Source: an uncultured Rhodobiaceae bacterium
Lineage (GTDB): Bacteria > Pseudomonadota > Alphaproteobacteria > Rhizobiales > TMED25
Direction: 5' to 3'
Assembly: GCA_913045225.1 (NCBI GenBank)
Contig: CAJWPC010000004.1
Location: forward strand, 26,626 to 90,625
Length of the DNA: 64,000 bases
Both the position numbers and the translations under genes were made by a program. Each line of letters begins with the position of its first letter. Position 1 is the stretch's first letter. Below, piece after piece: positions 1 to 64,000 of the stretch. A model generated the notes under the pieces. It had not been told where the DNA came from. It was given only the letters and a program-made list of their open reading frames with translations, and ran no database searches.

Positions 1-102
1 TTAATGTATGATGATCCTGTTTTGAAAAATAAATTAGGTAATATTAAATCAACAGACTTAGAAGTTTTTTCCGAGACGCGAACACAAAAAGATAATTTCT
101 AG
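1..102 (+). CDS. 3' terminal fragment of an unidentified CDS entering from the left edge
   Basis: Frame 1 is open from base 1 to TAG at 100-102 (34 codons, ...GNIKSTDLEVFSETRTQKDNF*) in AT-rich DNA. No family is recognisable. It is absent from the ORF track because it has no start in the window. Confidence 0.3.
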   Translation, partial: LMYDDPVLKNKLGNIKSTDLEVFSETRTQKDNF

Positions 103-1289
103 TTATATCTTTCTACGCACAAGGCGACTCCCATCCCACCGCCAACACAGAGAGAGGCAAGACCCTTTGATGCCTTTCTTTTTACCATTTCATGTAATAG
201 TGTGACAAGTATTCTTGCACCGGAAGCGCCAACTGGGTGTCCAAGGGCAATAGCACCACCATTTACATTCAATTTATCCGCAGGAATATTTAAATCCTTA
301 GCGCAAGCACATGCTTGCGAGGCGAATGCCTCATTTAACTCAAATAAATCAATGTCATAAATATTCCAATCTATATTCGATAATGCACTTTTAATTGCGG
401 GAATTGGACCGGTCCCCATTATTGCAGGATCAACAGCGGCTTGCCCCCAACCTACAATTCTAGCTAATGGCTCCAGCCTCATTGACTTTGCTTTTGCATA
501 AGACATTAATAAAACACCGGCAGCTCCATCATTTATACCAGAGGCGTTGGCAGCAGTTACAGTACCGCCCTCTTTTTTAAATATTGTATTGAGCGAGGCT
601 ATATCATCCATACTAATATTTTTTCTTATGTACTCGTCTTCTAATACAATTTCTTTATTTTTCTTTTGCTCGATATGAACAGGGCAAATTTCATCAATAA
701 ATTTTCCATCATCTTGAGCTTTTGCCGCTTTCATTTGGGAGTCGAATGCAAACTTGTCTTGCGCGTCACGTGATATAGACCATCTATCAGCAACATTTTC
801 AGCTGTTACTCCCATATGATAATTATTAAAAAAATCAATCAGTGCATCGCTAATCATTGTATCCTGCATTTGTAAAGCACCCATTTTCTGACCTTGTCGA
901 ATATATGAAACATGGGGCGCTTGTGTCATGCTTTCTTGCCCGCCTGCAATTAATATCCGACCAAAATCCTCCTTTATCTGCTGGTGCGCTATTATAACAG
1001 ATCTTAATCCTGACGCACAAAGCTGATTGATAAGCCAAGCTGGCGTCTCAAATGGTATACCGGCATCAATTGCTGCCTGCCTCGCTGGATTTTGTCCTTG
1101 CCCTGCTGTTAAGATTTGCCCAAGAATTACTTCGTCAATGTCCGACGCTTTCATATTTATCTTGCCTAATAGCGATTGAATAACTGCAGATCCGAGCTTA
1201 TAGGGTGCTACATCTCGAAAACTTCCGTTAAAGCTACCAATGGCAGTTCTTGAAGCAGCAACTATAACTGTGTCTGTGTCTTGATACAC
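99..1289 (-). CDS. acetyl-CoA C-acetyltransferase (thiolase II)
   Basis: 396 aa. Thiolase motifs are NQLCASGLRS (nucleophilic Cys), NVNGGAIALGHPVGASGARI and CVGGGMGVA near the C-terminus. Confidence 0.93.
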   Translation of the reverse strand: MYQDTDTVIVAASRTAIGSFNGSFRDVAPYKLGSAVIQSLLGKINMKASDIDEVILGQILTAGQGQNPARQAAIDAGIPFETPAWLINQLCASGLRSVIIAHQQIKEDFGRILIAGGQESMTQAPHVSYIRQGQKMGALQMQDTMISDALIDFFNNYHMGVTAENVADRWSISRDAQDKFAFDSQMKAAKAQDDGKFIDEICPVHIEQKKNKEIVLEDEYIRKNISMDDIASLNTIFKKEGGTVTAANASGINDGAAGVLLMSYAKAKSMRLEPLARIVGWGQAAVDPAIMGTGPIPAIKSALSNIDWNIYDIDLFELNEAFASQACACAKDLNIPADKLNVNGGAIALGHPVGASGARILVTLLHEMVKRKASKGLASLCVGGGMGVALCVERYN

Positions 1290-1292
1290 TTA

Positions 1293-2489
1293 TTATCCTT
1301 TATTCATAATTATTTGCGCACTCTTCTTCTCACTTATGTCTGCCCTTAAAGTCATAAATATAACTAAAAGACTTAGTGGCACGCACAAGATATTCATAAT
1401 TTCCCAACCCACGAGTGTCAACATAAAACCTGCGGATAGGCTCGCTATTGCTTGCATTGAAAAGACAACAATTTCATTAAACCCTTGAGCCTTAAACTTT
1501 TCTTCTTCTCTATATGAAATAACTAACAGACTTGTTGAGGTAATGAATAGAAAATTCCATCCAATACCCAGAAATGTAAGGGCGATAAGATAATTAATAT
1601 AAGTTGTCTCGAAGTAACTCAAAAATATCGTTAATAAGAAAAATAATATACCTGTGTATATTATTCGGCTATGACCAAATTTCTTTATTAACCTACCTGT
1701 GAATAGTGACGGCAGAAACATCCCAATTATGTGGAATTGAATAACTATCTTTGTACTTTCAAGTGAAAAACCGTGATGATGATGCATGCTAAGAGGTGTT
1801 GCCGTCATCAAGAATGACATTATGGCATATGACATTGCGGCAACAACTATAGCTTGACTAAATCTATGCGAGCTAAGCAATTCGCTATAGGATCTTCCAG
1901 CAATAATCTTCTTTTCACTCTTTATAGCATTTTTTGGACTATAAAATATTAGAGATAAAACTGGTAAAAATGTCATAAAAGATAGGGCAATATAGGGGCC
2001 AACAAAAGTATGCTCAGGTATAAGATTTTGGGAATATACTGCAATATTTGGCCCGAGTAATGCAGAAAATATTCCTGCCAACATAATAACTGAAATAGCC
2101 CTTGGTATCATATCTTCACTAACTGACTCTGCTGCTGCAAATCTATATTGGTGAGTAAATGCAAGACCGTTACCAATGGCAAAGCAAGACAGGCAATAAA
2201 ACAAAAAATCTCCGTAATAGATTGATACAGCGGCTATCAGCGAAGATACTGAGGTATAAATTGCAGCATAAATAAAACCTCTTTTTCTCCCAATTCTGCT
2301 CATTATATTGGAAGCAATCATTGTTGAGCTCGCAAGACCAATCACCATTGATGCGGTTGGAAGTGTTGAGAGTGTTGTTAATGATGTAAGGGTTGAGCCA
2401 ATTATACCGCTCAAAAAGATAGTGACGGGCGCAGCAGTAAAACCGAATATTTGAGCTATAATTAATAGGATTAAATTTTTATTGTACAT
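1293..2489 (-). CDS. MFS-type transporter
   Basis: 398 aa and highly hydrophobic, with about 12 predicted TM segments and a basic loop (RIGRKRG) after TM2, as in major facilitator proteins. Substrate unknown. Confidence 0.75.
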   Translation of the reverse strand: MYNKNLILLIIAQIFGFTAAPVTIFLSGIIGSTLTSLTTLSTLPTASMVIGLASSTMIASNIMSRIGRKRGFIYAAIYTSVSSLIAAVSIYYGDFLFYCLSCFAIGNGLAFTHQYRFAAAESVSEDMIPRAISVIMLAGIFSALLGPNIAVYSQNLIPEHTFVGPYIALSFMTFLPVLSLIFYSPKNAIKSEKKIIAGRSYSELLSSHRFSQAIVVAAMSYAIMSFLMTATPLSMHHHHGFSLESTKIVIQFHIIGMFLPSLFTGRLIKKFGHSRIIYTGILFFLLTIFLSYFETTYINYLIALTFLGIGWNFLFITSTSLLVISYREEEKFKAQGFNEIVVFSMQAIASLSAGFMLTLVGWEIMNILCVPLSLLVIFMTLRADISEKKSAQIIMNKG

Positions 2490-2549
2490 TCTATTAAAGA
2501 CATGTTTTTAGATATATAACTACTTATTTAGCCTGATGTCTATTTATTA

Positions 2550-4007
2550 TTATGTGCCACAGAATGTTTGATATACGCGTTCTCGTGGTTCAGGTGGTAT
2601 CTGGTAAGGCTTTGATTTACCATCCGCCTTGAAGGGTTCTTTTAATACCTCTAAAAAATCTCTAAAATGCTTAAAATCACCATGAGCCGCAGCGCTTATT
2701 ACTCGCTCAACCTGATGATTCCTTGGTATAATTATTGGGTTAATATTTCTCATCATTGCCACAGAAGTATCCCAAGATTTACTATTTTTTTGTAATCTAC
2801 TTTTCCATTGCTTATACCAAGTTTGAAAAGATGATGTTTCATATATTATTTCTGTTGGTTTTTTTCCATCACTAAGATCACGAAATGTGTTTGTAAAATC
2901 GGCATCATTATTATGCATCCAATCTAAAAGATCTTTAATTAATATTTGGTCCTCTGGTTGATCACCAAGTAAACCGATCTTCGAACGCATCATAGTTAGC
3001 CATTTTTGTTTATAAATATCAGAAAATTTATCTATTAACTTTTCGCCCAGTTTGACAGCGTTATCTGCATTATTATCAATCAGAGGTAATAGTGCTTCAA
3101 TTAATCGAGCTAAATTCCATTGAGCAATCAATGGCTGATTCATAAATGAATAACGGCCTCCCCTATCGATGGAACTAAAAAATGTATTTGGATCATAATT
3201 ATCCATAAAAGCACAAGGCCCGTAGTCAATCGTCTCACCCGAGAGGGTCATATTATCAGTATTCATTACGCCGTGTACAAATCCGACACGCATCCAATGA
3301 ACAATCAAATCAGATTGTTTCTGCATCACATTTTCAATAAGACCAACTGCTTTATTTGAGGAATCAAAAACCTCTGGGCAGTGTCTTTTTATTGTATAAT
3401 CCAGTAATGATTTTAGGAGCCCCTCATCTTTTTGGTTGGCTGCAAACTCAAAAGTTCCGACCCTGATATGAGAACTTGCAATGCGCGTTAATATTGATCC
3501 AGGTAATAAAGCTTCGCGTCTTACTTCTTGGCCGGTGGTTATAATTGCGAGACTTCTTGTAGTTGGAATACCTAAATGATACATTGCCTCTGAAATGAGG
3601 TACTCGCGTATCATTGGACCGAGCGCCGCTCTGCCGTCTCCACTTCTTGAGTATGGAGTTTTTCCTGATCCTTTTAATTGGATATCGAGTCGTATTCCAT
3701 TGGGCGTAATATGTTCCCCAAGAAGATGAGCCCGACCATCTCCTAGCATGGTGAAATATCCAAATTGATGGCCTGCATAGGCCTGCGACAGTGGTGTTGA
3801 TCCATCAGGTAGTTCATTCCCAGAAAATAGTTTTGAAAGTTTTTTTTGTGTGGTTGAGGTCAAATTAAGGCCAATTTCCTGAGCAAGGTCATAGTTAATA
3901 TGAACAATCATGGGATTTTGGACACGTTCGGGTCGTTGTTTCACAAAGAATTGTTTTGGCAAGCCAGTATACGTTGTATCAAAATTAAAGTTAAATACGT
4001 TGGTCAT
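2550..4007 (-). CDS. selO: protein adenylyltransferase SelO (YdiU/UPF0061 family)
   Basis: Full-length similarity to SelO/YdiU, with the motifs AGHQFG, LGDGRA, RVGTFE and HGVMNTDNM. I prefer the ATG at 4007 (MTNVFNF...) over the ORF-track start at 4031, because it leaves 1 nt to the upstream stop instead of a 23-nt overlap. Confidence 0.9.
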   Translation of the reverse strand: MTNVFNFNFDTTYTGLPKQFFVKQRPERVQNPMIVHINYDLAQEIGLNLTSTTQKKLSKLFSGNELPDGSTPLSQAYAGHQFGYFTMLGDGRAHLLGEHITPNGIRLDIQLKGSGKTPYSRSGDGRAALGPMIREYLISEAMYHLGIPTTRSLAIITTGQEVRREALLPGSILTRIASSHIRVGTFEFAANQKDEGLLKSLLDYTIKRHCPEVFDSSNKAVGLIENVMQKQSDLIVHWMRVGFVHGVMNTDNMTLSGETIDYGPCAFMDNYDPNTFFSSIDRGGRYSFMNQPLIAQWNLARLIEALLPLIDNNADNAVKLGEKLIDKFSDIYKQKWLTMMRSKIGLLGDQPEDQILIKDLLDWMHNNDADFTNTFRDLSDGKKPTEIIYETSSFQTWYKQWKSRLQKNSKSWDTSVAMMRNINPIIIPRNHQVERVISAAAHGDFKHFRDFLEVLKEPFKADGKSKPYQIPPEPRERVYQTFCGT

Positions 4008-4008
4008 G

Positions 4009-4389
4009 TTAATGTGCAGGGTTGATTGCAAATTCTTTTAATATATTAAGGGGAACATACTTGAGGGCCGCTTCATCACAGGCCTCTAGAATCACAGCTG
4101 GTGCTACCCCTTTCTCCCATGCCTCTTTCCATCTCAAAGCACAAAGGCACCACCTATCCCCTGGTAATAAACCAGGGAAATTATATTCCGGTCTAGGGGT
4201 TGAAAGATCATTACCACGACTTTTTGAAAACTCTAAAAATCCAGCCGTAACCTCAGCGCAAATAACATGGCTACCAAGGTCGGTATCGTCTGTTCGACAA
4301 AATCCATCTCTAAAATATCCAGTTTTTGGTGCATGGCAGCATGATTGTAGCACTCCACCCAAAACATTTTTTTTAATCTCTCTACTCAT
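4009..4389 (-). CDS. DUF2237 family protein (Cys-rich, function unknown)
   Basis: 126 aa. The pattern GYFRDGFC...D.G.H..CA...FL.....GNDL...P...[15 protein letters not shown] is typical of DUF2237. Seven Cys residues. Confidence 0.8.
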
Positions 4390-4442
4390 ATATTCACATT
4401 CTTTGCTTGCACAGCATTATACGACGTTATTTATGACTCAAA

Positions 4443-4532
4443 TGGCGGAGAGAGAGGGATTCGAACCCTCGATAGTATTGCTACTATACACGCGTTCCAG
4501 GCGTGCGCCTTAAACCACTCGGCCACCTCTCC
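4443..4532 (-). tRNA. tRNA-Ser (anticodon GGA), CCA encoded
   Basis: The reverse complement reads GGAGAGGTGGCCGAGTGGTTTAAGGCGCACGCCTGGAACGCGTG...GAGGGTTCGAATCCCTCTCTCTCCGCCA. It has a 7-bp acceptor stem, an anticodon loop CTGGAAC, a long variable arm and a TTCGAAT T-loop. Confidence 0.95.
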
Positions 4533-4541
4533 ATAATCAAA

Positions 4542-5405
4542 TTATTCCATAGATATTTTTCTACATGATTTTGGCAAATCAGACAACAACATCCATTTAC
4601 GTATTTTTGTTGAGTTTGACTCAAAAAGCTTATCTTTTTTCATCCAAAAATCTAATTCGCTCCCGCAGCCACTTGAATTATTCACATCAGCTTGATTAAT
4701 ACATAGCTCTGAATTTTTTGGGCAACTCAATCTGACATGAAAATGATTGTAATGACCAGCCCATGGGCGCATCTTTTTTAGCCAATCCATATCATTCTTC
4801 TCTTCTGCCATCACACATAGTTCTTTCTTAATTAATGGGTTAACAAAAATTCTCGTTACCCTATCGTCTTTTGTTGCTATTTTTAGTAAATCATAATGAT
4901 AATCTGACCATAAGTCCTCATTTATTTCCCTTTGATTTGGCGAAAGAACGGACCTTGGTTTGAAAGTTTCAAGCTCAAACCTGTTCATTGCTAAGTCTGG
5001 TTTTCTTTCATAAAAAATATCGACATCCAGACCCGTCTGATGGCTTTTATGGCCATAAGGCATCGGTCCACCTCTTGGCATTGATAAATCTCCCAGAATG
5101 AGACCATTTCCATGAGTCTCAAATACCTCTTTTGATGTATTTTTTATATAGCTTATTAGATTTGGATGACCCCAAAATCTATTTCTTGATGGTTTTAGCG
5201 CCTCATAGTGAAGACTGTGGTTTGGTAAGTATTCAGCTCCAGCTAAACAACCTTTTGAGTAGGAGCCAATGCTCTTTGCTTCGGAATTAGTTTCCGTTCT
5301 TATCTTGAAGAATATTTCACTTGCATATTCTTTTGATAAAACCAAGTTTATGTCAAATAAAAAAATTAGAATAAATAAGATGAGTTTGGCAGAAAAGCTT
5401 GTCAT
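4542..5405 (-). CDS. mepA: penicillin-insensitive murein endopeptidase MepA (peptidase M74)
   Basis: Motifs GHKSHQTGLDVDI and HFHVRL, with an N-terminal signal or anchor (MTSFSAKLILFILIF...). The start is set at the ATG at 5405, because the ORF-track start at 5480 would overlap the end of lepA by 59 nt. Confidence 0.85.
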   Translation of the reverse strand: MTSFSAKLILFILIFLFDINLVLSKEYASEIFFKIRTETNSEAKSIGSYSKGCLAGAEYLPNHSLHYEALKPSRNRFWGHPNLISYIKNTSKEVFETHGNGLILGDLSMPRGGPMPYGHKSHQTGLDVDIFYERKPDLAMNRFELETFKPRSVLSPNQREINEDLWSDYHYDLLKIATKDDRVTRIFVNPLIKKELCVMAEEKNDMDWLKKMRPWAGHYNHFHVRLSCPKNSELCINQADVNNSSGCGSELDFWMKKDKLFESNSTKIRKWMLLSDLPKSCRKISME

Positions 5406-5421
5406 CAGGGCAGATCTAAGT

Positions 5422-7248
5422 TTAATAATCAGCTTTAAGCGCTGCAATAAAGGCTTCTTGGGGAATCTCAACTTTTCCATATTTTCTCATTTTCTTTTTA
5501 CCTTTCTTTTGCTTTTCAAGCAGCTTCCGTTTACGTGTCACGTCTCCACCGTAACATTTTGCTGTTACATCCTTTCTAACCGCAGATATCGTCTCCCTTG
5601 CTATAACCTTCCCGCCAATAGCTGCCTGTAATGGTATTTTGAATAAATGTCGTGGAATTAAATCCTTTAGTTTTTCTATTATAATCCTTCCCCGGTTTTC
5701 AGCAACACTTCTGTGAACAATCATTGCCAATGCGTCAACTGACTCTTCATTAACTAAAATCTGCATTTTAACGAGATCAGACGCGTCGTAATTTGCTATT
5801 GAATAATCAAAGCTGGCGTATCCTTTTGAGATAGATTTTAATTTATCATAAAAATCAAAAACAACCTCATTCAATGGAATTTGATATGTGATTACAGCAC
5901 GGTTACCTGAGAAATTAAGCTCCTTTTGCACTCCCCTTCTTTCCTCGCAAAGCTTCAATATTGCACCAAGATATTCCTCAGGTACAATAATTGATGCATC
6001 AATCCAAGGCTCTTCAATTTTTGCTATTCTTTCTTGGGGTGGTAAATCAACGGGATTATGTAACTCGATTACATTACTGTCTGTCGTATGCACCTTATAA
6101 ATTACGCTTGGTGCAGTTGTAACCAGATCAATATTATATTCTCTATCAATTCTTTCACAAATAATTTCGAGGTGAAGTAGGCCTAAAAAACCACACCTAT
6201 AGCCTAACCCTAAAGCAGCTGATGTTTCTTTCTCATATTGAAAGCTTGCGTCATTGAGGCTTAACTTTTCTATTGCATCTCTTAAACCTTCAAAATCTGA
6301 TGTATCCTGTGGGTATAGACCACAGAAAACTACGGGCTGTGAGGGCTTGAAACCGTCCAGAGCAGCAATATCTTGTGCCTTTGCATCAGTAATAGTATCT
6401 CCAACCCTCATATCCGATACTTGCTTTATGGATGCTGTAAAAAAACCAATCTCACCTGGACCAAGCTCATCAAGCATTTTTTGTTTCGGCTGAAACACGC
6501 CAATTCTTTCTATCTGATATGTTGCGGCGTTGGATAAGAGTTTAATTTTCTGCCCTTTTTTTATTGATCCATCATAAACTCTTACCAAAACAACAACACC
6601 TAGGTAAGTATCATACCAAGAATCAACAAGCAGCGCTTTTGTTGTCTGGCTTACATCACCTGAGGGGGGCGGTAGCTTCTCTGTCACCTTTTCAAGCAGA
6701 TCATTGATACCGAAACCTGTTTTTGCTGAAATTTCAATCGCATCACTTGTATCTAAACCTATTACGTCTTCAATTTGTGCTTTAACCCTTTCTGGATCGG
6801 CAGCTGGTAGGTCTACCTTGTTTAAAACAACTAAAATTTCATGATTATTAGCAATAGACTGATAAACATTAGCAAGTGTCTGTGCTTCCACCCCTTGACT
6901 TGCGTCAACTACCAATATGGATCCTTCACAAGCCGCAAGTGATCTATTAACCTCATATGCGAAATCTACATGACCTGGTGTATCTATGATGTTTAGTGTA
7001 AATTCTTCATTTTTATTACTCTTGTATTTCAAGCTAACCGACTGTGCTTTGATTGTTATGCCTCGTTCTCTCTCAAGTTCCATTGAGTCAAGCACCTGAT
7101 CCTTCATTTCTCTTTGTTCAAGCCCACCTGTTATTTGAATCAACCTATCAGCGAGCGTCGATTTGCCATGATCTATATGAGCAATTATCGAAAAATTTCT
7201 GATTTTTGATAAATTATGCATGTTATCTGAACTTTTTTGGGAATCCAT
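5422..7248 (-). CDS. lepA: translation elongation factor 4 (LepA)
   Basis: 608 aa. GTPase motifs are [14 protein letters not shown] and NKVD. The LepA-specific C-terminal domain is present (...[21 protein letters not shown]). Confidence 0.97.
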
Positions 7249-7250
7249 AT

Positions 7251-9659
7251 CTAAGATCTAATTTCAGCTTCGAATTTATTTCCTACTTCAGATATAATCA
7301 TTCTTGATATTTCTTCAATTTCGAGATCTGTTAGTGTCTTTTCATATGGTTGAATTATAACATTGATCCCAATTGATTTCTTATTTTTCGGTATATTTTT
7401 CCCAGAATAAATGTCAAATATTTTAATATCTTCAATCATAGTATTTTTAATTCTTTTTATTACGTTAAGAATCTCTTCGGCTTTTGTATCTTTATCCACT
7501 ATAAAAGCAAAATCGCGGCTTACCGGCATAAAGTTACTTATTGTAAATCCAGGTCTTACTCTTAACTTATTTCTTGTTTTTGATGATATTTTACCAAGGA
7601 ATATCTCGAAAGCAAAGATTGGGGTGTCTATGTCAAGGTCACTTAAAATAGTTGGATGAATTTCACCAAAATGACCTAATATGTTCATTGGGCCCTGTCT
7701 TATAACCCCTGACTTACCTGGATGATAGTATTTGGGGGCATCTTGAGTAATTTTGTAATTACTATCATCTATACCTTCAGATCTTAAAATTGCAATTATA
7801 TCCTCTTTAGCATCAAATGAGTCATAATCTCGTGAATTACCTCTCCAGTCACCATTTCCTCCATGTGAGATTGCTTTGCCAAGCCTAACGCCGGATGCAA
7901 ACTCAAATTGATCTTCGGGATTAACTCCACTGTAACAATTACTCACCTCAAATAGAGATATATCTTTTTGACCTTTATCTAAATTTCTTTTAACTGATAA
8001 AAGCAGACTTGGCATCAAAAGCTGTCGCATGACATTCAACTCCATTGATATGGGATTTAGAAGACGCAAATCATCATTAACTTGATAAAAAAGTTTTGCA
8101 ATTTTATCCGAAATAAATGAGTAGCTAACTGTTTCCATCATCCCCCTGCTAGCCAATATCCTTTTTATATTAAATCTAATTTTTTGCGCCCTATTTATCT
8201 TCTTAGATGCTACGCCAACAGATTTTTTGAGAGGAATTGGCTTTATATTGTCAGTTCCCTTGATACGCATGATTTCTTCAACAATGCACGCATTCTCAGA
8301 AATATCATGTCTCCATGATGGTACGGTGATTTCAATTTTCTTATTTTTTTCTGATAATGAAAATCCTAACCCTGTAAGTATCTGATTTATATCAGATTTT
8401 TTAAAGGATACACCGAGTAGCCTTGATACTTCATCCAAGTTAAAATTTATCTTTTCTTGACGATTCAGGGGCTTTCCCACTGATTTTATATTTGATATTT
8501 CGCCACCACATATTTCCTTTATCATCTCAACGGCCTTATCCAAACCACTGTTATTGAATCCGCTATCTATCCCTCTCTCATTTCTATATCTCGCGTCGGA
8601 GTTGATGTTTAACTCCCTGCCAGTATCCGCGATATTAATTTTGTCCCAAACTGCACTTTCGACTAAGACGTTCACAGTATCCATATTACAGCCGGTTCTT
8701 TTTCCACCGATAATACCTGCGATTGACTCCGGATTATTATCATCTGAGAAAATTGTATGAGATCGACTGAGGTTATACTCTTTGTCATCGAGTGCAAGAA
8801 TCCTCTCGCCAGCTTTTGCTTTTCGAATCTCTAAGCCCTTATTGATTTTATCATAATCAAATACATGCAAAGGACGATTCAAATCATATGTTAGATAATT
8901 TGTTACATCAACAAGCGCATTAATAGGTCTTAATCCTATTGCCTCTAATCTGTTCTTCAACCATTTTGGTGACTCGCAATTTTTTATATTTTTAATTAAT
9001 CTAAAGCTTGCATATATATTACTTTCGACATCTTTATTTATTTTTATCTTTTTTTGAATATCATACCCTCCAATAATCTTTGTCGCTTTCAGGGGCTTTA
9101 ATTTTCCGATATTCGCTGCGCTTAGATCGCGCGCAATACCTCTCACACCGAGTGCATCTGACCTGTTAGGTGTTATGGATATTTCAATTACGGGGTCTGA
9201 CTTATTAATTTGATCGTAAATATTATTACCAATTTGAGATTTTGGATCTAGCTCCAATATACCATCATGCTCATCAGAAAGTGACAATTCTCTCTCAGAA
9301 AGTAGCATTCCACTTGACTTTACACCTCGGATCTTTGTGGCTTGTAAGGTCATTGATAGTCCTGGAATGTAAGAGCCTTCTGGAGCAAAAACCGCTTTCA
9401 TACCTTCTTTGACGTTATTAGCCCCACAAACCACATCCTGTATTCCGTTTATAGTATTTAAAGTACAAATTTTTAACTTATCAGCATCCGGATGTTTTTT
9501 TATGCTTGAAATCTCACAGATGGTAAAATCTTTGTAAATCTCAGATGGATCAAAAACATCCTCTACTTCGAGACCAATCATATTTAATTTATCGCAGATC
9601 TCATCCAAACCTGCATTTGTGGTAAGATGGTCTTTTAGCCATGATAGTGTGAATTTCAT
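7251..9659 (-). CDS. pheT: phenylalanine--tRNA ligase beta subunit
   Basis: 802 aa, starting [12 protein letters not shown] with tRNA-binding, B3/4, B5 and FDX-ACB regions. It overlaps pheS by 4 nt. Confidence 0.96.
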
Positions 9660-10744
9660 TCAGATAGTCCCCTTGATAGAGACGGTATATCAAGTGCCCG
9701 AAAACCATAATGCCTGAGCCAACGTAGATCTGAGTCAAAAAAAGACCGGAGATCTGTCATGCCATATTTTAGCATAGCCAAGCGATCTATACCCAATCCG
9801 AAGGCAAATCCTTTATATTTACTTGGATCTAAATTAACATTTCTTAATACCTGGGGATGGACCATTCCGCTCCCTAAAACTTCTAGCCAGTCACTGCCTT
9901 CCCCGACAATTAAACGATTTTTATCCTTTTGACACGCAATATCAACTTCTAGAGATGGCTCTGTGAATGGGAAATAACTTGGCCTGAGTCTCATCTTTAT
10001 ATTTTCAACTTCAAAAAAAGCTTTGCAAAACTCTTCTAAGCACCATTTAAGCTGACCCATATTTGCATCTTGATCTATCACTAAGCCCTCAACCTGATGG
10101 AACATTGGTGTGTGTGTTTGGTCAGAGTCAGATCTATATGTTCTACCCGGTGCTATAATTCTTATTGGTGGCTCCTCTCGCATCATTGTCCTGATCTGAA
10201 CTGGACTCGTGTGGGTTCTGAGTAGCCTCGAATTACCATCTTTTCCCGGTAGATAAAAAGTATCAACCATCTGCCTAGCAGGGTGACTTTCTGGTATATT
10301 TAAAGAGTTAAAGTTGTGATGTTCATCTTCAATATCAGGTCCTTCAGCTATGTTAAAACCCATATCTGAAAATATTTCAATTATCTCTTCGGTAACCTGA
10401 CTAATGGGGTGAATTTTACCGTTTTCAAGATTAGTATTTGTCAGTGGAAGAGTAACATCTATAACGTCTTGGCTTATTTTTTTTGTGATCTCCGCTTGCT
10501 GCAAAGCTGATTTACAGATTTCAATTTCGTCAGTGATTTGTCTCTTAAGCGCATTTACTTGCTCGCCAAAATCCTTACGGACCTCAATTGTTTGTGATGA
10601 AATATTCTTTAAAAGTGATGTAATAGCACCTTTTTTTCCAAGTGCAGACACTCTTATATTATCAAGTTGATCCAATGACTTGATATCATTGATCTCTTTC
10701 AATAGCTTAACTCGGAGATTTGAGATGTCTGGGAATTTACTCAT
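9656..10744 (-). CDS. pheS: phenylalanine--tRNA ligase alpha subunit
   Basis: Class II aaRS motifs: HPARQMVDTFY, RTHTSPVQIR, FRPSYFPFTEPS and GFAFGLGIDRLAML. The ATG at 10744 (MSKFPD...) is preferred. The ORF track uses a TTG at 10762. Confidence 0.95.
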   Translation of the reverse strand: MSKFPDISNLRVKLLKEINDIKSLDQLDNIRVSALGKKGAITSLLKNISSQTIEVRKDFGEQVNALKRQITDEIEICKSALQQAEITKKISQDVIDVTLPLTNTNLENGKIHPISQVTEEIIEIFSDMGFNIAEGPDIEDEHHNFNSLNIPESHPARQMVDTFYLPGKDGNSRLLRTHTSPVQIRTMMREEPPIRIIAPGRTYRSDSDQTHTPMFHQVEGLVIDQDANMGQLKWCLEEFCKAFFEVENIKMRLRPSYFPFTEPSLEVDIACQKDKNRLIVGEGSDWLEVLGSGMVHPQVLRNVNLDPSKYKGFAFGLGIDRLAMLKYGMTDLRSFFDSDLRWLRHYGFRALDIPSLSRGLSE

Positions 10745-10816
10745 ACGCAAGGTACCTATCAATTATTTTATAATAGAAATATTACGACATTTAGATAAAT
10801 GAATGGTAAATAGAAA

Positions 10817-11173
10817 CTACTTAAGTTCTGCCTGAACCTTGCTCAGTATCTCCATAAATGCTTGCGGTTCATTAACAGCAAGATCAGCTAACACCTTTCT
10901 ATCGATGCTAATTCCGGCCTTGTTTAAACCATGCATAAAAGTTGAATAGCGCATACCATGTTCTCTGACCATTGCATTTATGCGCTGGATCCACAAACTT
11001 CTAAAGTCTCTTTTTCTAACTTTTCTATCTCTATAGGCATATTGTGCTGCTTTTTCTACAGCTTGCTTTGCTACACGGATTGTATTCTTTCTTCTACCAT
11101 AATACCCTTTTGCTTTTGACAAAACTTTTGCATGTCGAGCATGTGATGTTACGCCTCTTTTAACTCTCGCCAT
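10817..11173 (-). CDS. rplT: 50S ribosomal protein L20
   Basis: 118 aa, [18 protein letters not shown]...YAYRDRK. Sits in the conserved infC-rpmI-rplT order. Confidence 0.97.
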
Positions 11174-11183
11174 CTATTCTATC

Positions 11184-11381
11184 CTAATTATATGGTAAAA
11201 ACTGCTTAACAATCTTTTGATCGGCTTCGGCTAATACCGACATTCCTCGGGCATTTCGAATAAATTTATTAGTTCTTTTAATCATGCCATGACGTTTCCC
11301 TGCTTGGGCACACATTATCTTGCCACTTTTTGTGACCTTAAATCTTTTCTTTGCACCAGATTTTGTTTTTAACTTTGGCAT
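11184..11381 (-). CDS. rpmI: 50S ribosomal protein L35
   Basis: 65 aa, [22 protein letters not shown]... Confidence 0.96.
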
Positions 11382-11481
11382 TTTTTTTCAGGTTTTTTTA
11401 GAATTAATAAACTATGAGACTTTATAGGCTAGGTAAGAATTATTTACAACAGAAAAATAAAAAATATTTGATTAAAAATAT

Positions 11482-12024
11482 TTATTTTGGCGCCAGCACC
11501 ATGATGATTTGCCGTCCTTCAAACTTTGGCTCAAGCTCAACTTTTGCAAACTCATCTGTATCATTTTTTATGCGATCAAAAAGTTTCACACCAAGCTCCG
11601 AATGAGACATCTCTCTCCCGCGAAACATAAGAGATATCTTAACCTTATCTCCGAATTCTATAAATTTTTTCATATTTTTTAACTTTACTTCATAGTCATG
11701 TGTGTCGATGTTCGGACGCATCTTGATCTCTTTAACACCGATTACCTTCTGCTTCTTTTTGGCTTCAGCAGCTTTCTTTTGGGCTTGATACTTAAACTTA
11801 CCATAATCCATAATTTTACATACTGGTAAGTCTGTATTTGGAGAAATTTCTACAAGGTCTAGTGAAAATTTTTCAGCCTCTTGTAAACCAATATCTAGAG
11901 TTACTTCACCATAATTTTCGCTGTTTGGTCCTATAAGTCTTATATTTCCTGCGTCTATCAAGTTATTTATTTTATGCGCAGGCTCAGTTTTTTTTCTTGC
12001 GAAATCTTCTGTTCTTCTGGCTAT
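11482..12024 (-). CDS. infC: translation initiation factor IF-3, with a probable ATA start
   Basis: IF-3 N and C domains are present (DLVEISPN...PVCKIMDYGKFKY; GREM.H...G). The conserved N-terminal INxxI segment lies upstream of the ORF-track TTG at 11961. Between the in-frame stop and that TTG the only plausible start is ATA at 12024-12022, preceded by GGAG (12035-12032) with a 7-nt gap to the ATA. Confidence 0.85.
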   Translation of the reverse strand: MARRTEDFARKKTEPAHKINNLIDAGNIRLIGPNSENYGEVTLDIGLQEAEKFSLDLVEISPNTDLPVCKIMDYGKFKYQAQKKAAEAKKKQKVIGVKEIKMRPNIDTHDYEVKLKNMKKFIEFGDKVKISLMFRGREMSHSELGVKLFDRIKNDTDEFAKVELEPKFEGRQIIMVLAPK

Positions 12025-12106
12025 TGTTAATCTCCAATTTTAGTTTTACTAAGAATTATAAATATATATAAAAATTTGGACAAATCAAATATTTATTGCG
12101 AACTAA

Positions 12107-12979
12107 TCACCTGTTAAGCTCCTCCTTTAAAATATCCTTTAAACCCAGTTTATAATTCGGATATTTTAATTCGAGACCCAACTTTTCTTTTATTTTCTGA
12201 TTTATGATGTACTTTGTCTCTGAGTAGAAACTTCTTGCCATTTCAGATAAGATTGCTTCACTAAAAATAACAGGCTCTGGTGGATCAGTGTTCAATAACC
12301 TTGCCGCAAACTCAACAACGTCTTGTGGGGGAGCAGGCATATCGTCCGAAATATTAAATATATCTGATTTAATATCTGAAACTGATAGCATGTAAATAAT
12401 TCGAGCGATATCGGCAACATGTATTCTATTAAAAACATGCCCTTCTTTGATAATTCTCTTTGCTGTACCATTAATCAAATTTCTAATTTGATTTCTACCT
12501 GTGCCATAGATACCAGATAGCCGAAGTATATTAAGCGTGACGCCAAATTTATCACACAAATCAGTCCATTGGCTTTCTGCAAGTATTCGACTCTTCGCAC
12601 GATCCGACTGAGGATTTATCTTATATTTTTCATCTACAGTTGAACCATTTGCGTCACCATACACAGCAGTTGTTGACAGATAAATGACTCTTTTAACTGA
12701 AGTTTTTAATGCGTTGGCTATATCTTCATAATTTGACTTTAGCACGACATCCCCGTTTTTATCAGGAGCAATAGATATCAAGAGAATTTTTGAACTTGCT
12801 AATGACTCACTCAGATATACTTTACCTTTATTAGGATTATACTCTATTAACTCAATATTTGGATTTACTTTTTTATTTCTGTCACGGGTTGTCCCTGAAG
12901 TAATCCATTTCTGATCATTAAAATATTCACACGTCTGCAACCCTGTGAAACCAACACCAAAGCAAAATAATTTATTCAA
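12107..12979 (-). CDS. NAD(P)-dependent epimerase/dehydratase-family (extended SDR) protein
   Basis: 290 aa with an N-terminal Rossmann GxGxxG (FGVGFTG) and the later pattern STTAVYG...Y....K. Specific activity unknown. Confidence 0.7.
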   Translation of the reverse strand: MNKLFCFGVGFTGLQTCEYFNDQKWITSGTTRDRNKKVNPNIELIEYNPNKGKVYLSESLASSKILLISIAPDKNGDVVLKSNYEDIANALKTSVKRVIYLSTTAVYGDANGSTVDEKYKINPQSDRAKSRILAESQWTDLCDKFGVTLNILRLSGIYGTGRNQIRNLINGTAKRIIKEGHVFNRIHVADIARIIYMLSVSDIKSDIFNISDDMPAPPQDVVEFAARLLNTDPPEPVIFSEAILSEMARSFYSETKYIINQKIKEKLGLELKYPNYKLGLKDILKEELNR

Positions 12980-12982
12980 TAT

Positions 12983-14092
12983 CTAACCCCATTCACTCAC
13001 AACTAGAGGATCGTTTTCTTCTAAGATATATATCTTACGTAATTTTTGAAATTCTTTTTTTGAGATAATTTTTTTTAATGCCCATATTGCACTTGCCCGT
13101 ATAATTGATGACTCATGTCTGAGGAATTTTTTAACCTTTATTGATATCTGCTGTGATCCAGAGTTTCCAGCTGCAATAAGTACATTTCTGAGAAATCGAT
13201 CCTTGCCAATTCTCTTTATTGGCGAGGTTTTGAAGAATTTATTAAATGCATCATAATCAAAGTCTAGAAAAAAGGAAATATCTGGCATGTTCAAGATCTT
13301 TTTTGCCTTTAACTGAATATCCCTTGTCTGGGATGCAAACTTGTTCCATGGACACACGGCTAGGCAATCATCGCAACCATATATACGATTGCCAATTAAC
13401 TCCCTAAATTCCTCTGGAATATGCCCTTTATGTTCTATCGTTAGATATGATATGCACCGTCTAGAGTCAAGTTTGTAAGGTGAAACAATGGCATTAGTTG
13501 GACATATATCTATACAGGAAGAACAGCTCCCACAATGATCTAATTCCGGAGACGAAGCTTCAAGCTTGATCGGTAATAGGATAACTCCCAAAAAAAACCA
13601 AGATCCCAATTTGCGACTGACAAGATTTGAATGTTTTCCTTGCCATCCTATACCTGCTATTTGCGCAATTGGCTTTTCCATAATTGGAGCGGTATCAACA
13701 AAAAGTTTTGATTCAATTCCATACTCATTCAGGAGCCATATACTCAACTTTTTCAGGCTTTTTTTCATTAATTCATGATAGTCATCAGCTCTAGCATATA
13801 CAGAGATATTTGCTTTAAGGGTCTCTTTAATATTGTGCAGTGGATTATCTTGAGGGCCATAATTTTTGGATACCGCAATGACCGACTTCGCATCTTGCCA
13901 TATATTACTTGGATGTGATCTCCTTTCTTTGTTTTTTTCTAACCAGATCATATCTCCATGGTAGCCATTTTTTAGATATTCCTCTAAACTGTCTTTTTGA
14001 TCGGGTATATCAGTAATGTCGGTAAAGCCAATGTCATCAAAGCCAAGCATCTCTATTTTGGTTTGTAAGACTTCTTTCGTTATTGCTTTCAT
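12983..14092 (-). CDS. queG: epoxyqueuosine reductase (tRNA queuosine biosynthesis)
   Basis: 369 aa. Two 4Fe-4S ferredoxin motifs (CGSCSSCIDICP, CDDCLAVCPWN) and a C-terminal HEAT-like region, typical of QueG. Confidence 0.9.
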   Translation of the reverse strand: MKAITKEVLQTKIEMLGFDDIGFTDITDIPDQKDSLEEYLKNGYHGDMIWLEKNKERRSHPSNIWQDAKSVIAVSKNYGPQDNPLHNIKETLKANISVYARADDYHELMKKSLKKLSIWLLNEYGIESKLFVDTAPIMEKPIAQIAGIGWQGKHSNLVSRKLGSWFFLGVILLPIKLEASSPELDHCGSCSSCIDICPTNAIVSPYKLDSRRCISYLTIEHKGHIPEEFRELIGNRIYGCDDCLAVCPWNKFASQTRDIQLKAKKILNMPDISFFLDFDYDAFNKFFKTSPIKRIGKDRFLRNVLIAAGNSGSQQISIKVKKFLRHESSIIRASAIWALKKIISKKEFQKLRKIYILEENDPLVVSEWG

Positions 14093-14096
14093 GTTA

Positions 14097-14789
14097 TTAA
14101 AAATCAGGATTTGAGTAGTGATTGGGTGGGTGAAATCCGGCTAAACGATCTTCTAATATAGAAGAAAATGATGGTCGAGATTTTATTCTTGCGTACCAGT
14201 TTTTAATTTCTGACCATTTATCCCAATCAATTTTGTTTAAATAATCGAGACATGATATATGTGTTGCCGCCGCTATATCAGCCTGTGAAATTGCATCCCC
14301 AGCAATCCAGCGCCTAGAACTAATTAGATGAGAGAGGTATTCGAAATGATATATCGAATTTTCTTGAGCTATTCTCAGTGACTCCATATTTGGACTTTTA
14401 TCTTCAGTTCTATTTTTCATATAATACTTATCGATTAATTCCCTCAATATTATTTTACTTACTTCATTATAAAATTTATTGTCATACCAATCAACTAACC
14501 TTCTGATCTCAGCTTTACCTCTAAGGTTACCTGAAATAAGTGAGGTACCCTTTTGAAGGTGGCTATATTTTTCTTCAATGTATTCAATTATTGCATAATT
14601 ATTTATAATTATATCATCTGCCTCATCTATCAAAACAGGAAGAGTACCCGCAGGATTAATAGCAAGAAATTCCTTTCTTTTATTCCAGATTATTTCGTCA
14701 ATTGTCACAAAACTTATATTATATTCTTCCAGTGTAAATCTTACTCTTCTGGAAAAGGGGCAGAGTTTAAATTGAAATAGTTTAATCAT
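14097..14789 (-). CDS. glutathione S-transferase family protein
   Basis: 230 aa with an N-terminal thioredoxin-like fold carrying CPFSRR and the LPVL motif, plus a C-terminal helical GST domain. Confidence 0.8.
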   Translation of the reverse strand: MIKLFQFKLCPFSRRVRFTLEEYNISFVTIDEIIWNKRKEFLAINPAGTLPVLIDEADDIIINNYAIIEYIEEKYSHLQKGTSLISGNLRGKAEIRRLVDWYDNKFYNEVSKIILRELIDKYYMKNRTEDKSPNMESLRIAQENSIYHFEYLSHLISSRRWIAGDAISQADIAAATHISCLDYLNKIDWDKWSEIKNWYARIKSRPSFSSILEDRLAGFHPPNHYSNPDF

Positions 14790-14877
14790 ATTATTATTTA
14801 AGTTATACTATCTAAAATTTGTAAAAAACATTCTTTAATAATAAGTTACTTTCTTCCTAAAAAAAGGTTTCACTAAT

Positions 14878-15783
14878 ATGAGTTGGCTTCCAACATCAAA
14901 AAAAGAATTAGAGGACAATCAGTACATTGATGCTGTAGTACTTCCAAGGACTAGTGATATTGGCAATTTTGAAGTTCATAGAGCGCTGCCTTCAAAAGAA
15001 AGACAAATGGTTGGCCCATTTATTTTCTGGGATCAAATGGGTCCCGGAGAATTCCTCTCCGGGTCGGGTTTAGATGTGAGACCGCACCCGCATATTGGGT
15101 TATCTACAATTACTTATCTCTTCAAGGGTACGATGGATCATAAGGACTCTCTTGGTAATGATGTAAGAATTGCACCTGGAGACATAAACCTCATGTCAGC
15201 AGGTGGAGGAATTGTCCACTCGGAGAGAACGGGTGAGGATGTACGTAAATTGCCATCAGAATTATTTGGAATACAGAGCTGGATTGCGCAACCAAAAAAA
15301 TATGAGGAGTCTAAGCCGTCATTTCAAAACATATCTTCAAATGATATTACTAAGATTGATAGTGGAGGTGTCCATGGAAAAGTTCTATTTGGCGAACTAG
15401 ATGGATTAAAGTCATCAATCGACTCACAATGGGCTACACTCTATCTTGACGTTACAATTGAGGAAAAAAACAAATTTAATATCCCACCAACCTTCATCGA
15501 AAGAGCTATTTACATCATCTCAGGAAGTGCGTATTTTCATGAAACAAAAATACCATTAAACACATTAATCGTACTGAAGCCGTCGGTAAGTATTACTCTT
15601 CAGGCAACCAGACGTACACGATTACTTGTTCTTGGTGGTGAGCCAATGGATGGACCAAGATATATTTACTGGAACTTTGTTTCATCAAGAAAAGATAAAA
15701 TTGAAGATGCAAAAAATAAATGGCTCCAAGGTAAATTCCCTCTGATTATAAACGACAAAGAAGAATTTATTCCACTTCCTTGA
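14878..15783 (+). CDS. pirin family protein (bicupin)
   Basis: 301 aa. The RPHPHIGLSTITYL and HSE metal-binding pattern matches pirins. Confidence 0.88.
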   Translation: MSWLPTSKKELEDNQYIDAVVLPRTSDIGNFEVHRALPSKERQMVGPFIFWDQMGPGEFLSGSGLDVRPHPHIGLSTITYLFKGTMDHKDSLGNDVRIAPGDINLMSAGGGIVHSERTGEDVRKLPSELFGIQSWIAQPKKYEESKPSFQNISSNDITKIDSGGVHGKVLFGELDGLKSSIDSQWATLYLDVTIEEKNKFNIPPTFIERAIYIISGSAYFHETKIPLNTLIVLKPSVSITLQATRRTRLLVLGGEPMDGPRYIYWNFVSSRKDKIEDAKNKWLQGKFPLIINDKEEFIPLP

Positions 15784-15828
15784 GTAAATTTACTTTAATA
15801 AAGCAATCAATACACTATAATCTCTTAC

Positions 15829-16614
15829 ATGGTTGAGTATTTACTAATTCTCTCACTAGTACAGGGAATAACAGAGTTTCTGCCCATAAGTTCATCAGCT
15901 CATTTAATGATACTAAATTTGTTTAGTGAAGCTAGTGACCAATCTGTCTCGGTAGATTTAAGCTTACATATTGGCTCACTTTTAGCTTTGATAGTTTATT
16001 TTTTACAAAACCCACTTAAATCAAAAAAAATAGCGAATTTCAATTCAGATTTTTTGTCAACTAAGGAGGCTATTTATCTAATTTTATTCAGTGCATTGCC
16101 AACGATGGCATTTGCATATATTTTTCTGAATTATAATACAATTTATATTATTAGAGAGAATATCCACGTAATAGTGTGGTGTAACTTAATATTTGCAATA
16201 CTTCTATTTTTTGGTGACTACTTCGGCAAAAAATCAAATAAAAGGCTTACAAAAAGAAACTTGGTTTTTTTGTCAGTATTTCAATCAATCTCGTTAATTC
16301 CTGGTGTTAGCAGGTCTGGTATTTGCATAACTGTCTCGAGATTTTTAGGCTTTGGCAGAACGGAGTCGTCTATCATTTCGACAATTATGTCTTTTCCAAT
16401 ATTATTTGCAAGCCTTATTTTTATCGCAACAACAATTTATCAAAAACAGGATATATTTCTTACGAATACAATATTTTTGGCCATAACTCTCTCATTCATA
16501 ACATCTTACTTATCGATAAAAATAATAATTGAATTTATTGACCGAATAAAATTATATCCATTCGTAATTTACAGAGTCTGCCTTAGCTTGATAATTTTAT
16601 ATGTTATCAGCTGA
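15829..16614 (+). CDS. uppP: undecaprenyl-diphosphate phosphatase
   Basis: 261 aa. Has the ITEFLPISSSAHL and PGVSRSG motifs and is polytopic. Confidence 0.93.
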   Translation: MVEYLLILSLVQGITEFLPISSSAHLMILNLFSEASDQSVSVDLSLHIGSLLALIVYFLQNPLKSKKIANFNSDFLSTKEAIYLILFSALPTMAFAYIFLNYNTIYIIRENIHVIVWCNLIFAILLFFGDYFGKKSNKRLTKRNLVFLSVFQSISLIPGVSRSGICITVSRFLGFGRTESSIISTIMSFPILFASLIFIATTIYQKQDIFLTNTIFLAITLSFITSYLSIKIIIEFIDRIKLYPFVIYRVCLSLIILYVIS

Positions 16615-16618
16615 ATAC

Positions 16619-17524
16619 TTAACTTGAAAAACGCCCCAAATACTCAGGGATTATATTTTTTGCCGAACATGCCTCAATATCATAATCTTCGAGCTTACCG
16701 ATATCTTCATTTTTAGTTTGTAACAGGATATTATCGGTTTTTAGCGACTCGAGTTGATCAAATGTGATTGGTCTCTTTGGTAAAACTTGCATTGGCGTTA
16801 TGAATATTTTTGATAGCGAAAATGGTATTGGGATTAAGATTCTTTTCTTGCTGATGGTAGCCAAAATTAATTCAATCACTTCCCTAAGTGAATAAATTTC
16901 TTTACCACCAATTTCATAAATATTTTTCCTATTCTTATCTTTTATGTGCGAAACTATTAGCCTCACTAAATCTAGCACATAAACTGGCTGGAATTTTGTA
17001 TCTCCATTCCCAATTAACGGAAAAATTGGAGACAGGGACAGGATCCTCGCAAATTGATTAAAAAAATTATCATCATAACCAAAAACAACAGAAGGTCTGA
17101 TTATTGTATAATTTGAGCTTTCGCGCTGAATGGATGCCTCACCCATTGCCTTACTTCTTTGATATTTTGAACTTGAATTAATATCGACACCTAAAGATGA
17201 CATATGTATGAATCTTCGCACATTATAGTCAACGCAAATCTTCGCAATAATCCCAGGTAACTCACCGTGGATATACTGAAATTTTTGCCTTTTCCTCTCT
17301 TCCAAAATACCAACTAAATTTACTACATAGTCGGATCCTTGGATAAATTTATTTATTGAACGCTCATCATTCACATTAACTCTAGAAACCTCTATCTGTC
17401 CTGCAACACCAGAAACATAGAGATGATTTGCGGTTGCCGGATTTCTGGTCCCAATTTTTATTCTATAGCCATCTTTCGCAAGTTCTCGAACCAAATTGCG
17501 GCCAATGAAGCCATTCCCGCCCAA
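16619..17524 (-). CDS. complex I NDUFA9-like NAD(P)H-binding SDR protein
   Basis: The track ORF is 301 aa and starts (TTG) directly at the GGNGFIGR dinucleotide-binding motif. The beta-strand that normally precedes it (...SKIVSIL) is encoded in frame upstream, with no canonical start. The true 5' end is probably at ATT 17536 or ATA 17557. Confidence 0.75.
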   Translation of the reverse strand: MGGNGFIGRNLVRELAKDGYRIKIGTRNPATANHLYVSGVAGQIEVSRVNVNDERSINKFIQGSDYVVNLVGILEERKRQKFQYIHGELPGIIAKICVDYNVRRFIHMSSLGVDINSSSKYQRSKAMGEASIQRESSNYTIIRPSVVFGYDDNFFNQFARILSLSPIFPLIGNGDTKFQPVYVLDLVRLIVSHIKDKNRKNIYEIGGKEIYSLREVIELILATISKKRILIPIPFSLSKIFITPMQVLPKRPITFDQLESLKTDNILLQTKNEDIGKLEDYDIEACSAKNIIPEYLGRFSS

Positions 17525-17671
17525 AATGGAAACAATTTTACTCTTATTTGATGGTATATTTATTTTTCTATCCTCGGTCGAAGTTATAATAGAATAATAT
17601 AATTTAATTAATTGAGAATATAATATATATTCAATATAAAAAAAATAGAAATTACGAGAAAAGGATAAGAA

Positions 17672-18298
17672 TTGGATAGGGATAAATCAAAAATTCATCT
17701 TTACAATGACGATCTACCCAGTGATTTGCAATTAAGCAATCAGGTCGCAATAGATACTGAAACTTTAGGTCTTAATCCAGCAAGAGACAGGCTTTGCTTG
17801 ATCCAAATTAATGACGGAAGTGATAGCACGCATTTAATCAGGGTTACTTCACCTATAAATCCTGCTCCAAACCTCATAAAAATGCTTCAGAGTGAAAAAA
17901 TACAAAAGTTATTTCACTTTGCCCGTTTTGATGTAGCTGTGATTACAAAATCTTATGGCATATCTATTAACAATATTTACTGCACAAAAATTGCATCTAA
18001 GATAGCCAGAACATATACAGACAAGCACAGCTTAAAGTCACTTTGTGAAGAGCTACTCAACATCTCACTTTCAAAGGAAGAACAGAGCTCTGATTGGGGT
18101 ACTGAGAATCTGACGGAAAGTCAAAAAAAATATGCAGCAAATGATGTGATATATTTACATAAAATCAAAGAATGCCTCGACTCAATGCTTGAAAGAGAAA
18201 ATCGTATTGATCTCGCTAAATCATGCTTTGAATTTATAAATACACAAGCAGAATTAGATCTAAGAGGCTGGGGTAATCAAAATATTTTCGATCACTAA
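17672..18298 (+). CDS. short RNase D-like 3'-5' exonuclease (DEDD family)
   Basis: 208 aa. Motifs VAIDTETLGL (Exo I), FHFARFD (Exo II) and YAANDVIYL (Exo III). Confidence 0.85.
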   Translation: MDRDKSKIHLYNDDLPSDLQLSNQVAIDTETLGLNPARDRLCLIQINDGSDSTHLIRVTSPINPAPNLIKMLQSEKIQKLFHFARFDVAVITKSYGISINNIYCTKIASKIARTYTDKHSLKSLCEELLNISLSKEEQSSDWGTENLTESQKKYAANDVIYLHKIKECLDSMLERENRIDLAKSCFEFINTQAELDLRGWGNQNIFDH

Positions 18299-18301
18299 AC
18301 G

Positions 18302-18973
18302 ATGACAAATACTTCCGAGAACACTCAAATAAAAACAAAAAATGATGAAATTGACCGAGCAAATTCTCATACAAGAAATTTAAAGTTAATAAATAACCTC
18401 ATACTATTACTTATTATTTTGGGGGTTGGGACGCTAGTTTACTTCATAAATTTTGAAGGTCAGAAGATTACAGAAATAGAAAATGTAACGCCCATTCCTG
18501 TCGAAAAAGACACCTCCATGGCTGAAAATACTGTCGAGATAAAGAACTCAATTATTTCAGGTATTGATGGGCAGAACCAATATTATGAAATAAGCACAGA
18601 AAGAACATGGAATTCAATAGATAATAAAGACATCGTTGAAATGTCTGGTATAAAGACGAAGTTATTACTAAAAAATGATCTCGAAATTAACATAATTGGT
18701 AATAGTGCGCGATTTAATCATAAAACACAGCATCTGCAATTAGAGAGTGATATCGTAATATCATCCAACAAGAATGTTGGGGTTTTAATTGAAAGTATTA
18801 AAATTGATCTGCAAAAAAAAATAATTTCCAGCCCGCGTCCAGTTAAGATTGCATATGAAGATATTTGTATTGAAGGGAAGAATTTTGAAATAAATAATAA
18901 TGGAGATAAGATAAAATTTACAGATGGTGTTAACTTAATTATTGGGGAGAATACTCTATGCATAACGTCCTAA
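18302..18973 (+). CDS. lptC: LPS export system protein LptC-like (membrane-anchored)
   Basis: 223 aa with one N-terminal TM helix and a beta-jellyroll-like periplasmic part. It sits directly before lptA-lptB. Sequence conservation is weak, so the call rests on position and topology. Confidence 0.65.
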   Translation: MTNTSENTQIKTKNDEIDRANSHTRNLKLINNLILLLIILGVGTLVYFINFEGQKITEIENVTPIPVEKDTSMAENTVEIKNSIISGIDGQNQYYEISTERTWNSIDNKDIVEMSGIKTKLLLKNDLEINIIGNSARFNHKTQHLQLESDIVISSNKNVGVLIESIKIDLQKKIISSPRPVKIAYEDICIEGKNFEINNNGDKIKFTDGVNLIIGENTLCITS

Positions 18974-19458
18974 GACAGTTATTCTTGATAATAATTTTTG
19001 CCTGCTCTGTATCAACACAAAGCATTTCATCTGAGAAAATCAAATCATTCTTTAGTAATTCAGCATTAAATATAGAAAGTTCAAGTTTAGAAATTATTGA
19101 TAGTGAAAAAAACGCAATATTTAAGGGTCAAGTAAGGATCGTAAACGAAGATGCATTGCTTGCGACAGATAATCTAATATTACACTATTCGTTTGATGAT
19201 ATTACTGGCGATATTCAGGTTGAAAAAATAACCTGCGAAGGAAATGTGCTAATCGAATACGAGAATCAGGTAATAACAAGTCTTAATGCAGTTTATGATG
19301 CTAGGGCAAATCAATTGGTATTTAGTGATGATGTAATCATTAGTCGTGATGAGGGTAATGCAATAAAAGCTGATAAAGTCTCCGTTGATTTGAATACTAT
19401 GAGAATAAAAATGGACTCAAAAAGCCGAGTCAAGGCATTCATTACCCCAAATAATTAG
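18958..19458 (+). CDS. lptA: LPS transport periplasmic protein LptA (OstA-like)
   Basis: 166 aa with a signal peptide and the OstA-like repeat pattern (A..L......N.AIF.G.V.......L.AD.L). Located upstream of lptB. Confidence 0.8.
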   Translation: MHNVLRQLFLIIIFACSVSTQSISSEKIKSFFSNSALNIESSSLEIIDSEKNAIFKGQVRIVNEDALLATDNLILHYSFDDITGDIQVEKITCEGNVLIEYENQVITSLNAVYDARANQLVFSDDVIISRDEGNAIKADKVSVDLNTMRIKMDSKSRVKAFITPNN

Positions 19459-19526
19459 CGTAAGAATGACGCAACGGAGGATGTCTTGAACGAATTAAAA
19501 GGTATTATGTAATAACAGAAGATAAC

Positions 19527-20252
19527 ATGCAAGATCTACTCACAATCGAAAATATTGCAAAGGATTATAACGGTATAAATGTTATAAATGATATTTCTAT
19601 TTCAGTAAAACCAGGAGAAATTATTGGTCTCCTTGGCCCAAACGGGGCAGGTAAAACAACACTTTTTTATATTATTATGGGCCTTATAAAACCACGAAAA
19701 GGCACAATTAAAATAAATAATAATGATATTACAAAACTTGCTATGTATAGCCGAGCCCGGCTTGGTATTAGTTACCTACCACAGGAACCCTCTATTTTTC
19801 GGGGTATGAATGTTCGAGATAATATAAACTCTATTTTGGAGATAACAGAGAAAAATAAAAAGTTGAGAAAAATTAAATTAGAGAAACTACTCGAAATATT
19901 CGGACTTGAAAAAATACAAAAAAATTCAGCGCGTCTGCTTTCGGGGGGTGAAAGAAGAAGGGTAGAAATTGCCAGATCTATTGCCGGTCAACCCAAATAC
20001 ATACTTATGGATGAGCCATTTTCTGGAGTCGATCCTCTAGCAATTGAAGAAATAAAAAATATTATAAAGTCCCTGAGTGCTAGTAATATTGGAGTTTTAA
20101 TCACGGACCATAATGTTAGAGAAACGCTTAGTCTTATTGATAGAGCCTACATTATATATGAAGGAAATATTTTGGTTGGTGGTACCTCTGATGAAATACT
20201 CAGTAGTGAAGAGGCTAAAAGAGTTTATTTAGGTAGTGAATTTAACATATAG
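19527..20252 (+). CDS. lptB: LPS export ABC transporter ATP-binding protein LptB
   Basis: 241 aa. Walker A GPNGAGKTT, signature LSGGERRRVEIAR and Walker B ILMDEPF. Confidence 0.95.
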   Translation: MQDLLTIENIAKDYNGINVINDISISVKPGEIIGLLGPNGAGKTTLFYIIMGLIKPRKGTIKINNNDITKLAMYSRARLGISYLPQEPSIFRGMNVRDNINSILEITEKNKKLRKIKLEKLLEIFGLEKIQKNSARLLSGGERRRVEIARSIAGQPKYILMDEPFSGVDPLAIEEIKNIIKSLSASNIGVLITDHNVRETLSLIDRAYIIYEGNILVGGTSDEILSSEEAKRVYLGSEFNI

Positions 20253-20255
20253 TTT

Positions 20256-21584
20256 TTGAAAATGGGTCTTGGTCTAACAAATATTGCAACAATAAATCAG
20301 GCACAAACGCTATCACCGCAAGTGCAGTTAACGATAAAATTATTAAGTCTCAACAATGTCGAACTCGAGAGCTATTTAGAAAAAAAAATAGAGGATAATC
20401 CTCTCTTGATTGAAAAGCAGAACACAAAAGAACGCGAGCTTAGAATTCAAAAATTTACGGATAAGTATTCCCGAAATTCTTCAAATTTAGATCTATTAAA
20501 TAATATAAGCTATGCAAAATCCCTGAGAGAACACCTTTTGGACCAATTGCTCATCTCAAGGATGAATAATAAAGAAAAAATTATCGCAACTTACCTTATA
20601 AATATTTTAGATGAAGCTGGCTACTTGACTGAAAACGATGAAATAATTTGTACAAAGCTTGGAATTGATGCTGAGGTATACGAAAAGATTTTGATAAGTT
20701 TACAAAATTTCGAGCCGACTGGAGTATTTGCAAGGACCCTCAGTGAGTGTATTTATTTGCAACTTCGAGAGAAGAATTTAATTAATGAAGAATTATCAGA
20801 ACTTCTCGCGAATATTGAACTTATTGCTGATGACAATTATAAAGAATTAACTTCCCGCCTAAATATTTGTAAGGAAGATTTGTTTAAGTTAATAAATGTA
20901 ATAAGAAAATGTAATCCTAAGCCGGGCTTAAATTACTCACGTGATACTCTTGAAATTATTGCCCCCGATATTATCATCGAAAAGAACTCAAGTGGTGTGT
21001 ATGCGATAAGGCTCATACAAAATTACTTTTCAAACATTACTGTCGACCAAACATACAGCGATATAATACTAGAATCAAAAAAGAAAAAAGATGAATTCAT
21101 AACAAACCATTATCGAGATGCAAAAATGTTGATCAGTAGCATAGCACAAAGACAGAGAACTCTGTTAAAAATTGCTTATGAAGTAATGTTACAGCAAAGA
21201 GGTTTTCTTGAGAATGGAATAAATCATATGCGGCCGTTAAATTTAGATAAAATTTCAAAAATGACAAATCTACATATTTCCACGGTGAGTAGATCTATTC
21301 AAAATAAATTTATTGAAACACCAAGGGGAACATTTGAGATGAAGTATTTCTTTGATAAAGGCACTTACGGAGAAGAACAAGATATGCAAATTTCATCAAA
21401 GACAATAGAAAATAGAATTAAAGAACTCATAAAAAATGAGACTCCGTCAAATATTTTATCTGATGACAAAATTGTAAACCTATTAAAAAAATATGATATA
21501 AATATTGCAAGAAGAACAGTTGCAAAATATCGTACAAAATTGAATATTTTACCCTCATCTAAAAGAAAGAACCGTTATCTATAA
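20256..21584 (+). CDS. rpoN: RNA polymerase sigma-54 factor
   Basis: 442 aa with a Gln/Leu-rich region I (QTLSPQVQLTIKLL), a core-binding region, an HTH and the RpoN box ARRTVAKYR. The ATG at 20262 is an alternative start. Confidence 0.93.
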   Translation: MKMGLGLTNIATINQAQTLSPQVQLTIKLLSLNNVELESYLEKKIEDNPLLIEKQNTKERELRIQKFTDKYSRNSSNLDLLNNISYAKSLREHLLDQLLISRMNNKEKIIATYLINILDEAGYLTENDEIICTKLGIDAEVYEKILISLQNFEPTGVFARTLSECIYLQLREKNLINEELSELLANIELIADDNYKELTSRLNICKEDLFKLINVIRKCNPKPGLNYSRDTLEIIAPDIIIEKNSSGVYAIRLIQNYFSNITVDQTYSDIILESKKKKDEFITNHYRDAKMLISSIAQRQRTLLKIAYEVMLQQRGFLENGINHMRPLNLDKISKMTNLHISTVSRSIQNKFIETPRGTFEMKYFFDKGTYGEEQDMQISSKTIENRIKELIKNETPSNILSDDKIVNLLKKYDINIARRTVAKYRTKLNILPSSKRKNRYL

Positions 21585-21609
21585 GATTTTTTTTTAAAAG
21601 GATAAGACA

Positions 21610-22605
21610 ATGACAATGACAATAGATATGCACACCCATGTAGCACCTAGACAAGCTGTAAAAATTGCAGAAAGTGGAGGAACATGGCATGGTGTAGAAT
21701 TTTATCGCGATAAAAATGATAAGCTGACAACATCCTATGGCAATCTAAAGATGTCCCTACCATGGCCAAAAAAAATGGAAACGCCAGATGAAAGACTCAA
21801 CTCCATGGACGCTCGTAAAATTGATATGCATATATTGAGCATTAGCCCTCTAATGCATTGGCACGGTCTTGATAATACAAATGCGGTAGCATACGCAAAA
21901 GATGTTAATGATGACATATCAGACTATGCAAGCATCAATGGGAACAGATTTAAATCATTCTGTTTTTTACCGCTACAAGATCCTAAAGCATCGGTAATTG
22001 AACTTGAAAGATGTATAAATTCAAAAAAGATGCTGGGTGCTATGGTTGCTACAAATGTAAATGGAATGGATTGGGATGATAATGAGTTATATCCAGTTTT
22101 AGAAGCTGCCAATGATTTAAAATGTATAATTTTTTTTCACCCCACGCGGGGTCGAGCAGACTCATGGTTAAAGAATTACCATTTAAGAAATCTTATCGGT
22201 AATCCATTGGAAACAACGGCAGCTATGGGATCTATTATTTTTGGGGGGATTTTAGATAAACTTCCTGACCTCAACCTATGTTTTGCTCATGCTGGGGGAT
22301 TTATTCGCCAAGGCATAGGTAGATTTGATCATGGGTACAGAGTTAGGGAAGAAGCAAAAGAAAATATTTCTAATTTACCGTCTTCTTATCTAAAAAATTT
22401 TTATTATGACACCATAACACACTCAGAAAGCGGTCTCAGAAATCTAATTGATACTGTTGGTATAGATAAAATATTTTTAGGAAGTGACTACCCGGCTGAT
22501 ATGGGTGAACCTTATCCAGTTGACTTTGTAAGTAATTGTCAGTCTTTATCAAAGGAAGAAAAAAATAAAATCTTCAGTGAAAACATATCAAGATTCATAA
22601 AATAG
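21610..22605 (+). CDS. amidohydrolase_2 family protein (ACMSD/LigJ/lactonase-type metal-dependent hydrolase or decarboxylase)
   Basis: 331 aa with an N-terminal HxH (IDMHTHV), later FFHP and FAHAGG, and a C-terminal GSDYP motif, characteristic of the ACMSD-like amidohydrolase_2 family. Confidence 0.8.
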   Translation: MTMTIDMHTHVAPRQAVKIAESGGTWHGVEFYRDKNDKLTTSYGNLKMSLPWPKKMETPDERLNSMDARKIDMHILSISPLMHWHGLDNTNAVAYAKDVNDDISDYASINGNRFKSFCFLPLQDPKASVIELERCINSKKMLGAMVATNVNGMDWDDNELYPVLEAANDLKCIIFFHPTRGRADSWLKNYHLRNLIGNPLETTAAMGSIIFGGILDKLPDLNLCFAHAGGFIRQGIGRFDHGYRVREEAKENISNLPSSYLKNFYYDTITHSESGLRNLIDTVGIDKIFLGSDYPADMGEPYPVDFVSNCQSLSKEEKNKIFSENISRFIK

Positions 22606-22615
22606 GAAATTTATA

Positions 22616-23026
22616 ATGAAAAGAAAAGAAAAGAATGAAAAAAACAGCAAGCTTGCTGAGACATTCGCCGAAAGAAGGAGTCATGTATATCCTGCGCATG
22701 AATGGTTAGCTGAAAAATTTCCAGAATATGTTCAAATTATGCTTGATTTAGATTTTGAAATAAGACAAAAAACAAAAATTTACGATGAGAAGATGCATGA
22801 GCTTTTCCATATAATCGCACTTGCAGTTAAAGGCTCCAATCCTCATAATCAACCACATCTTAAAGCGCACATAAAGAAAGGTTTGAAATTGGGTTTGAAA
22901 CCTGAAGAGATTGCCGAAGCATTAATGGTTTGTGTGAATCCTGGAGGCGCAATGGTCCTAACTTACAGTGTCACATGTATGCTTGAAGCACTTGAAGAAC
23001 TGGAGGAAGAAGGTTGGCAAGGATAA
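22616..23026 (+). CDS. AhpD-like / carboxymuconolactone decarboxylase (CMD) family protein
   Basis: 136 aa, all-helical, with CMD-domain-like spacing (...HELFHIIALAV....H...H...GL..GLKPEEIAEAL...). Assignment is family-level only. Confidence 0.6.
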   Translation: MKRKEKNEKNSKLAETFAERRSHVYPAHEWLAEKFPEYVQIMLDLDFEIRQKTKIYDEKMHELFHIIALAVKGSNPHNQPHLKAHIKKGLKLGLKPEEIAEALMVCVNPGGAMVLTYSVTCMLEALEELEEEGWQG

Positions 23027-23035
23027 AATAGGAAA

Positions 23036-24139
23036 CTAAATGTTAGCCAAAGGCACCGGTTGACCTGTTTCTGATGCTTCTGCCATAGCAAGAGTTACAG
23101 CCAGAGTTTGCCGAGCCTCTTTTGCTGTTGTGAGATGGCATTTCGCTCCTGTTGATTGTGAGTCAAGCCATTCTTTTGTTTCATCTGCTATACGACCGAA
23201 CATAATTCCATCTGCCCACTCACCAGAGGATCTACTACCCAAAAATGCTAAGTTTAATTTTTGATCTGGAGCATAAGCATTGCTGTATCCATGTTCAGAA
23301 TACATAATTTGATCTCGGTGGTCGTCATCTATTAGTATAACACCATCCCGACCCATTACTTCAAGCCGAACACTTTGTCCTGTTGTTGGGAAGCCTCCCG
23401 GTAAGGCATAGCATATATCAAATGAGAAAACGGCCCCGGTTGAATATTTTACCATTGTTAGACTAATATCATCGACATCAAATCCTTGGTCTCTGAAGAT
23501 AGTTCCATGACCCATTGCCTGAACTTCCACTGGAGAAACATCGGGACCAAGACACCACCCAATATAATCAACGTTATAGGTAATAATGTCCAATATTGGT
23601 GTTGCCTCTGGACATCTTTTAAGAATTTCAAGCATATTTGTTCTCGTGTTATAAACACGTGTCATACCGCCTAATATTGGACCAAGTTTTCCTTTCGAAA
23701 TTTCATCATGTGCCACAAAATATTTTTGAAGAAATCGCTGGGAATAACCAATCCTCAGATCAACACCTTTTTCTTGAGCTAATTTTGATAACCGGTCACC
23801 ATCGTCTATTGTCAGGGCGAGTGGCTTTTCAACTAATACCGACTTGCCTGCCATAATTGCAGCTTCAACTGAGTCCCTGTGTTGATCTTCGGGCGTTGAT
23901 ACAATAACTACATCAACTCTTGGGTCATTAATTAATTCAAAATTATCCGTTGAATATCCATTTGCCTTTGATGCTTCTGCTAATTTTCTTGCTTGATCTT
24001 CATTGATGTCGCCAACAACAAGATAGCTAACGGCAGGATGAAGAGATGCTAATCTTGCTCTGTGCGAGCCCATTCTTCCGGAACCCACTACAGCAACGCC
24101 TAATTGGCGCTTTTTGAACTCATTACCTGAGAGGATCAT
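23036..24139 (-). CDS. Gfo/Idh/MocA family NAD(P)-dependent oxidoreductase (copy 1)
   Basis: 367 aa with an N-terminal Rossmann motif (GVAVVGSGRMG) and the EKP motif (VLVEKPLA) typical of the family. Confidence 0.85.
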   Translation of the reverse strand: MILSGNEFKKRQLGVAVVGSGRMGSHRARLASLHPAVSYLVVGDINEDQARKLAEASKANGYSTDNFELINDPRVDVVIVSTPEDQHRDSVEAAIMAGKSVLVEKPLALTIDDGDRLSKLAQEKGVDLRIGYSQRFLQKYFVAHDEISKGKLGPILGGMTRVYNTRTNMLEILKRCPEATPILDIITYNVDYIGWCLGPDVSPVEVQAMGHGTIFRDQGFDVDDISLTMVKYSTGAVFSFDICYALPGGFPTTGQSVRLEVMGRDGVILIDDDHRDQIMYSEHGYSNAYAPDQKLNLAFLGSRSSGEWADGIMFGRIADETKEWLDSQSTGAKCHLTTAKEARQTLAVTLAMAEASETGQPVPLANI

Positions 24140-25161
24140 GCAACTTCTTTCTTTGGAATCCCACCCCTCTCAACATAAGAGTATCTCTCCATTAAGTCTG
24201 GCGCTAAAGCTCTTCTGAATTCTTTTGGGAATGAAATCCACATTCTGAGTAGATGCCTTTTTAGCTTTGGATCCTCATGATCTATAAAGTCCTCTCTGGC
24301 ATGCAATATCTGATGATTATTGATAAATTGTATATCACCCTCATTAAAATCCATAGAAAGACGAAGTGACTCACGTTCACCTATTTCTTGAACAACATCA
24401 AGTGCCTCTCTCTGCAAATCTGTCAGCGCGAGGTGTTGACCATGACGTGTAACTGACTCAAAAAATGCTCTTGATGTAAGACGTGATGTCAATTTTCCTG
24501 CAAAATGACTGTACATTGGGCAAGTATACCATGGTTGTTCACCTTCAGGATTTTCACCTCTCCAATCAAGATTAAAAGGACTATGCAATATATCTAGAAG
24601 GTCAGGTCTCTCTTCCCTAATAACATTATGAATTGTTAGCGCTGACACTAGGAAGCTTGCGCCTCCTTTCTTTGCTTTTCTTTGACAAAATAAGCCCACA
24701 ACATCAACAGGTAACTGATCTGAATGAAAATCCATTTTCAATGTAGTTTGATAGAGTCTTGTGGTAGGATCAGACATCTTTTTCCCCTCATCAGTCACAT
24801 GTCCAAGCAGATGTCCTCTTGTATTTTGCGATACAGGCCTGCCTAAATGCAAACCAATGCCCCAATAAATTAATTCGCACTCTTGATCTGTGTACCTATC
24901 ACGATCAATGCCTCTTAACAGAACAAATCCCAGTTGATTTTCCAAAACATCATATAAAGAGGTAAGCTTTTTTGAGAGCGTTGGAAGACTAAAGTCTTCT
25001 TTGTTAAATGGTATACTTAAATTTCGTTCTTTTACCGATTGAAGCGCACTATGTATTTCTTCAAGTTCCACTTCATCTAAATGTATCAACCATTCATTTG
25101 AATTTTGAATATCTGGACCAAACCATGCAGCCCGCTCTTTAATTAAACCATCATATACCAT
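24136..25161 (-). CDS. TauD/TfdA-family Fe(II)/2-oxoglutarate-dependent dioxygenase
   Basis: HxD (MDFHSDQ) plus a distal His (NNHQILHAREDF) and an Arg pair (RHLLRMW). The start is set at the ATG at 25161 (MVYDGLIK...), 1 nt after the terC-like stop. The ORF-track start at 25218 would overlap that gene. Confidence 0.8.
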   Translation of the reverse strand: MVYDGLIKERAAWFGPDIQNSNEWLIHLDEVELEEIHSALQSVKERNLSIPFNKEDFSLPTLSKKLTSLYDVLENQLGFVLLRGIDRDRYTDQECELIYWGIGLHLGRPVSQNTRGHLLGHVTDEGKKMSDPTTRLYQTTLKMDFHSDQLPVDVVGLFCQRKAKKGGASFLVSALTIHNVIREERPDLLDILHSPFNLDWRGENPEGEQPWYTCPMYSHFAGKLTSRLTSRAFFESVTRHGQHLALTDLQREALDVVQEIGERESLRLSMDFNEGDIQFINNHQILHAREDFIDHEDPKLKRHLLRMWISFPKEFRRALAPDLMERYSYVERGGIPKKEVA

Positions 25162-25162
25162 C

Positions 25163-25855
25163 TTAATCGCTTCCTTTTTGTCTAAACTTCGAAATAAAAT
25201 ACGAACAAGCAATGACAATCATAGCACACGCGATTGATGCTTGTAAAATATTATCCTTTGATACGAATGGGAATAAACCTTGAGTTCCAATATCTGTAAA
25301 AAGTAAATGTCCAGCAATCCATCCTAACAGAGCCCCACCAAACCATATTAAAATTGGTAACTTCGAAAATACTCTTAGTAGAAATGCACTGCCGATGAAT
25401 AACAAAGGAATGGAGAATAATATTCCAAAAATGATTAAAATCACGGATCCATGGGCTGCAGCAGCAACGGCAAGTACATTATCCAAACTCATTGCTGCAT
25501 CTGCAATTGCGATTGTGAGGATAACCTTCCATAACGTCTTAGCTTCGCCATGCTTTGGCTGAACACTCTCTTTTTCTGGCAATATCAGTTTTATTGCAAT
25601 CCATAGTAATAAGATACCACCAATTGTTCGTATGTAGGGCATATCAAGAATTAGAGTGATTATACTTGCAAAAAATATTCTTAAAATAATTGCAGTAGCA
25701 ACTCCAAAAATCATTCCAATCTTCTTCTGATGTTCAGGTAACCCTCGGCATGCAAGAGCAATAACGATAGCATTATCGCCGCTCAATATTAAATCGATCC
25801 ACATAATCTGAAGAATTGGAATTAAATCAATATTTGATAGTATATTCTGTATCAT
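25163..25855 (-). CDS. TerC/YjbE-family integral membrane protein
   Basis: 230 aa with two copies of the TerC signature (DLILSGDNAIVIA and AAMSLDNVLAVAA) and about 7 TM helices. Confidence 0.85.
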   Translation of the reverse strand: MIQNILSNIDLIPILQIMWIDLILSGDNAIVIALACRGLPEHQKKIGMIFGVATAIILRIFFASIITLILDMPYIRTIGGILLLWIAIKLILPEKESVQPKHGEAKTLWKVILTIAIADAAMSLDNVLAVAAAAHGSVILIIFGILFSIPLLFIGSAFLLRVFSKLPILIWFGGALLGWIAGHLLFTDIGTQGLFPFVSKDNILQASIACAMIVIACSYFISKFRQKGSD

Positions 25856-25879
25856 GTAATTATGAGATATACCTTCGCA

Positions 25880-26929
25880 TTATACAAAATCATTTCTTGG
25901 CAAGGATACAGGCTCACCAAGCTTGACAGACATGTCTGCAGCTTGAGATACTTGCATAACTAACTTTGCCTCCTCACCAGAGATCATAACGGGATGATCA
26001 AAAACTATTGCACTTAAAAAGTGATTAATCTCCTCGTGCATAGATCCTGCAAAAACGTGATCTATCTGCTCACCAGGCATGGATGACATTGGATATTGTA
26101 TTCCGTCCTTGATCGTGCTCAACTGTATATCTTTGTGAGAGTCATCAATTGTTAGCGTCCCCTCAGTTCCAACAATCTCAATAAATGCCTGCACGTAATT
26201 TGGAGTGTGCGGTGGTAGTATCCAACCAATCCCAACAGTTATGGTTGTACCATCATCCATTGTTATCATGCACCACTGATGATCGGGGTTGTTACTATTC
26301 TTCGAAAATAGTTTCCCTGATGTTTGAGAGTAAACCCTTACAGGTTTTCTCGGCTGCATTGCCCAAAGTATGTAATCAAAATCATGAACGCCAGCAATAG
26401 ATGCTGGCGAGAGATCTGATCTACCGGTTATCTTCATCCCTAATTCTCGTGTAGAATGACGTGATATTAAACAAGTTACAGGATCCCCAATCAAACCACC
26501 TTTCAGCGCTTTGTTCATGTATGCATATCTGGGATCAAATCTTCTCGAATATCCAATCGTTAATTTTAAATTATTTTTTTTTGCCAATTGTAGTGCCTCA
26601 TCTGCTTCTTTTATGGTTGGGGCAAGTGGTTTTTCAACAAATACGTGCTTTCCTTTCTCAAGACACTCCATTACTAAAGGAAATCGCTTTGTCTCAGGGG
26701 TCATTGATATTACAATTGCATCAACGTTATCATCATCAACGAGATCTTTCCAGTTATCAGTAATTATGTCAGGTTCAAGTTCAGCTCTGAGCTCTTGCTG
26801 CCTTTTCTCATCAATTTCTGCAATATATAATTTATCAACAATCGGATTCTTTTTCACGGCAGTTGCTCGAATCCCACCAACCCATCCAACACCAACAACA
26901 CCCACGTTTATTTGATTGATTTTCGCCAT
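25880..26929 (-). CDS. Gfo/Idh/MocA family NAD(P)-dependent oxidoreductase (copy 2)
   Basis: 349 aa with GVVGVGWVGG and VFVEKPLA. Confidence 0.85.
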   Translation of the reverse strand: MAKINQINVGVVGVGWVGGIRATAVKKNPIVDKLYIAEIDEKRQQELRAELEPDIITDNWKDLVDDDNVDAIVISMTPETKRFPLVMECLEKGKHVFVEKPLAPTIKEADEALQLAKKNNLKLTIGYSRRFDPRYAYMNKALKGGLIGDPVTCLISRHSTRELGMKITGRSDLSPASIAGVHDFDYILWAMQPRKPVRVYSQTSGKLFSKNSNNPDHQWCMITMDDGTTITVGIGWILPPHTPNYVQAFIEIVGTEGTLTIDDSHKDIQLSTIKDGIQYPMSSMPGEQIDHVFAGSMHEEINHFLSAIVFDHPVMISGEEAKLVMQVSQAADMSVKLGEPVSLPRNDFV

Positions 26930-27059
26930 GAAATATACTTAACAACAAATATTTAGCAACATCAAGCCTAAAGATATATTCCCTAATGGTATTGACAGAT
27001 CATCTATTATTAGTAACCTATAACTCTTGATGAATGATGTATAGCGAGGGAGCCAAAAA

Positions 27060-28442
27060 ATGGATATAGCCAGACAATATGCTAAGTATGCTACAAATTT
27101 AGATTATAATGACCTGCCTGAAGAGGTAATATTGCATGTTAAAAAAGCAATATTAGATATTATGGGTAATGATATTGGCGGATATGAATGGATGGAGTCA
27201 GGTCCATCAATTGTAGATGGTATAAGGGTAATTAATAGAGGTAATGGCGGCGCAACCGTCTTAGCAACAGGTGAGAGTATGGCACCTGAATGGGCCTCAT
27301 TTGCAAATGCATCGATGGCCCATAGTCTTGATTATGATAACCATCACGCTAAAGGAGTTATTCACGCTGGTGGTTCGGTTGTGAATTGTGCTCTTGCCGC
27401 TGCTGAAGAAAATAATTCCGGTGGGAAAGAGCTCATTGTATCAGTAGTAGTAGGTTACGAAATAGCTTGCCGGCTTGCGATGGCATTGGGGCCTCATTCT
27501 TCACATGAAATGGGATTTCATCCAACAGGTACGTGTGCAACATTTTCAGGTTCTGCCATAATCGGGCGAAATAGAAAAATGTCTGAGGATGAAATCGTAA
27601 ATGCGATGGGCCTGAATGGCTCCCAAGCTGCAGGCTCCATGCAGTACGTCGTAAACGGAGCATGGAATAAGCGTACGCATCCGGGCATAAATACTCACAG
27701 CAGTTTCATTGCAGCCACATTGGCGCAATCTGGCTTTATTGGAGCCGCTGAAGTTTTTGAAGGTAAGCAAGGTTTCTTGCAAGGGTATGCCCTGAGACCC
27801 CTGCCTGAGAATGCAACAAAAACACTTGGCAAGAGTTACGAAACTCTTGAAAATGCGATAAAGCCATTTCCTTTATGTCGATATAATCATCAAACACTTG
27901 ACTTGGTGATTGATTATCAAAAAGAAAATAACATAGATACAAAAAAAATATCCTCAATCACTATTGATATGCCAAAATATGGCGTACAACTATGTGGTTC
28001 CCCTATTGAGCAAAAAAGGAACCCGCAATCTCCTGTAGACGCACAATTTTCTGGGTGTTTCGCAGTTGCACTAGCGCTAACAGAGCAAAGAGCGGATATG
28101 ACAACCTTTACTGGAGCCTTGGATAAAGGGTTATCGGATGAATTTAAAAGACTTATGTCAATAACAAACATAGAGCAAGCTGATGACCTTGATGCCATTC
28201 ATCCAGAGTTCTGGCCAGGGAGGGTTAAAATGATAATTGATGGTGATGAGGTAGAGCTTTATGGCAAACACATGCGCGGAGAAAGAGAGAGGCCAATGAC
28301 CATCGAAGAAGTACAGGATAAATTTAGAGATCTCAGCCCAAAGCATGATGAAAAAAATAGGAAAGAAGTTTTCGACGTAATAAATAATCTAGAAAATGCG
28401 TCGATTGATGATCTTCTGGTACCACTTAGAAAATCTAGTTAA
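27060..28442 (+). CDS. MmgE/PrpD family protein (2-methylcitrate dehydratase-like fold, activity unknown)
   Basis: 460 aa with the typical N-terminal A.Y......Y.DLPEEV....K..ILD..G and full-length MmgE/PrpD-like organisation. A GGGAG Shine-Dalgarno sequence lies 7 nt before the ATG. Confidence 0.8.
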   Translation: MDIARQYAKYATNLDYNDLPEEVILHVKKAILDIMGNDIGGYEWMESGPSIVDGIRVINRGNGGATVLATGESMAPEWASFANASMAHSLDYDNHHAKGVIHAGGSVVNCALAAAEENNSGGKELIVSVVVGYEIACRLAMALGPHSSHEMGFHPTGTCATFSGSAIIGRNRKMSEDEIVNAMGLNGSQAAGSMQYVVNGAWNKRTHPGINTHSSFIAATLAQSGFIGAAEVFEGKQGFLQGYALRPLPENATKTLGKSYETLENAIKPFPLCRYNHQTLDLVIDYQKENNIDTKKISSITIDMPKYGVQLCGSPIEQKRNPQSPVDAQFSGCFAVALALTEQRADMTTFTGALDKGLSDEFKRLMSITNIEQADDLDAIHPEFWPGRVKMIIDGDEVELYGKHMRGERERPMTIEEVQDKFRDLSPKHDEKNRKEVFDVINNLENASIDDLLVPLRKSS

Positions 28443-28468
28443 TTATTTAATTTAGGAGAATAAAATCG

Positions 28469-29569
28469 ATGTTTAAAATTGCAAAAATTGAAGCATGTGC
28501 TGTAGCTATTCCGCTAAAAATGCCAATAAAAATGTCAGGTATTTTAATCGAAACTTGTGATAACCTCATAGTTAAAGTAACAGATACTGAAGGAAATGTT
28601 GGCTGGGGGGAAGCTTCATCAGCGCCAACAATGACAGGGGAAACAGTTGAAGGACTAGTAGCTGCAACAAACTTCATGGCGCAGAGGCTGGAAGGTACTG
28701 AGATACAAGACCAAAATCAACTCGTTGCAGCTATTGAGCCATTAATGGTTGCAAATCACAGCGCTAAATCTGCTATTGATGGAGCACTTTACGATCTTAT
28801 TGGAAAGCATACTAATAAACCGATGTATGAGCTTCTTGGAGGTAAAAAAAGGGATCAAGCTCCAATGTTTTGGATGATCGCGGGGAGTAAGGATGAAATG
28901 GAACTAGCGCAGGCAAGGATAGATGAAGGATACATAGCCTTTAAAGTTAAGGTTGGTCCAAATCCTCCTGAATACGACCTTGAGCGCTCGGAAAAATCAA
29001 GAAAAATTTGCGGAGACAATGTTCATGTCTCAGCCGATGCAAACCAGGGATACAGCCCAGAGAATGCATTCACATTTGCTAAAGGCGCTGGTAATGCAGG
29101 TTTAGATTTTTTTGAACAACCAGTCCACGGACACGATATTAAGTCAATGAGCAAATGCGCAGAATTATGTGATGTTCCAATTGGAGCAGACGAGGGCATT
29201 CATTCCATCGAAGACATACAAAAACATTATGATGCAGGTGCAGCCATGGGTGGAAGTCTCAAGCTTATAAAGCTCGGCAGCGCTCAGGGAGTTATGGAAG
29301 GTGCAAAATTGATGCAGTCATTATCAATGTCAGTTAATTTGGCTGGTAAGACAGCCGATACCAGTATAGCAAGTGCTGCAATATCTCATTTAGCTGTTTC
29401 ACTACCAACCCTTGAATGGGACGCAAGTGTAACAAATCAATATCTAACAGATGATATTGTTAAGAACCCGATACCAGTCGTTAACGGTCACATAATAACT
29501 CCAGACGGACCAGGTCTTGGTATCGAAGTAGATGAGAGTAAAATCGATCAATACCGTAGAGCAGTCTAA
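28469..29569 (+). CDS. enolase-superfamily enzyme, muconate-lactonizing-enzyme (MLE) subgroup (racemase/epimerase/cycloisomerase type)
   Basis: 366 aa. It has KxK (AFKVKVG), metal ligands D (SADANQGY), E (FFEQP) and D (IGADEG), and a second catalytic Lys (LKLIKLG). Confidence 0.85.
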   Translation: MFKIAKIEACAVAIPLKMPIKMSGILIETCDNLIVKVTDTEGNVGWGEASSAPTMTGETVEGLVAATNFMAQRLEGTEIQDQNQLVAAIEPLMVANHSAKSAIDGALYDLIGKHTNKPMYELLGGKKRDQAPMFWMIAGSKDEMELAQARIDEGYIAFKVKVGPNPPEYDLERSEKSRKICGDNVHVSADANQGYSPENAFTFAKGAGNAGLDFFEQPVHGHDIKSMSKCAELCDVPIGADEGIHSIEDIQKHYDAGAAMGGSLKLIKLGSAQGVMEGAKLMQSLSMSVNLAGKTADTSIASAAISHLAVSLPTLEWDASVTNQYLTDDIVKNPIPVVNGHIITPDGPGLGIEVDESKIDQYRRAV

Positions 29570-29578
29570 AGTAGTGAT

Positions 29579-30571
29579 ATGGTCAATCTTGGAATAATTG
29601 GGCTTGGGAATTGGGGTAATAAGCTTGCTAACTCATTACAAAAAATTCCAGAAGCAAATTTAATTTCATGCTTTGCTAGAACTCAGAAAAAGAGGGAGGA
29701 CTTCGCAAATAAACATAACTGTATCGCAAAAGATAGTCTCGACAAGCTTCTTGATGATAAAGATTTAGATGGAGTAATAATATCCACACCACACTCAACA
29801 CATAAAGATTTAATTCTCGAAATTGCAAACTCGAAAAAGCATATAATGGTTGAAAAACCAATGACATTAAATAGCGATGACGCAAAAGTTTGTATTGACT
29901 GCGCTGAAAAAAATAATGTCTACATTCAAGTTGCTCATTATAGGCGCCTTTTACCAGCTACCAGGCTTCTAAAAAAATATATTTTAGATGATAGACTAGG
30001 CAAAATTCATCATTTTGAGTCAAATTTTAGCCGACCTTTCGGGCCAGACCCAAATAGACCATGGAGAGATTCAGAAGATGAGGCTCCAGCTGGTGCATTT
30101 ACTGCTTTAGGCGTACACATGATTGATAACCTATTTTATCTTGGGGGAAATTTTGAGAAATTATGTGCTCTCAGCAGCGTCCTAGATAATGATACCCCTC
30201 TGGATGACATAACAACGGTAATGATTAAATATGAAAGCGGGGCTCATGCAGTAATCAATACGTCTCTCAGGCTGCCATTTATAGCATCAATTTCAGCACA
30301 TGGCGACAAAGGTTCCGCTTGGAGTCTTGCAGATGGCTCAAAGTTCTTATACCAAGGTATTGATGAAGAGACGCAGACAGAAGTTACTCTCAATCAACTA
30401 GATGGAGTGATTGAGAATTTAAAAAACTTTTGCAGCTCAATAAAAACCTCAACCGTTCCTGAAACTTCAGGGTACGAGGGACTCAAAGTTGTCCGAGCTT
30501 TGGAGGCAATAACTGAGTCTGTCGACGCAAATAACTCTTTCATTGACATAAACCTGAAGAGGTGGTCGTGA
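29579..30571 (+). CDS. Gfo/Idh/MocA family NAD(P)-dependent oxidoreductase (copy 3)
   Basis: 330 aa with GIIGLGNWG and IMVEKPMT. Confidence 0.85.
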   Translation: MVNLGIIGLGNWGNKLANSLQKIPEANLISCFARTQKKREDFANKHNCIAKDSLDKLLDDKDLDGVIISTPHSTHKDLILEIANSKKHIMVEKPMTLNSDDAKVCIDCAEKNNVYIQVAHYRRLLPATRLLKKYILDDRLGKIHHFESNFSRPFGPDPNRPWRDSEDEAPAGAFTALGVHMIDNLFYLGGNFEKLCALSSVLDNDTPLDDITTVMIKYESGAHAVINTSLRLPFIASISAHGDKGSAWSLADGSKFLYQGIDEETQTEVTLNQLDGVIENLKNFCSSIKTSTVPETSGYEGLKVVRALEAITESVDANNSFIDINLKRWS

Positions 30572-31464
30572 AAATAAATAAAATTGGACTAATCGGTATG
30601 GGTTTAATGGGGCAAGCATTTATTAAAAATCTTGTCAAGGCACAGATACATGTTCAGGGATTTGATACTGATCAAAAAAGAATGTCTCAACTTAAAGATG
30701 TCGGTGGCACGCCATTGGACTCACCACGCCTTGTCGGCAAGGATGTCAATTTTGTATTAACATCACTTCCAAATAGTACAATTGCAAGGGATGTGTTGTT
30801 CGGTGAGGGAGGGCTTGCAGATAATAACTATCGCGACTTAATTGTTTGCGATACAACAACATCGAGACCAGAGGATAGCGAGAAGATTGCCGGAGAACTA
30901 TCAAATTTTGGGATACATTTCTTAGATACAGCTGTAAGTGGAACAAGCGCAATGGCAGAGGTAGGAGATTTGGTTATCATTGCTGGTGGCTCAAAAGAGA
31001 TATACGACAGGGCAATCCCAATATTAAATACATTTTCCAGAGCATCTTATTATATGGGTCCATCTGGGTCGGGAGCGCGTACAAAACTTGTAATAAATCT
31101 TGTTTTAGCGGGAAACCGTCTCTCGCTAGCGGAAGGGCTTGTGCTGGGAGAAAAGTCCGGGTTAAATCTTGATTCATTACTTGCAGTCGTAAAAGATGGC
31201 GCATGCTCATCGAAAACAATGAGCGATAAAGGGCCCAAGATGATCGATGGTGATTTTAAGACCCAAAGCCTTGTAACAAATGTACTTAAAGACTCCAGAT
31301 TAATGCTTGAGCAAGGACAAAAATTTGGCTCTCCTATGTTAATGACAAATATCTGGTCTCAACTCATGCAGGCCTCAGAAGAGGCAGGTTATGGGGAAAA
31401 AGATGTTACAAGCTTTATTGAAATCCTTCGAGGTATGGCTGGTCTTAAAAGCAGGATAGATTGA
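30562..31464 (+). CDS. beta-hydroxyacid dehydrogenase family protein (3-hydroxyisobutyrate / tartronate-semialdehyde reductase-like)
   Basis: 300 aa with GLIGMGLMG, then DTAVSG and the GSGARTKLVINL motif. The GTG at 30568, giving a GTGA overlap with the upstream stop, is an equally good start. Confidence 0.85.
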   Translation: MVVKINKIGLIGMGLMGQAFIKNLVKAQIHVQGFDTDQKRMSQLKDVGGTPLDSPRLVGKDVNFVLTSLPNSTIARDVLFGEGGLADNNYRDLIVCDTTTSRPEDSEKIAGELSNFGIHFLDTAVSGTSAMAEVGDLVIIAGGSKEIYDRAIPILNTFSRASYYMGPSGSGARTKLVINLVLAGNRLSLAEGLVLGEKSGLNLDSLLAVVKDGACSSKTMSDKGPKMIDGDFKTQSLVTNVLKDSRLMLEQGQKFGSPMLMTNIWSQLMQASEEAGYGEKDVTSFIEILRGMAGLKSRID

Positions 31465-31473
31465 AAAAATTTG

Positions 31474-31549
31474 TGGTGCCCTGACCTAGATTTGAACTAG
31501 GGACACAACGATTTTCAGTCGTTTGCTCTACCAACTGAGCTATCAGGGC
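31474..31549 (-). tRNA. tRNA-Phe (anticodon GAA), CCA encoded
   Basis: The reverse complement reads GCCCTGATAGCTCAGTTGGTAGAGCAAACGACTGAAAATCGTTGTGTCCCTAGTTCAAATCTAGGTCAGGGCACCA. It is a 76-nt cloverleaf with anticodon loop CTGAAAA. Confidence 0.95.
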
Positions 31550-31581
31550 ACATGATATTCCTATTTATATGAATTTTTTAA

Positions 31582-31785
31582 TTAGAAGTCTAGCTTATCT
31601 TTTTTTATTATATCAATAATCTCAGGGTTCTCATTAATCATTTCATCATTCACTTTTTCACCAGGTATATAATATTTTCCGGTGAGCCAATTGCCCAGAT
31701 CTTTGTTTGCACATTTCTCTGAGCAAAAGGGTTCGAATTTTGCGTTAGATAATTGTTTACACATTGGGCATTTTTCTATTTTCAT
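31582..31785 (-). CDS. yacG: DNA gyrase inhibitor YacG (zinc-ribbon protein)
   Basis: CPMCK...PFCSEKCANKDLGNWL is the YacG zinc-finger signature. The ATG at 31785 (MKIEKCPMCK) is preferred; the ORF track starts at 31800. Confidence 0.85.
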   Translation of the reverse strand: MKIEKCPMCKQLSNAKFEPFCSEKCANKDLGNWLTGKYYIPGEKVNDEMINENPEIIDIIKKDKLDF

Positions 31786-31826
31786 AACTTGTATCCACAT
31801 TATTAGATGTAAATTAATTACTATTT

Positions 31827-32243
31827 CTAATTAACATAAAATTCTCGAGCTTTTGTTTTAGTACCATCAATCATGATGAGATACAAGCTAACCTTTGATG
31901 TTGATGGTGGAATAGTTCTATATTTCTCTATTTCCTTGATCTCACTTTTACACATCGGCATAACAAGAATATTGTTTGGTTTTGCATTATTAATTCCATA
32001 CCTTACCTCTTTTATCAAACATCTTTTTTTTATGAGATATGGAAATTCCATGACCAAATTATTATTAATTAACTTATAGCTAATCCAACTCTCCTCATCA
32101 TCAAAACTATTATTTTGTGCATTTAAATGAACGAAATAAAAAAATAACATCAATAACATCAAAATAAGTAATCCTGAGTATATCCAATAATAAATGAGTT
32201 TATTTTTTTTTAGATTTATTTTGCGCATTAAAGCCAATTCCAT
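31827..32243 (-). CDS. hypothetical membrane-anchored protein
   Basis: 138 aa with one N-terminal TM helix (YYWIYSGLLILMLLMLFFYFV) and a soluble part of about 95 aa. No family is recognised. Its 5' end overlaps the 3' end of maf by 29-44 nt. Confidence 0.45.
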   Translation of the reverse strand: MELALMRKINLKKNKLIYYWIYSGLLILMLLMLFFYFVHLNAQNNSFDDEESWISYKLINNNLVMEFPYLIKKRCLIKEVRYGINNAKPNNILVMPMCKSEIKEIEKYRTIPPSTSKVSLYLIMIDGTKTKAREFYVN

Positions 32244-32805
32244 TAAGTAAATTTAAAGTCTCATTTAGAGGCAGACCAACTACTGAGGTATATGAGCCAA
32301 TAAGCTTTACCACAAATCCTCCTGCAAACCCTTGTATGGCATATGCCCCTGCCTTACCCCTCCATTCATCAGTATTGAGATAGAGATGTATTTCACTTTC
32401 GGATAATAACTTAAATTTAATTCGTGTCTCAACATTCCTATTATAAAAAATACCTTTTTGATCTCGTACGCATACAGCAGTATAAACTCTGTGGTTACGT
32501 CCAGACAATAAATTCAAGTTTTCTCTTGCCTTTTCAATATCTTCAGTTTTTTCAATAATTTTTCTGCCAATTGCAACAACTGTATCTGCAGCTAATATAA
32601 AATCATTTTTATATTGCTCATTCTCAGATATAGAATACGCTTTTTTCCTTGCGAGCATCAGAGCTATCTGATGCGGTGGCAGGCTTTGATCATAAATAGT
32701 TTCATCCACGTTACTTGGGTCAATAATATCAGGGATAATCCCTACTTGCCCTAATAAATCATATCTACGGATTGAGTTACTAGCTAATATTAAGCGTGGA
32801 GCCAT
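32200..32805 (-). CDS. maf: Maf-like nucleoside triphosphate pyrophosphatase
   Basis: 201 aa with LILASNS.RR..LL, AADTVV and GKAGAYAIQG motifs. Confidence 0.92.
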   Translation of the reverse strand: MAPRLILASNSIRRYDLLGQVGIIPDIIDPSNVDETIYDQSLPPHQIALMLARKKAYSISENEQYKNDFILAADTVVAIGRKIIEKTEDIEKARENLNLLSGRNHRVYTAVCVRDQKGIFYNRNVETRIKFKLLSESEIHLYLNTDEWRGKAGAYAIQGFAGGFVVKLIGSYTSVVGLPLNETLNLLNGIGFNAQNKSKKK

Positions 32806-32810
32806 CTTCC

Positions 32811-34112
32811 TTAATCATCTTTTCGGTTTAATCTCGCTCTTAATGAGTTAGCATGTGATATAAGACCCTCTTGCTCAGCAATTCTGATCGCGCTTGGGGC
32901 TATTTCATTAAAGTTCGACTTATCACACTCAACAATAGATGTTCGTTTCATAAAACTTTGAACCGATAGTCCAGACGAAAATCTTGCTGTTTGCATTGTG
33001 GGTAATACGTGATTTGTGCCAACAACATAATCACCAGCAGCTTCTGGTGTATATTTACCAATAAATATTGCCCCAGCATTTTTAACTTGCTCTGATAAAT
33101 CACGCGCGTCTGGCGTACATAATTGCAAATGTTCAGGGGCGATTTCATTTATAAATTTTATGATTTCTTTGTTTGTTTCACATATTATTATGCATCCATA
33201 TCGGGTCCAACTATTTTTGAGTGTTGCCCCATCATCAAGATCCTCTAATCTTTGATTTATTCGTTCCAGAACTCTTTTTGCAAAATCAATATCCTTTGTT
33301 ACTAGAATTGATTGGGCATTATCGTCGTGCTCTGCTTGCGCAAAAAGATCTTCTACAACCCATTCTAAATCCATGTCTGAATCAGCAACAACCATAACCT
33401 CTGATGGTCCCGCGACCATATCAATACCTACATCACCAAAAACCTGTTTTTTTGCAGCAGCTACATAACTATTCCCTGGACCTACAATCATATCAACTTT
33501 ATCTATTTGATCAGTTCCATAAGTAAGAGCTGCGATAGCTTGGGCTCCGCCAATTCTGTAGACTTCTTCTACATTACAAATACTGGCTGCCGCCAGTATT
33601 GAATTATTAAGGACACCATTCATTGATGGTGTTACCATTACAATACGCCTGACACCCGCAACTAGTGCCGGTATAACATTCATAAGAACACTGCTTGGAT
33701 ATATTGCCTTGCCCCCTGGCACATAGACACCAACCGACTCTACTGGTGTCCATCTTTGCTCGATTTTAATATCAATTTGATCAGTATAAGAGAGATTTTC
33801 AGGTTTTAACTTTTTATGATATGCAAGAATTCTATCATGGGCAAATTTTAGCGAACTTAAAAGTTCTCTACTGATATTTTCAGTACTTTTGCTCAAAATA
33901 TTCTTGTCTAGTTTTAGATCTTCTTGAGATAACTGATTATTATCAAACTCATTTGTATAATTTAGAAGTGCGGAGTCTTTATCTTTCCTGATTGATGAAA
34001 TTATAGCATCAACTTCACCGGAGATTTCATTAAAGTTGAGCTTCCTTTTGGCTTGTTGCTGATAAAACTCATTCATTGACTTCACGTCGTTAATGTTAAA
34101 TATTTTTTTCAT
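32811..34112 (-). CDS. hisD: histidinol dehydrogenase
   Basis: HisD motifs: YVPGGKA.YPSSVLM, GPGN.YV..AK, AGPSE and AEH. The ATG at 34112 (MKKIFNIND...) is preferred, because the ORF-track start at 34151 would overlap the murA 3' end. Confidence 0.94.
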   Translation of the reverse strand: MKKIFNINDVKSMNEFYQQQAKRKLNFNEISGEVDAIISSIRKDKDSALLNYTNEFDNNQLSQEDLKLDKNILSKSTENISRELLSSLKFAHDRILAYHKKLKPENLSYTDQIDIKIEQRWTPVESVGVYVPGGKAIYPSSVLMNVIPALVAGVRRIVMVTPSMNGVLNNSILAAASICNVEEVYRIGGAQAIAALTYGTDQIDKVDMIVGPGNSYVAAAKKQVFGDVGIDMVAGPSEVMVVADSDMDLEWVVEDLFAQAEHDDNAQSILVTKDIDFAKRVLERINQRLEDLDDGATLKNSWTRYGCIIICETNKEIIKFINEIAPEHLQLCTPDARDLSEQVKNAGAIFIGKYTPEAAGDYVVGTNHVLPTMQTARFSSGLSVQSFMKRTSIVECDKSNFNEIAPSAIRIAEQEGLISHANSLRARLNRKDD

Positions 34113-34120
34113 TCTAAATT

Positions 34121-35398
34121 CTATCTTATTCTCTCTATCTCTGCACCGCAATTTGATAATTTTTTCTCTAAATTTTCAAAACCACGGTCTAAATGATAAA
34201 CTCTATTTATTAGGGTTTCTCCTTCTGCACATAAGGCAGCAATTACAAGGGATACAGATGCCCTAAGATCAGTAGCCATTACTTGAGCACCCACTAAGTT
34301 TGCTTTACCAGTTATTATAGCTTTGTCTCCATCTAAATAAATATCTGCTCCCATTCTAACTAATTCCTGGACGTGCATAAATCTATTTTCAAAAATTTTT
34401 TCATTTATTACTGAAACTCCATGTGCTTGCGTAAGTAATGCCATAAACTGTGCTTGTAAATCTGTTGGGAAACCTGGATAAGGTTCCGTTATAAGATCAA
34501 TGGGTTTAATTTCATTTGTCAAATAACCATCAACATTTATGCCGTCATCGGTGTCTTTTATTTGGAAGCCAATATTTCTTAGTAGATATAGTGGTAATTC
34601 CAAGTTTCTTGGATCGCAACCCTTTAATATTAAATTTCCTCTCGTAATACATGCCGCGATTGCAAAAGTTGCAGCCTCAATCCTGTCAGACATAACTGAA
34701 TGCGACGCACCATGAAGTGTTTCTTGCCCATCGATAAGTATATTTTTTTTGTTTATCTCAATATTTGCCCCCATTTTTTTTAAGCAATCAATCAAGTCTA
34801 AAACCTCAGGCTCAATTGACGCGTTGCTTATCTTCGTTTCGCCCTTTGCAAGTGTTGACGCCATTATTAAATTTTGAGTTGCGCCCACAGATGGTTTTTC
34901 TAATTGAATATAATTGCCTGTCAGGCCTTTCTTGGCCTTCACTATAACAAATCCCTTCTCAACTTTGACGTCCGCACCTAATGTTTTTAGACCCTTTAAA
35001 TGAATATCAACTGGGCGCGTACCAATAGCACAGCCACCTGGCATTGACACACGAGCGTAACCCTCTCTTGCAAGTAAGGCACCAATTACTAAAAAGCTTG
35101 CCCTCATCTTGGAAACATTTTCGTACCCAGCCGTTGTGCTGCTTATATTAGCCACATTGATAGAAATTGGCGCGCTGAGATCACTTTTTTTTACCCTGAT
35201 TTGATTTATGCTCGCGCCAAGCTCCTCTAGTATAAATGTAAGTGTTTTTATGTCTGTTAGCTTGGGTACATTATGTATTTGTAATACATCATCTGTTAAA
35301 ATGGATGAAATCATAATCGGAAGAGAGGAGTTCTTTGAACCGGAAATAGAAACTTTCCCGTTTAGCCTATTACCGCCAATGATACGAATTTTATCCAT
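34121..35398 (-). CDS. murA: UDP-N-acetylglucosamine 1-carboxyvinyltransferase
   Basis: 425 aa, starting MDKIRIIGGNRLNGKVSISGSKNS, with the active-site loop PGGCAIGTRPVD. Confidence 0.97.
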   Translation of the reverse strand: MDKIRIIGGNRLNGKVSISGSKNSSLPIMISSILTDDVLQIHNVPKLTDIKTLTFILEELGASINQIRVKKSDLSAPISINVANISSTTAGYENVSKMRASFLVIGALLAREGYARVSMPGGCAIGTRPVDIHLKGLKTLGADVKVEKGFVIVKAKKGLTGNYIQLEKPSVGATQNLIMASTLAKGETKISNASIEPEVLDLIDCLKKMGANIEINKKNILIDGQETLHGASHSVMSDRIEAATFAIAACITRGNLILKGCDPRNLELPLYLLRNIGFQIKDTDDGINVDGYLTNEIKPIDLITEPYPGFPTDLQAQFMALLTQAHGVSVINEKIFENRFMHVQELVRMGADIYLDGDKAIITGKANLVGAQVMATDLRASVSLVIAALCAEGETLINRVYHLDRGFENLEKKLSNCGAEIERIR

Positions 35399-35522
35399 CT
35401 TTTGCTTCGCTATTATTTACTTTCTTTTCTCTTTTCTTGATTGCTTGAGCTTTTCGTTTCTTCAAATTCTCCTTCAAAGCTGTAGCTAATTTTTGATTGT
35501 CTTTTTTTCTTAATTTTGCCAT
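35391..35522 (-). CDS. small Lys/Arg-rich protein (43 aa), putative
   Basis: ATG at 35522 to TAA at 35393-35391, translating to MAKLRKKDNQKLATALKENLKKRKAQAIKKREKKVNNSEAKDG. Its last codons overlap the murA ATG (GATGGATAA), which suggests coupling. It is below the ORF-track length cut-off. The central LA.AL.ENL.(K/R)RKAQ pattern resembles small conserved alphaproteobacterial proteins as far as I recall, but this is unverified. Confidence 0.5.
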   Translation of the reverse strand: MAKLRKKDNQKLATALKENLKKRKAQAIKKREKKVNNSEAKDG

Positions 35523-35541
35523 ATTTCGAGTTGTATTATGT

Positions 35542-35570
35542 TTGATTGATTAATATTTTACAAATACATA
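35542..35570 (+). promoter_or_regulatory. possible sigma-70-type promoter for tRNA-Thr
   Basis: TTGATT (35542-35547), a 17-nt spacer, then TACATA (35565-35570), which ends 4 nt before the mature tRNA 5' end. Such matches arise easily by chance in AT-rich DNA. Confidence 0.3.
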
Positions 35571-35574
35571 TGAA

Positions 35575-35649
35575 GCCGCAGTAGCTCAGTGGTAGAGCGC
35601 ACCCTTGGTAAGGGTGAGGTCGAGTGTTCAATCCACTCCTGCGGCACCA
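35575..35649 (+). tRNA. tRNA-Thr (anticodon GGT), CCA encoded
   Basis: GCCGCAGTAGCTCAGTGGTAGAGCGCACCCTTGGTAAGGGTGAGGTCGAGTGTTCAATCCACTCCTGCGGCACCA, with anticodon loop TTGGTAA. Confidence 0.95.
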
Positions 35650-35715
35650 TTTACCATAAATATATAATTAAAAGATTATATTGAAAATCCTTTCTTTGTT
35701 ATTTACTCTAAATTA

Positions 35716-36180
35716 ATGATGAAGAAACTACTTATACTATCAAATTTACCAACAAAAAATACTGAGATATTACTTTACGAGACACAAAAAGGCGCCAAAT
35801 CTATTGAGTCGAATAATATTAAGATATTGGCTTGTGATGCTCGTGAAGTAGACCATAACCATATCCTAGACTCAGCTGGAATAATAATTGGCACTACCGA
35901 AAATCTTGGTTATATGAGTGGGATTATCAAAGATTTTTTCGATAGAAATTATTACCACTGTATCGATAAAACAAATGGTATGCCTTACGCAATATATATT
36001 CGAGCAGGTCATGACGGTACAGGAACCGAGGTTAATATAAAAAGAATAATAACTGGTTTAAAGTGGAAAGAGGTACAAAAACCACTTATACTCAAGGGTA
36101 GTTGGAATGACAATTTCAAAGACCAATGCTTCCATCTAGGCGCAACGATCGCGGCAGGACTGGATGCAAATATATATTAA
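35716..36180 (+). CDS. flavodoxin-like fold protein (putative FMN-dependent NAD(P)H oxidoreductase family)
   Basis: 154 aa with a beta-alpha-beta start (KLLILSN) and the segment IIIGTTENLGYMSGIIKDFFDR, typical of flavodoxin-like proteins. Assignment is family-level only. Confidence 0.55.
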   Translation: MMKKLLILSNLPTKNTEILLYETQKGAKSIESNNIKILACDAREVDHNHILDSAGIIIGTTENLGYMSGIIKDFFDRNYYHCIDKTNGMPYAIYIRAGHDGTGTEVNIKRIITGLKWKEVQKPLILKGSWNDNFKDQCFHLGATIAAGLDANIY

Positions 36181-36200
36181 ATTTAATGTAATGGGATAGA

Positions 36201-37559
36201 ATGTTCACAAAAAATAGAAATAATGCAATTGAAATTGAGCTTATAAGTAAAAATAAATTAAACAACTATATCAAAGAAAACCCAGATCAAAAAAGATGGA
36301 TCGAGCAAAATACATTTACAGCTGATCCTGGTGAGCTGGTCATAATCCCACAAGATAAAGATAATATAAGAAAAGTTTTACTAGGGAGAACATATGAAAA
36401 TGATGTTTACTCTAAATTTATTTGCAGTAATTTGTCAAAAAAATTACCCGGCAATAATTATTACATTTCAAATTTAGATCCTGACGATATTTTACCGTAT
36501 ATAAGCTGGGCTCTGGGTTGTTATAAATATGATAGTGCACCAATTTCCACTTCAAAACTTTTCCTTCCGGATAAGATCCATAATGAGGTAAGTATTCATG
36601 TGGAAAGTATCTTTTTCACAATGGATCTTATAAATCATCCTGCCAATAGACTTACAACAGAGGAATTTGCAAAAATAATTGGAGAATATTTCACGAATAA
36701 AAACTGTAAAGTCACTGAAATTATCGGAGAAGATCTGCTCAAGCATAATTTCCCTCTGATATATGAGGTTGGAAAAGCAAGCTCGCATAAACCAAGGTTA
36801 GTTGAGATTCAGTGGGGGAAAAAAAATGATCCAAAAGTTACACTAGTTGGAAAAGGCATCACTTTTGATACAGGTGGCTTAGATATTAAACCTTCATCTG
36901 GTATGCTTCTAATGAAAAAAGATATGGGCGGGGCGGCGAATATATTGGGCCTCGCAAATATGATAATTGGAAATAAACTGAATTTAAACTTGAGAGTATT
37001 GATACCAATTGCTGAGAACTCAATTTCAAGTAATTCTTTCAGACCAGGCGATATTTTAAATTCAAGATCAGGTTTGACGGTTGAAATTGGAAACACTGAT
37101 GCAGAGGGTAGATTGATATTAGCAGACTCTCTAACTCTCGCTGATGAGGGCTCCCCAGACTTAATCATCGATATGGCTACCCTGACAGGAGCCGCAAGAG
37201 TGGCGGTGGGACCAGAGATAGTTCCATTCTTTAGTACTAGTGACGCAATTTCTAATATCCTAAAAAAAGTTTCGCAAAATGTTCAAGATCCAGTTTGGGA
37301 ACTTCCATTTTTTGCACCATACGGAAAATGGCTTAATAATGAGATCTCAGACCTGAATAATTCACCAAATACACCGTTTGCAGGCTCTATTATTGCAGCA
37401 GAATTTTTGAAAAAATTTATTACCAATACAAATAATTATTTACATTTCGATGTTTATTCCTGGAATAATGGTACAAACAGGTATATCCCCAAAGGTGGAG
37501 CCGCGCAGGGCATCAGAGCTATTTACCAGCTAATAAAAGAGCTTTATGTTAATAAATAA
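36201..37559 (+). CDS. M17 family leucyl aminopeptidase-like protein
   Basis: 452 aa. M17 catalytic-domain motifs are VGKGITFDTGG, MKKDMGGAA and the signature NTDAEGRLILAD. Confidence 0.9.
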   Translation: MFTKNRNNAIEIELISKNKLNNYIKENPDQKRWIEQNTFTADPGELVIIPQDKDNIRKVLLGRTYENDVYSKFICSNLSKKLPGNNYYISNLDPDDILPYISWALGCYKYDSAPISTSKLFLPDKIHNEVSIHVESIFFTMDLINHPANRLTTEEFAKIIGEYFTNKNCKVTEIIGEDLLKHNFPLIYEVGKASSHKPRLVEIQWGKKNDPKVTLVGKGITFDTGGLDIKPSSGMLLMKKDMGGAANILGLANMIIGNKLNLNLRVLIPIAENSISSNSFRPGDILNSRSGLTVEIGNTDAEGRLILADSLTLADEGSPDLIIDMATLTGAARVAVGPEIVPFFSTSDAISNILKKVSQNVQDPVWELPFFAPYGKWLNNEISDLNNSPNTPFAGSIIAAEFLKKFITNTNNYLHFDVYSWNNGTNRYIPKGGAAQGIRAIYQLIKELYVNK

Positions 37560-37573
37560 TTTTAAGGTGTAGC

Positions 37574-38365
37574 ATTCAACGCATTATTACAATTCCCAAA
37601 ACGGATATTAAGAAAGAGCCATCAAATTCTTCTGAAACAATATCGGAGGCTCTTTACGGTGAATTCATAGGGATTGAGGATGAAGATGAAAAGTGGATAT
37701 ATGGAAGATTATTAAATGATAACTATCGTGGTTATGTGGTAAAAACCGCAACTAAAGTTGAAGACCACAAATTAAATAATTCTTCTCTTAAAATCAGTGC
37801 GAATAGTACCCACATATATTCCACTCCAGACCCAAAATCACCTATTAAAAAAACTTTATTCAGAAATTCAAGAGTACTTTGTGACTTGTCCAACGTAAAA
37901 AATGATTTCGTAAAAGTTAATTTTGAGGATGGGTTTATAAATACCAGTCATGTTCGGAGAAATCTCGAAAAAAAAACAGATTTTGTTGATGTAGCAAAAA
38001 GTTATGTTGGGGCACCATACAAATGGGGTGGAAGGACTATTCTTGGAATAGATTGTTCTGGATTAGTTCAAACTTCACTCAATGCGGTTGGTCGGGAGTG
38101 CCCGCGGGATAGTATACAGCAATGTGAACAATTCTGTGGCACTACAGATATTGATCCCGAAATCAGTAATTTACGAAGGGGTGATATTATTTTTTGGGAA
38201 GGTCATGTAGCGATATATGTGCAAACAAATAAAATCATTCATAGTAATATGACCAGTATGGATGTACGAATTGAAAATTTTACAAAGATAAGAGAAATAT
38301 TAGATAAAGAAGATAATCACATTAAGTCAGTCGCTAGGATGATACCCGAATTTATTTATATGTAG
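37574..38365 (+). CDS. NlpC/P60 (C40) cysteine peptidase with two N-terminal SH3b-like domains (YkfC-like), probable ATT start
   Basis: Catalytic motifs GIDCSGLV, GHVAIYV and IIHSN. The first SH3b-like domain (ITIPKTDIKKEPS...EKWIYGRLLNDNYRGYV) is encoded in frame upstream of the ORF-track GTG at 37736, where no ATG/GTG/TTG exists. An ATT at 37574 follows AAGGTG (37564-37569). Confidence 0.75.
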   Translation: MQRIITIPKTDIKKEPSNSSETISEALYGEFIGIEDEDEKWIYGRLLNDNYRGYVVKTATKVEDHKLNNSSLKISANSTHIYSTPDPKSPIKKTLFRNSRVLCDLSNVKNDFVKVNFEDGFINTSHVRRNLEKKTDFVDVAKSYVGAPYKWGGRTILGIDCSGLVQTSLNAVGRECPRDSIQQCEQFCGTTDIDPEISNLRRGDIIFWEGHVAIYVQTNKIIHSNMTSMDVRIENFTKIREILDKEDNHIKSVARMIPEFIYM

Positions 38366-39967
38366 CTAACCCAATAGGGCTGAAGAAATTAATTTTTTTG
38401 TATACTCATTTTTAGGCTTATTAAATATATTTTCTGTATAATCCATCTCAATAATTTCACCAGAGTTTAAAACCATCACTCTATCCGAAATATATCTTAT
38501 GACACGAAGATCATGGCTTATAAAAATATATGAAGTATTAAATTTATCTTGTAATTTTTTGAGCAAATTTAGTATTTGCAGCTGAACAGTTGCATCCAAG
38601 GAACTCGTTGGCTCATCTAAAACAAGTAATTTTGGCCTTAATATAATCGCTCTTGCTATTGCAATTCTCTGTCGCTGACCACCAGAGAACTCATGCGGGT
38701 ATCTATTCAATTGGTCAGGTTCCAGGCCAACATCCTTGAGTATTTCGAGAACCCTCTCCTTTCTGCTATTTGCATCTAACTCAATTTTTTGCGCAATCAA
38801 TCCTTCTTCAATTATCTGCTCTACTGTCAATCTTGGTGATAGTGATCCGAAAGGGTCTTGAAATACAATCTGTAAATCCTTTCTAATTCTTTTAAGGGCT
38901 TTGAAGGATTTTTTTGCAAGATCATCCCCCATAAAGATAATACTGCCATCAGATTTTATAAGTCTTAAAATTGATAATCCAATAGTTGTTTTACCTGAAC
39001 CTGACTCACCAACTAAACCAATTGTTTCCCCTAAGTTAATTGATAAATTGATATTACTAACAACTTTATTGACTCTTTTCTTACGAAATAATTTATTCTG
39101 TTCATACTGAGCGCTAAGTGAGTTAAGTTTCAATATCTCGAGTGACTTATTTCTTTTTTCTCTCTTTCCCACAAGATTTCTGGCATTGACCAACCTCTTA
39201 GTGTAGGCGTCTCTCGGCTCATTAAATATACTATCTGTTGAACCCTCTTCAACTAAACATCCATTTTGCATTACATAGACATAATCCGTGAAATTTTTTA
39301 CTATACTTAAGTCATGCGTTATAAATAATATAGTTAGGTCTAATTCACGCTGAAGTGTTTTCAATAACTTTAGTATTTCATATTGTACAGTAACATCAAG
39401 TGCGGTTGTTGGCTCATCTGCAATGAGAAGTTTAGGATTATTTGCGAGGGCCATTGCAATCATAACTCTTTGCCTCTCACCACCAGATAACTGATGTGGA
39501 TATCTTGTGAGTTTTTTCTCTGGTTCATTAATCCTCACTTTATGCATTAAATCGATAACTGTGCCCCGAATGTCCTGGGATTTTTTTATCTTATGCAATA
39601 TTAGAGCTTCGCTGATTTGTTTTTCAACTGTATGTAATGGGTTCAATGAGCTAAGCGGTTCTTGAAAAATCATAGATATTTCATTTCCCCTAATTGCATT
39701 CAATTCTCTTTTATCTATTTTTAGTATATCTCTACCTGAAAAAATAATCTGACTTTCATCTGAAATAACGGATGTATTTGGGTTGAGCTTTAATATTGAT
39801 AATGCCGTAAGAGTTTTACCAGAACCTGACTCACCGACAATAGAAATTGTTTTACCTTTAGGGATTGATATATTTAAACTCTGAATCCCAAACACTCCAT
39901 TACCACTAGCAGGAAAGTTGAGCGCGAAATTTATTATTTGCAGTACATTTTTATTACTCGCAATCAT
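38366..39967 (-). CDS. yejF: ABC transporter ATP-binding protein, fused double ATPase (YejF-like)
   Basis: Two Walker A motifs (GESGSGKT twice), two LSGG(E/Q)RQR signatures and two Walker B motifs. The ATG at 39967 (MIASNK...) is preferred because it avoids overlapping yejE. Confidence 0.9.
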   Translation of the reverse strand: MIASNKNVLQIINFALNFPASGNGVFGIQSLNISIPKGKTISIVGESGSGKTLTALSILKLNPNTSVISDESQIIFSGRDILKIDKRELNAIRGNEISMIFQEPLSSLNPLHTVEKQISEALILHKIKKSQDIRGTVIDLMHKVRINEPEKKLTRYPHQLSGGERQRVMIAMALANNPKLLIADEPTTALDVTVQYEILKLLKTLQRELDLTILFITHDLSIVKNFTDYVYVMQNGCLVEEGSTDSIFNEPRDAYTKRLVNARNLVGKREKRNKSLEILKLNSLSAQYEQNKLFRKKRVNKVVSNINLSINLGETIGLVGESGSGKTTIGLSILRLIKSDGSIIFMGDDLAKKSFKALKRIRKDLQIVFQDPFGSLSPRLTVEQIIEEGLIAQKIELDANSRKERVLEILKDVGLEPDQLNRYPHEFSGGQRQRIAIARAIILRPKLLVLDEPTSSLDATVQLQILNLLKKLQDKFNTSYIFISHDLRVIRYISDRVMVLNSGEIIEMDYTENIFNKPKNEYTKKLISSALLG

Positions 39968-39968
39968 G

Positions 39969-41081
39969 TCAATCAATAAATACCTTTCTCGGATCAAAGG
40001 CATCTCTTACACCTTCACCGATAAAAATCAATAAACTTAACAGGACGGCAATACCGAAGAAGCTTGTCAAACCTAGCCATGGTGCATGAATATTGTTTTT
40101 ACCTTGCGATAGGAGCTCTCCGAGTGATGCTGATCCAGGAGGTAGGCCAAAACCCAGAAAGTCGAGTGACGTAAGAGTGACAATTGATCCATTTAATATG
40201 AACGGTAAGAATGTTAAAGTCGCAACCATTGCATTTGGAAGAAGGTGCTTGAACATGATTTTGATATTTGACACCCCTAATGCTTTTGCAGCTAATACAT
40301 ATTCAAAATTTCTTGCTCTCAAAAATTCTGCTCTTACCACCCCAACTAAACTAACCCATGAAAAAAGTAATAAAATCAATAAAAGAAGCCAGAAGGACGG
40401 TGTTATGACAGCAGATATTATTATGAGCAGATACAATGATGGAATTGAATTCCATATTTCGATTAATCTCTGTGAAAACAGATCGGTTAGACCACCAAAA
40501 AAACCTTGTAATGCACCAACAATTATCCCGATACACGATGATAAAATAGTTAAAATTAAACCAAATATAACAGAAATACGAAAACCATACACTAATCTTG
40601 CCAAAACATCCCTACCTTGATCATCGGTGCCAAGCCAATTCCAATTCCAAATACTGCAATTTTTATCATCGATGCCACCCGGATAATTCTGACATCGGAT
40701 TTCCCTCTCGATTAAAAAAGATGGTGGTGAAGGGGCTGGAGATGGAATCTCATAATTGATTGTTTGGTAATTATAGCGAACTAAAGGCCACAAAATCCAT
40801 CCATTCGCTTCAATCTCATCTGAAATAAATGGGTCCCTGTAGTCAGTTACCGCCAGAAATCCGCCAAATCTTTCTTCGGGATAATCGATAATAATAGGCA
40901 TAAGTAGTTCACCCTTATAATAGGCGATTACAGGCTTATCATTAATTAAAAACTCAGAAAATAATGATACTAGGAAAAGAAAAAAGAAAATCCTCAATGA
41001 TATGAAAGCACGTCTATTTTTTTTAAAATTATTCAGCCTTCTTCTTGTTACTGGGGTAATATTTTTATATCGGTTCCACAT
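39969..41081 (-). CDS. yejE: ABC transporter permease (YejE-like, peptide/opine BPD family)
   Basis: 370 aa, polytopic, with an N-terminal extension typical of YejE and the permease EAA-like loop (EYVLAAKALGVSN). Confidence 0.88.
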   Translation of the reverse strand: MWNRYKNITPVTRRRLNNFKKNRRAFISLRIFFFLFLVSLFSEFLINDKPVIAYYKGELLMPIIIDYPEERFGGFLAVTDYRDPFISDEIEANGWILWPLVRYNYQTINYEIPSPAPSPPSFLIEREIRCQNYPGGIDDKNCSIWNWNWLGTDDQGRDVLARLVYGFRISVIFGLILTILSSCIGIIVGALQGFFGGLTDLFSQRLIEIWNSIPSLYLLIIISAVITPSFWLLLLILLLFSWVSLVGVVRAEFLRARNFEYVLAAKALGVSNIKIMFKHLLPNAMVATLTFLPFILNGSIVTLTSLDFLGFGLPPGSASLGELLSQGKNNIHAPWLGLTSFFGIAVLLSLLIFIGEGVRDAFDPRKVFID

Positions 41082-41105
41082 TTATATATATCTGTATTGC
41101 CTCGA

Positions 41106-42203
41106 CTATAATTCTCTCGTTTCAAAATCAATCCTTGGGTCAATCCAATGATACAAAAGGTCAGAGATTAGATTTATCAGTAAACCAATAAATGAAAAAA
41201 TATACAGTGTCGCAAAGACTACTGCATAGTCCCTATTTATAATTGATTCAAAACTTAATAAACCAAGTCCATCTAATGAGAAAATTGTCTCGATTAGTAG
41301 TGAACCGGTAAAAAATGCTGAAATAAATGCGGCGGGAAAGCCAGATATTATGATTAGCATTGCATTACGAAAAACGTGCCTTTTTAGAACTTGATTATCA
41401 GTCAAACCTTTTGACTTTGCTGTCAGAACGTATTGCTTTCCAATTTCATCTAAAAATGAGTTTTTTGTCAATAAGGTGGTGGTCGCGAAAGCTGCAAGTA
41501 CCATTGAAAGAAGTGGCAGTGTTATGTGCCAAATGTAATCAATTATTTTTCCAAATAGGCTCAAATCGTGGAAGTTATCTGATGTTAAGCCTCTCAATGG
41601 AAACCAATCGAGATAACTCCCGCCTGCAAAAAATATTATCAAAAATATTGCTATCAAAAAACCGGGTAAAGCATAGCTAACGACAATAATCGTTGAGGTC
41701 CAAAGGTCAAACTTTGTGCCATCTCTAATTGCTTTCATCATTCCAAGTGGAATAGAAATTAGATAAGATATAAGCGTCATCCAGAGCCCTAGAGATATTG
41801 ACACTGGCAGTTTTTCCTTGACGAGATCTATGACTTTTATATCGCGATAATAACTCTCACCAAAATCAAACGTCATATAATTGATTATCATATGATAGAA
41901 TCTCTCAATTGGAGGTTTATCAAAACCAAATTGTTTTTCGAGCTCTAAAATAAAGTCCTGATCCAAGCCCTGACTACCCCGATATTTACTATTTGTATCC
42001 GAATTTTGAATACCTTGGCTGAAATCCCCACTGTAACCTCCAGAAATTCGTGATAAGGCTGAGCTATCAGTTCCCTCAATTTGGGCAATTATCCTTTCAA
42101 TTGGTCCGCCAGGAGCGAACTGGATAATTAGAAAGCTTATTGCCATTATGCCAAATAGGGTTGGTATTATTAGGAGTAGTCGTTTGATTGTGTATGCAAG
42201 CAT
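41106..42203 (-). CDS. yejB: ABC transporter permease (YejB-like)
   Basis: 365 aa, starting MLAYTIKRLLLIIPTLFGI with the loop YVLTAKSKGL, typical of DppB/YejB-type permeases. Confidence 0.88.
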   Translation of the reverse strand: MLAYTIKRLLLIIPTLFGIMAISFLIIQFAPGGPIERIIAQIEGTDSSALSRISGGYSGDFSQGIQNSDTNSKYRGSQGLDQDFILELEKQFGFDKPPIERFYHMIINYMTFDFGESYYRDIKVIDLVKEKLPVSISLGLWMTLISYLISIPLGMMKAIRDGTKFDLWTSTIIVVSYALPGFLIAIFLIIFFAGGSYLDWFPLRGLTSDNFHDLSLFGKIIDYIWHITLPLLSMVLAAFATTTLLTKNSFLDEIGKQYVLTAKSKGLTDNQVLKRHVFRNAMLIIISGFPAAFISAFFTGSLLIETIFSLDGLGLLSFESIINRDYAVVFATLYIFSFIGLLINLISDLLYHWIDPRIDFETREL

Positions 42204-42234
42204 AATAACTGATCAATATTTTGGTATATGCGGT

Positions 42235-44052
42235 TTATTTACTCCACCAAGTAAATAAGTTTACATTGTAGTCAGGTAGATTATCAGAATATTCAAATTT
42301 ATTCCATCTTGCTACTCTCAATCCTTCTGAATAGTAGTGAGGGACAACAAAATAATTCCATTTTAATACTCTATCTAATGCTTTTGTTGTTGATATAAGC
42401 TCAGCCCTTGTATCTGCAAAGATAATTCCATCAATAAGCAAATCAATCGCTTCATCTTTTATACCAATTATATTTCGACTACCTTCAGAGTCAGCGGCCT
42501 CCGAGCCCCAATAGTCTCTCTGCTCATTACCAGGTGATAGACTTTGCGGAAAAGTTGCAACTACAATATCAAAGTCAAACTGATCCATCCTTAATTGATA
42601 TTGCGCAGTGTCTACCAATCTTATGCTGACTTCAATACCAATAGATCTCAGGTTAGTTTGGAATTGCGTTATAATTCTTTCCATGTCCGGTTGCGATATG
42701 AGAAACTCAATAACAAAGGGTTTATTTGTATTTTTGTCAATTAGTTTGCCATCAACAATTGTATAGCCTGCATCCATTAATAGCGTCTGAGCCTCTCTCA
42801 GATTTCTTCTCATGTTTTGTGGACTTCCACCAATAGGATTCTCATAAACCTCATTAAAAACTACATCCGGAATCAAATTACTTATTTCTAACAATATCTC
42901 ATACTCTTGCCCGTCAGGCAGAGATGTAGACTCCAACTCAGAATTATCAAAAAAGCTATCGATTCTCTGATATTGATTATAGAATAAGTTTGAGTTCAGC
43001 CATTCGAAATCGAATGCTAGATTAAGAGCTTTTCTTACAGCTAAATCTTGAAACTTGGGCTTTCTGAGATTCATTACAAATGCTTGCATACCCTGAACAT
43101 TTTTAAGTTTAAAAAGCTCAAGTTTTACATCTCCGCTATCCCTTGCAGAAAAATCATAACCGGTGGCCCATCTCTTTGATGAATTTTCAAAAATAATATC
43201 TATCTCTTTTGCCTTAAATGCCTCTAACTGCACTTGGCGATCCCTGAAGTATTCAAAAATAATAGTATCAAAATTATTGAATCCTTTATTTACTGGTAAA
43301 TCTTCCCCCCAGTAATCTTTGACCCTTTCGTATACTACCTTTTTATTGACTTGAACCTCTGCATATTTATATGGCCCTGAACCTAATGGAAAATCCAGTA
43401 TTGTCTCACTAAAATCCTTTGTTTGGTCACTCCAAAAATGTTTGGGCAATATTGGAAATTGGCCTGTAATTAATGGCAGCTCTCTATTGCCTGATTGGTC
43501 AAATTTAAACTCAATTGTTTTTTCGTTTATGATATTTATTTCACTTACATTACTGTAGTAATATTGATAATTTGGATTATATTCCTTCAGGGTTTCAAGT
43601 GACCATTTAACATCATCTGCTGTTATTTTTTTTCCGTCATGCCATCTTGCATTATCTCTTAATTTATAAATTACATACGAAAAGTCGGCGGGGTGGTATA
43701 TAGCCTCTGCTAACAACCCATAATAGGAGAAAGGTTCGTCGTCTGAATTTTTAAGCAAGCTATCGTATATGTAATAGCTGCCCATTGCGGGCACACCTTT
43801 TAGATTAAAAGGGTTAAGTGTATCAAATGACCCAATTGCTGGCTGCGTAAGGCTTCCACGCTTTGGAGCTGTTGGATTGACGTAATCAAAATGGGTAAAA
43901 TTACTTGAATATTTTAATTCATCCCCAAGGGTTAAAGCATATTCCCATGGTATATCATCTAAGTCTCGGTACTCTTCCGAAGCTATATAATTAGTTGTTC
44001 CAAATAAAAAAAATACAATCAGAGGAAGTATTTTGATTTTTCTAATAGGCAT
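42235..44052 (-). CDS. yejA: extracellular solute-binding protein, family 5 (YejA-like)
   Basis: 605 aa with a signal peptide and the size and pattern of YejA-type peptide-binding proteins. It is the first gene of the four-gene yej-like operon. Confidence 0.85.
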   Translation of the reverse strand: MPIRKIKILPLIVFFLFGTTNYIASEEYRDLDDIPWEYALTLGDELKYSSNFTHFDYVNPTAPKRGSLTQPAIGSFDTLNPFNLKGVPAMGSYYIYDSLLKNSDDEPFSYYGLLAEAIYHPADFSYVIYKLRDNARWHDGKKITADDVKWSLETLKEYNPNYQYYYSNVSEINIINEKTIEFKFDQSGNRELPLITGQFPILPKHFWSDQTKDFSETILDFPLGSGPYKYAEVQVNKKVVYERVKDYWGEDLPVNKGFNNFDTIIFEYFRDRQVQLEAFKAKEIDIIFENSSKRWATGYDFSARDSGDVKLELFKLKNVQGMQAFVMNLRKPKFQDLAVRKALNLAFDFEWLNSNLFYNQYQRIDSFFDNSELESTSLPDGQEYEILLEISNLIPDVVFNEVYENPIGGSPQNMRRNLREAQTLLMDAGYTIVDGKLIDKNTNKPFVIEFLISQPDMERIITQFQTNLRSIGIEVSIRLVDTAQYQLRMDQFDFDIVVATFPQSLSPGNEQRDYWGSEAADSEGSRNIIGIKDEAIDLLIDGIIFADTRAELISTTKALDRVLKWNYFVVPHYYSEGLRVARWNKFEYSDNLPDYNVNLFTWWSK

Positions 44053-44117
44053 AATAAAAATATAATTTAATAACGGATGAAAGTCTAATTGAAAGATTAT
44101 ATCTTCCTTCCCAACGT

Positions 44118-44666
44118 TTACTCTATTGTTGATTCTGAGTCAGGCGAAATATCGTGTAAATAAACAATAAGGTCAGCTCGGTCTTTCGGCTTTCTTATAC
44201 CAGCATAACCCATAATAGTTCCTGGTAACCATTTTTTTGGATTTTCAAGGAAGTGAAAGAGGTTTTCAAATGTCCAACTCTCATTATTGGCACCTCTTTC
44301 ATTTATGGCGTTGGAATATGCAAAACCATCCATTATACCCATTTGCCGATCGACTATATTGTAGAGATTGGGCCCAATTTTATTTGCTGATCCAGCTTCG
44401 AAATTATGGCAAGATACACATTTTTTTGCTACTTTTTGACCATTCTCAAGGCTCGCCATAACAAGTAATTCCATAACATCTACTTCAACTACCTCTGGCG
44501 TGACATCTGCAACAGGCATATCCATATCTGGAACATCAACTACATATGCCTGCTGTTCAAGTTCAGGTTCAGAATATAGGAAGTCTGTTACGATGGTTAA
44601 GACTAGAATGAATAGGGCGGTCGCACAAATTGCACCAAAAATTTTATTAATTTCAAAACTATCCAT
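44118..44666 (-). CDS. membrane-anchored c-type cytochrome (CycM-like)
   Basis: 182 aa with an N-terminal TM anchor, the haem-binding motif CVSCH and a distal Met region (GTIMGYAGI). Confidence 0.85.
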   Translation of the reverse strand: MDSFEINKIFGAICATALFILVLTIVTDFLYSEPELEQQAYVVDVPDMDMPVADVTPEVVEVDVMELLVMASLENGQKVAKKCVSCHNFEAGSANKIGPNLYNIVDRQMGIMDGFAYSNAINERGANNESWTFENLFHFLENPKKWLPGTIMGYAGIRKPKDRADLIVYLHDISPDSESTIE

Positions 44667-44787
44667 GTTGTATCAGTCCAAGTTCTTTTCTTATAATATA
44701 AATGGATTAGTAAAACCACAAAAAAATTTACTAATATTCAATAATTCTAATATTTAATTATATATATTTTTAATTAAAATATTCCAG

Positions 44788-45534
44788 ATGAATAATAGTG
44801 ATAAAACCATAATACTAATACCTGCGAGAATAGGCTCAACAAGGCTGCCCAAGAAGCCACTACTTAAAATAGATGGCAAAGAAATGGTTCTTAAAGTTTG
44901 GGAAAACGCCCAGATGTCCAATGCAGATTTAGTTATGGTTGCAACAGACTCGATTGAGATCGCTGAGGTCCTCAAAAAAAATAATGCGAAATATTTTATA
45001 ACTCAAAACACACACATAAGTGGAACTGATAGAATTCATGAAGCGCTAGAAGCCATAGATCCTGAGAAAAATTATAAATACGTGGTCAATTTACAAGGTG
45101 ATATCCCTAATATCAAGTCGAGTATTATTGATAAAGGGTTAGAAAAGATAAAGAGTACAGATGCTGATATTCTGACTTATGCTAGAAAAATAGAAAATCA
45201 GAAAGATATTCTAAATCCAAATATTGTTAAAATCGCAACTAATGTAAAAGATAGAAATAACATCGAAGCGATTTATTTTTCAAGATCCCCGATACCACAT
45301 GGCGCCAAAGTTTATCTTGAACATATTGGTGTATATATTTATAAAAGGGAAGCACTTGATAAATTTACCTCCATAGAGCAATCCACCCTTGAAAAGGAAG
45401 AGCGCTTAGAACAACTTCGTGCAATACAAAATTCACTAAAGATAAATTTAATTATAATTGATGACAAAATCATTAGCATTGACACGTTAGATGATGTAGA
45501 AAGATTAATGGAAGCCCAAAAAGGTCAGGATTAG
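44788..45534 (+). CDS. kdsB: 3-deoxy-manno-octulosonate cytidylyltransferase
   Basis: 248 aa with IILIPARIGSTRLPKKPL, NLQGD and E..E.LEQLR motifs. Confidence 0.94.
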   Translation: MNNSDKTIILIPARIGSTRLPKKPLLKIDGKEMVLKVWENAQMSNADLVMVATDSIEIAEVLKKNNAKYFITQNTHISGTDRIHEALEAIDPEKNYKYVVNLQGDIPNIKSSIIDKGLEKIKSTDADILTYARKIENQKDILNPNIVKIATNVKDRNNIEAIYFSRSPIPHGAKVYLEHIGVYIYKREALDKFTSIEQSTLEKEERLEQLRAIQNSLKINLIIIDDKIISIDTLDDVERLMEAQKGQD

Positions 45535-45536
45535 AT

Positions 45537-46400
45537 ATGAGCAATAAGATAGTTTTCCAGGGAGAAATGGGAGCATATTCACATATAGCATGTGTAAAAA
45601 AATATCCAAGTATGACAGCTGTCCCAGCTGCAACTTTTGAAGATGCTTTTGCCCAGGTGAAGACCAAAAAAGTAGATTATGCGATGATACCCATTGAGAA
45701 TTCGCTGGCTGGACGGGTGGCAGATATACATCATCTCCTACCCACATCGGACCTGTATATTATCGATGAATTTTTTCTTCCGATTGAACACCAATTAATT
45801 GGAGTTCATGAAGCAGATGAGAAGACCATTAAAAATGTAATGAGCCACAGACATGCGCTTGGTCAGTGCAGAAATATCATTAATGAACTAAAGTTAAACC
45901 AAATAGTTGGGGCTGATACAGCAGGTTCCGCAAAAATTATTTCAGAAACTAATGACAAGACAACTGCGGTCTTAGCAAGCGAATTGGCTGCGGAATACTA
46001 TGACTTAAAAATAATTAGAAAAAATGTTGAGGACGAAAATCATAACACCACAAGATTTATAATTCTATCCCATGAACCAGATGATGCTGAGCCTGACGGG
46101 AAACCAACCATCACAAGTATTGTTTTCCGTGTGAGGAATGTCCCAGCAGCGTTATATAAAGCAATGGGTGGCTTTGCAACAAATAGCGTAAATTTAACAA
46201 AGTTAGAGTCCTACATTATTGGTGGTAGCTTTTCTGCTGCCCAATTTTATGTAGATATTGAAGGTCATCCTCATGATGATAATGTCAGGTTAGCGCTAGA
46301 AGAGCTAGATTTCTTTTCTAGTGAACTCAAAATACTTGGTGTATATCATGCGAGTGAAATGAGATCAAAAACTGAGAGTAATGATCATTATCTTAAATAA
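45537..46400 (+). CDS. pheA: prephenate dehydratase
   Basis: 287 aa with a PDT domain (FQGEMGAYSH...IENS..G.V; NTTRFIIL) and a C-terminal ACT domain. Confidence 0.93.
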   Translation: MSNKIVFQGEMGAYSHIACVKKYPSMTAVPAATFEDAFAQVKTKKVDYAMIPIENSLAGRVADIHHLLPTSDLYIIDEFFLPIEHQLIGVHEADEKTIKNVMSHRHALGQCRNIINELKLNQIVGADTAGSAKIISETNDKTTAVLASELAAEYYDLKIIRKNVEDENHNTTRFIILSHEPDDAEPDGKPTITSIVFRVRNVPAALYKAMGGFATNSVNLTKLESYIIGGSFSAAQFYVDIEGHPHDDNVRLALEELDFFSSELKILGVYHASEMRSKTESNDHYLK

Positions 46401-46462
46401 TGGTCTACCTACAAATATCTATTAAATAACAATAAGTATTTATACCAATATCGAATATGATT

Positions 46463-46471
46463 TGTTATAAT
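46463..46471 (+). promoter_or_regulatory. extended -10 promoter (TGTTATAAT) for the SRP RNA gene
   Basis: A perfect TGnTATAAT at 46463-46471, ending 5 nt before the first base of the terminal SRP RNA helix (46477). Confidence 0.55.
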
Positions 46472-46476
46472 CTCAT

Positions 46477-46575
46477 GTGAGAAGTTAGTGCTGGACGCAA
46501 TTATCGCCAATCGGGTCAGGTCCGGAAGGAAGCAGCCACAACGATTTTTTTGCGGGTCATTGGCTAACTTCTCAC
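46477..46575 (+). ncRNA. ffs: signal recognition particle RNA (4.5S type)
   Basis: Contains the universally conserved domain IV sequence GGTCAGGTCCGGAAGGAAGCAGCC. The ends form a long helix (GTGAGAAGTTAG...CTAACTTCTCAC). Its position just upstream of dnaX is a common arrangement. Confidence 0.9.
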
Positions 46576-46603
46576 AAATTGCTGGATTAGTGAGAGTAAT
46601 AAT

Positions 46604-48145
46604 TTGTCTGAAAATACCAACTACAGAATACTCGCGAGAAAATATAGACCGACTTCATTTGATGAGCTTGTTGGGCAAAACAACGTAGTTGATACTATAA
46701 GTAACTCCATTCGATCAGGTAGGCTGTCTCAAGCATACCTATTTACTGGCATAAGAGGCGTAGGCAAAACAACAACTGCAAGAATTCTTGCACGAACAAT
46801 AAATTATACATTAGATAATGCTGAGTATACCCCTTTGATCAAAATTGAAAAAAAAGGATTAAACTGCGAAGCAATCATGGAGTCACGTCATCCTGACGTA
46901 TTCGAAATGGATGCTGCGTCTAATACTGGGATTGATCATATTCGGGAAATTATTAGTTTCGCTCAAACAAAGCCTACAATGGCAAAATTTAAAATCTTTA
47001 TTATTGATGAAGTACACATGTTATCAAAACAGGCCTTTAATGGGTTACTCAAGATACTGGAAGAGCCACCAGAGCATGTAGTTTTTATATTTGCAACAAC
47101 TGAAATAGAAAAAATTCCTGTAACCGTATTATCACGATGTCAAAAATTTAATTTAAAAAGAATAGATAATGATGTCATGTCTGAATATTTAAAAAAGGTA
47201 ACGAAAGAAGAAAATGTTGTAATAAACGATGAGAGTGTTCAGCTTATATGCAACGCATCAGAGGGCTCAATGCGAGATGCCTTATCAGTTTTAGACCAAG
47301 CCATATCGCTCTGTGAGGGAAATATATCTGAAGAAAAATTATCTGAAATGTTAAACCTCAATAATATAAATTTCATCATAGATCTTTTTGAAAACCTGAT
47401 ACTAAGTCACGTTGAACAGATTCCGGAAAAAATTAATGAAATTTATCAAAATGGATTTGAGTCGATGTCTGTAATTAGAGATCTGTCAAAAATTACTCAT
47501 ATAGCCTCACTAATGAAATTAAATATTCCGATACAAAATGATATATTGTCTGCTAAACAGAAGGAAATTTTGGAGAAGTACATTGTGAATACTGATATAT
47601 CCTCATTGGTACATATGTGGCAAATGCTTCTAAAGGGATATAATGATGTGAAAAATTCATTTAACCAAAATTTAGCTCTAGAGATGTTGTTTATAAAACT
47701 GTGTTATTCAAATCAATTACCACCAATTGACAGTCTGATCAGCGATTTAAAAGCGTCAGCTCAAAAAGACTCAAAAAAAATACAAAGTATAACATCTGCG
47801 CAAACAGAAGACCTGACTGAATCGGTCAATATACCTGAAACATTTGATGAGATAAAATCAATGCTTATTGATAATGATATCAGACTCGCAGATGAAATAG
47901 ATAAACTTGATTTAATTGAATATAAAATTGGGCATATAGAACTCACATCAAATGAGGATTTTGATAGTCAGCTAATTAATAATATACAATCAGCATTGAG
48001 AAATATGACAAAAATGGATTGGACAATTAATATTTCAGGAAGTAATCCAAAACAAGAAAATCAAATTACAATTAATAGTATAAAAGAACATTTCCCAGAT
48101 GCGGAAGTAGTCAATGAAGATGATAACATACAGAATGGGGGTTAA
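46604..48145 (+). CDS. dnaX: DNA polymerase III subunit gamma/tau
   Basis: 513 aa with a TTG start. Walker A GIRGVGKTTTARILA, Walker B IIDEVHML and sensor SRCQKFNLKR. Confidence 0.95.
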   Translation: MSENTNYRILARKYRPTSFDELVGQNNVVDTISNSIRSGRLSQAYLFTGIRGVGKTTTARILARTINYTLDNAEYTPLIKIEKKGLNCEAIMESRHPDVFEMDAASNTGIDHIREIISFAQTKPTMAKFKIFIIDEVHMLSKQAFNGLLKILEEPPEHVVFIFATTEIEKIPVTVLSRCQKFNLKRIDNDVMSEYLKKVTKEENVVINDESVQLICNASEGSMRDALSVLDQAISLCEGNISEEKLSEMLNLNNINFIIDLFENLILSHVEQIPEKINEIYQNGFESMSVIRDLSKITHIASLMKLNIPIQNDILSAKQKEILEKYIVNTDISSLVHMWQMLLKGYNDVKNSFNQNLALEMLFIKLCYSNQLPPIDSLISDLKASAQKDSKKIQSITSAQTEDLTESVNIPETFDEIKSMLIDNDIRLADEIDKLDLIEYKIGHIELTSNEDFDSQLINNIQSALRNMTKMDWTINISGSNPKQENQITINSIKEHFPDAEVVNEDDNIQNGG

Positions 48146-48466
48146 ATGGATTTTTCCGAGATAATGAAACAAGCCAGCAAAATTCAAGATCAGATGAAAT
48201 CAGCGAAAGAAGAACTGAAAAATATTGAAACTGAGGGAACTTCAGGTGGTGGACTTGTAAAGGTAACCATCAACGGCGATCATGAACTAAAAAAAATCGA
48301 TATTGATTCATCTATTCTAGTTGCAAGTGAGAAGGAGATAATAGAAGACCTAATAATAGCAGCGTTCACCGATGCAAAATCAAAAATTAATAGTGAAATT
48401 GCAAAAAAGATGAAAGATATAACGGGTGGTCTTCCGATTCCTCCAGGATTTAATATTGGTTTTTAA
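48146..48466 (+). CDS. ybaB: YbaB/EbfC family nucleoid-associated protein
   Basis: 106 aa with MKQA.K.Q..M......L......G.SGGG.V.V..NG...., located between dnaX and recR. Confidence 0.93.
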   Translation: MDFSEIMKQASKIQDQMKSAKEELKNIETEGTSGGGLVKVTINGDHELKKIDIDSSILVASEKEIIEDLIIAAFTDAKSKINSEIAKKMKDITGGLPIPPGFNIGF

Positions 48467-49075
48467 TTGATGAATTTCGATGACAAAAATGAGATAAATA
48501 ATTTCATAAAGCTCTTATCAAAATTACCAGGGCTTGGACCAAGATCTGGAAGAAGGGCAGCCCTCGCAATTATTAAACAAAAAGAGAAACTGCTAATTCC
48601 TCTAAAAGATGCCTTTAATGATATTAGCGAAAAAATTGTTGTTTGCGAAATTTGCAATAATATTGATCTCAAATCGCCATGTGCAATATGCAGTAATCAA
48701 AATAAAGATATGAATATTATTTGTGTGGTTGAAGAAATTTCTGATCTGTGGGCGATTGAAAGAGCTGGTGTTTTTAAAGGATATTATCATATTCTCGGCG
48801 GAGTGCTGAACGCACTAGATGGAGTTGGTCCTGACCAATTAAGTATTGAAAAATTAGGCCAAAGAATAAAGCAAAACCAAGTTCAAGAGATAATTTTGGC
48901 ATTAAGCGCAACAATAGATGGACAAACAACACTTCATTTTTTGATAGATTATTTAGAAGATTTTAATGTTAAAGTCACAAAGCTCGCTCATGGAATTCCA
49001 ATTGGTGGAGAGTTAGATTATTTAGATGATGGTACGCTCACCCAAGCAATATTGTCACGAACAACAGCGGACTAG
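48467..49075 (+). CDS. recR: recombination protein RecR
   Basis: 202 aa with LPGLGPRSGRRAA (HhH), a C4 zinc finger (CEICNN...CAIC) and a Toprim domain. The ATG at 48470 is an alternative start. Confidence 0.95.
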   Translation: MMNFDDKNEINNFIKLLSKLPGLGPRSGRRAALAIIKQKEKLLIPLKDAFNDISEKIVVCEICNNIDLKSPCAICSNQNKDMNIICVVEEISDLWAIERAGVFKGYYHILGGVLNALDGVGPDQLSIEKLGQRIKQNQVQEIILALSATIDGQTTLHFLIDYLEDFNVKVTKLAHGIPIGGELDYLDDGTLTQAILSRTTAD

Positions 49076-50154
49076 TCGTTTGACTCGTTAAAAATCCTTT
49101 TGGGTTCAGGTGTTTGTTCTAGGACGTTCAGCTTTCTTCCACTTGTAGCAATCTTCTTTGATGATACCGTAATTTTCTCTATATCCTGACTTGCCAAATT
49201 GAAATGTTTTTGTAAATCCTGAACTCTACTATTTAGTCTTTCAATATCTATCAAAACATTACCAACTTCTGTCTTTATTATACCAAGTTGTTTTTGCATT
49301 TGAGCGTCACGTATTAAAGTCTGAAGTGTTTGAACAGTAAGCATTAGAGTATTTGGTGAAACTATCGTAATTCCTGATCTATAAGATTTTTGAATTAAAT
49401 CACCAAAACTCTCATAGAGGTCTGCATATACCGACTCAGAAGGAATAAACATGATTAACGGTTCCCGAACCTCACCGGGTATTTTATATTTCTCAGCTAT
49501 ATCATTTACATGTTTTGATACATCAACTTTGATCTTCGCAGATGCCTTTTTCTTATCTTCAGTTGTTTTTGATGATCTCAGTTCATCAAAACTCTCCAGA
49601 GGAAATTTTGAGTCAATGACAACCAATTCGTCCGAATTTGGCATGCGAATTATACAATCGGGTCTTTTTGAATTTGATAGGGTATACTGAAAAGAGTAAA
49701 GAGCACTTGGGAGTGAGTCTGCAATTATCGACTCCATCCTTGCCTGCCCGAAAGCGCCTCTTTGTTGCTTATTTGAGAGTATGCCTTGAAGGTCTATGAC
49801 ATTATTCGACAAATCTGTGATGTTTTTTTGTGCATTATCAATTACTGCGAGACGTTCAGATAATTTTGTTAAATCCTCATGCGTCTTCTCTCGACTTTGC
49901 TTGAGCTCCTCTTGAACTTTCTCGTTAATTTTATCTTTCACCTCATTGATTGAATTATTAAGCCTGTCATGATTTCCATTGAACAAATCAGTTAGAGTTC
50001 TAATCTTCAGATCTAATTCATTATTTTGTTTGATTAATTCACTAATCTCAGTTTCAGAGCTATTATGACTCCTTTTATTTTGAGAGAGCATCACATAGAG
50101 TGCTATCAAAAAAATGGTAAGCAGAAGTAGTGTGATTATTATGATTTCAGTCAT
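49072..50154 (-). CDS. rmuC: DNA recombination protein RmuC
   Basis: 360 aa with an N-terminal TM helix, a coiled coil and a C-terminal RmuC nuclease-like domain (RPDCII..P......VIDSKFP...). Confidence 0.88.
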   Translation of the reverse strand: MTEIIIITLLLLTIFLIALYVMLSQNKRSHNSSETEISELIKQNNELDLKIRTLTDLFNGNHDRLNNSINEVKDKINEKVQEELKQSREKTHEDLTKLSERLAVIDNAQKNITDLSNNVIDLQGILSNKQQRGAFGQARMESIIADSLPSALYSFQYTLSNSKRPDCIIRMPNSDELVVIDSKFPLESFDELRSSKTTEDKKKASAKIKVDVSKHVNDIAEKYKIPGEVREPLIMFIPSESVYADLYESFGDLIQKSYRSGITIVSPNTLMLTVQTLQTLIRDAQMQKQLGIIKTEVGNVLIDIERLNSRVQDLQKHFNLASQDIEKITVSSKKIATSGRKLNVLEQTPEPKRIFNESND

Positions 50155-50233
50155 CTTCTAAATTATATTGATATTATTTTTACATTTTAATATGTTTTGC
50201 ATTAAAATACTAATTTTATATGCAGAGTAAAAT

Positions 50234-50746
50234 ATGATTTATCCAATTATAACTATCCCGGACAAAGTGCTACGAACAAAGTCCGATGCAGTTGATAGAA
50301 TAGATGGCGAAATCTTGTCAATATTAGATAACATGGCTGAAACCATGTATGCAGCCCCTGGAATTGGGCTAGCTGCTATACAAGTTGGTATCACTAAAAG
50401 ATTGGTTGTTATAGATTGCGAGCATAGTGAGGAGAAAAAAAAGAGCCCTCTCTATATGGTAAACCCTGAAATTGTGTGGACATCAAGTGAACTGTCTGTT
50501 TACAAGGAGGGCTGTCTTTCAATACCTGAGTTTTATGAAGAAATTGAAAGACCATCCCAATGTCGGGTCAAGTATCTCGATAAAAAAAATAAGGTACAAT
50601 TCCTACATTGTGATGGGCTTCTTGCGACATGCGTCCAGCATGAGATAGATCATTTAGACGGGAAATTATTTATTGACTACCTCTCTCGTCTAAAAAGAAC
50701 ATCTATCGAAAAAAAATTTATCAAACAATATAAGCAAAAGGCTTAA
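50234..50746 (+). CDS. def: peptide deformylase
   Basis: 170 aa with GIGLAA.Q, EGCLS and QHEIDHLDG motifs. Confidence 0.96.
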   Translation: MIYPIITIPDKVLRTKSDAVDRIDGEILSILDNMAETMYAAPGIGLAAIQVGITKRLVVIDCEHSEEKKKSPLYMVNPEIVWTSSELSVYKEGCLSIPEFYEEIERPSQCRVKYLDKKNKVQFLHCDGLLATCVQHEIDHLDGKLFIDYLSRLKRTSIEKKFIKQYKQKA

Positions 50747-50756
50747 GAACGATTAT

Positions 50757-51695
50757 ATGAACATTATTTTTATGAGCTCGTCAGAATTTGGGCTACCTGC
50801 TTTGAAAAAGCTTGTTGAGTCGCAAAATAAAATTTCAGCAGTTTACACACAGCCACCAAAAAAATCTGGCAGAGGTCTGAAGATGAATAAGTCTGTAATT
50901 CATCAATTTGCCTTGCAAAATAATCTGTGCGTTAGAACGCCAACAAACTTAAAGGAACAGACTGAAATAGATTTTTTAAAAAAATCAAATCCTGATCTTG
51001 GTATTGTAGTATCCTACGGATTGATAATACCAACCAAGATATTAAAGATTCCTAGATTTGGTTTTTTAAATATCCACCCATCTCTTCTACCAAGGTGGAG
51101 GGGTGCTGCACCAATACAAAGAGCAATAATGAACGGGGATAAGAAAACAGGTGTAAATATAATGAAACTTGATGATGGATTGGACACAGGGGATATTTGC
51201 AAGAAAATTGTAATTGAGATTAAGGAAACGGATAATAATGAGTCACTATCACTCAAATTATCAAAATTAGGCGCTGAAGTTTTGATGCAAGCAGTTATTG
51301 ATCTCCAAGATGGAAACTTAAATTTCACAAGACAAGATAATATAAATACAACCTATGCAAAAAAAATTGATAAAAAAGAAACAGAATTAGATTTCAACTG
51401 TGCAGCCAAGGAGATACATAACAAAATAAGAGGCTTGAGCCCGCATCCAGGAGCATGGTTTAAATATATTGATGCTTCTAATAATTTTAGGGTACGAATA
51501 ATCGAGGCAAAAATTTTGGAAGGGCATGGTGAGCCTGGCGAAGTGATCGACGATGAACTCTCTATAGCTTGTGGTGATAATGCCATCAAACCAATATTAG
51601 TACAAAAAGAAGGGAAAAAGCCAATGCACATAAAGGACTTCCTTCTAGGAACAAAAATACCAAAGGGGGTCATACTCAATAAATCGGTGATATAA
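50757..51695 (+). CDS. fmt: methionyl-tRNA formyltransferase
   Basis: 312 aa with the N-terminal formyltransferase motif (NIHPSLLPRWRGAAPIQRAI) and the C-terminal tRNA-binding domain. Follows def. Confidence 0.95.
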   Translation: MNIIFMSSSEFGLPALKKLVESQNKISAVYTQPPKKSGRGLKMNKSVIHQFALQNNLCVRTPTNLKEQTEIDFLKKSNPDLGIVVSYGLIIPTKILKIPRFGFLNIHPSLLPRWRGAAPIQRAIMNGDKKTGVNIMKLDDGLDTGDICKKIVIEIKETDNNESLSLKLSKLGAEVLMQAVIDLQDGNLNFTRQDNINTTYAKKIDKKETELDFNCAAKEIHNKIRGLSPHPGAWFKYIDASNNFRVRIIEAKILEGHGEPGEVIDDELSIACGDNAIKPILVQKEGKKPMHIKDFLLGTKIPKGVILNKSVI

Positions 51696-51704
51696 ATTAA
51701 AAAA

Positions 51705-52448
51705 ATGAGATATAAACTTACAATCGAATATGATGGTACAGATTATTCAGGCTGGCAAAAGCAAGATAATTCTTCGTCAATTCAAGAGCATATTGAAATT
51801 GCCATTGAAAAATTTTGTGGTGAGAAATCAGGTGTATCCGGTGCAGGCAGAACGGATGCGGGTGTCCATGCATCTGGACAAGTTGCTCATCTAGATTTTG
51901 ATCAGGATCGCGACGCTGATCAAATACGAAAAGGTATTAATTTTTATCTTAAGAATGAAAAAATCAGTGTTTTAGGTGTTGAGAGAGTTCCTGATGACTT
52001 TGACGCCAGATTCTCAGCAATAATGAGACACTACAGATATAAAATAATGAACCGACAGAGCCCACTTACATACCACAGCAATACACACGCACATGTAAAG
52101 CAAAACTTGGATATTACACTAATGCAGCAGGCTGCAGATTATTTCATTGGCAAACACGATTTTACTACTTTTAGATCGGCTGGATGCCAGTCAAAATCTC
52201 CAATTAAATCAATTGAAAAAATTTTAATTACAAAGAAGAGGGATAAGATCTATGTTGATTTTACAGCTAAATCTTTTTTACATACTCAAGTAAGATCGAT
52301 TATGGGCTGCATACTCAAAGTTGGTACAGGATCTTGGGATCTGTCAATGATACCTGATATTATTGCTGCGAAAGATAGAACAAAATGTGCAACTCTCGCT
52401 CCATCTTGCGGTTTGTATCTTAAAAAAATTGATTACGGTTCTATGTAA
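51705..52448 (+). CDS. truA: tRNA pseudouridine(38-40) synthase
   Basis: 247 aa with Y.G..Y.GWQ.Q and the catalytic GAGRTDAGVHA. Confidence 0.95.
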   Translation: MRYKLTIEYDGTDYSGWQKQDNSSSIQEHIEIAIEKFCGEKSGVSGAGRTDAGVHASGQVAHLDFDQDRDADQIRKGINFYLKNEKISVLGVERVPDDFDARFSAIMRHYRYKIMNRQSPLTYHSNTHAHVKQNLDITLMQQAADYFIGKHDFTTFRSAGCQSKSPIKSIEKILITKKRDKIYVDFTAKSFLHTQVRSIMGCILKVGTGSWDLSMIPDIIAAKDRTKCATLAPSCGLYLKKIDYGSM

Positions 52449-52452
52449 AGAT

Positions 52453-53610
52453 TTACAAGTTAAAATAATTATCAATAAATTCTATATAAATCTCTGTAAG
52501 GAGAAAAAAATCATCTATTCTTATTTTTTCGTCTACCTGATGCATTGTCCTGCCAACAAGCCCAAACTCTACTACTGGGCAATATTTTGCAATAAAACGA
52601 CCGTCTGATGTCCCACCGAAAGTGCTTAGTTTGGCATCTATGTTAGTTTTATTAAATATAGCCTTTTGAAGTAAATCAGTTAATTTCCCACTCCCAGTGT
52701 AATAAACATCTGCTACCGAAATTTTTCTCAGATCAAAGGTAATTTCTGCTTCATCAAGAGCTGATGAAAGCCTATTCTTTATGTACTCTATCAAAGATAT
52801 TTCATTCCATAAATCATTAAACCGAACGTTAAGAGATACGTGAACTAATTCAGGAATGATGTTATGAGTTGGGTTATTTACATCGATAGATGTAATCTCA
52901 ATATTAGTTGGTAGAAAATGCTCAGATCCTTCATCTAACTGTCCAGTAATCTTTGATAACGCCTTTATGGCATGTGTTATGGGATTTTTTGCTTTTTCGG
53001 GGTATGCAACATGGCCTTGCTTTCCAATAATTCTTAAATCACACGATAAACTACCCCTACGCCCAATTTTAATATTGTCTCCAATCAACTCTTTATTTGT
53101 TGGTTCAGTAACAATGCAGTCATTAATTTTTATTCCTTGATCATTGACCCACTTGATGAGAGGTTTGGTACCATTTATTGCCACTCCTTCCTCGTCACCT
53201 GTTAACATATAACTCAGCGTACCTTTGGAGTCCATTCTCTCATAATAGTTAATTCCCGCCACTATGGATGCAATCACCGCTCCTTTCATATCTTCTGCAC
53301 CACGAGCATATATGATTCCGTCTTCAATATGCCCTGAAAAAGGGGGGTGCTTCCAACTATTCAGTTCGCCCGGGGGAACAACATCTACATGTCCCGCAAA
53401 ATTGAGATGCGGACCCCCAGACCCAATAATTGCAAACATATTTTCTACTTCTATTGTATCAGCAGAGCCAAATTTCACTCTATGTATTTCAAAATTATAT
53501 TTTTTGAAAAGTTTTTCTAAAAAATCAAATGACTTTTTAGCATCGGGAGTAACACTCTCAATCCTTAGAAAATCTTGTAATATGTTTTGCGCTTCGACTT
53601 GATTTATCAT
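52453..53610 (-). CDS. dapE: succinyl-diaminopimelate desuccinylase (M20 peptidase)
   Basis: 385 aa with the M20 metal motifs GHVDVVP, GA.DMKG and TGDEEG. Adjacent to dapD. Confidence 0.9.
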   Translation of the reverse strand: MINQVEAQNILQDFLRIESVTPDAKKSFDFLEKLFKKYNFEIHRVKFGSADTIEVENMFAIIGSGGPHLNFAGHVDVVPPGELNSWKHPPFSGHIEDGIIYARGAEDMKGAVIASIVAGINYYERMDSKGTLSYMLTGDEEGVAINGTKPLIKWVNDQGIKINDCIVTEPTNKELIGDNIKIGRRGSLSCDLRIIGKQGHVAYPEKAKNPITHAIKALSKITGQLDEGSEHFLPTNIEITSIDVNNPTHNIIPELVHVSLNVRFNDLWNEISLIEYIKNRLSSALDEAEITFDLRKISVADVYYTGSGKLTDLLQKAIFNKTNIDAKLSTFGGTSDGRFIAKYCPVVEFGLVGRTMHQVDEKIRIDDFFLLTEIYIEFIDNYFNL

Positions 53611-53633
53611 GAATATACTTTTTTAAAAAATAT

Positions 53634-54452
53634 TTATGGCCTTAATAACTCATTGATCGATGTTTTTAATCGAGTTTTCTCGTCGACCCTTTTTACAATT
53701 ACTGCACAATAAAGTCCCAAGCCGTCGTCCTTCATCTTTTCACTAGGTAACGTTCCGGGAACTACTACAGAATAAGATGGAACTTTACCATAATAAATAT
53801 CCCCAGTATCTCTATCGACTATCTTCGTTGAGGCTCCAATAAAGACACCCATAGAAATTACTGATCCTTCTTCGACCAACACACCTTCAGCAATTTCTGA
53901 TCTAGCCCCAATAAAGCAATTATCTTCTATTATTACTGGATTTGCTTGAAGTGGCTCAAGTACGCCACCAATGCCTACACCTCCACTTATGTGACAATTT
54001 TTTCCTATTTGTGCACACGATCCAATTGTAGACCAAGTATCAATCATTGTACCTTGATCCACGTAAGCACCCACATTGATGAATGAGGGCATAATAATAC
54101 AATCTTTTGCAACAAAAGCAGATTTTCTAATCACAGCATTTGGAACATTACGGAATCCTGCTAAGTTATACTTATCTTCATCCCAATCTGCAGTCTTGCC
54201 AGCGACTTTATCGAACCAAGTTGCGTATGGCCCACTTAGAGTTGAATTACTTTTTGTCCTGAAACTGAGTAATATGGCTTTCTTAATCCATTGATTAACT
54301 ACCCAATTTCCGTTGATTTTTTCGCAGACTCTGAGTGCCCCTGAGTCCAATTGTTCAAGAACGTCATCGACAATCATACTGACTTCTTGAATATTAGCAG
54401 ATGAATTATTATCGAAAACATCATTAATTATCTGTTCGTAATTATTACTCAT
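53634..54452 (-). CDS. dapD: 2,3,4,5-tetrahydropyridine-2,6-dicarboxylate N-succinyltransferase
   Basis: 272 aa with left-handed beta-helix hexapeptide repeats and DapD-type N- and C-terminal regions. Confidence 0.92.
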
Positions 54453-54464
54453 TTTTCGTTATTC

Positions 54465-55319
54465 TCAACCTTTCATATATTTATCGATCAAATTTGAATA
54501 TATATCTTCATTGGATAATTCACTTAATTTATCCATATCTATATTATAATCACCAAAATTACCAGTTTCGAACAATCTTTGCATTGCATCTTTATAAGCT
54601 TGCATCGCAATGAAATATGCTTTGTGACCTGGCAGACTAACCGAAATACCTAAGTCAGCAAGCTCATCTAAGGACAATTCAGTTGAATTATTACCAAGAA
54701 TTATTGGTACTTTGTGATGATTTGATATTTCATAAATATGATTTCGTGTATCGATATTAACATAGAAAATTGCATCCGCGCCTTCGGACTCGTAAGCCTT
54801 ACCCCTTTCAATCATATCTTGAAAACCAGTGTATGAGTAACAGCCAGTTCTCGCTATTATACAAGTACTCGTGCTTTCTCTCGAATCTACAGCCATTTTT
54901 ATTTTTTTTGAAGCTTCTTTTATATCTAAAAAATCTGATTTTTTTAAGGCACCAAATTTAATTGGAAGATCCGTATCTTCTATGCTTATACCAGAAGCCC
55001 CTGCATCTTCGAGATTCTCAACTGTTCGTTTTACATTCAATGCATTCCCATAGCCATTGTCGGCATCAACGATTAATGGTATCTCTGTATTTTTGGCAAT
55101 TCTTCTCACGGTATCAGTAAGCTCCGACAATGTTAACAGCATAAGATCAGGCTCGGATAAAAAATCAAGTGCCAAAATCTTGCCTGGTATAATACCCAAT
55201 CTAAAACCAACATCACCGGCAAGCCTTGCTGATAATGGATTAAAAATTGTTGCGGGATTGTAGCAATTACCATCAATTAGCAACTCTCTTAACCTTGCGC
55301 TTAAACTCGTACTTATCAT
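54465..55319 (-). CDS. isocitrate lyase / PEP mutase superfamily protein (not a canonical ICL/MICL)
   Basis: 284 aa with PLIVDADNGYG and GISIED motifs of the superfamily. The K(K/R)CGH catalytic-loop motif of isocitrate and methylisocitrate lyases is not present (the sequence here is LPIKFGALKK). Confidence 0.75.
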   Translation of the reverse strand: MISTSLSARLRELLIDGNCYNPATIFNPLSARLAGDVGFRLGIIPGKILALDFLSEPDLMLLTLSELTDTVRRIAKNTEIPLIVDADNGYGNALNVKRTVENLEDAGASGISIEDTDLPIKFGALKKSDFLDIKEASKKIKMAVDSRESTSTCIIARTGCYSYTGFQDMIERGKAYESEGADAIFYVNIDTRNHIYEISNHHKVPIILGNNSTELSLDELADLGISVSLPGHKAYFIAMQAYKDAMQRLFETGNFGDYNIDMDKLSELSNEDIYSNLIDKYMKG

Positions 55320-55410
55320 AAAATTTCTCTGAATATAATTATTTATGTGATATTTATAAGCTCTTAAACTGTTACTATCCTGTTAAATTTACGTATCATT
55401 ATTTTCTAAA

Positions 55411-55809
55411 CTAAAGTGGCTTCCAATCATCTTTTTTTGCTTCCCAACTATCAAAAATTTCTTGCGCCGCTTTTAAAGCATGATTAGTTTTTGGAAATCC
55501 AATATATGGCGAACACTGCAGAATGACCTCGATAAGTTCGTCTTTATTTGCGCCCCTATTTAATGCTCCCCTAACATGTAACCCTACCTCGTGAGGCAAA
55601 TCAAGAGCGGCGGCTGCAGCCATAACTATCATTTCCCTTGTTTTTAGATCAAGATTTGGCCTGTCCCAAACCGTACCAAAACAATACTCATGAATGGCAT
55701 CAGCATGTGTAGGACAAATTTTATAAAGGTCATCCCAGCGTTCTAAACCTTCCTTACCAAAAGCTTCATCACGAATCTTTTTTCCTTTTTCCCATTTTTG
55801 ACTATTCAT
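55411..55809 (-). CDS. carboxymuconolactone decarboxylase family protein (PcaC-like)
   Basis: 132 aa with the typical CMD domain pattern W.RP.LD.KTRE........A......L..H...AL..GA..DELIEV.LQ...Y.GFP. Confidence 0.8.
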   Translation of the reverse strand: MNSQKWEKGKKIRDEAFGKEGLERWDDLYKICPTHADAIHEYCFGTVWDRPNLDLKTREMIVMAAAAALDLPHEVGLHVRGALNRGANKDELIEVILQCSPYIGFPKTNHALKAAQEIFDSWEAKKDDWKPL

Positions 55810-55813
55810 AATA

Positions 55814-56863
55814 TTACTCCTTTTTTGTTACTAAATCTTTGACGGCTTTTAACCCTTTTATACCTTTTGCACTATAAACAGCTCTTCCTATTGCTCTAGT
55901 TAGAGTATCTGAGGCAGTAGAACAAATAAATGAAAAATTATAGTCTTTTTTATAATAATTTCTCTTACAACTTGAGATTGCAAATATTATATCACCATCT
56001 AAACTTGTTCCAGCCGGCCTAATTGCCCTGCTCAGTCCGGAAGTACTCATTTTTGCAAGGTTATATAATTCTAACTTATTCAAATCTAAATTTGTTGCAA
56101 TAACGGAAATAGTTGTATTTTGCCTGTCTCTCGGTCGCTTATCCAGCTTTGTCGTCTTAGATATATCCAGTTGACATTGATAATGTTCAAAATCTCGAAA
56201 ATTTTTTCTCAAATTATTTCCCATCTCACCACCTAACTCATAAATACTGGAATAAAGAAGTCTAGTTCCAGGGATTACCGCAGAACCAACTGAATTTACA
56301 ATGGTGATGGCTCCTATAATTATGTCATTACTAATTTTTGTAGAGGCGCTGCCAAGGCCACCTTTGTGAGTACCAGCCACAGCACCAATACCAGCGCCAA
56401 AATTACCAAGTGAGAAGTCTTTGCTTGAGTTTAAGTATGCTTCATGGGATAGCTCTTTATATACTGCGGAGCTTATAGCAGAATAATTTTTTGTAGTTAT
56501 GTCATAAATACTGGCACATGGCACGATTGGTATTGAAATGTCTGTATCTTTTATTTTAAAGCCTATATTTTCTTGCTTGAGAATATCAACATACTCCGCA
56601 CCGGCCGCTAAGCCAAAAACGGATCCACCGCTTAATGAGATACCGTCAATAAACTCGACGGTATTATTTGGCTGTAATAATTCAACCTCACGAGATGCAG
56701 GTGCGCTGCCAAAAGTATAAGCTGACGCGCGATATTTGTGATTAAGTTTTAAAAATGTGAGTCCTGTATTGAGTTTAATATTCTCTGCATTACCAACTTT
56801 TATTCCTTCAACATCTGAAATAAGATTTTTTTTACCAGCAGTTATGTTTATTTTTTTTTGCAT
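55814..56863 (-). CDS. P1/S58 family peptidase (DmpA-like L-aminopeptidase/D-esterase)
   Basis: 349 aa with an N-terminal N.ITDV.G..VG-like pattern (NLISDVEGIKVGN) and a GTHKGGLGSAS region, typical of DmpA/BapA-type Ntn hydrolases. Confidence 0.75.
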   Translation of the reverse strand: MQKKINITAGKKNLISDVEGIKVGNAENIKLNTGLTFLKLNHKYRASAYTFGSAPASREVELLQPNNTVEFIDGISLSGGSVFGLAAGAEYVDILKQENIGFKIKDTDISIPIVPCASIYDITTKNYSAISSAVYKELSHEAYLNSSKDFSLGNFGAGIGAVAGTHKGGLGSASTKISNDIIIGAITIVNSVGSAVIPGTRLLYSSIYELGGEMGNNLRKNFRDFEHYQCQLDISKTTKLDKRPRDRQNTTISVIATNLDLNKLELYNLAKMSTSGLSRAIRPAGTSLDGDIIFAISSCKRNYYKKDYNFSFICSTASDTLTRAIGRAVYSAKGIKGLKAVKDLVTKKE

Positions 56864-56989
56864 ATTGATATCTGGAAATCTAGATTATAATAATTTAATC
56901 TTGATTATTATAAAATAAATATATTTTTTGTTTATGTTTTATATTTATTATTGTATAGATATCTAAATTTATAGTTTGGAGTAAATGAA

Positions 56990-57124
56990 GTGAAACGTAC
57001 TTATCAACCAAGCGTCCTCGTTAGAAAAAGAAGGCATGGTTTTAGGGCAAGAAAATCAACAAACGGAGGATTGAAAGTGCTAAACCGCAGACGTTCAAAG
57101 GGGAGAAAACGTCTTTCCGCATAA
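56990..57124 (+). CDS. rpmH: 50S ribosomal protein L34
   Basis: Not in the ORF track (44 aa). A GTG start follows GGAG (56978-56981). The translation is [44 protein letters not shown], the L34 consensus. Located upstream of rnpA. Confidence 0.95.
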
Positions 57125-57138
57125 TTCTGTAATAATAA

Positions 57139-57471
57139 TTGTCTCGAATGGAAGTTTTAAAAAAAAGGAATGAGTTTAAACTTGCTTCAGGTGGCAAAAA
57201 GTTTGTGACGCCATCATTTATCTTTTTAGAGCACAATCTTGAAGACAAAATGCACTCAAGCCCAAAGATTGGATATACTGCTTCTAAGAAAATCGGAACA
57301 TCTGTTCTTAGAAACAAGGCGAAAAGAAGGATGCGATCTGTCGTCTCCGACGTTTTCATTAATTATGCAAAGCAAGATACGAATTATGTGATGATAGCAC
57401 GAAAAGCAATTCTGGATTACCCCTATGAGTCACTTAAAAGTGACCTGGAAAGTTTATGTAAAAAAATCTGA
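57139..57471 (+). CDS. rnpA: ribonuclease P protein component
   Basis: 110 aa, basic, with the RNR-like motif (A..RN..KRR.R) and the rpmH-rnpA-yidC context. The ATG at 57148 is an alternative start. Confidence 0.9.
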   Translation: MSRMEVLKKRNEFKLASGGKKFVTPSFIFLEHNLEDKMHSSPKIGYTASKKIGTSVLRNKAKRRMRSVVSDVFINYAKQDTNYVMIARKAILDYPYESLKSDLESLCKKI

Positions 57472-57478
57472 TAATGCA

Positions 57479-59269
57479 ATGAATGAACAAAGAAATTTTA
57501 TACTAGCAATCGGTTTATCAATATTAGTTTTATTAATATGGCAATATTTTATCGGAAGTAGCCAACTCGATGAGAGAACATCAGGCCAAATAAGTAATGA
57601 AATGAGCCTTCAGGAAAGCCAAGATCTATCAAACATACCACTCCCTGAAAGCGATGTTGAAAGTGAGGATAAAATTGATCTTGCGACTGCCTCATCAACT
57701 TCAGTTTCCGATGCTGGAACGTCTGTCGAGCGTATAAGGATAAATACAGAAAAACTTGAGGGGTCAATCTCACTCCTTGGGGCTAAATTGGATGATATTC
57801 GTCTAAAAAAATACAGAGATACAATTGACGTGGATAGCAAATTAGTTCAGTTGTTAAAACCATATACATCTGAGAATCCATATTACGCGCACCAAGGCTG
57901 GGTCGGCGACGCTAAATCACAAACAAAATTACCAAATGATAACACAATTTGGAAGTTAGTCTCCGGTGGTGAATTAAGTATTAACTCACCAGTTAGGCTA
58001 GAGTGGAATAACAACGAAGGTCTTATTTTTTCTAAGGAGTTTAGTATAGATGATAACTACCTTTTTACCATCACACAAACAGTAAAAAATAATTCAAATT
58101 CCTCTGAAATCCTATACCCATATTCTCTAATATCAAGAAAAGGTCTCCCTGAGGATTATACGAATTTCTTCGTGCTTCACGAGGGTTACATTGGTGTGCT
58201 TGGGAGCGAAGGAGAGAAAAAAGCTGATTACGCAGATATTGCTGAACAGACTGAGTCATTTGATAATATTACGACTGGCTGGCTAGGTTTTACTGACAAA
58301 AACTGGGCAACAGTAATTATTCCCCCACAGGATATAAATTATCAGGGTAGATACACTTCAAAGGGAAACGGCTCTACCTATCAAGTTGACTATTTAGGCT
58401 CAGCTCAAAAGGTAAATGCAGGAGGCACCACAACAATAACCTCATATGTCTTCTCGGGCGCAAAAGAAGTAAAAATCTTGGATCAATATGAAGATGAATA
58501 TTCACTCGAAAAATTCGACTTATTAGTCGATTGGGGATGGTTCTATTTCCTAACAAAACCACTATTCTATGTCCTTCAATGGCTCTATGGAATACTTGGC
58601 AACTATGGGCTCTCAATTTTAGGGGTGACAGTACTCATCAAAATTGTATTTTTCCCACTCGCAAATAAGGCTTATGTCTCAATGAGTGCAATGAAAAAAC
58701 TACAACCTGAGATGTTAAAAATTAGAGAAAATTATAAGGATGATCGCGCAAAACAGCAACAGGCTATTATTGCATTATATAAAAAAGATAAGGTTAATCC
58801 ACTGTCTGGCTGTATACCAATTTTAATACAAGTCCCAGTATTCTTTGCGCTTTACAAGGTACTTTTGTGCACCATGGAAATGAGACATCAACCATTTTAT
58901 GGTTGGATAGCTGATCTATCAGCAAAAGATCCAACCACCTTATTTAATCTATTCGGTATTATTCCATGGTATCCACCATCATTTCTAGTAATAGGTATAT
59001 GGCCTATTATTATGGGTCTTACCATGTTCATTCAAATGAGATTAAACCCCGCCCCTCCAGATCCTATTCAGCAAAAAATATTCGCTTGGATGCCCGTAGC
59101 CCTAACTTTTTTATTTGCACAGTTTTCAGCTGGTCTGGTTATTTATTGGGCGTGGAACAATACATTATCCTCATTACAACAATATATTATAATGAAACGA
59201 ATGGGCGTAGAGGTTGAACTATGGTCAAATATAAAAAATACCTTCAAGAAGAAACCAAAAAAGAGCTAG
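57479..59269 (+). CDS. yidC: membrane protein insertase YidC
   Basis: Starts MNEQRNFILAIGLSILVLLIW, with a large periplasmic P1 domain and a conserved C-terminal 5-TM core (YGLSILGVTVLIK...KLQPEM..I...YK.D). The ATG at 57479 avoids overlapping rnpA; the ORF track starts at 57425. Confidence 0.94.
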   Translation: MNEQRNFILAIGLSILVLLIWQYFIGSSQLDERTSGQISNEMSLQESQDLSNIPLPESDVESEDKIDLATASSTSVSDAGTSVERIRINTEKLEGSISLLGAKLDDIRLKKYRDTIDVDSKLVQLLKPYTSENPYYAHQGWVGDAKSQTKLPNDNTIWKLVSGGELSINSPVRLEWNNNEGLIFSKEFSIDDNYLFTITQTVKNNSNSSEILYPYSLISRKGLPEDYTNFFVLHEGYIGVLGSEGEKKADYADIAEQTESFDNITTGWLGFTDKNWATVIIPPQDINYQGRYTSKGNGSTYQVDYLGSAQKVNAGGTTTITSYVFSGAKEVKILDQYEDEYSLEKFDLLVDWGWFYFLTKPLFYVLQWLYGILGNYGLSILGVTVLIKIVFFPLANKAYVSMSAMKKLQPEMLKIRENYKDDRAKQQQAIIALYKKDKVNPLSGCIPILIQVPVFFALYKVLLCTMEMRHQPFYGWIADLSAKDPTTLFNLFGIIPWYPPSFLVIGIWPIIMGLTMFIQMRLNPAPPDPIQQKIFAWMPVALTFLFAQFSAGLVIYWAWNNTLSSLQQYIIMKRMGVEVELWSNIKNTFKKKPKKS

Positions 59270-59916
59270 GTTTTATTGATTACACAGATTTCGCCGAGGA
59301 TGAGTTAGCGGACGCACGATTGGCTTTTGCGACAGACAGTAAATTCTGTTTGTCTGTGGTTGCAAATGACGGGTTTCCTATTCATGACAAAAAAGAGGTG
59401 GCCTTTGCTGGAAGATCAAATGTCGGAAAATCAAGTCTAATAAATTCAGTTACAAATGTATCTGGACTCGCACGAGTTTCCAACACGCCAGGCAGAACCC
59501 AGATGATTAATTTTTTTTCTCAAGGGGACGCATTCTTTATCGTAGACCTTCCAGGGTTTGGCTATGCAAAGGCGAGTAAAGAGTCAATAAAACAGTGGAG
59601 TCAGCTAACAAGAGACTACTTGCTAGGAAGAAAGGAACTGGAAACAGTTTTTTTTCTTATCGACTCGAGACATGGTATTAAGGAAATTGATGAGAATATT
59701 ATGGAGATACTTGATAAGTCAGCGGTTTCTTATCAAATTATTCTGACTAAATTTGATAAAATTAAAAAAAATGAAGTTGATAATCTATTGCTCAAGACAA
59801 ATGAAAAAATTAGCAGGAGGCCGGCTGCAAGACCAGGGATTCTGGTAACCTCAAGTAAAGATAAGTTTGGTATTGATCTACTGAGATGTCTAATATATAG
59901 AATAATTAAACACTGA
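59221..59916 (+). CDS. engB: ribosome biogenesis GTP-binding protein EngB/YsxC
   Basis: G1 motif GRSNVGKSS, G3 motif DLPGFGYA and G4 motif TKFDK. The ATG at 59221 overlaps yidC by 49 nt. An in-frame TTG at 59320 is a possible alternative. Confidence 0.9.
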   Translation: MVKYKKYLQEETKKELGFIDYTDFAEDELADARLAFATDSKFCLSVVANDGFPIHDKKEVAFAGRSNVGKSSLINSVTNVSGLARVSNTPGRTQMINFFSQGDAFFIVDLPGFGYAKASKESIKQWSQLTRDYLLGRKELETVFFLIDSRHGIKEIDENIMEILDKSAVSYQIILTKFDKIKKNEVDNLLLKTNEKISRRPAARPGILVTSSKDKFGIDLLRCLIYRIIKH

Positions 59917-59919
59917 TAG

Positions 59920-60807
59920 GTGAGGTTGATGGAAAAGATTCACTCGTCGATAAGGGCAAAAATTTTAGCCGAAGCACTACCTTACATGCAAATGTATGAC
60001 AGCAAATATGTGGTTGTAAAATATGGCGGTCATGCAATGGTAAATGATAATTTAGCTGATATTTTTGCTCAAAACATCGTTATGTTACAGCAAGCTGGAA
60101 TGAAGCCTGTCGTTGTACATGGTGGAGGTCCTCAAATTGGAGAAACTTTAAAGGCGCAAGGTGTAGAAAGTAAGTTCCATAATGGCTTAAGAATTACAGA
60201 TCGAGATACAATAAAAGTTGTTGAACGAGTATTGTATGAAATAATTAATACTGACATTGTGAAGAAGATTAAAAAACATGGAGGCAAATCGATAAGCCTG
60301 TCAGGTAATAAAGACTCAATAATTTTTGCAAAAAAATTGACAAATATTTACAAAACCGACTCAAATATTGAAAAAATAATGGACCTTGGTTTTGTGGGCG
60401 AGCCAAAAAAAATTGACCCATCTACAATTATCAATCACTGCAAAAAAGGCTCTATACCCGTAATTACACCCCTTGGTAAGGATAATAATACTACCTATAA
60501 CATAAACGCCGATACAGCAGCAGGCGCTATTGCAGGCGCCTTAAAAGCAAGTAGACTATTGATGCTGACAGATATTGCAGGTGTTATTGATGAAAACAAA
60601 GAACTAATATTGGAGCTCAAAGTCGAAAAAGCAGAAAAACTTATTTCAGATGGCGTAATAGTGGGAGGAATGATACCCAAAATCAAAACTTGCATTGACG
60701 CTCTAAAAAATGGAGTGGACAAAGCAGTTATTTTGGATGGACGAGTAGAAAATGCTATAATACTTGAATTGTTCACTGAAGAGGGAATTGGTACACTTAT
60801 AAATTAA
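59920..60807 (+). CDS. argB: acetylglutamate kinase
   Basis: 295 aa with VVKYGG, VHGGGPQI and NINADTAAGAIA motifs. The ATG at 59929 is an alternative start. Confidence 0.94.
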   Translation: MRLMEKIHSSIRAKILAEALPYMQMYDSKYVVVKYGGHAMVNDNLADIFAQNIVMLQQAGMKPVVVHGGGPQIGETLKAQGVESKFHNGLRITDRDTIKVVERVLYEIINTDIVKKIKKHGGKSISLSGNKDSIIFAKKLTNIYKTDSNIEKIMDLGFVGEPKKIDPSTIINHCKKGSIPVITPLGKDNNTTYNINADTAAGAIAGALKASRLLMLTDIAGVIDENKELILELKVEKAEKLISDGVIVGGMIPKIKTCIDALKNGVDKAVILDGRVENAIILELFTEEGIGTLIN

Positions 60808-60831
60808 TGACCATTCAATCAAGGAGTTTTA

Positions 60832-61713
60832 ATGACAGTAAAAAAAACAGGTAATATATATCCAAATATATTTAGGTTTAATCTCGGTAACTTTGAAATT
60901 ACAACCATATTGGATGGTCTAGTTCAAAGAGACGGACCATATCCAATTTTTGGTCAAAATAAAGACGAGAAAGATGTTCATAAATTATGTAAGCAAAACT
61001 TTCTGCCCGAAAAGAAATTTGAACATGGCTTCACACCGCTGATTATAAATACAGGCAAGGAAATTATTCTTTTTGATACCGGCAATGGAAGACTTAATGA
61101 AGAAAATGGAAAACTCATCAATCTTATTGAATATTCTGGATACAGGCATGAGGATATAAGCAAAATTGTGATTACTCATTGCCATCCTGATCACATTGGT
61201 GGGCTGATGTATATAGAGGATGGTTATTTTAAAAATGCCTCCATAATTATTGGTGAGGTTGAATATGAGGCATGGAAAACAGGGAAAAATATTCCTGAAC
61301 AACGGAAGGCAAATAGGGAGCTATTTGAAAAGATTTGCATGCCATTATCTGATAGGATGGAGTTTATTAGACCCGATCAAGATGTGGTAACAGGTATCAC
61401 CGCTGTAAATGGTTTTGGTCACTCCCCTGGTCACATGTGCTACAGCATTGAAAGTGATAACAAAAGTCTTTTTTTTGCTGCCGATATCACAAATCATTTT
61501 GTTGTTTCAATGCAAGTCCCAGATTGGCACGTCATGTTTGATGACAATAAAGAGATGGCAGTCGAGAGCCGTAAAAGAATCCTCAGTATGCTTGCAAGTA
61601 GCAAGATACCAATGATTGGATACCATATGCCATTTCCAGCAATAGGTTTCGTTGAGAAAAATAATAGCGCAGGCTATAATTGGGTACCTGTTTCTTACCA
61701 ACTCAGTTTCTAA
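60832..61713 (+). CDS. metallo-beta-lactamase-fold hydrolase
   Basis: 293 aa with the HxHxDH motif (THCHPDHIGG), a later His (GHSPGH) and further downstream Asp/His residues (candidate metal ligands). Substrate unknown. Confidence 0.8.
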   Translation: MTVKKTGNIYPNIFRFNLGNFEITTILDGLVQRDGPYPIFGQNKDEKDVHKLCKQNFLPEKKFEHGFTPLIINTGKEIILFDTGNGRLNEENGKLINLIEYSGYRHEDISKIVITHCHPDHIGGLMYIEDGYFKNASIIIGEVEYEAWKTGKNIPEQRKANRELFEKICMPLSDRMEFIRPDQDVVTGITAVNGFGHSPGHMCYSIESDNKSLFFAADITNHFVVSMQVPDWHVMFDDNKEMAVESRKRILSMLASSKIPMIGYHMPFPAIGFVEKNNSAGYNWVPVSYQLSF

Positions 61714-61730
61714 TATTTAATGAGATAAAT

Positions 61731-62213
61731 TTAACTTTTGACTTTAAATTTCTTATACGCTTTTTTTGCATGATCTTCACAGTATGGCATTCCAGAGAGT
61801 GGCTGGTGTCCACAAAAATGAAAATCCTCCGTTCCCGGATCGCCTTGTGGCCATTTACAGTGATTCTCAGTTAGGTTTAATATTGTAACTGCAAATTGAT
61901 CAGAGCTCTGATCCAAGCTATGAATGTTTGACTGAAGTATGTCATGATTTTTGGTGTATTCGATATCATCTACAGGCGTTTCTTTGAAAGCAAGATTACC
62001 GGAGTAGCTTACAGATAATATACTCCCGTCTAATTGACCCACCGCAATATTTTTTCGTTGCGGTTTTGCGCGTGGCTCCAATCCTAAACGGTGCACTTTT
62101 CCAATCACGGCATTTCTTGTAACATCCCCTAGTCGTTTTGCAATCTGACTTGCGCTAAGGCCTTCCGTCCAAAGTTTTTTTAACTGCTCCACTCTTTCTT
62201 CCGTCCAAGCCAT
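61731..62213 (-). CDS. gcrA: cell-cycle transcriptional regulator GcrA
   Basis: 160 aa. The N-terminal MAWTEERVEQLKKLWTEGLSASQIA..LG.VTRNAVIGKVHRLGL and the C-terminal C.WP.GDP....F.FCG are both typical of GcrA, an alphaproteobacterial hallmark. Confidence 0.92.
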   Translation of the reverse strand: MAWTEERVEQLKKLWTEGLSASQIAKRLGDVTRNAVIGKVHRLGLEPRAKPQRKNIAVGQLDGSILSVSYSGNLAFKETPVDDIEYTKNHDILQSNIHSLDQSSDQFAVTILNLTENHCKWPQGDPGTEDFHFCGHQPLSGMPYCEDHAKKAYKKFKVKS

Positions 62214-62381
62214 GGCATCACCTCAATTTATTATAAATTATATGAAATCAATATATTGTTATAAATACGTGATTTAATACTACTACATTTATGAAAAAAC
62301 TGAATCTTTTAGTATTGTTTTCAACAGAGATAAGTAATATGTTGTACAAGATTACGTTATAAAAAACCTGGAAAATCTACA

Positions 62382-63164
62382 ATGCGCAAAGACATTGGTA
62401 TAGTCAATTGGTTGGGCCTTTATACCCAAATACAGAGAGAAATAATGCGTTTCCTAAAAGTTTGGCAACAAACCGTATTTGGACCATTAATGACCGCATT
62501 ACTCTTTCTTTTTGTTTTTTCCGTCGCTATTGGTAAGGCAAGACCTGAAATATTTGGTATGCCTTTTTCACACTTTTTAGCGCCAGGTATTATAATGATG
62601 ATGATATTACAAAACGCTTTCGCGAATACATCATCCTCAATAGTCAGCGGGAAGATACATGGTAACATTGCAGATCTCCTTTTAAGCCCACTGAATGCTG
62701 TGGAGCTAACAACAGGATACATAGTTGGAGGATTAGCTAGAGGCTGTATGATTGCATTTATTGGCTTTACAATTATTTCTCTATTTTTAGAAATACCTTA
62801 CCACAGTATATATGCCATATTTTACTTTTCAGTTATGGGGTCGCTTTTCATGAGCCTAATTGGAATTATTGGTGGGTTATGGGCCGAAAAATTTGATCAC
62901 ATGGGCGCAGTTACAAATTTTATAATTACGCCGATGACATTTTTATCAGGTACATTCTACTCTATTAAGGATTTACCAAGTCAGATCTATGGCATTGCAC
63001 AATATAACCCATTTTTCCAAGCGATAGATGGTTTTCGTTACGGTATTACTGGATATGCAGATGGTAATTTACTGAATAGCGGACTTAGTCTTTTAATATT
63101 AAATATCTTATTGTATGCGCTTAGTTGCTACCTTTTTAGAATTGGTTATAAGCTTAAATCCTAG
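62382..63164 (+). CDS. ABC-2 type transporter permease (YadH/NodJ-like), with no adjacent ATPase gene
   Basis: 260 aa with 6 predicted TM segments and the ABC-2 family pattern (...Q...F.P.......L.........PF..FL.PG...). No nucleotide-binding partner lies on either side. Confidence 0.75.
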   Translation: MRKDIGIVNWLGLYTQIQREIMRFLKVWQQTVFGPLMTALLFLFVFSVAIGKARPEIFGMPFSHFLAPGIIMMMILQNAFANTSSSIVSGKIHGNIADLLLSPLNAVELTTGYIVGGLARGCMIAFIGFTIISLFLEIPYHSIYAIFYFSVMGSLFMSLIGIIGGLWAEKFDHMGAVTNFIITPMTFLSGTFYSIKDLPSQIYGIAQYNPFFQAIDGFRYGITGYADGNLLNSGLSLLILNILLYALSCYLFRIGYKLKS

Positions 63165-63242
63165 AGGTAAATTAATGTAATTGACTAAAATTATTTTCTG
63201 ATTAAAATAGCCTCTTTTAAATTCAAAATCGTATTATAAGTA

Positions 63243-64000
63243 ATGAATTCTGTAGCTAACAACTATAACAGAAAGAAAATAGTTTTTTCTCATGGTAAAG
63301 GCATCTACCTATTTACCAATAAGGGGGAAAAGTATATCGATCTCGCGGCTGGAATTGCTGTAAATCTTCTCGGTCATTCCAATAAGGATCTTATAAATGC
63401 TCTAAACGTGCAATCGCGGAAACTTTGGCATGTATCAAACTTATATGAAATAGAAGAACAAGTAACACTCGCCAATAAACTGACAAGTTGTTCATTTGCG
63501 CATAAAGTTTTTTTCTGTAATTCAGGAGCTGAAGCGGTTGAGTGTACAATTAAAGCAGCAAGAAGATATCACTTTTCAAAAGGCAAACCAGAAAAAACCG
63601 AGATAATAACTTTTAAAGGTTCTTTTCACGGTCGAACGCTGGGAACAATCGCAGCGGCAAGTAATTCCAGTCATCTTGAAGGCTTTGGTGAACCGTTAAA
63701 GGGGTTCGTAAGTATCGAACGTAATGACATTAATCAATTAAAAAAAGCATGCAACGAGAAAACAGCTGCAATACTTATTGAGCCTGTACAGGGTGAAGGT
63801 GGAATAAATGTTTTTGACAGAGAATTTATTAATAGTCTTCAAGTTATCGCAAAAGAGATGGATTTACTTATTCTCTTTGACGAGGTTCAATGCGGTGTAG
63901 GCAGGACAGGAAAAATATTTGCATATCAGTGGTTTGATATAAAACCTGATGTCATGGCATTAGCTAAAGGCCTTGGTGGAGGTTTTCCAATTGGCGCTTG
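63243..64000 (+). CDS. argD: acetylornithine aminotransferase (5' part, runs off the right edge)
   Basis: The frame is open from the ATG at 63243 to the window end. Class III aminotransferase motifs are FCNSGAEAVE, GSFHGRT and FDEVQCGVGRTGK. It is absent from the ORF track because there is no stop in the window. Confidence 0.9.
   Translation, partial: MNSVANNYNRKKIVFSHGKGIYLFTNKGEKYIDLAAGIAVNLLGHSNKDLINALNVQSRKLWHVSNLYEIEEQVTLANKLTSCSFAHKVFFCNSGAEAVECTIKAARRYHFSKGKPEKTEIITFKGSFHGRTLGTIAAASNSSHLEGFGEPLKGFVSIERNDINQLKKACNEKTAAILIEPVQGEGGINVFDREFINSLQVIAKEMDLLILFDEVQCGVGRTGKIFAYQWFDIKPDVMALAKGLGGGFPIGA

Follow-up and report, generated by a model that had tools for sequence, protein, structure and literature searches.

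The ten genes at 21610-31464 have relatives clustered together in several phyla. On balance, we read them as a modular cluster that has spread horizontally and serves to break down a small, polar organic acid; either a substituted di- or tricarboxylate or some hydroxy-polycarboxylate is the most likely kind of substrate. The core conserved across phyla consists of a PrpD-like enzyme, an MLE-type enolase-superfamily enzyme, a Gfo/Idh/MocA oxidoreductase, an ACMSD-type Amidohydro_2 protein, and a TtnM/FrbJ-like dioxygenase. Its recurrence, and the lack of a match to any described pathway, make it probable that the cluster serves to consume a small organic acid. The missing match, already noted in a sequence-only reading of this DNA, was borne out: none of the genes closely resembles a characterised enzyme, and every NCBIfam equivalog match fell far below its cut-off. 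The best solved relatives of the cluster proteins had E-values of 1e-25 to 1e-54.

Results

The window, i.e., the whole stretch of 64,000 nucleotides that was analysed, comes from an uncultured marine alphaproteobacterium of the OCS116 clade. The cluster is set between rpoN and tRNA-Phe and has the highest GC content within the window. Housekeeping genes lie on both sides: lptC-lptA-lptB-rpoN to the left, and to the right tRNA-Phe, maf, hisD, and aroA. The tRNA-Phe gene (31474-31549, minus strand; ARAGORN and Rfam) borders the cluster with its 3' end towards it and is found at the equivalent position in six related loci. An ORF check and Pfam reproduced the ten ORFs with the coordinates, strands, spacers, and families first read from the sequence. 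Two left-hand genes are followed by two divergent operons. Gaps of 24 and 1 nt and a 4-nt overlap separate the genes of the leftward operon, and the final gene of the rightward operon overlaps the preceding one. All ten genes passed the Pfam gathering score (Amidohydro_2, CMD, three GFO_IDH_MocA, TauD, TerC, MmgE_PrpD N and C, MR_MLE N and C, and NAD_binding_2 with NAD_binding_11). No gene within 21610-31464 encodes a regulator, a binding protein, a CoA ligase or an aldolase, nor does the cluster hold an exit enzyme (aldolase, thiolase or CoA-transferase). The gene set is real, and the enzymes look intact judging by their families and catalytic motifs.

The operons diverge from a promoter spacer at 26930-27059. 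When ten related spacers were aligned, ATTGACA (TTGACA at 26992-26997) was the sole block without variation ahead of the ribosome-binding site, and a conserved palindrome was not seen. Expression is probably constitutive and driven by this conserved sigma-70-type -35 element, a habit common among streamlined oligotrophs.

The signature gene of the cluster (27060-28442, plus strand) encodes an MmgE/PrpD-family enzyme with the N and C Pfam domains. A PDB profile search matched IRG1, IDS epimerase, and CAD only, and Foldseek gave TM values of 0.76-0.81 to these proteins and lower values to true PrpD and MmgE. By sequence and fold, the protein groups with IRG1 and IDS epimerase and not with true PrpD; the NCBIfam PrpD model gave 40 bits (cut-off 950). 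The CAD-type active-site His and Lys positions are kept in the alignment, and the acidic motif is an unusual, invariant DYDNHH. Orthologues with 60-97% identity occur in 38 genomes, all uncultured, from groups including marine Hyphomicrobiales, Acidimicrobiia, Verrucomicrobiota, and Nitriliruptorales. Relatives with 37-42% identity on haloarchaeal plasmids adjoin genes for PrpF, LeuCD-like proteins, a Tct tricarboxylate transporter, an isocitrate/isopropylmalate-type dehydrogenase, and MR/MLE and CaiB-type proteins.

The next gene (28469-29569, plus strand) belongs by Pfam to the MLE subgroup of the enolase superfamily and encodes a putative epimerase, cycloisomerase or dehydratase. Alignment to 1jpm and 2muc upheld the KxK/K signature noticed earlier (KxK in FKVKVG, second lysine in KLIKLG) and placed the metal ligands D/E/D in DANQ, EQP, and ADEG; the dipeptide-epimerase DxD motif reads D-x-S. 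The protein reached 182 bits with NCBIfam mucon_cyclo (cut-off 335), and 4ggb/4hpn were among its solved-structure matches (1.7e-21). Galactarolactone and anhydrogalactonate cycloisomerases are members of the KxK/K MLE subgroup. KxK/K alone is therefore insufficient to set aside sugar-acid routes, as the sequence-only reading had done. In other phyla the MLE partner is ~30% identical to this one, so the MLE step there may not be equivalent. Downstream, GfoC (29579-30571, plus strand; Pfam) is the Gfo/Idh/MocA copy kept across phyla, where its orthologues (40-53% identity) adjoin MLE. The last gene (30562-31464, plus strand; Pfam) encodes a beta-hydroxyacid dehydrogenase of the HIBADH family that stayed under every NCBIfam cut-off: the tartronate-semialdehyde or threonate dehydrogenase models gave 170-175 bits (cut-offs 350-397), and the resemblance to sulfolactaldehyde reductase (1e-46) also remained below threshold. 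Seven sister species carry a TRAP DctPQM transporter in the HIBADH position.

Within the leftward operon, the TauD-family gene (24136-25161, minus strand; Pfam 5e-34) encodes a TtnM/FrbJ-like Fe(II)/2-oxoglutarate dioxygenase. Starting at ATG 25161, it has 341 aa, in agreement with its orthologues (341-343 aa); the mechanical ORF list had used TTG 25218. The HxD...H motif and the Arg are kept. Its best solved relatives by sequence are TtnM (7n7v, 2e-47) and FrbJ (5eqn, 7e-45), and a fold search again ranked them best (E 1e-25). TtnM takes part in making dialkylmaleic anhydride out of 2-oxoglutarate and propionate (PMC11350588). The NCBIfam taurine, alkylsulfatase, and sulfonate dioxygenase models did not match the protein; a weak CsiD Pfam match and a fold match to GlaH (E 1e-11) were found. 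Next to a TauD orthologue of 65% identity lie MLE, LysR, two genes of the HIBADH family, and TRAP genes that include a DctP with the canonical carboxylate-binding Arg; a 34% relative lies inside an NRPS cluster of Allorhizobium. GfoA (23036-24139, minus strand; Pfam, EKP motif present) overlaps the dioxygenase stop with its start and is translationally coupled to it. A TauD-Gfo pair stands by itself in locus L094, and L034 holds a GfoA orthologue (56%) outside the OCS116 type. Orthologues of GfoB (25880-26929, minus strand; Pfam) occur in OCS116-type loci, with one 45% relative in L031. The Gfo genes gave 111-137 bits with NCBIfam iolG (cut-off 355). The TerC/YjbE-family membrane protein (25163-25855, minus strand; NCBIfam TIGR03717, 213.7 bits, cut-off 134.8) is confined to 12 OCS116-type loci among the 25 species-level loci compared and may be a lineage-specific passenger or accessory; no riboswitch was found near it.

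The first left-hand gene (21610-22605, plus strand; Pfam 2.3e-33) encodes an ACMSD-type Amidohydro_2 protein, a putative metal-dependent decarboxylase or hydratase whose best solved relative is human ACMSD (1e-53). Its HxH, His, His, and Asp ligands are conserved, as is the equivalent of Arg235 but not that of Arg47. The second (22616-23026, plus strand) encodes a CMD/AhpD-fold protein of the carboxymuconolactone-decarboxylase family (Pfam CMD 26.3 bits, cut-off 23) that lacks a CxxC motif. The two are paired in 12/12 OCS116-type loci and again in L009 (64% and 48% identity).

Co-occurrence was assessed in 25 species-level loci of the PrpD-like orthologue with enough flank, and 27 loci of a paralogue 30-39% identical to the PrpD-like protein served as control. 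Beside the orthologue we found Gfo/Idh/MocA in 23/25, MLE-type enolase in 22/25, Amidohydro_2 in 22/25, and the TauD orthologue in 19/25 loci; none of these families appeared in the 27 control loci. The gene order is the same in 12 species-level relatives. This conserved order, together with core families that accompany the orthologue across phyla and never the paralogue, indicates that the arrangement is not due to chance. The genes do travel together outside this genome, in at least four phyla, so that neither of the two refutations named in the sequence-only reading (close matches to characterised enzymes, no co-occurrence elsewhere) came true. What travels is the core, and the ten genes do not form an indivisible whole: PrpD-MLE-Gfo, TauD-Gfo, and Amidohydro_2-CMD are each found alone, and TerC, CMD, GfoA, and GfoB are largely confined to the OCS116-type lineage (one exception each for GfoA and GfoB).

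The earlier statement that no transporter or regulator is present holds for this lineage, but not for other versions, which carry TRAP genes, IclR or LysR regulators, and MFS or EamA permeases. Loci in other phyla, including Verrucomicrobiales and Acidimicrobiia, also add CoA-transferases and in some cases ABC genes. The nearest types of these CoA-transferases are succinate-glutarate and mesaconate; a family-III enzyme lies beside the cluster in many non-alphaproteobacterial loci, and CoA_trans (PF01144) genes only in L091/L092. Locus L009 further contains an ABC system of the sugar type (SBP_bac_1), a lactonase resembling sulfomuconolactone hydrolase, an FAH enzyme resembling didehydro-deoxy-rhamnonate hydrolase, and an MFS protein with low-score likeness to siderophore and drug exporters. 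Aldo-keto reductases occur in several loci. In L096, genes for ATP sulfurylase and a membrane protein (PF03601) lie at a distance of 5 kb from the TauD orthologue, L007/L008 have Sulf_transp and DUF302 directly upstream of the PrpD-like gene, and L090 has a distantly Xsc-like TPP enzyme and an Ldh_2 gene. In actinobacterial versions, FMN_dh adjoins an additional MR/MLE gene, and a ThDP enzyme is also encoded. The TRAP binding protein of the sister species has Lys or Ala, depending on the alignment, at the canonical carboxylate-binding Arg.

Discussion

In the route that we propose, the substrate would be taken up in this genome by a transporter whose gene lies outside the cluster, and in sister species by the in-cluster TRAP system. 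The dioxygenase would hydroxylate an unactivated CH2 close to an anionic group in the manner of TtnM and FrbJ, and GfoA, coupled to it, could convert the new alcohol to a keto acid together with the HIBADH-type enzyme. The ACMSD-type and CMD-type proteins might remove a carboxyl group or hydrate the product. The PrpD-like enzyme may isomerise, epimerise, hydrate, dehydrate or decarboxylate a polycarboxylate intermediate, and the MLE-type enzyme would abstract a proton alpha to a carboxylate, leading to epimerisation, lactonisation or delactonisation; GfoC would act beside these two. Products would reach central metabolism as 2-oxo acids or dicarboxylates, elsewhere via CoA-transferases and 2-oxoacid oxidoreductases. 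These specificities are suggested by relatives at most ~40% identical. The earlier guess of a polar organic acid has gained support from TRAP genes in sister and related loci, dicarboxylate-type CoA-transferases, and the tricarboxylate-type contexts of distant PrpD-like relatives. Several observations speak against this reading: a set of three Gfo/Idh/MocA enzymes would be more usual in the oxidation of sugars or cyclitols, the sister TRAP binding protein has no clearly kept carboxylate-binding Arg, the MLE partner elsewhere is so divergent, an exit enzyme is missing from the cluster, and TtnM and FrbJ are both biosynthetic.

It is unlikely that the substrate is a sugar, a cyclitol or the lactone of a sugar acid, oxidised by a non-phosphorylative route, though this deserves the most attention among the alternatives. 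Oxidation of ring hydroxyls or of the anomeric carbon would fall to the Gfo enzymes, Amidohydro_2 would be a lactonase or lactone isomerase, MLE a lactone cycloisomerase, and the PrpD-like enzyme a dehydratase. MLE-subgroup cycloisomerases and Amidohydro_2 lactone isomerases do act on galactarolactone, and the three Gfo genes, their best NCBIfam matches (inositol and sugar dehydrogenases), the 4ggb/4hpn match, the aldo-keto reductases, and the ABC system, lactonase, and FAH enzyme of L009 agree with such a route. However, kinase, aldolase, acid-sugar dehydratase, and glycosidase are absent, the amidohydrolase is closest to ACMSD-type decarboxylases and not to lactonases, no PrpD-family enzyme is known from a sugar pathway, and the TRAP, Tct, and CoA-transferase contexts indicate acids. 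Most bacterial TauD-family enzymes desulfonate or cleave sulfate esters, and organosulfonate or sulfate-ester breakdown would have the dioxygenase free sulfite or sulfate, GfoA and HIBADH process the aldehyde or ketone, and TerC or another membrane protein handle the oxyanion. The likeness of HIBADH to sulfolactaldehyde reductase and the sulfur-related genes of L096, L007/L008, and L090 fit this, but the latter are confined to single loci. The dioxygenase matches none of the corresponding models and has C-H hydroxylases as its only close relatives of solved structure, the cluster has no sulfite exporter or sulfite dehydrogenase, and the NCBIfam name of the TerC relatives ties them to metal export, not oxyanions; we regard this breakdown as quite improbable.

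That the cluster makes or tailors a small polycarboxylate for secretion (metallophore-like or anhydride-type), exported by TerC or MFS proteins, is very improbable. Such a role would suit the biosynthetic roles of the dioxygenase's closest solved relatives, the NRPS context in Allorhizobium, the annotation of TerC as a putative metal transporter, and the MFS protein of L009. Yet no cluster version encodes a synthetase, ligase, condensing enzyme or group transferase, and the absence of synthetase, ligase, and transferase from this cluster argues for breakdown over synthesis. Importers (TRAP and ABC binding proteins) and catabolic-type IclR and LysR regulators accompany the cluster, and the host genome is that of a streamlined oligotroph. 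The separate occurrence of the PrpD-MLE-Gfo and TauD-Gfo modules, and the very large, promiscuous families to which several members belong, could reflect an accidental juxtaposition of unrelated oxidoreductases with no common pathway. This can hardly be credited, and is already disfavoured, as genes that overlap or nearly abut suggest co-translation, 12 species keep an identical order, and the families recur in other phyla by orthologue, never by paralogue.

The breakdown of an organic acid, which we prefer, can be compared with several described systems. In the tautomycetin/tautomycin dialkylmaleic-anhydride module (TtnM, O, P, R), TtnR is a PrpD-type dehydratase, TtnM is a clear homologue of the cluster dioxygenase, and TtnP resembles the family-III CoA-transferase of many non-alphaproteobacterial loci. 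The eight-carbon tricarboxylate that the module handles is made from 2-oxoglutarate and propionate (PMC11350588). The module differs in being biosynthetic, actinomycete, and part of a polyketide cluster, and in lacking MLE, Gfo, ACMSD-type, and CMD genes; a citryl-CoA-lyase-like gene is absent here, and identity to the cluster is ~32-40%. By sequence and fold, the PrpD-like protein is best matched by cis-aconitate decarboxylase/IRG1, B. subtilis YxeQ, whose own function is still open (PMC9706529), and iminodisuccinate epimerase. The His and Lys positions aligned with the CAD active site are conserved, but identity is ~20%, DYDNHH is unusual in the PrpD-like protein, and these relatives have no MLE, TauD or Gfo partners.

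The beta-ketoadipate and protocatechuate 4,5-cleavage pathways share MLE (CatB), CMD (PcaC), Amidohydro_2 (LigI, LigJ, LigW, ACMSD), and Gfo/Idh/MocA (LigC) families with the cluster. The likeness to the protocatechuate route fails, as the sequence-only reading had argued: no cluster version has a ring-cleavage dioxygenase, enol-lactone hydrolase, thiolase or LigK aldolase, and the PcaIJ family (CoA_trans) lies near the cluster in two loci only. A mandelate-type pathway (racemase, FMN dehydrogenase, ThDP decarboxylase) has no counterpart to the PrpD-like and TauD genes, and the window has no FMN_dh or ThDP enzyme and an enolase of the MLE, not the MR subgroup. It resembles the actinobacterial versions, whose FMN_dh, second MR/MLE, and ThDP genes suggest a 2-hydroxy acid that is racemised, then oxidised, then decarboxylated. 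Finally, although GlaH is only a distant fold match, its partner dehydrogenase is of another family, and two genes compare with ten, the glutarate route (CsiD/GlaH and LhgO) follows the same logic: an Fe/2OG dioxygenase hydroxylates a dicarboxylate and a dehydrogenase converts the product to a keto acid.

Gene content and genomic setting

All ten open reading frames that the sequence-only reading had placed at 21610-31464 were recovered with the same spacings, and each of its family assignments is backed by a Pfam match above the gathering score. On the left side lie genes for an Amidohydro_2 amidohydrolase (from 21610), a CMD protein (from 22616), the Gfo/Idh/MocA oxidoreductase GfoA (24139-23036), a TauD-family dioxygenase (25161-24136; 341 aa, a start backed by orthologue lengths), a TerC protein (25855-25163) and GfoB (26929-25880). 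The rightward operon comprises a PrpD-like gene (27060-28442), an MLE-type enolase (28469-29569), GfoC (29579-30571) and a HIBADH-family dehydrogenase (30562-31464). Two antisense ORFs inside the GfoB gene, 26511-26915 (+; 134 aa) and 26461-26763 (+; 100 aa), translate into sequences of low complexity and can almost certainly be dismissed as genes. The statement that the cluster lacks a regulator, binding protein, ligase and aldolase holds within 21610-31464; in other lineages, transporters and regulators accompany it.

The cluster is embedded in housekeeping genes, with those for a 3'-5' exonuclease, lptC, lptA, lptB and rpoN on the left and tRNA-Phe, a small ORF at the yacG position of the related locus L001, maf, hisD and aroA on the right. 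Its GC content is 39.3%, compared with 35.2-35.3% in the flanks (a shift of +4%), which makes it the GC-richest 10 kb of the window. The tRNA-Phe gene (31474-31549) lies 10 nt past the last cluster gene with its 3' end towards the cluster, a position kept in six relatives (L001, L012, L013, L016, L020 and L037). Neither an integrase nor an att-like repeat, the marks of a tRNA-associated island, was found at this border. Taken together, the GC shift, the tRNA-Phe border and the spread across phyla suggest an old lateral acquisition. Elsewhere in the window we found genes for tRNA-Ser (4443-4532), tRNA-Thr (35575-35649) and the bacterial small SRP RNA (46479-46576).

The PrpD-like protein

The PrpD-like protein is a member of the MmgE/PrpD family, as its N- and C-terminal domains score 196.6 and 86 bits against a Pfam cut-off of 32.1 and Foldseek aligned its model (pLDDT 84) to structures of this family with TM scores of 0.69-0.81. 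The fit was better on IRG1/YxeQ, iminodisuccinate epimerase and cis-aconitate decarboxylases (0.76-0.81) than on true 2-methylcitrate dehydratases. The same three groups, with YxeQ from B. subtilis, were the only sequence matches in the PDB, and true PrpD/MmgE structures were missing from these matches. Assignment as the 2-methylcitrate dehydratase PrpD failed (40 bits vs the NCBIfam equivalog cut-off of 950), and none of prpB, prpC and acn neighbours the gene in the window. Judged by sequence alignment, H102, H154, K204 and K268 appear to occupy the His/Lys positions of the decarboxylase active site, at about 20% identity to cis-aconitate decarboxylase/IRG1; the function of YxeQ itself is not known (PMC9706529). 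An unusual motif, DYDNHH, is invariant in the PrpD-like group. One metagenome protein (P0098) joins a PrpD-like sequence to the N domain of a ThDP enzyme, which may be a fusion or an artefact of gene calling or assembly.

When plasmids were searched, the PrpD-like relatives were at most 42% identical and found in haloarchaea, with relatives of 37-42% identity on plasmids of cultured Halalkalicoccus and Halorussus strains. On a plasmid of Halalkalicoccus sp. FCH27 (L097; NZ_CP144463.1, 104.6-125.6 kb), four adjacent MmgE/PrpD paralogues are accompanied by a PrpF-domain protein, a LeuCD-like dehydratase, an amidase, an IclR regulator and a tripartite tricarboxylate transporter. In Halorussus (H. 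aquaticus XZYJ18) the neighbours are MR/MLE, an isocitrate/isopropylmalate-type dehydrogenase, Ldh_2, CaiB-type CoA-transferases and an MFS protein. Strain FCH27, as a cultured host, could serve the study of the PrpD-like clade. A pairing on a Parasedimentitalea plasmid was discarded, as the PrpD there is non-orthologous (24% identical).

Conservation of the core in other phyla

A PrpD-like profile was scanned against one genome per prokaryotic species. The scan returned a match of 100% in a single-cell genome of the OCS116 cluster and of 94-97% in other OCS116 and 'Rhodobiaceae' MAGs. Orthologues of at least 60% identity were found at 38 loci, all in MAGs or SAGs, from marine Hyphomicrobiales, Acidimicrobiia, Verrucomicrobiales, Chthoniobacterales, Nitriliruptorales, one bin labelled 'Flavobacteriales' and unclassified bins.

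All ORFs of the loci were translated and compared with the ten window proteins, and loci flanked by 4 kb or more in both directions were counted. This left 25 loci, 13 of them outside the OCS116 type (the gene order of the window), and as controls 27 loci around a 30-39% identical PrpD-family paralogue from Nitrospinota, Tectomicrobia, Rokubacteria, similar groups and unclassified genomes. Gfo/Idh/MocA proteins accompanied the PrpD-like gene in 23 of the 25 loci (11/13 outside the OCS116 type), the MLE-type enolase and Amidohydro_2 each in 22 (10/13) and TauD in 19 (7/13), and none of these occurred at a control locus (0/27 each). TerC and CMD were each present in 12/25 loci, with 0/13 outside the OCS116 type and 0/27 in the controls. 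HIBADH was found in 9/25 (4/13 outside the OCS116 type) and at 24/27 control loci. Precomputed Pfam tables of independent contigs gave the same picture. The core families hence recur around the PrpD-like orthologue in other phyla, as expected if the genes travel together outside this genome. Where the control paralogue loci (L054-L089, e.g., L064:10001-13265) have the HIBADH-type gene (24/27), it lies some 1 kb downstream of the paralogue, which makes this a second conserved PrpD-HIBADH pairing.

Three layouts were observed. The OCS116 type keeps the full set in identical order between rpoN and tRNA-Phe. The Hyphomicrobiales type consists solely of PrpD-MLE(72%)-SDR-Gfo(53%), and next to it come genes for a 2-oxoacid:ferredoxin oxidoreductase and for CoA-transferases. 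The actinobacterial/verrucomicrobial type has Gfo-MLE divergent from PrpD-TauD with Amidohydro_2 adjoining; its MLE is about 30% identical to that of the window and still of the MLE subgroup. Additional genes at these loci code for IclR, MFS, EamA or ABC transport proteins, an FMN-dependent 2-hydroxy-acid dehydrogenase, a family-III CoA-transferase, an aldo-keto reductase, a ThDP enzyme and luciferase-type monooxygenases. Among known CoA-transferases, the succinate-glutarate and mesaconate types come closest to those at the actinobacterial loci, and no neighbour gene in other phyla received an equivalog-level NCBIfam assignment. Since modules are seen separately and in other settings, the ten genes are best described as modules joined to a conserved core, and they do not form an indivisible unit. 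Near two cluster variants we observed sulfur-related genes, namely ATP sulfurylase with a PF03601 membrane protein (L096:457-4561) and Sulf_transp with DUF302 (L007:8202-9885); these may be coincidental or hint at a sulfur-containing substrate.

The dioxygenase and its relatives

The dioxygenase belongs to the TauD/TfdA Fe(II)/2OG family (118.8 bits vs a Pfam cut-off of 27), and the iron triad HxD...H (H146, D148, H283) and the 2OG-binding R289 are invariant in 24 orthologues. It is not TauD proper (taurine/alkanesulfonate dioxygenase); the sole NCBIfam match was gamma-butyrobetaine dioxygenase, with 29.7 bits vs 414. By sequence, its only close solved relatives are TtnM of tautomycetin biosynthesis (PDB 7n7v) and FrbJ, and its model (pLDDT 87) matches their folds at E ~1e-25. 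Both enzymes hydroxylate a methylene beta to a terminal anionic group. Hydroxylation of this type would yield a beta-hydroxy acid. Acids of this class are the substrates of the HIBADH family, and GfoA, whose gene is translationally coupled to that of the dioxygenase, could plausibly use them too. TtnM is part of the module in which 2-oxoglutarate and propionate are built into the dialkylmaleic anhydride of tautomycetin (PMC11350588).

Dioxygenase orthologues of at least 59% identity outnumber those of the PrpD-like protein. Elsewhere they occur as a bare TauD-Gfo pair, with a TAXI-TRAP system, or, in L096, with LysR, MLE, two HIBADH genes and a DctQMP TRAP system. Relatives found in the plasmid search were at most 43% identical. 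A metagenome protein of 457 aa (P0121) is 99% identical to the dioxygenase and carries an additional asparaginase domain, either a real fusion or an artefact of gene calling or assembly.

The remaining enzymes

The KxK/K signature previously ascribed to the enolase member was borne out by alignment to 1jpm and 2muc, which located FKVKVG (KxK, strand 2) and KLIKLG (Lys, strand 6). Together with the metal ligands D-E-D (in DANQ, EQP and ADEG), these residues place it in the MLE subgroup. The enzyme is equidistant from dipeptide epimerases and muconate cycloisomerases. As a muconate/chloromuconate cycloisomerase it scored 182 bits vs 335 (TIGR02534), and neither catA, catC nor pcaD was found. As a dipeptide epimerase it scored 114.6 bits vs 500, and where 1jpm has D-F-D, the DxD motif that follows strand 8 and holds the ammonium group of the dipeptide, the window protein reads D-A-S.

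Peptidoglycan-peptide recycling was suggested by the best match of the MLE, L-Ala-D/L-Glu epimerase, and by nearby genes for an M17 aminopeptidase, an NlpC/P60 peptidase and an SBP_bac_5 (peptide/opine-type, Opp-type) ABC transporter (36201-44052), 5-7 kb downstream. This set resembles ykfABCD around the L-Ala-D/L-Glu epimerase of B. subtilis, but housekeeping genes part it from the cluster. Recycling was rejected because of this separation, the missing DxD motif, and the presence of MLE alongside the PrpD-like gene where the peptidase and ABC genes are absent.

The amidohydrolase is ACMSD-like (1e-53) and keeps the ACMSD-type metal ligands. It is not ACMSD proper: of the two arginines that bind the substrate (human numbering), R235 has an equivalent here, but R47 aligns to Leu/Pro in a gapped region. 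No neighbours from kynurenine or nitrobenzoate pathways were seen in the window. The earlier dismissal of the 4,5-cleavage protocatechuate route was upheld: LigAB, LigI, LigJ and LigK are absent from the window and the related loci. LigJ and LigI structures matched the amidohydrolase only weakly (1e-7 to 1e-8). A LigU-type link to the lig pathway was also dropped; LigU is PrpF-like and does not appear among the PDB matches of the PrpD-like protein.

The CMD protein lacks the AhpD CxxC motif, and all three Gfo proteins carry an EKP motif. TerC falls into the TerC/YjbE subfamily (TIGR03717, 213.7 bits vs a cut-off of 134.8); no riboswitch or other RNA control of its gene was found, and the window contains no yybP-ykoY riboswitch. 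Regarding high-identity matches to characterized enzymes, no cluster protein attains an NCBIfam equivalog cut-off.

Transport and expression

In seven sister species (L015, L016, L017, L019, L020, L029 and L037), a TRAP system, DctP-DctQ-DctM, replaces HIBADH exactly between GfoC and tRNA-Phe (e.g., L016:13663-16647, with DctP at 13663-14736). In the DctP of L096, the arginine that canonically binds carboxylates is present in the motif GLRMRV. The corresponding stretch of the sister-lineage DctP is GEKIAGAG, with Lys or Ala in place of the Arg depending on the alignment used, which makes its ligand class less certain.

In the divergent spacer, the sole invariant block across ten related loci is ATTGACA (26991-26997). 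It is located some 65 nt upstream of where the PrpD-like gene starts and is likely the -35 element of the PrpD-like operon. The alignment of related spacers contained no conserved palindrome, and the pattern is consistent with sigma-70 expression that is not regulated. The -10 region is poorly defined. Scans for generic promoters and terminators gave counts no better than chance.

Proposed function and alternatives

The most likely function is the breakdown of a small anionic compound, probably a substituted di- or tricarboxylate or a hydroxy-polycarboxylate. The context in favour of this reading comprises the importers and catabolic-type regulators of related loci, the lack of a synthetase or transferase, the downstream CoA-transferases and 2-oxoacid oxidoreductases of other lineages, and the fact that known members of several of the families act on unsaturated or hydroxylated polycarboxylates and their lactones. 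The substrate would be hydroxylated, then dehydrogenated and finally decarboxylated, and the PrpD-like and MLE-type enzymes might contribute isomerization, epimerization or lactone chemistry alongside these steps.

A route for a sugar, a cyclitol or a sugar-acid lactone seems unlikely; what would point to it is the presence of three Gfo enzymes and, in the related locus L009, of accessory genes of the sugar type. We give less credence to an organosulfonate route, for which the TauD family membership of the dioxygenase and the scattered sulfur-related neighbours in related loci could be cited. Biosynthesis would agree with the biosynthetic roles of TtnM and FrbJ themselves; set beside the importers and the lack of synthetases and transferases, it is very improbable. 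That the genes are juxtaposed by chance is scarcely credible, considering how the core recurs across phyla.

A more specific reading is a long shot: a CoA-independent route that would trim the carboxyalkyl side chains of carboxyl-rich compounds formed when pigments are photo-oxidized. An example would be the hematinic-acid-type 2-(2-carboxyethyl)-3-methylmaleate that derives from chlorophyll, haem or bilins; this compound is the non-hydroxylated form of the dialkylmaleic acid that TtnM acts on. The TtnM-like dioxygenase would generate a beta-hydroxy acid, a Gfo enzyme or HIBADH would oxidize it to the beta-keto acid, and the ACMSD-type, CMD-type and PrpD-like enzymes would decarboxylate and isomerize the maleate/aconitate-like core. 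If true, abundant surface-ocean bacteria would possess a route devoted to the removal of one class of dissolved organic matter that has no known degradation pathway.

Significance and relation to known systems

Copies of the cluster abound in the surface ocean, all in uncultured lineages, and it has probably been shared laterally. Dissolved organic carbon of the ocean is consumed by OCS116 and by the marine Acidimicrobiia and Verrucomicrobiota with this core, all of them abundant and uncultured, and the PrpD-like gene has hundreds of near-identical metagenome sequences. Being conserved, probably laterally exchanged and without a match to a described pathway, the cluster therefore marks a compound that is evidently met often and cannot be routed in current metabolic models. 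It also offers entry points to three poorly charted clades, namely an IRG1/IDS-epimerase-like PrpD branch, a TtnM/FrbJ-like TauD branch and one MLE-subgroup enolase, and the TRAP binding protein of the sister lineage is a direct experimental handle on the substrate.

A full-text literature search found no description of such a gene combination. The suggestion of an undescribed route thus stands, with no matching pathway in the literature searched and no enzyme at equivalog level. The beta-ketoadipate and protocatechuate 4,5-cleavage pathways have families in common with the cluster, which lacks every one of their defining ring-cleavage and exit enzymes. Its logic is shared with the mandelate and glutarate-hydroxylation routes, and one clear homologue with the Ttn dialkylmaleic-anhydride module. 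As a catabolic operon the cluster is a known kind of system, and its architecture by itself is not startling; its putative pathway matches no described one and is made from poorly charted clades of known superfamilies.
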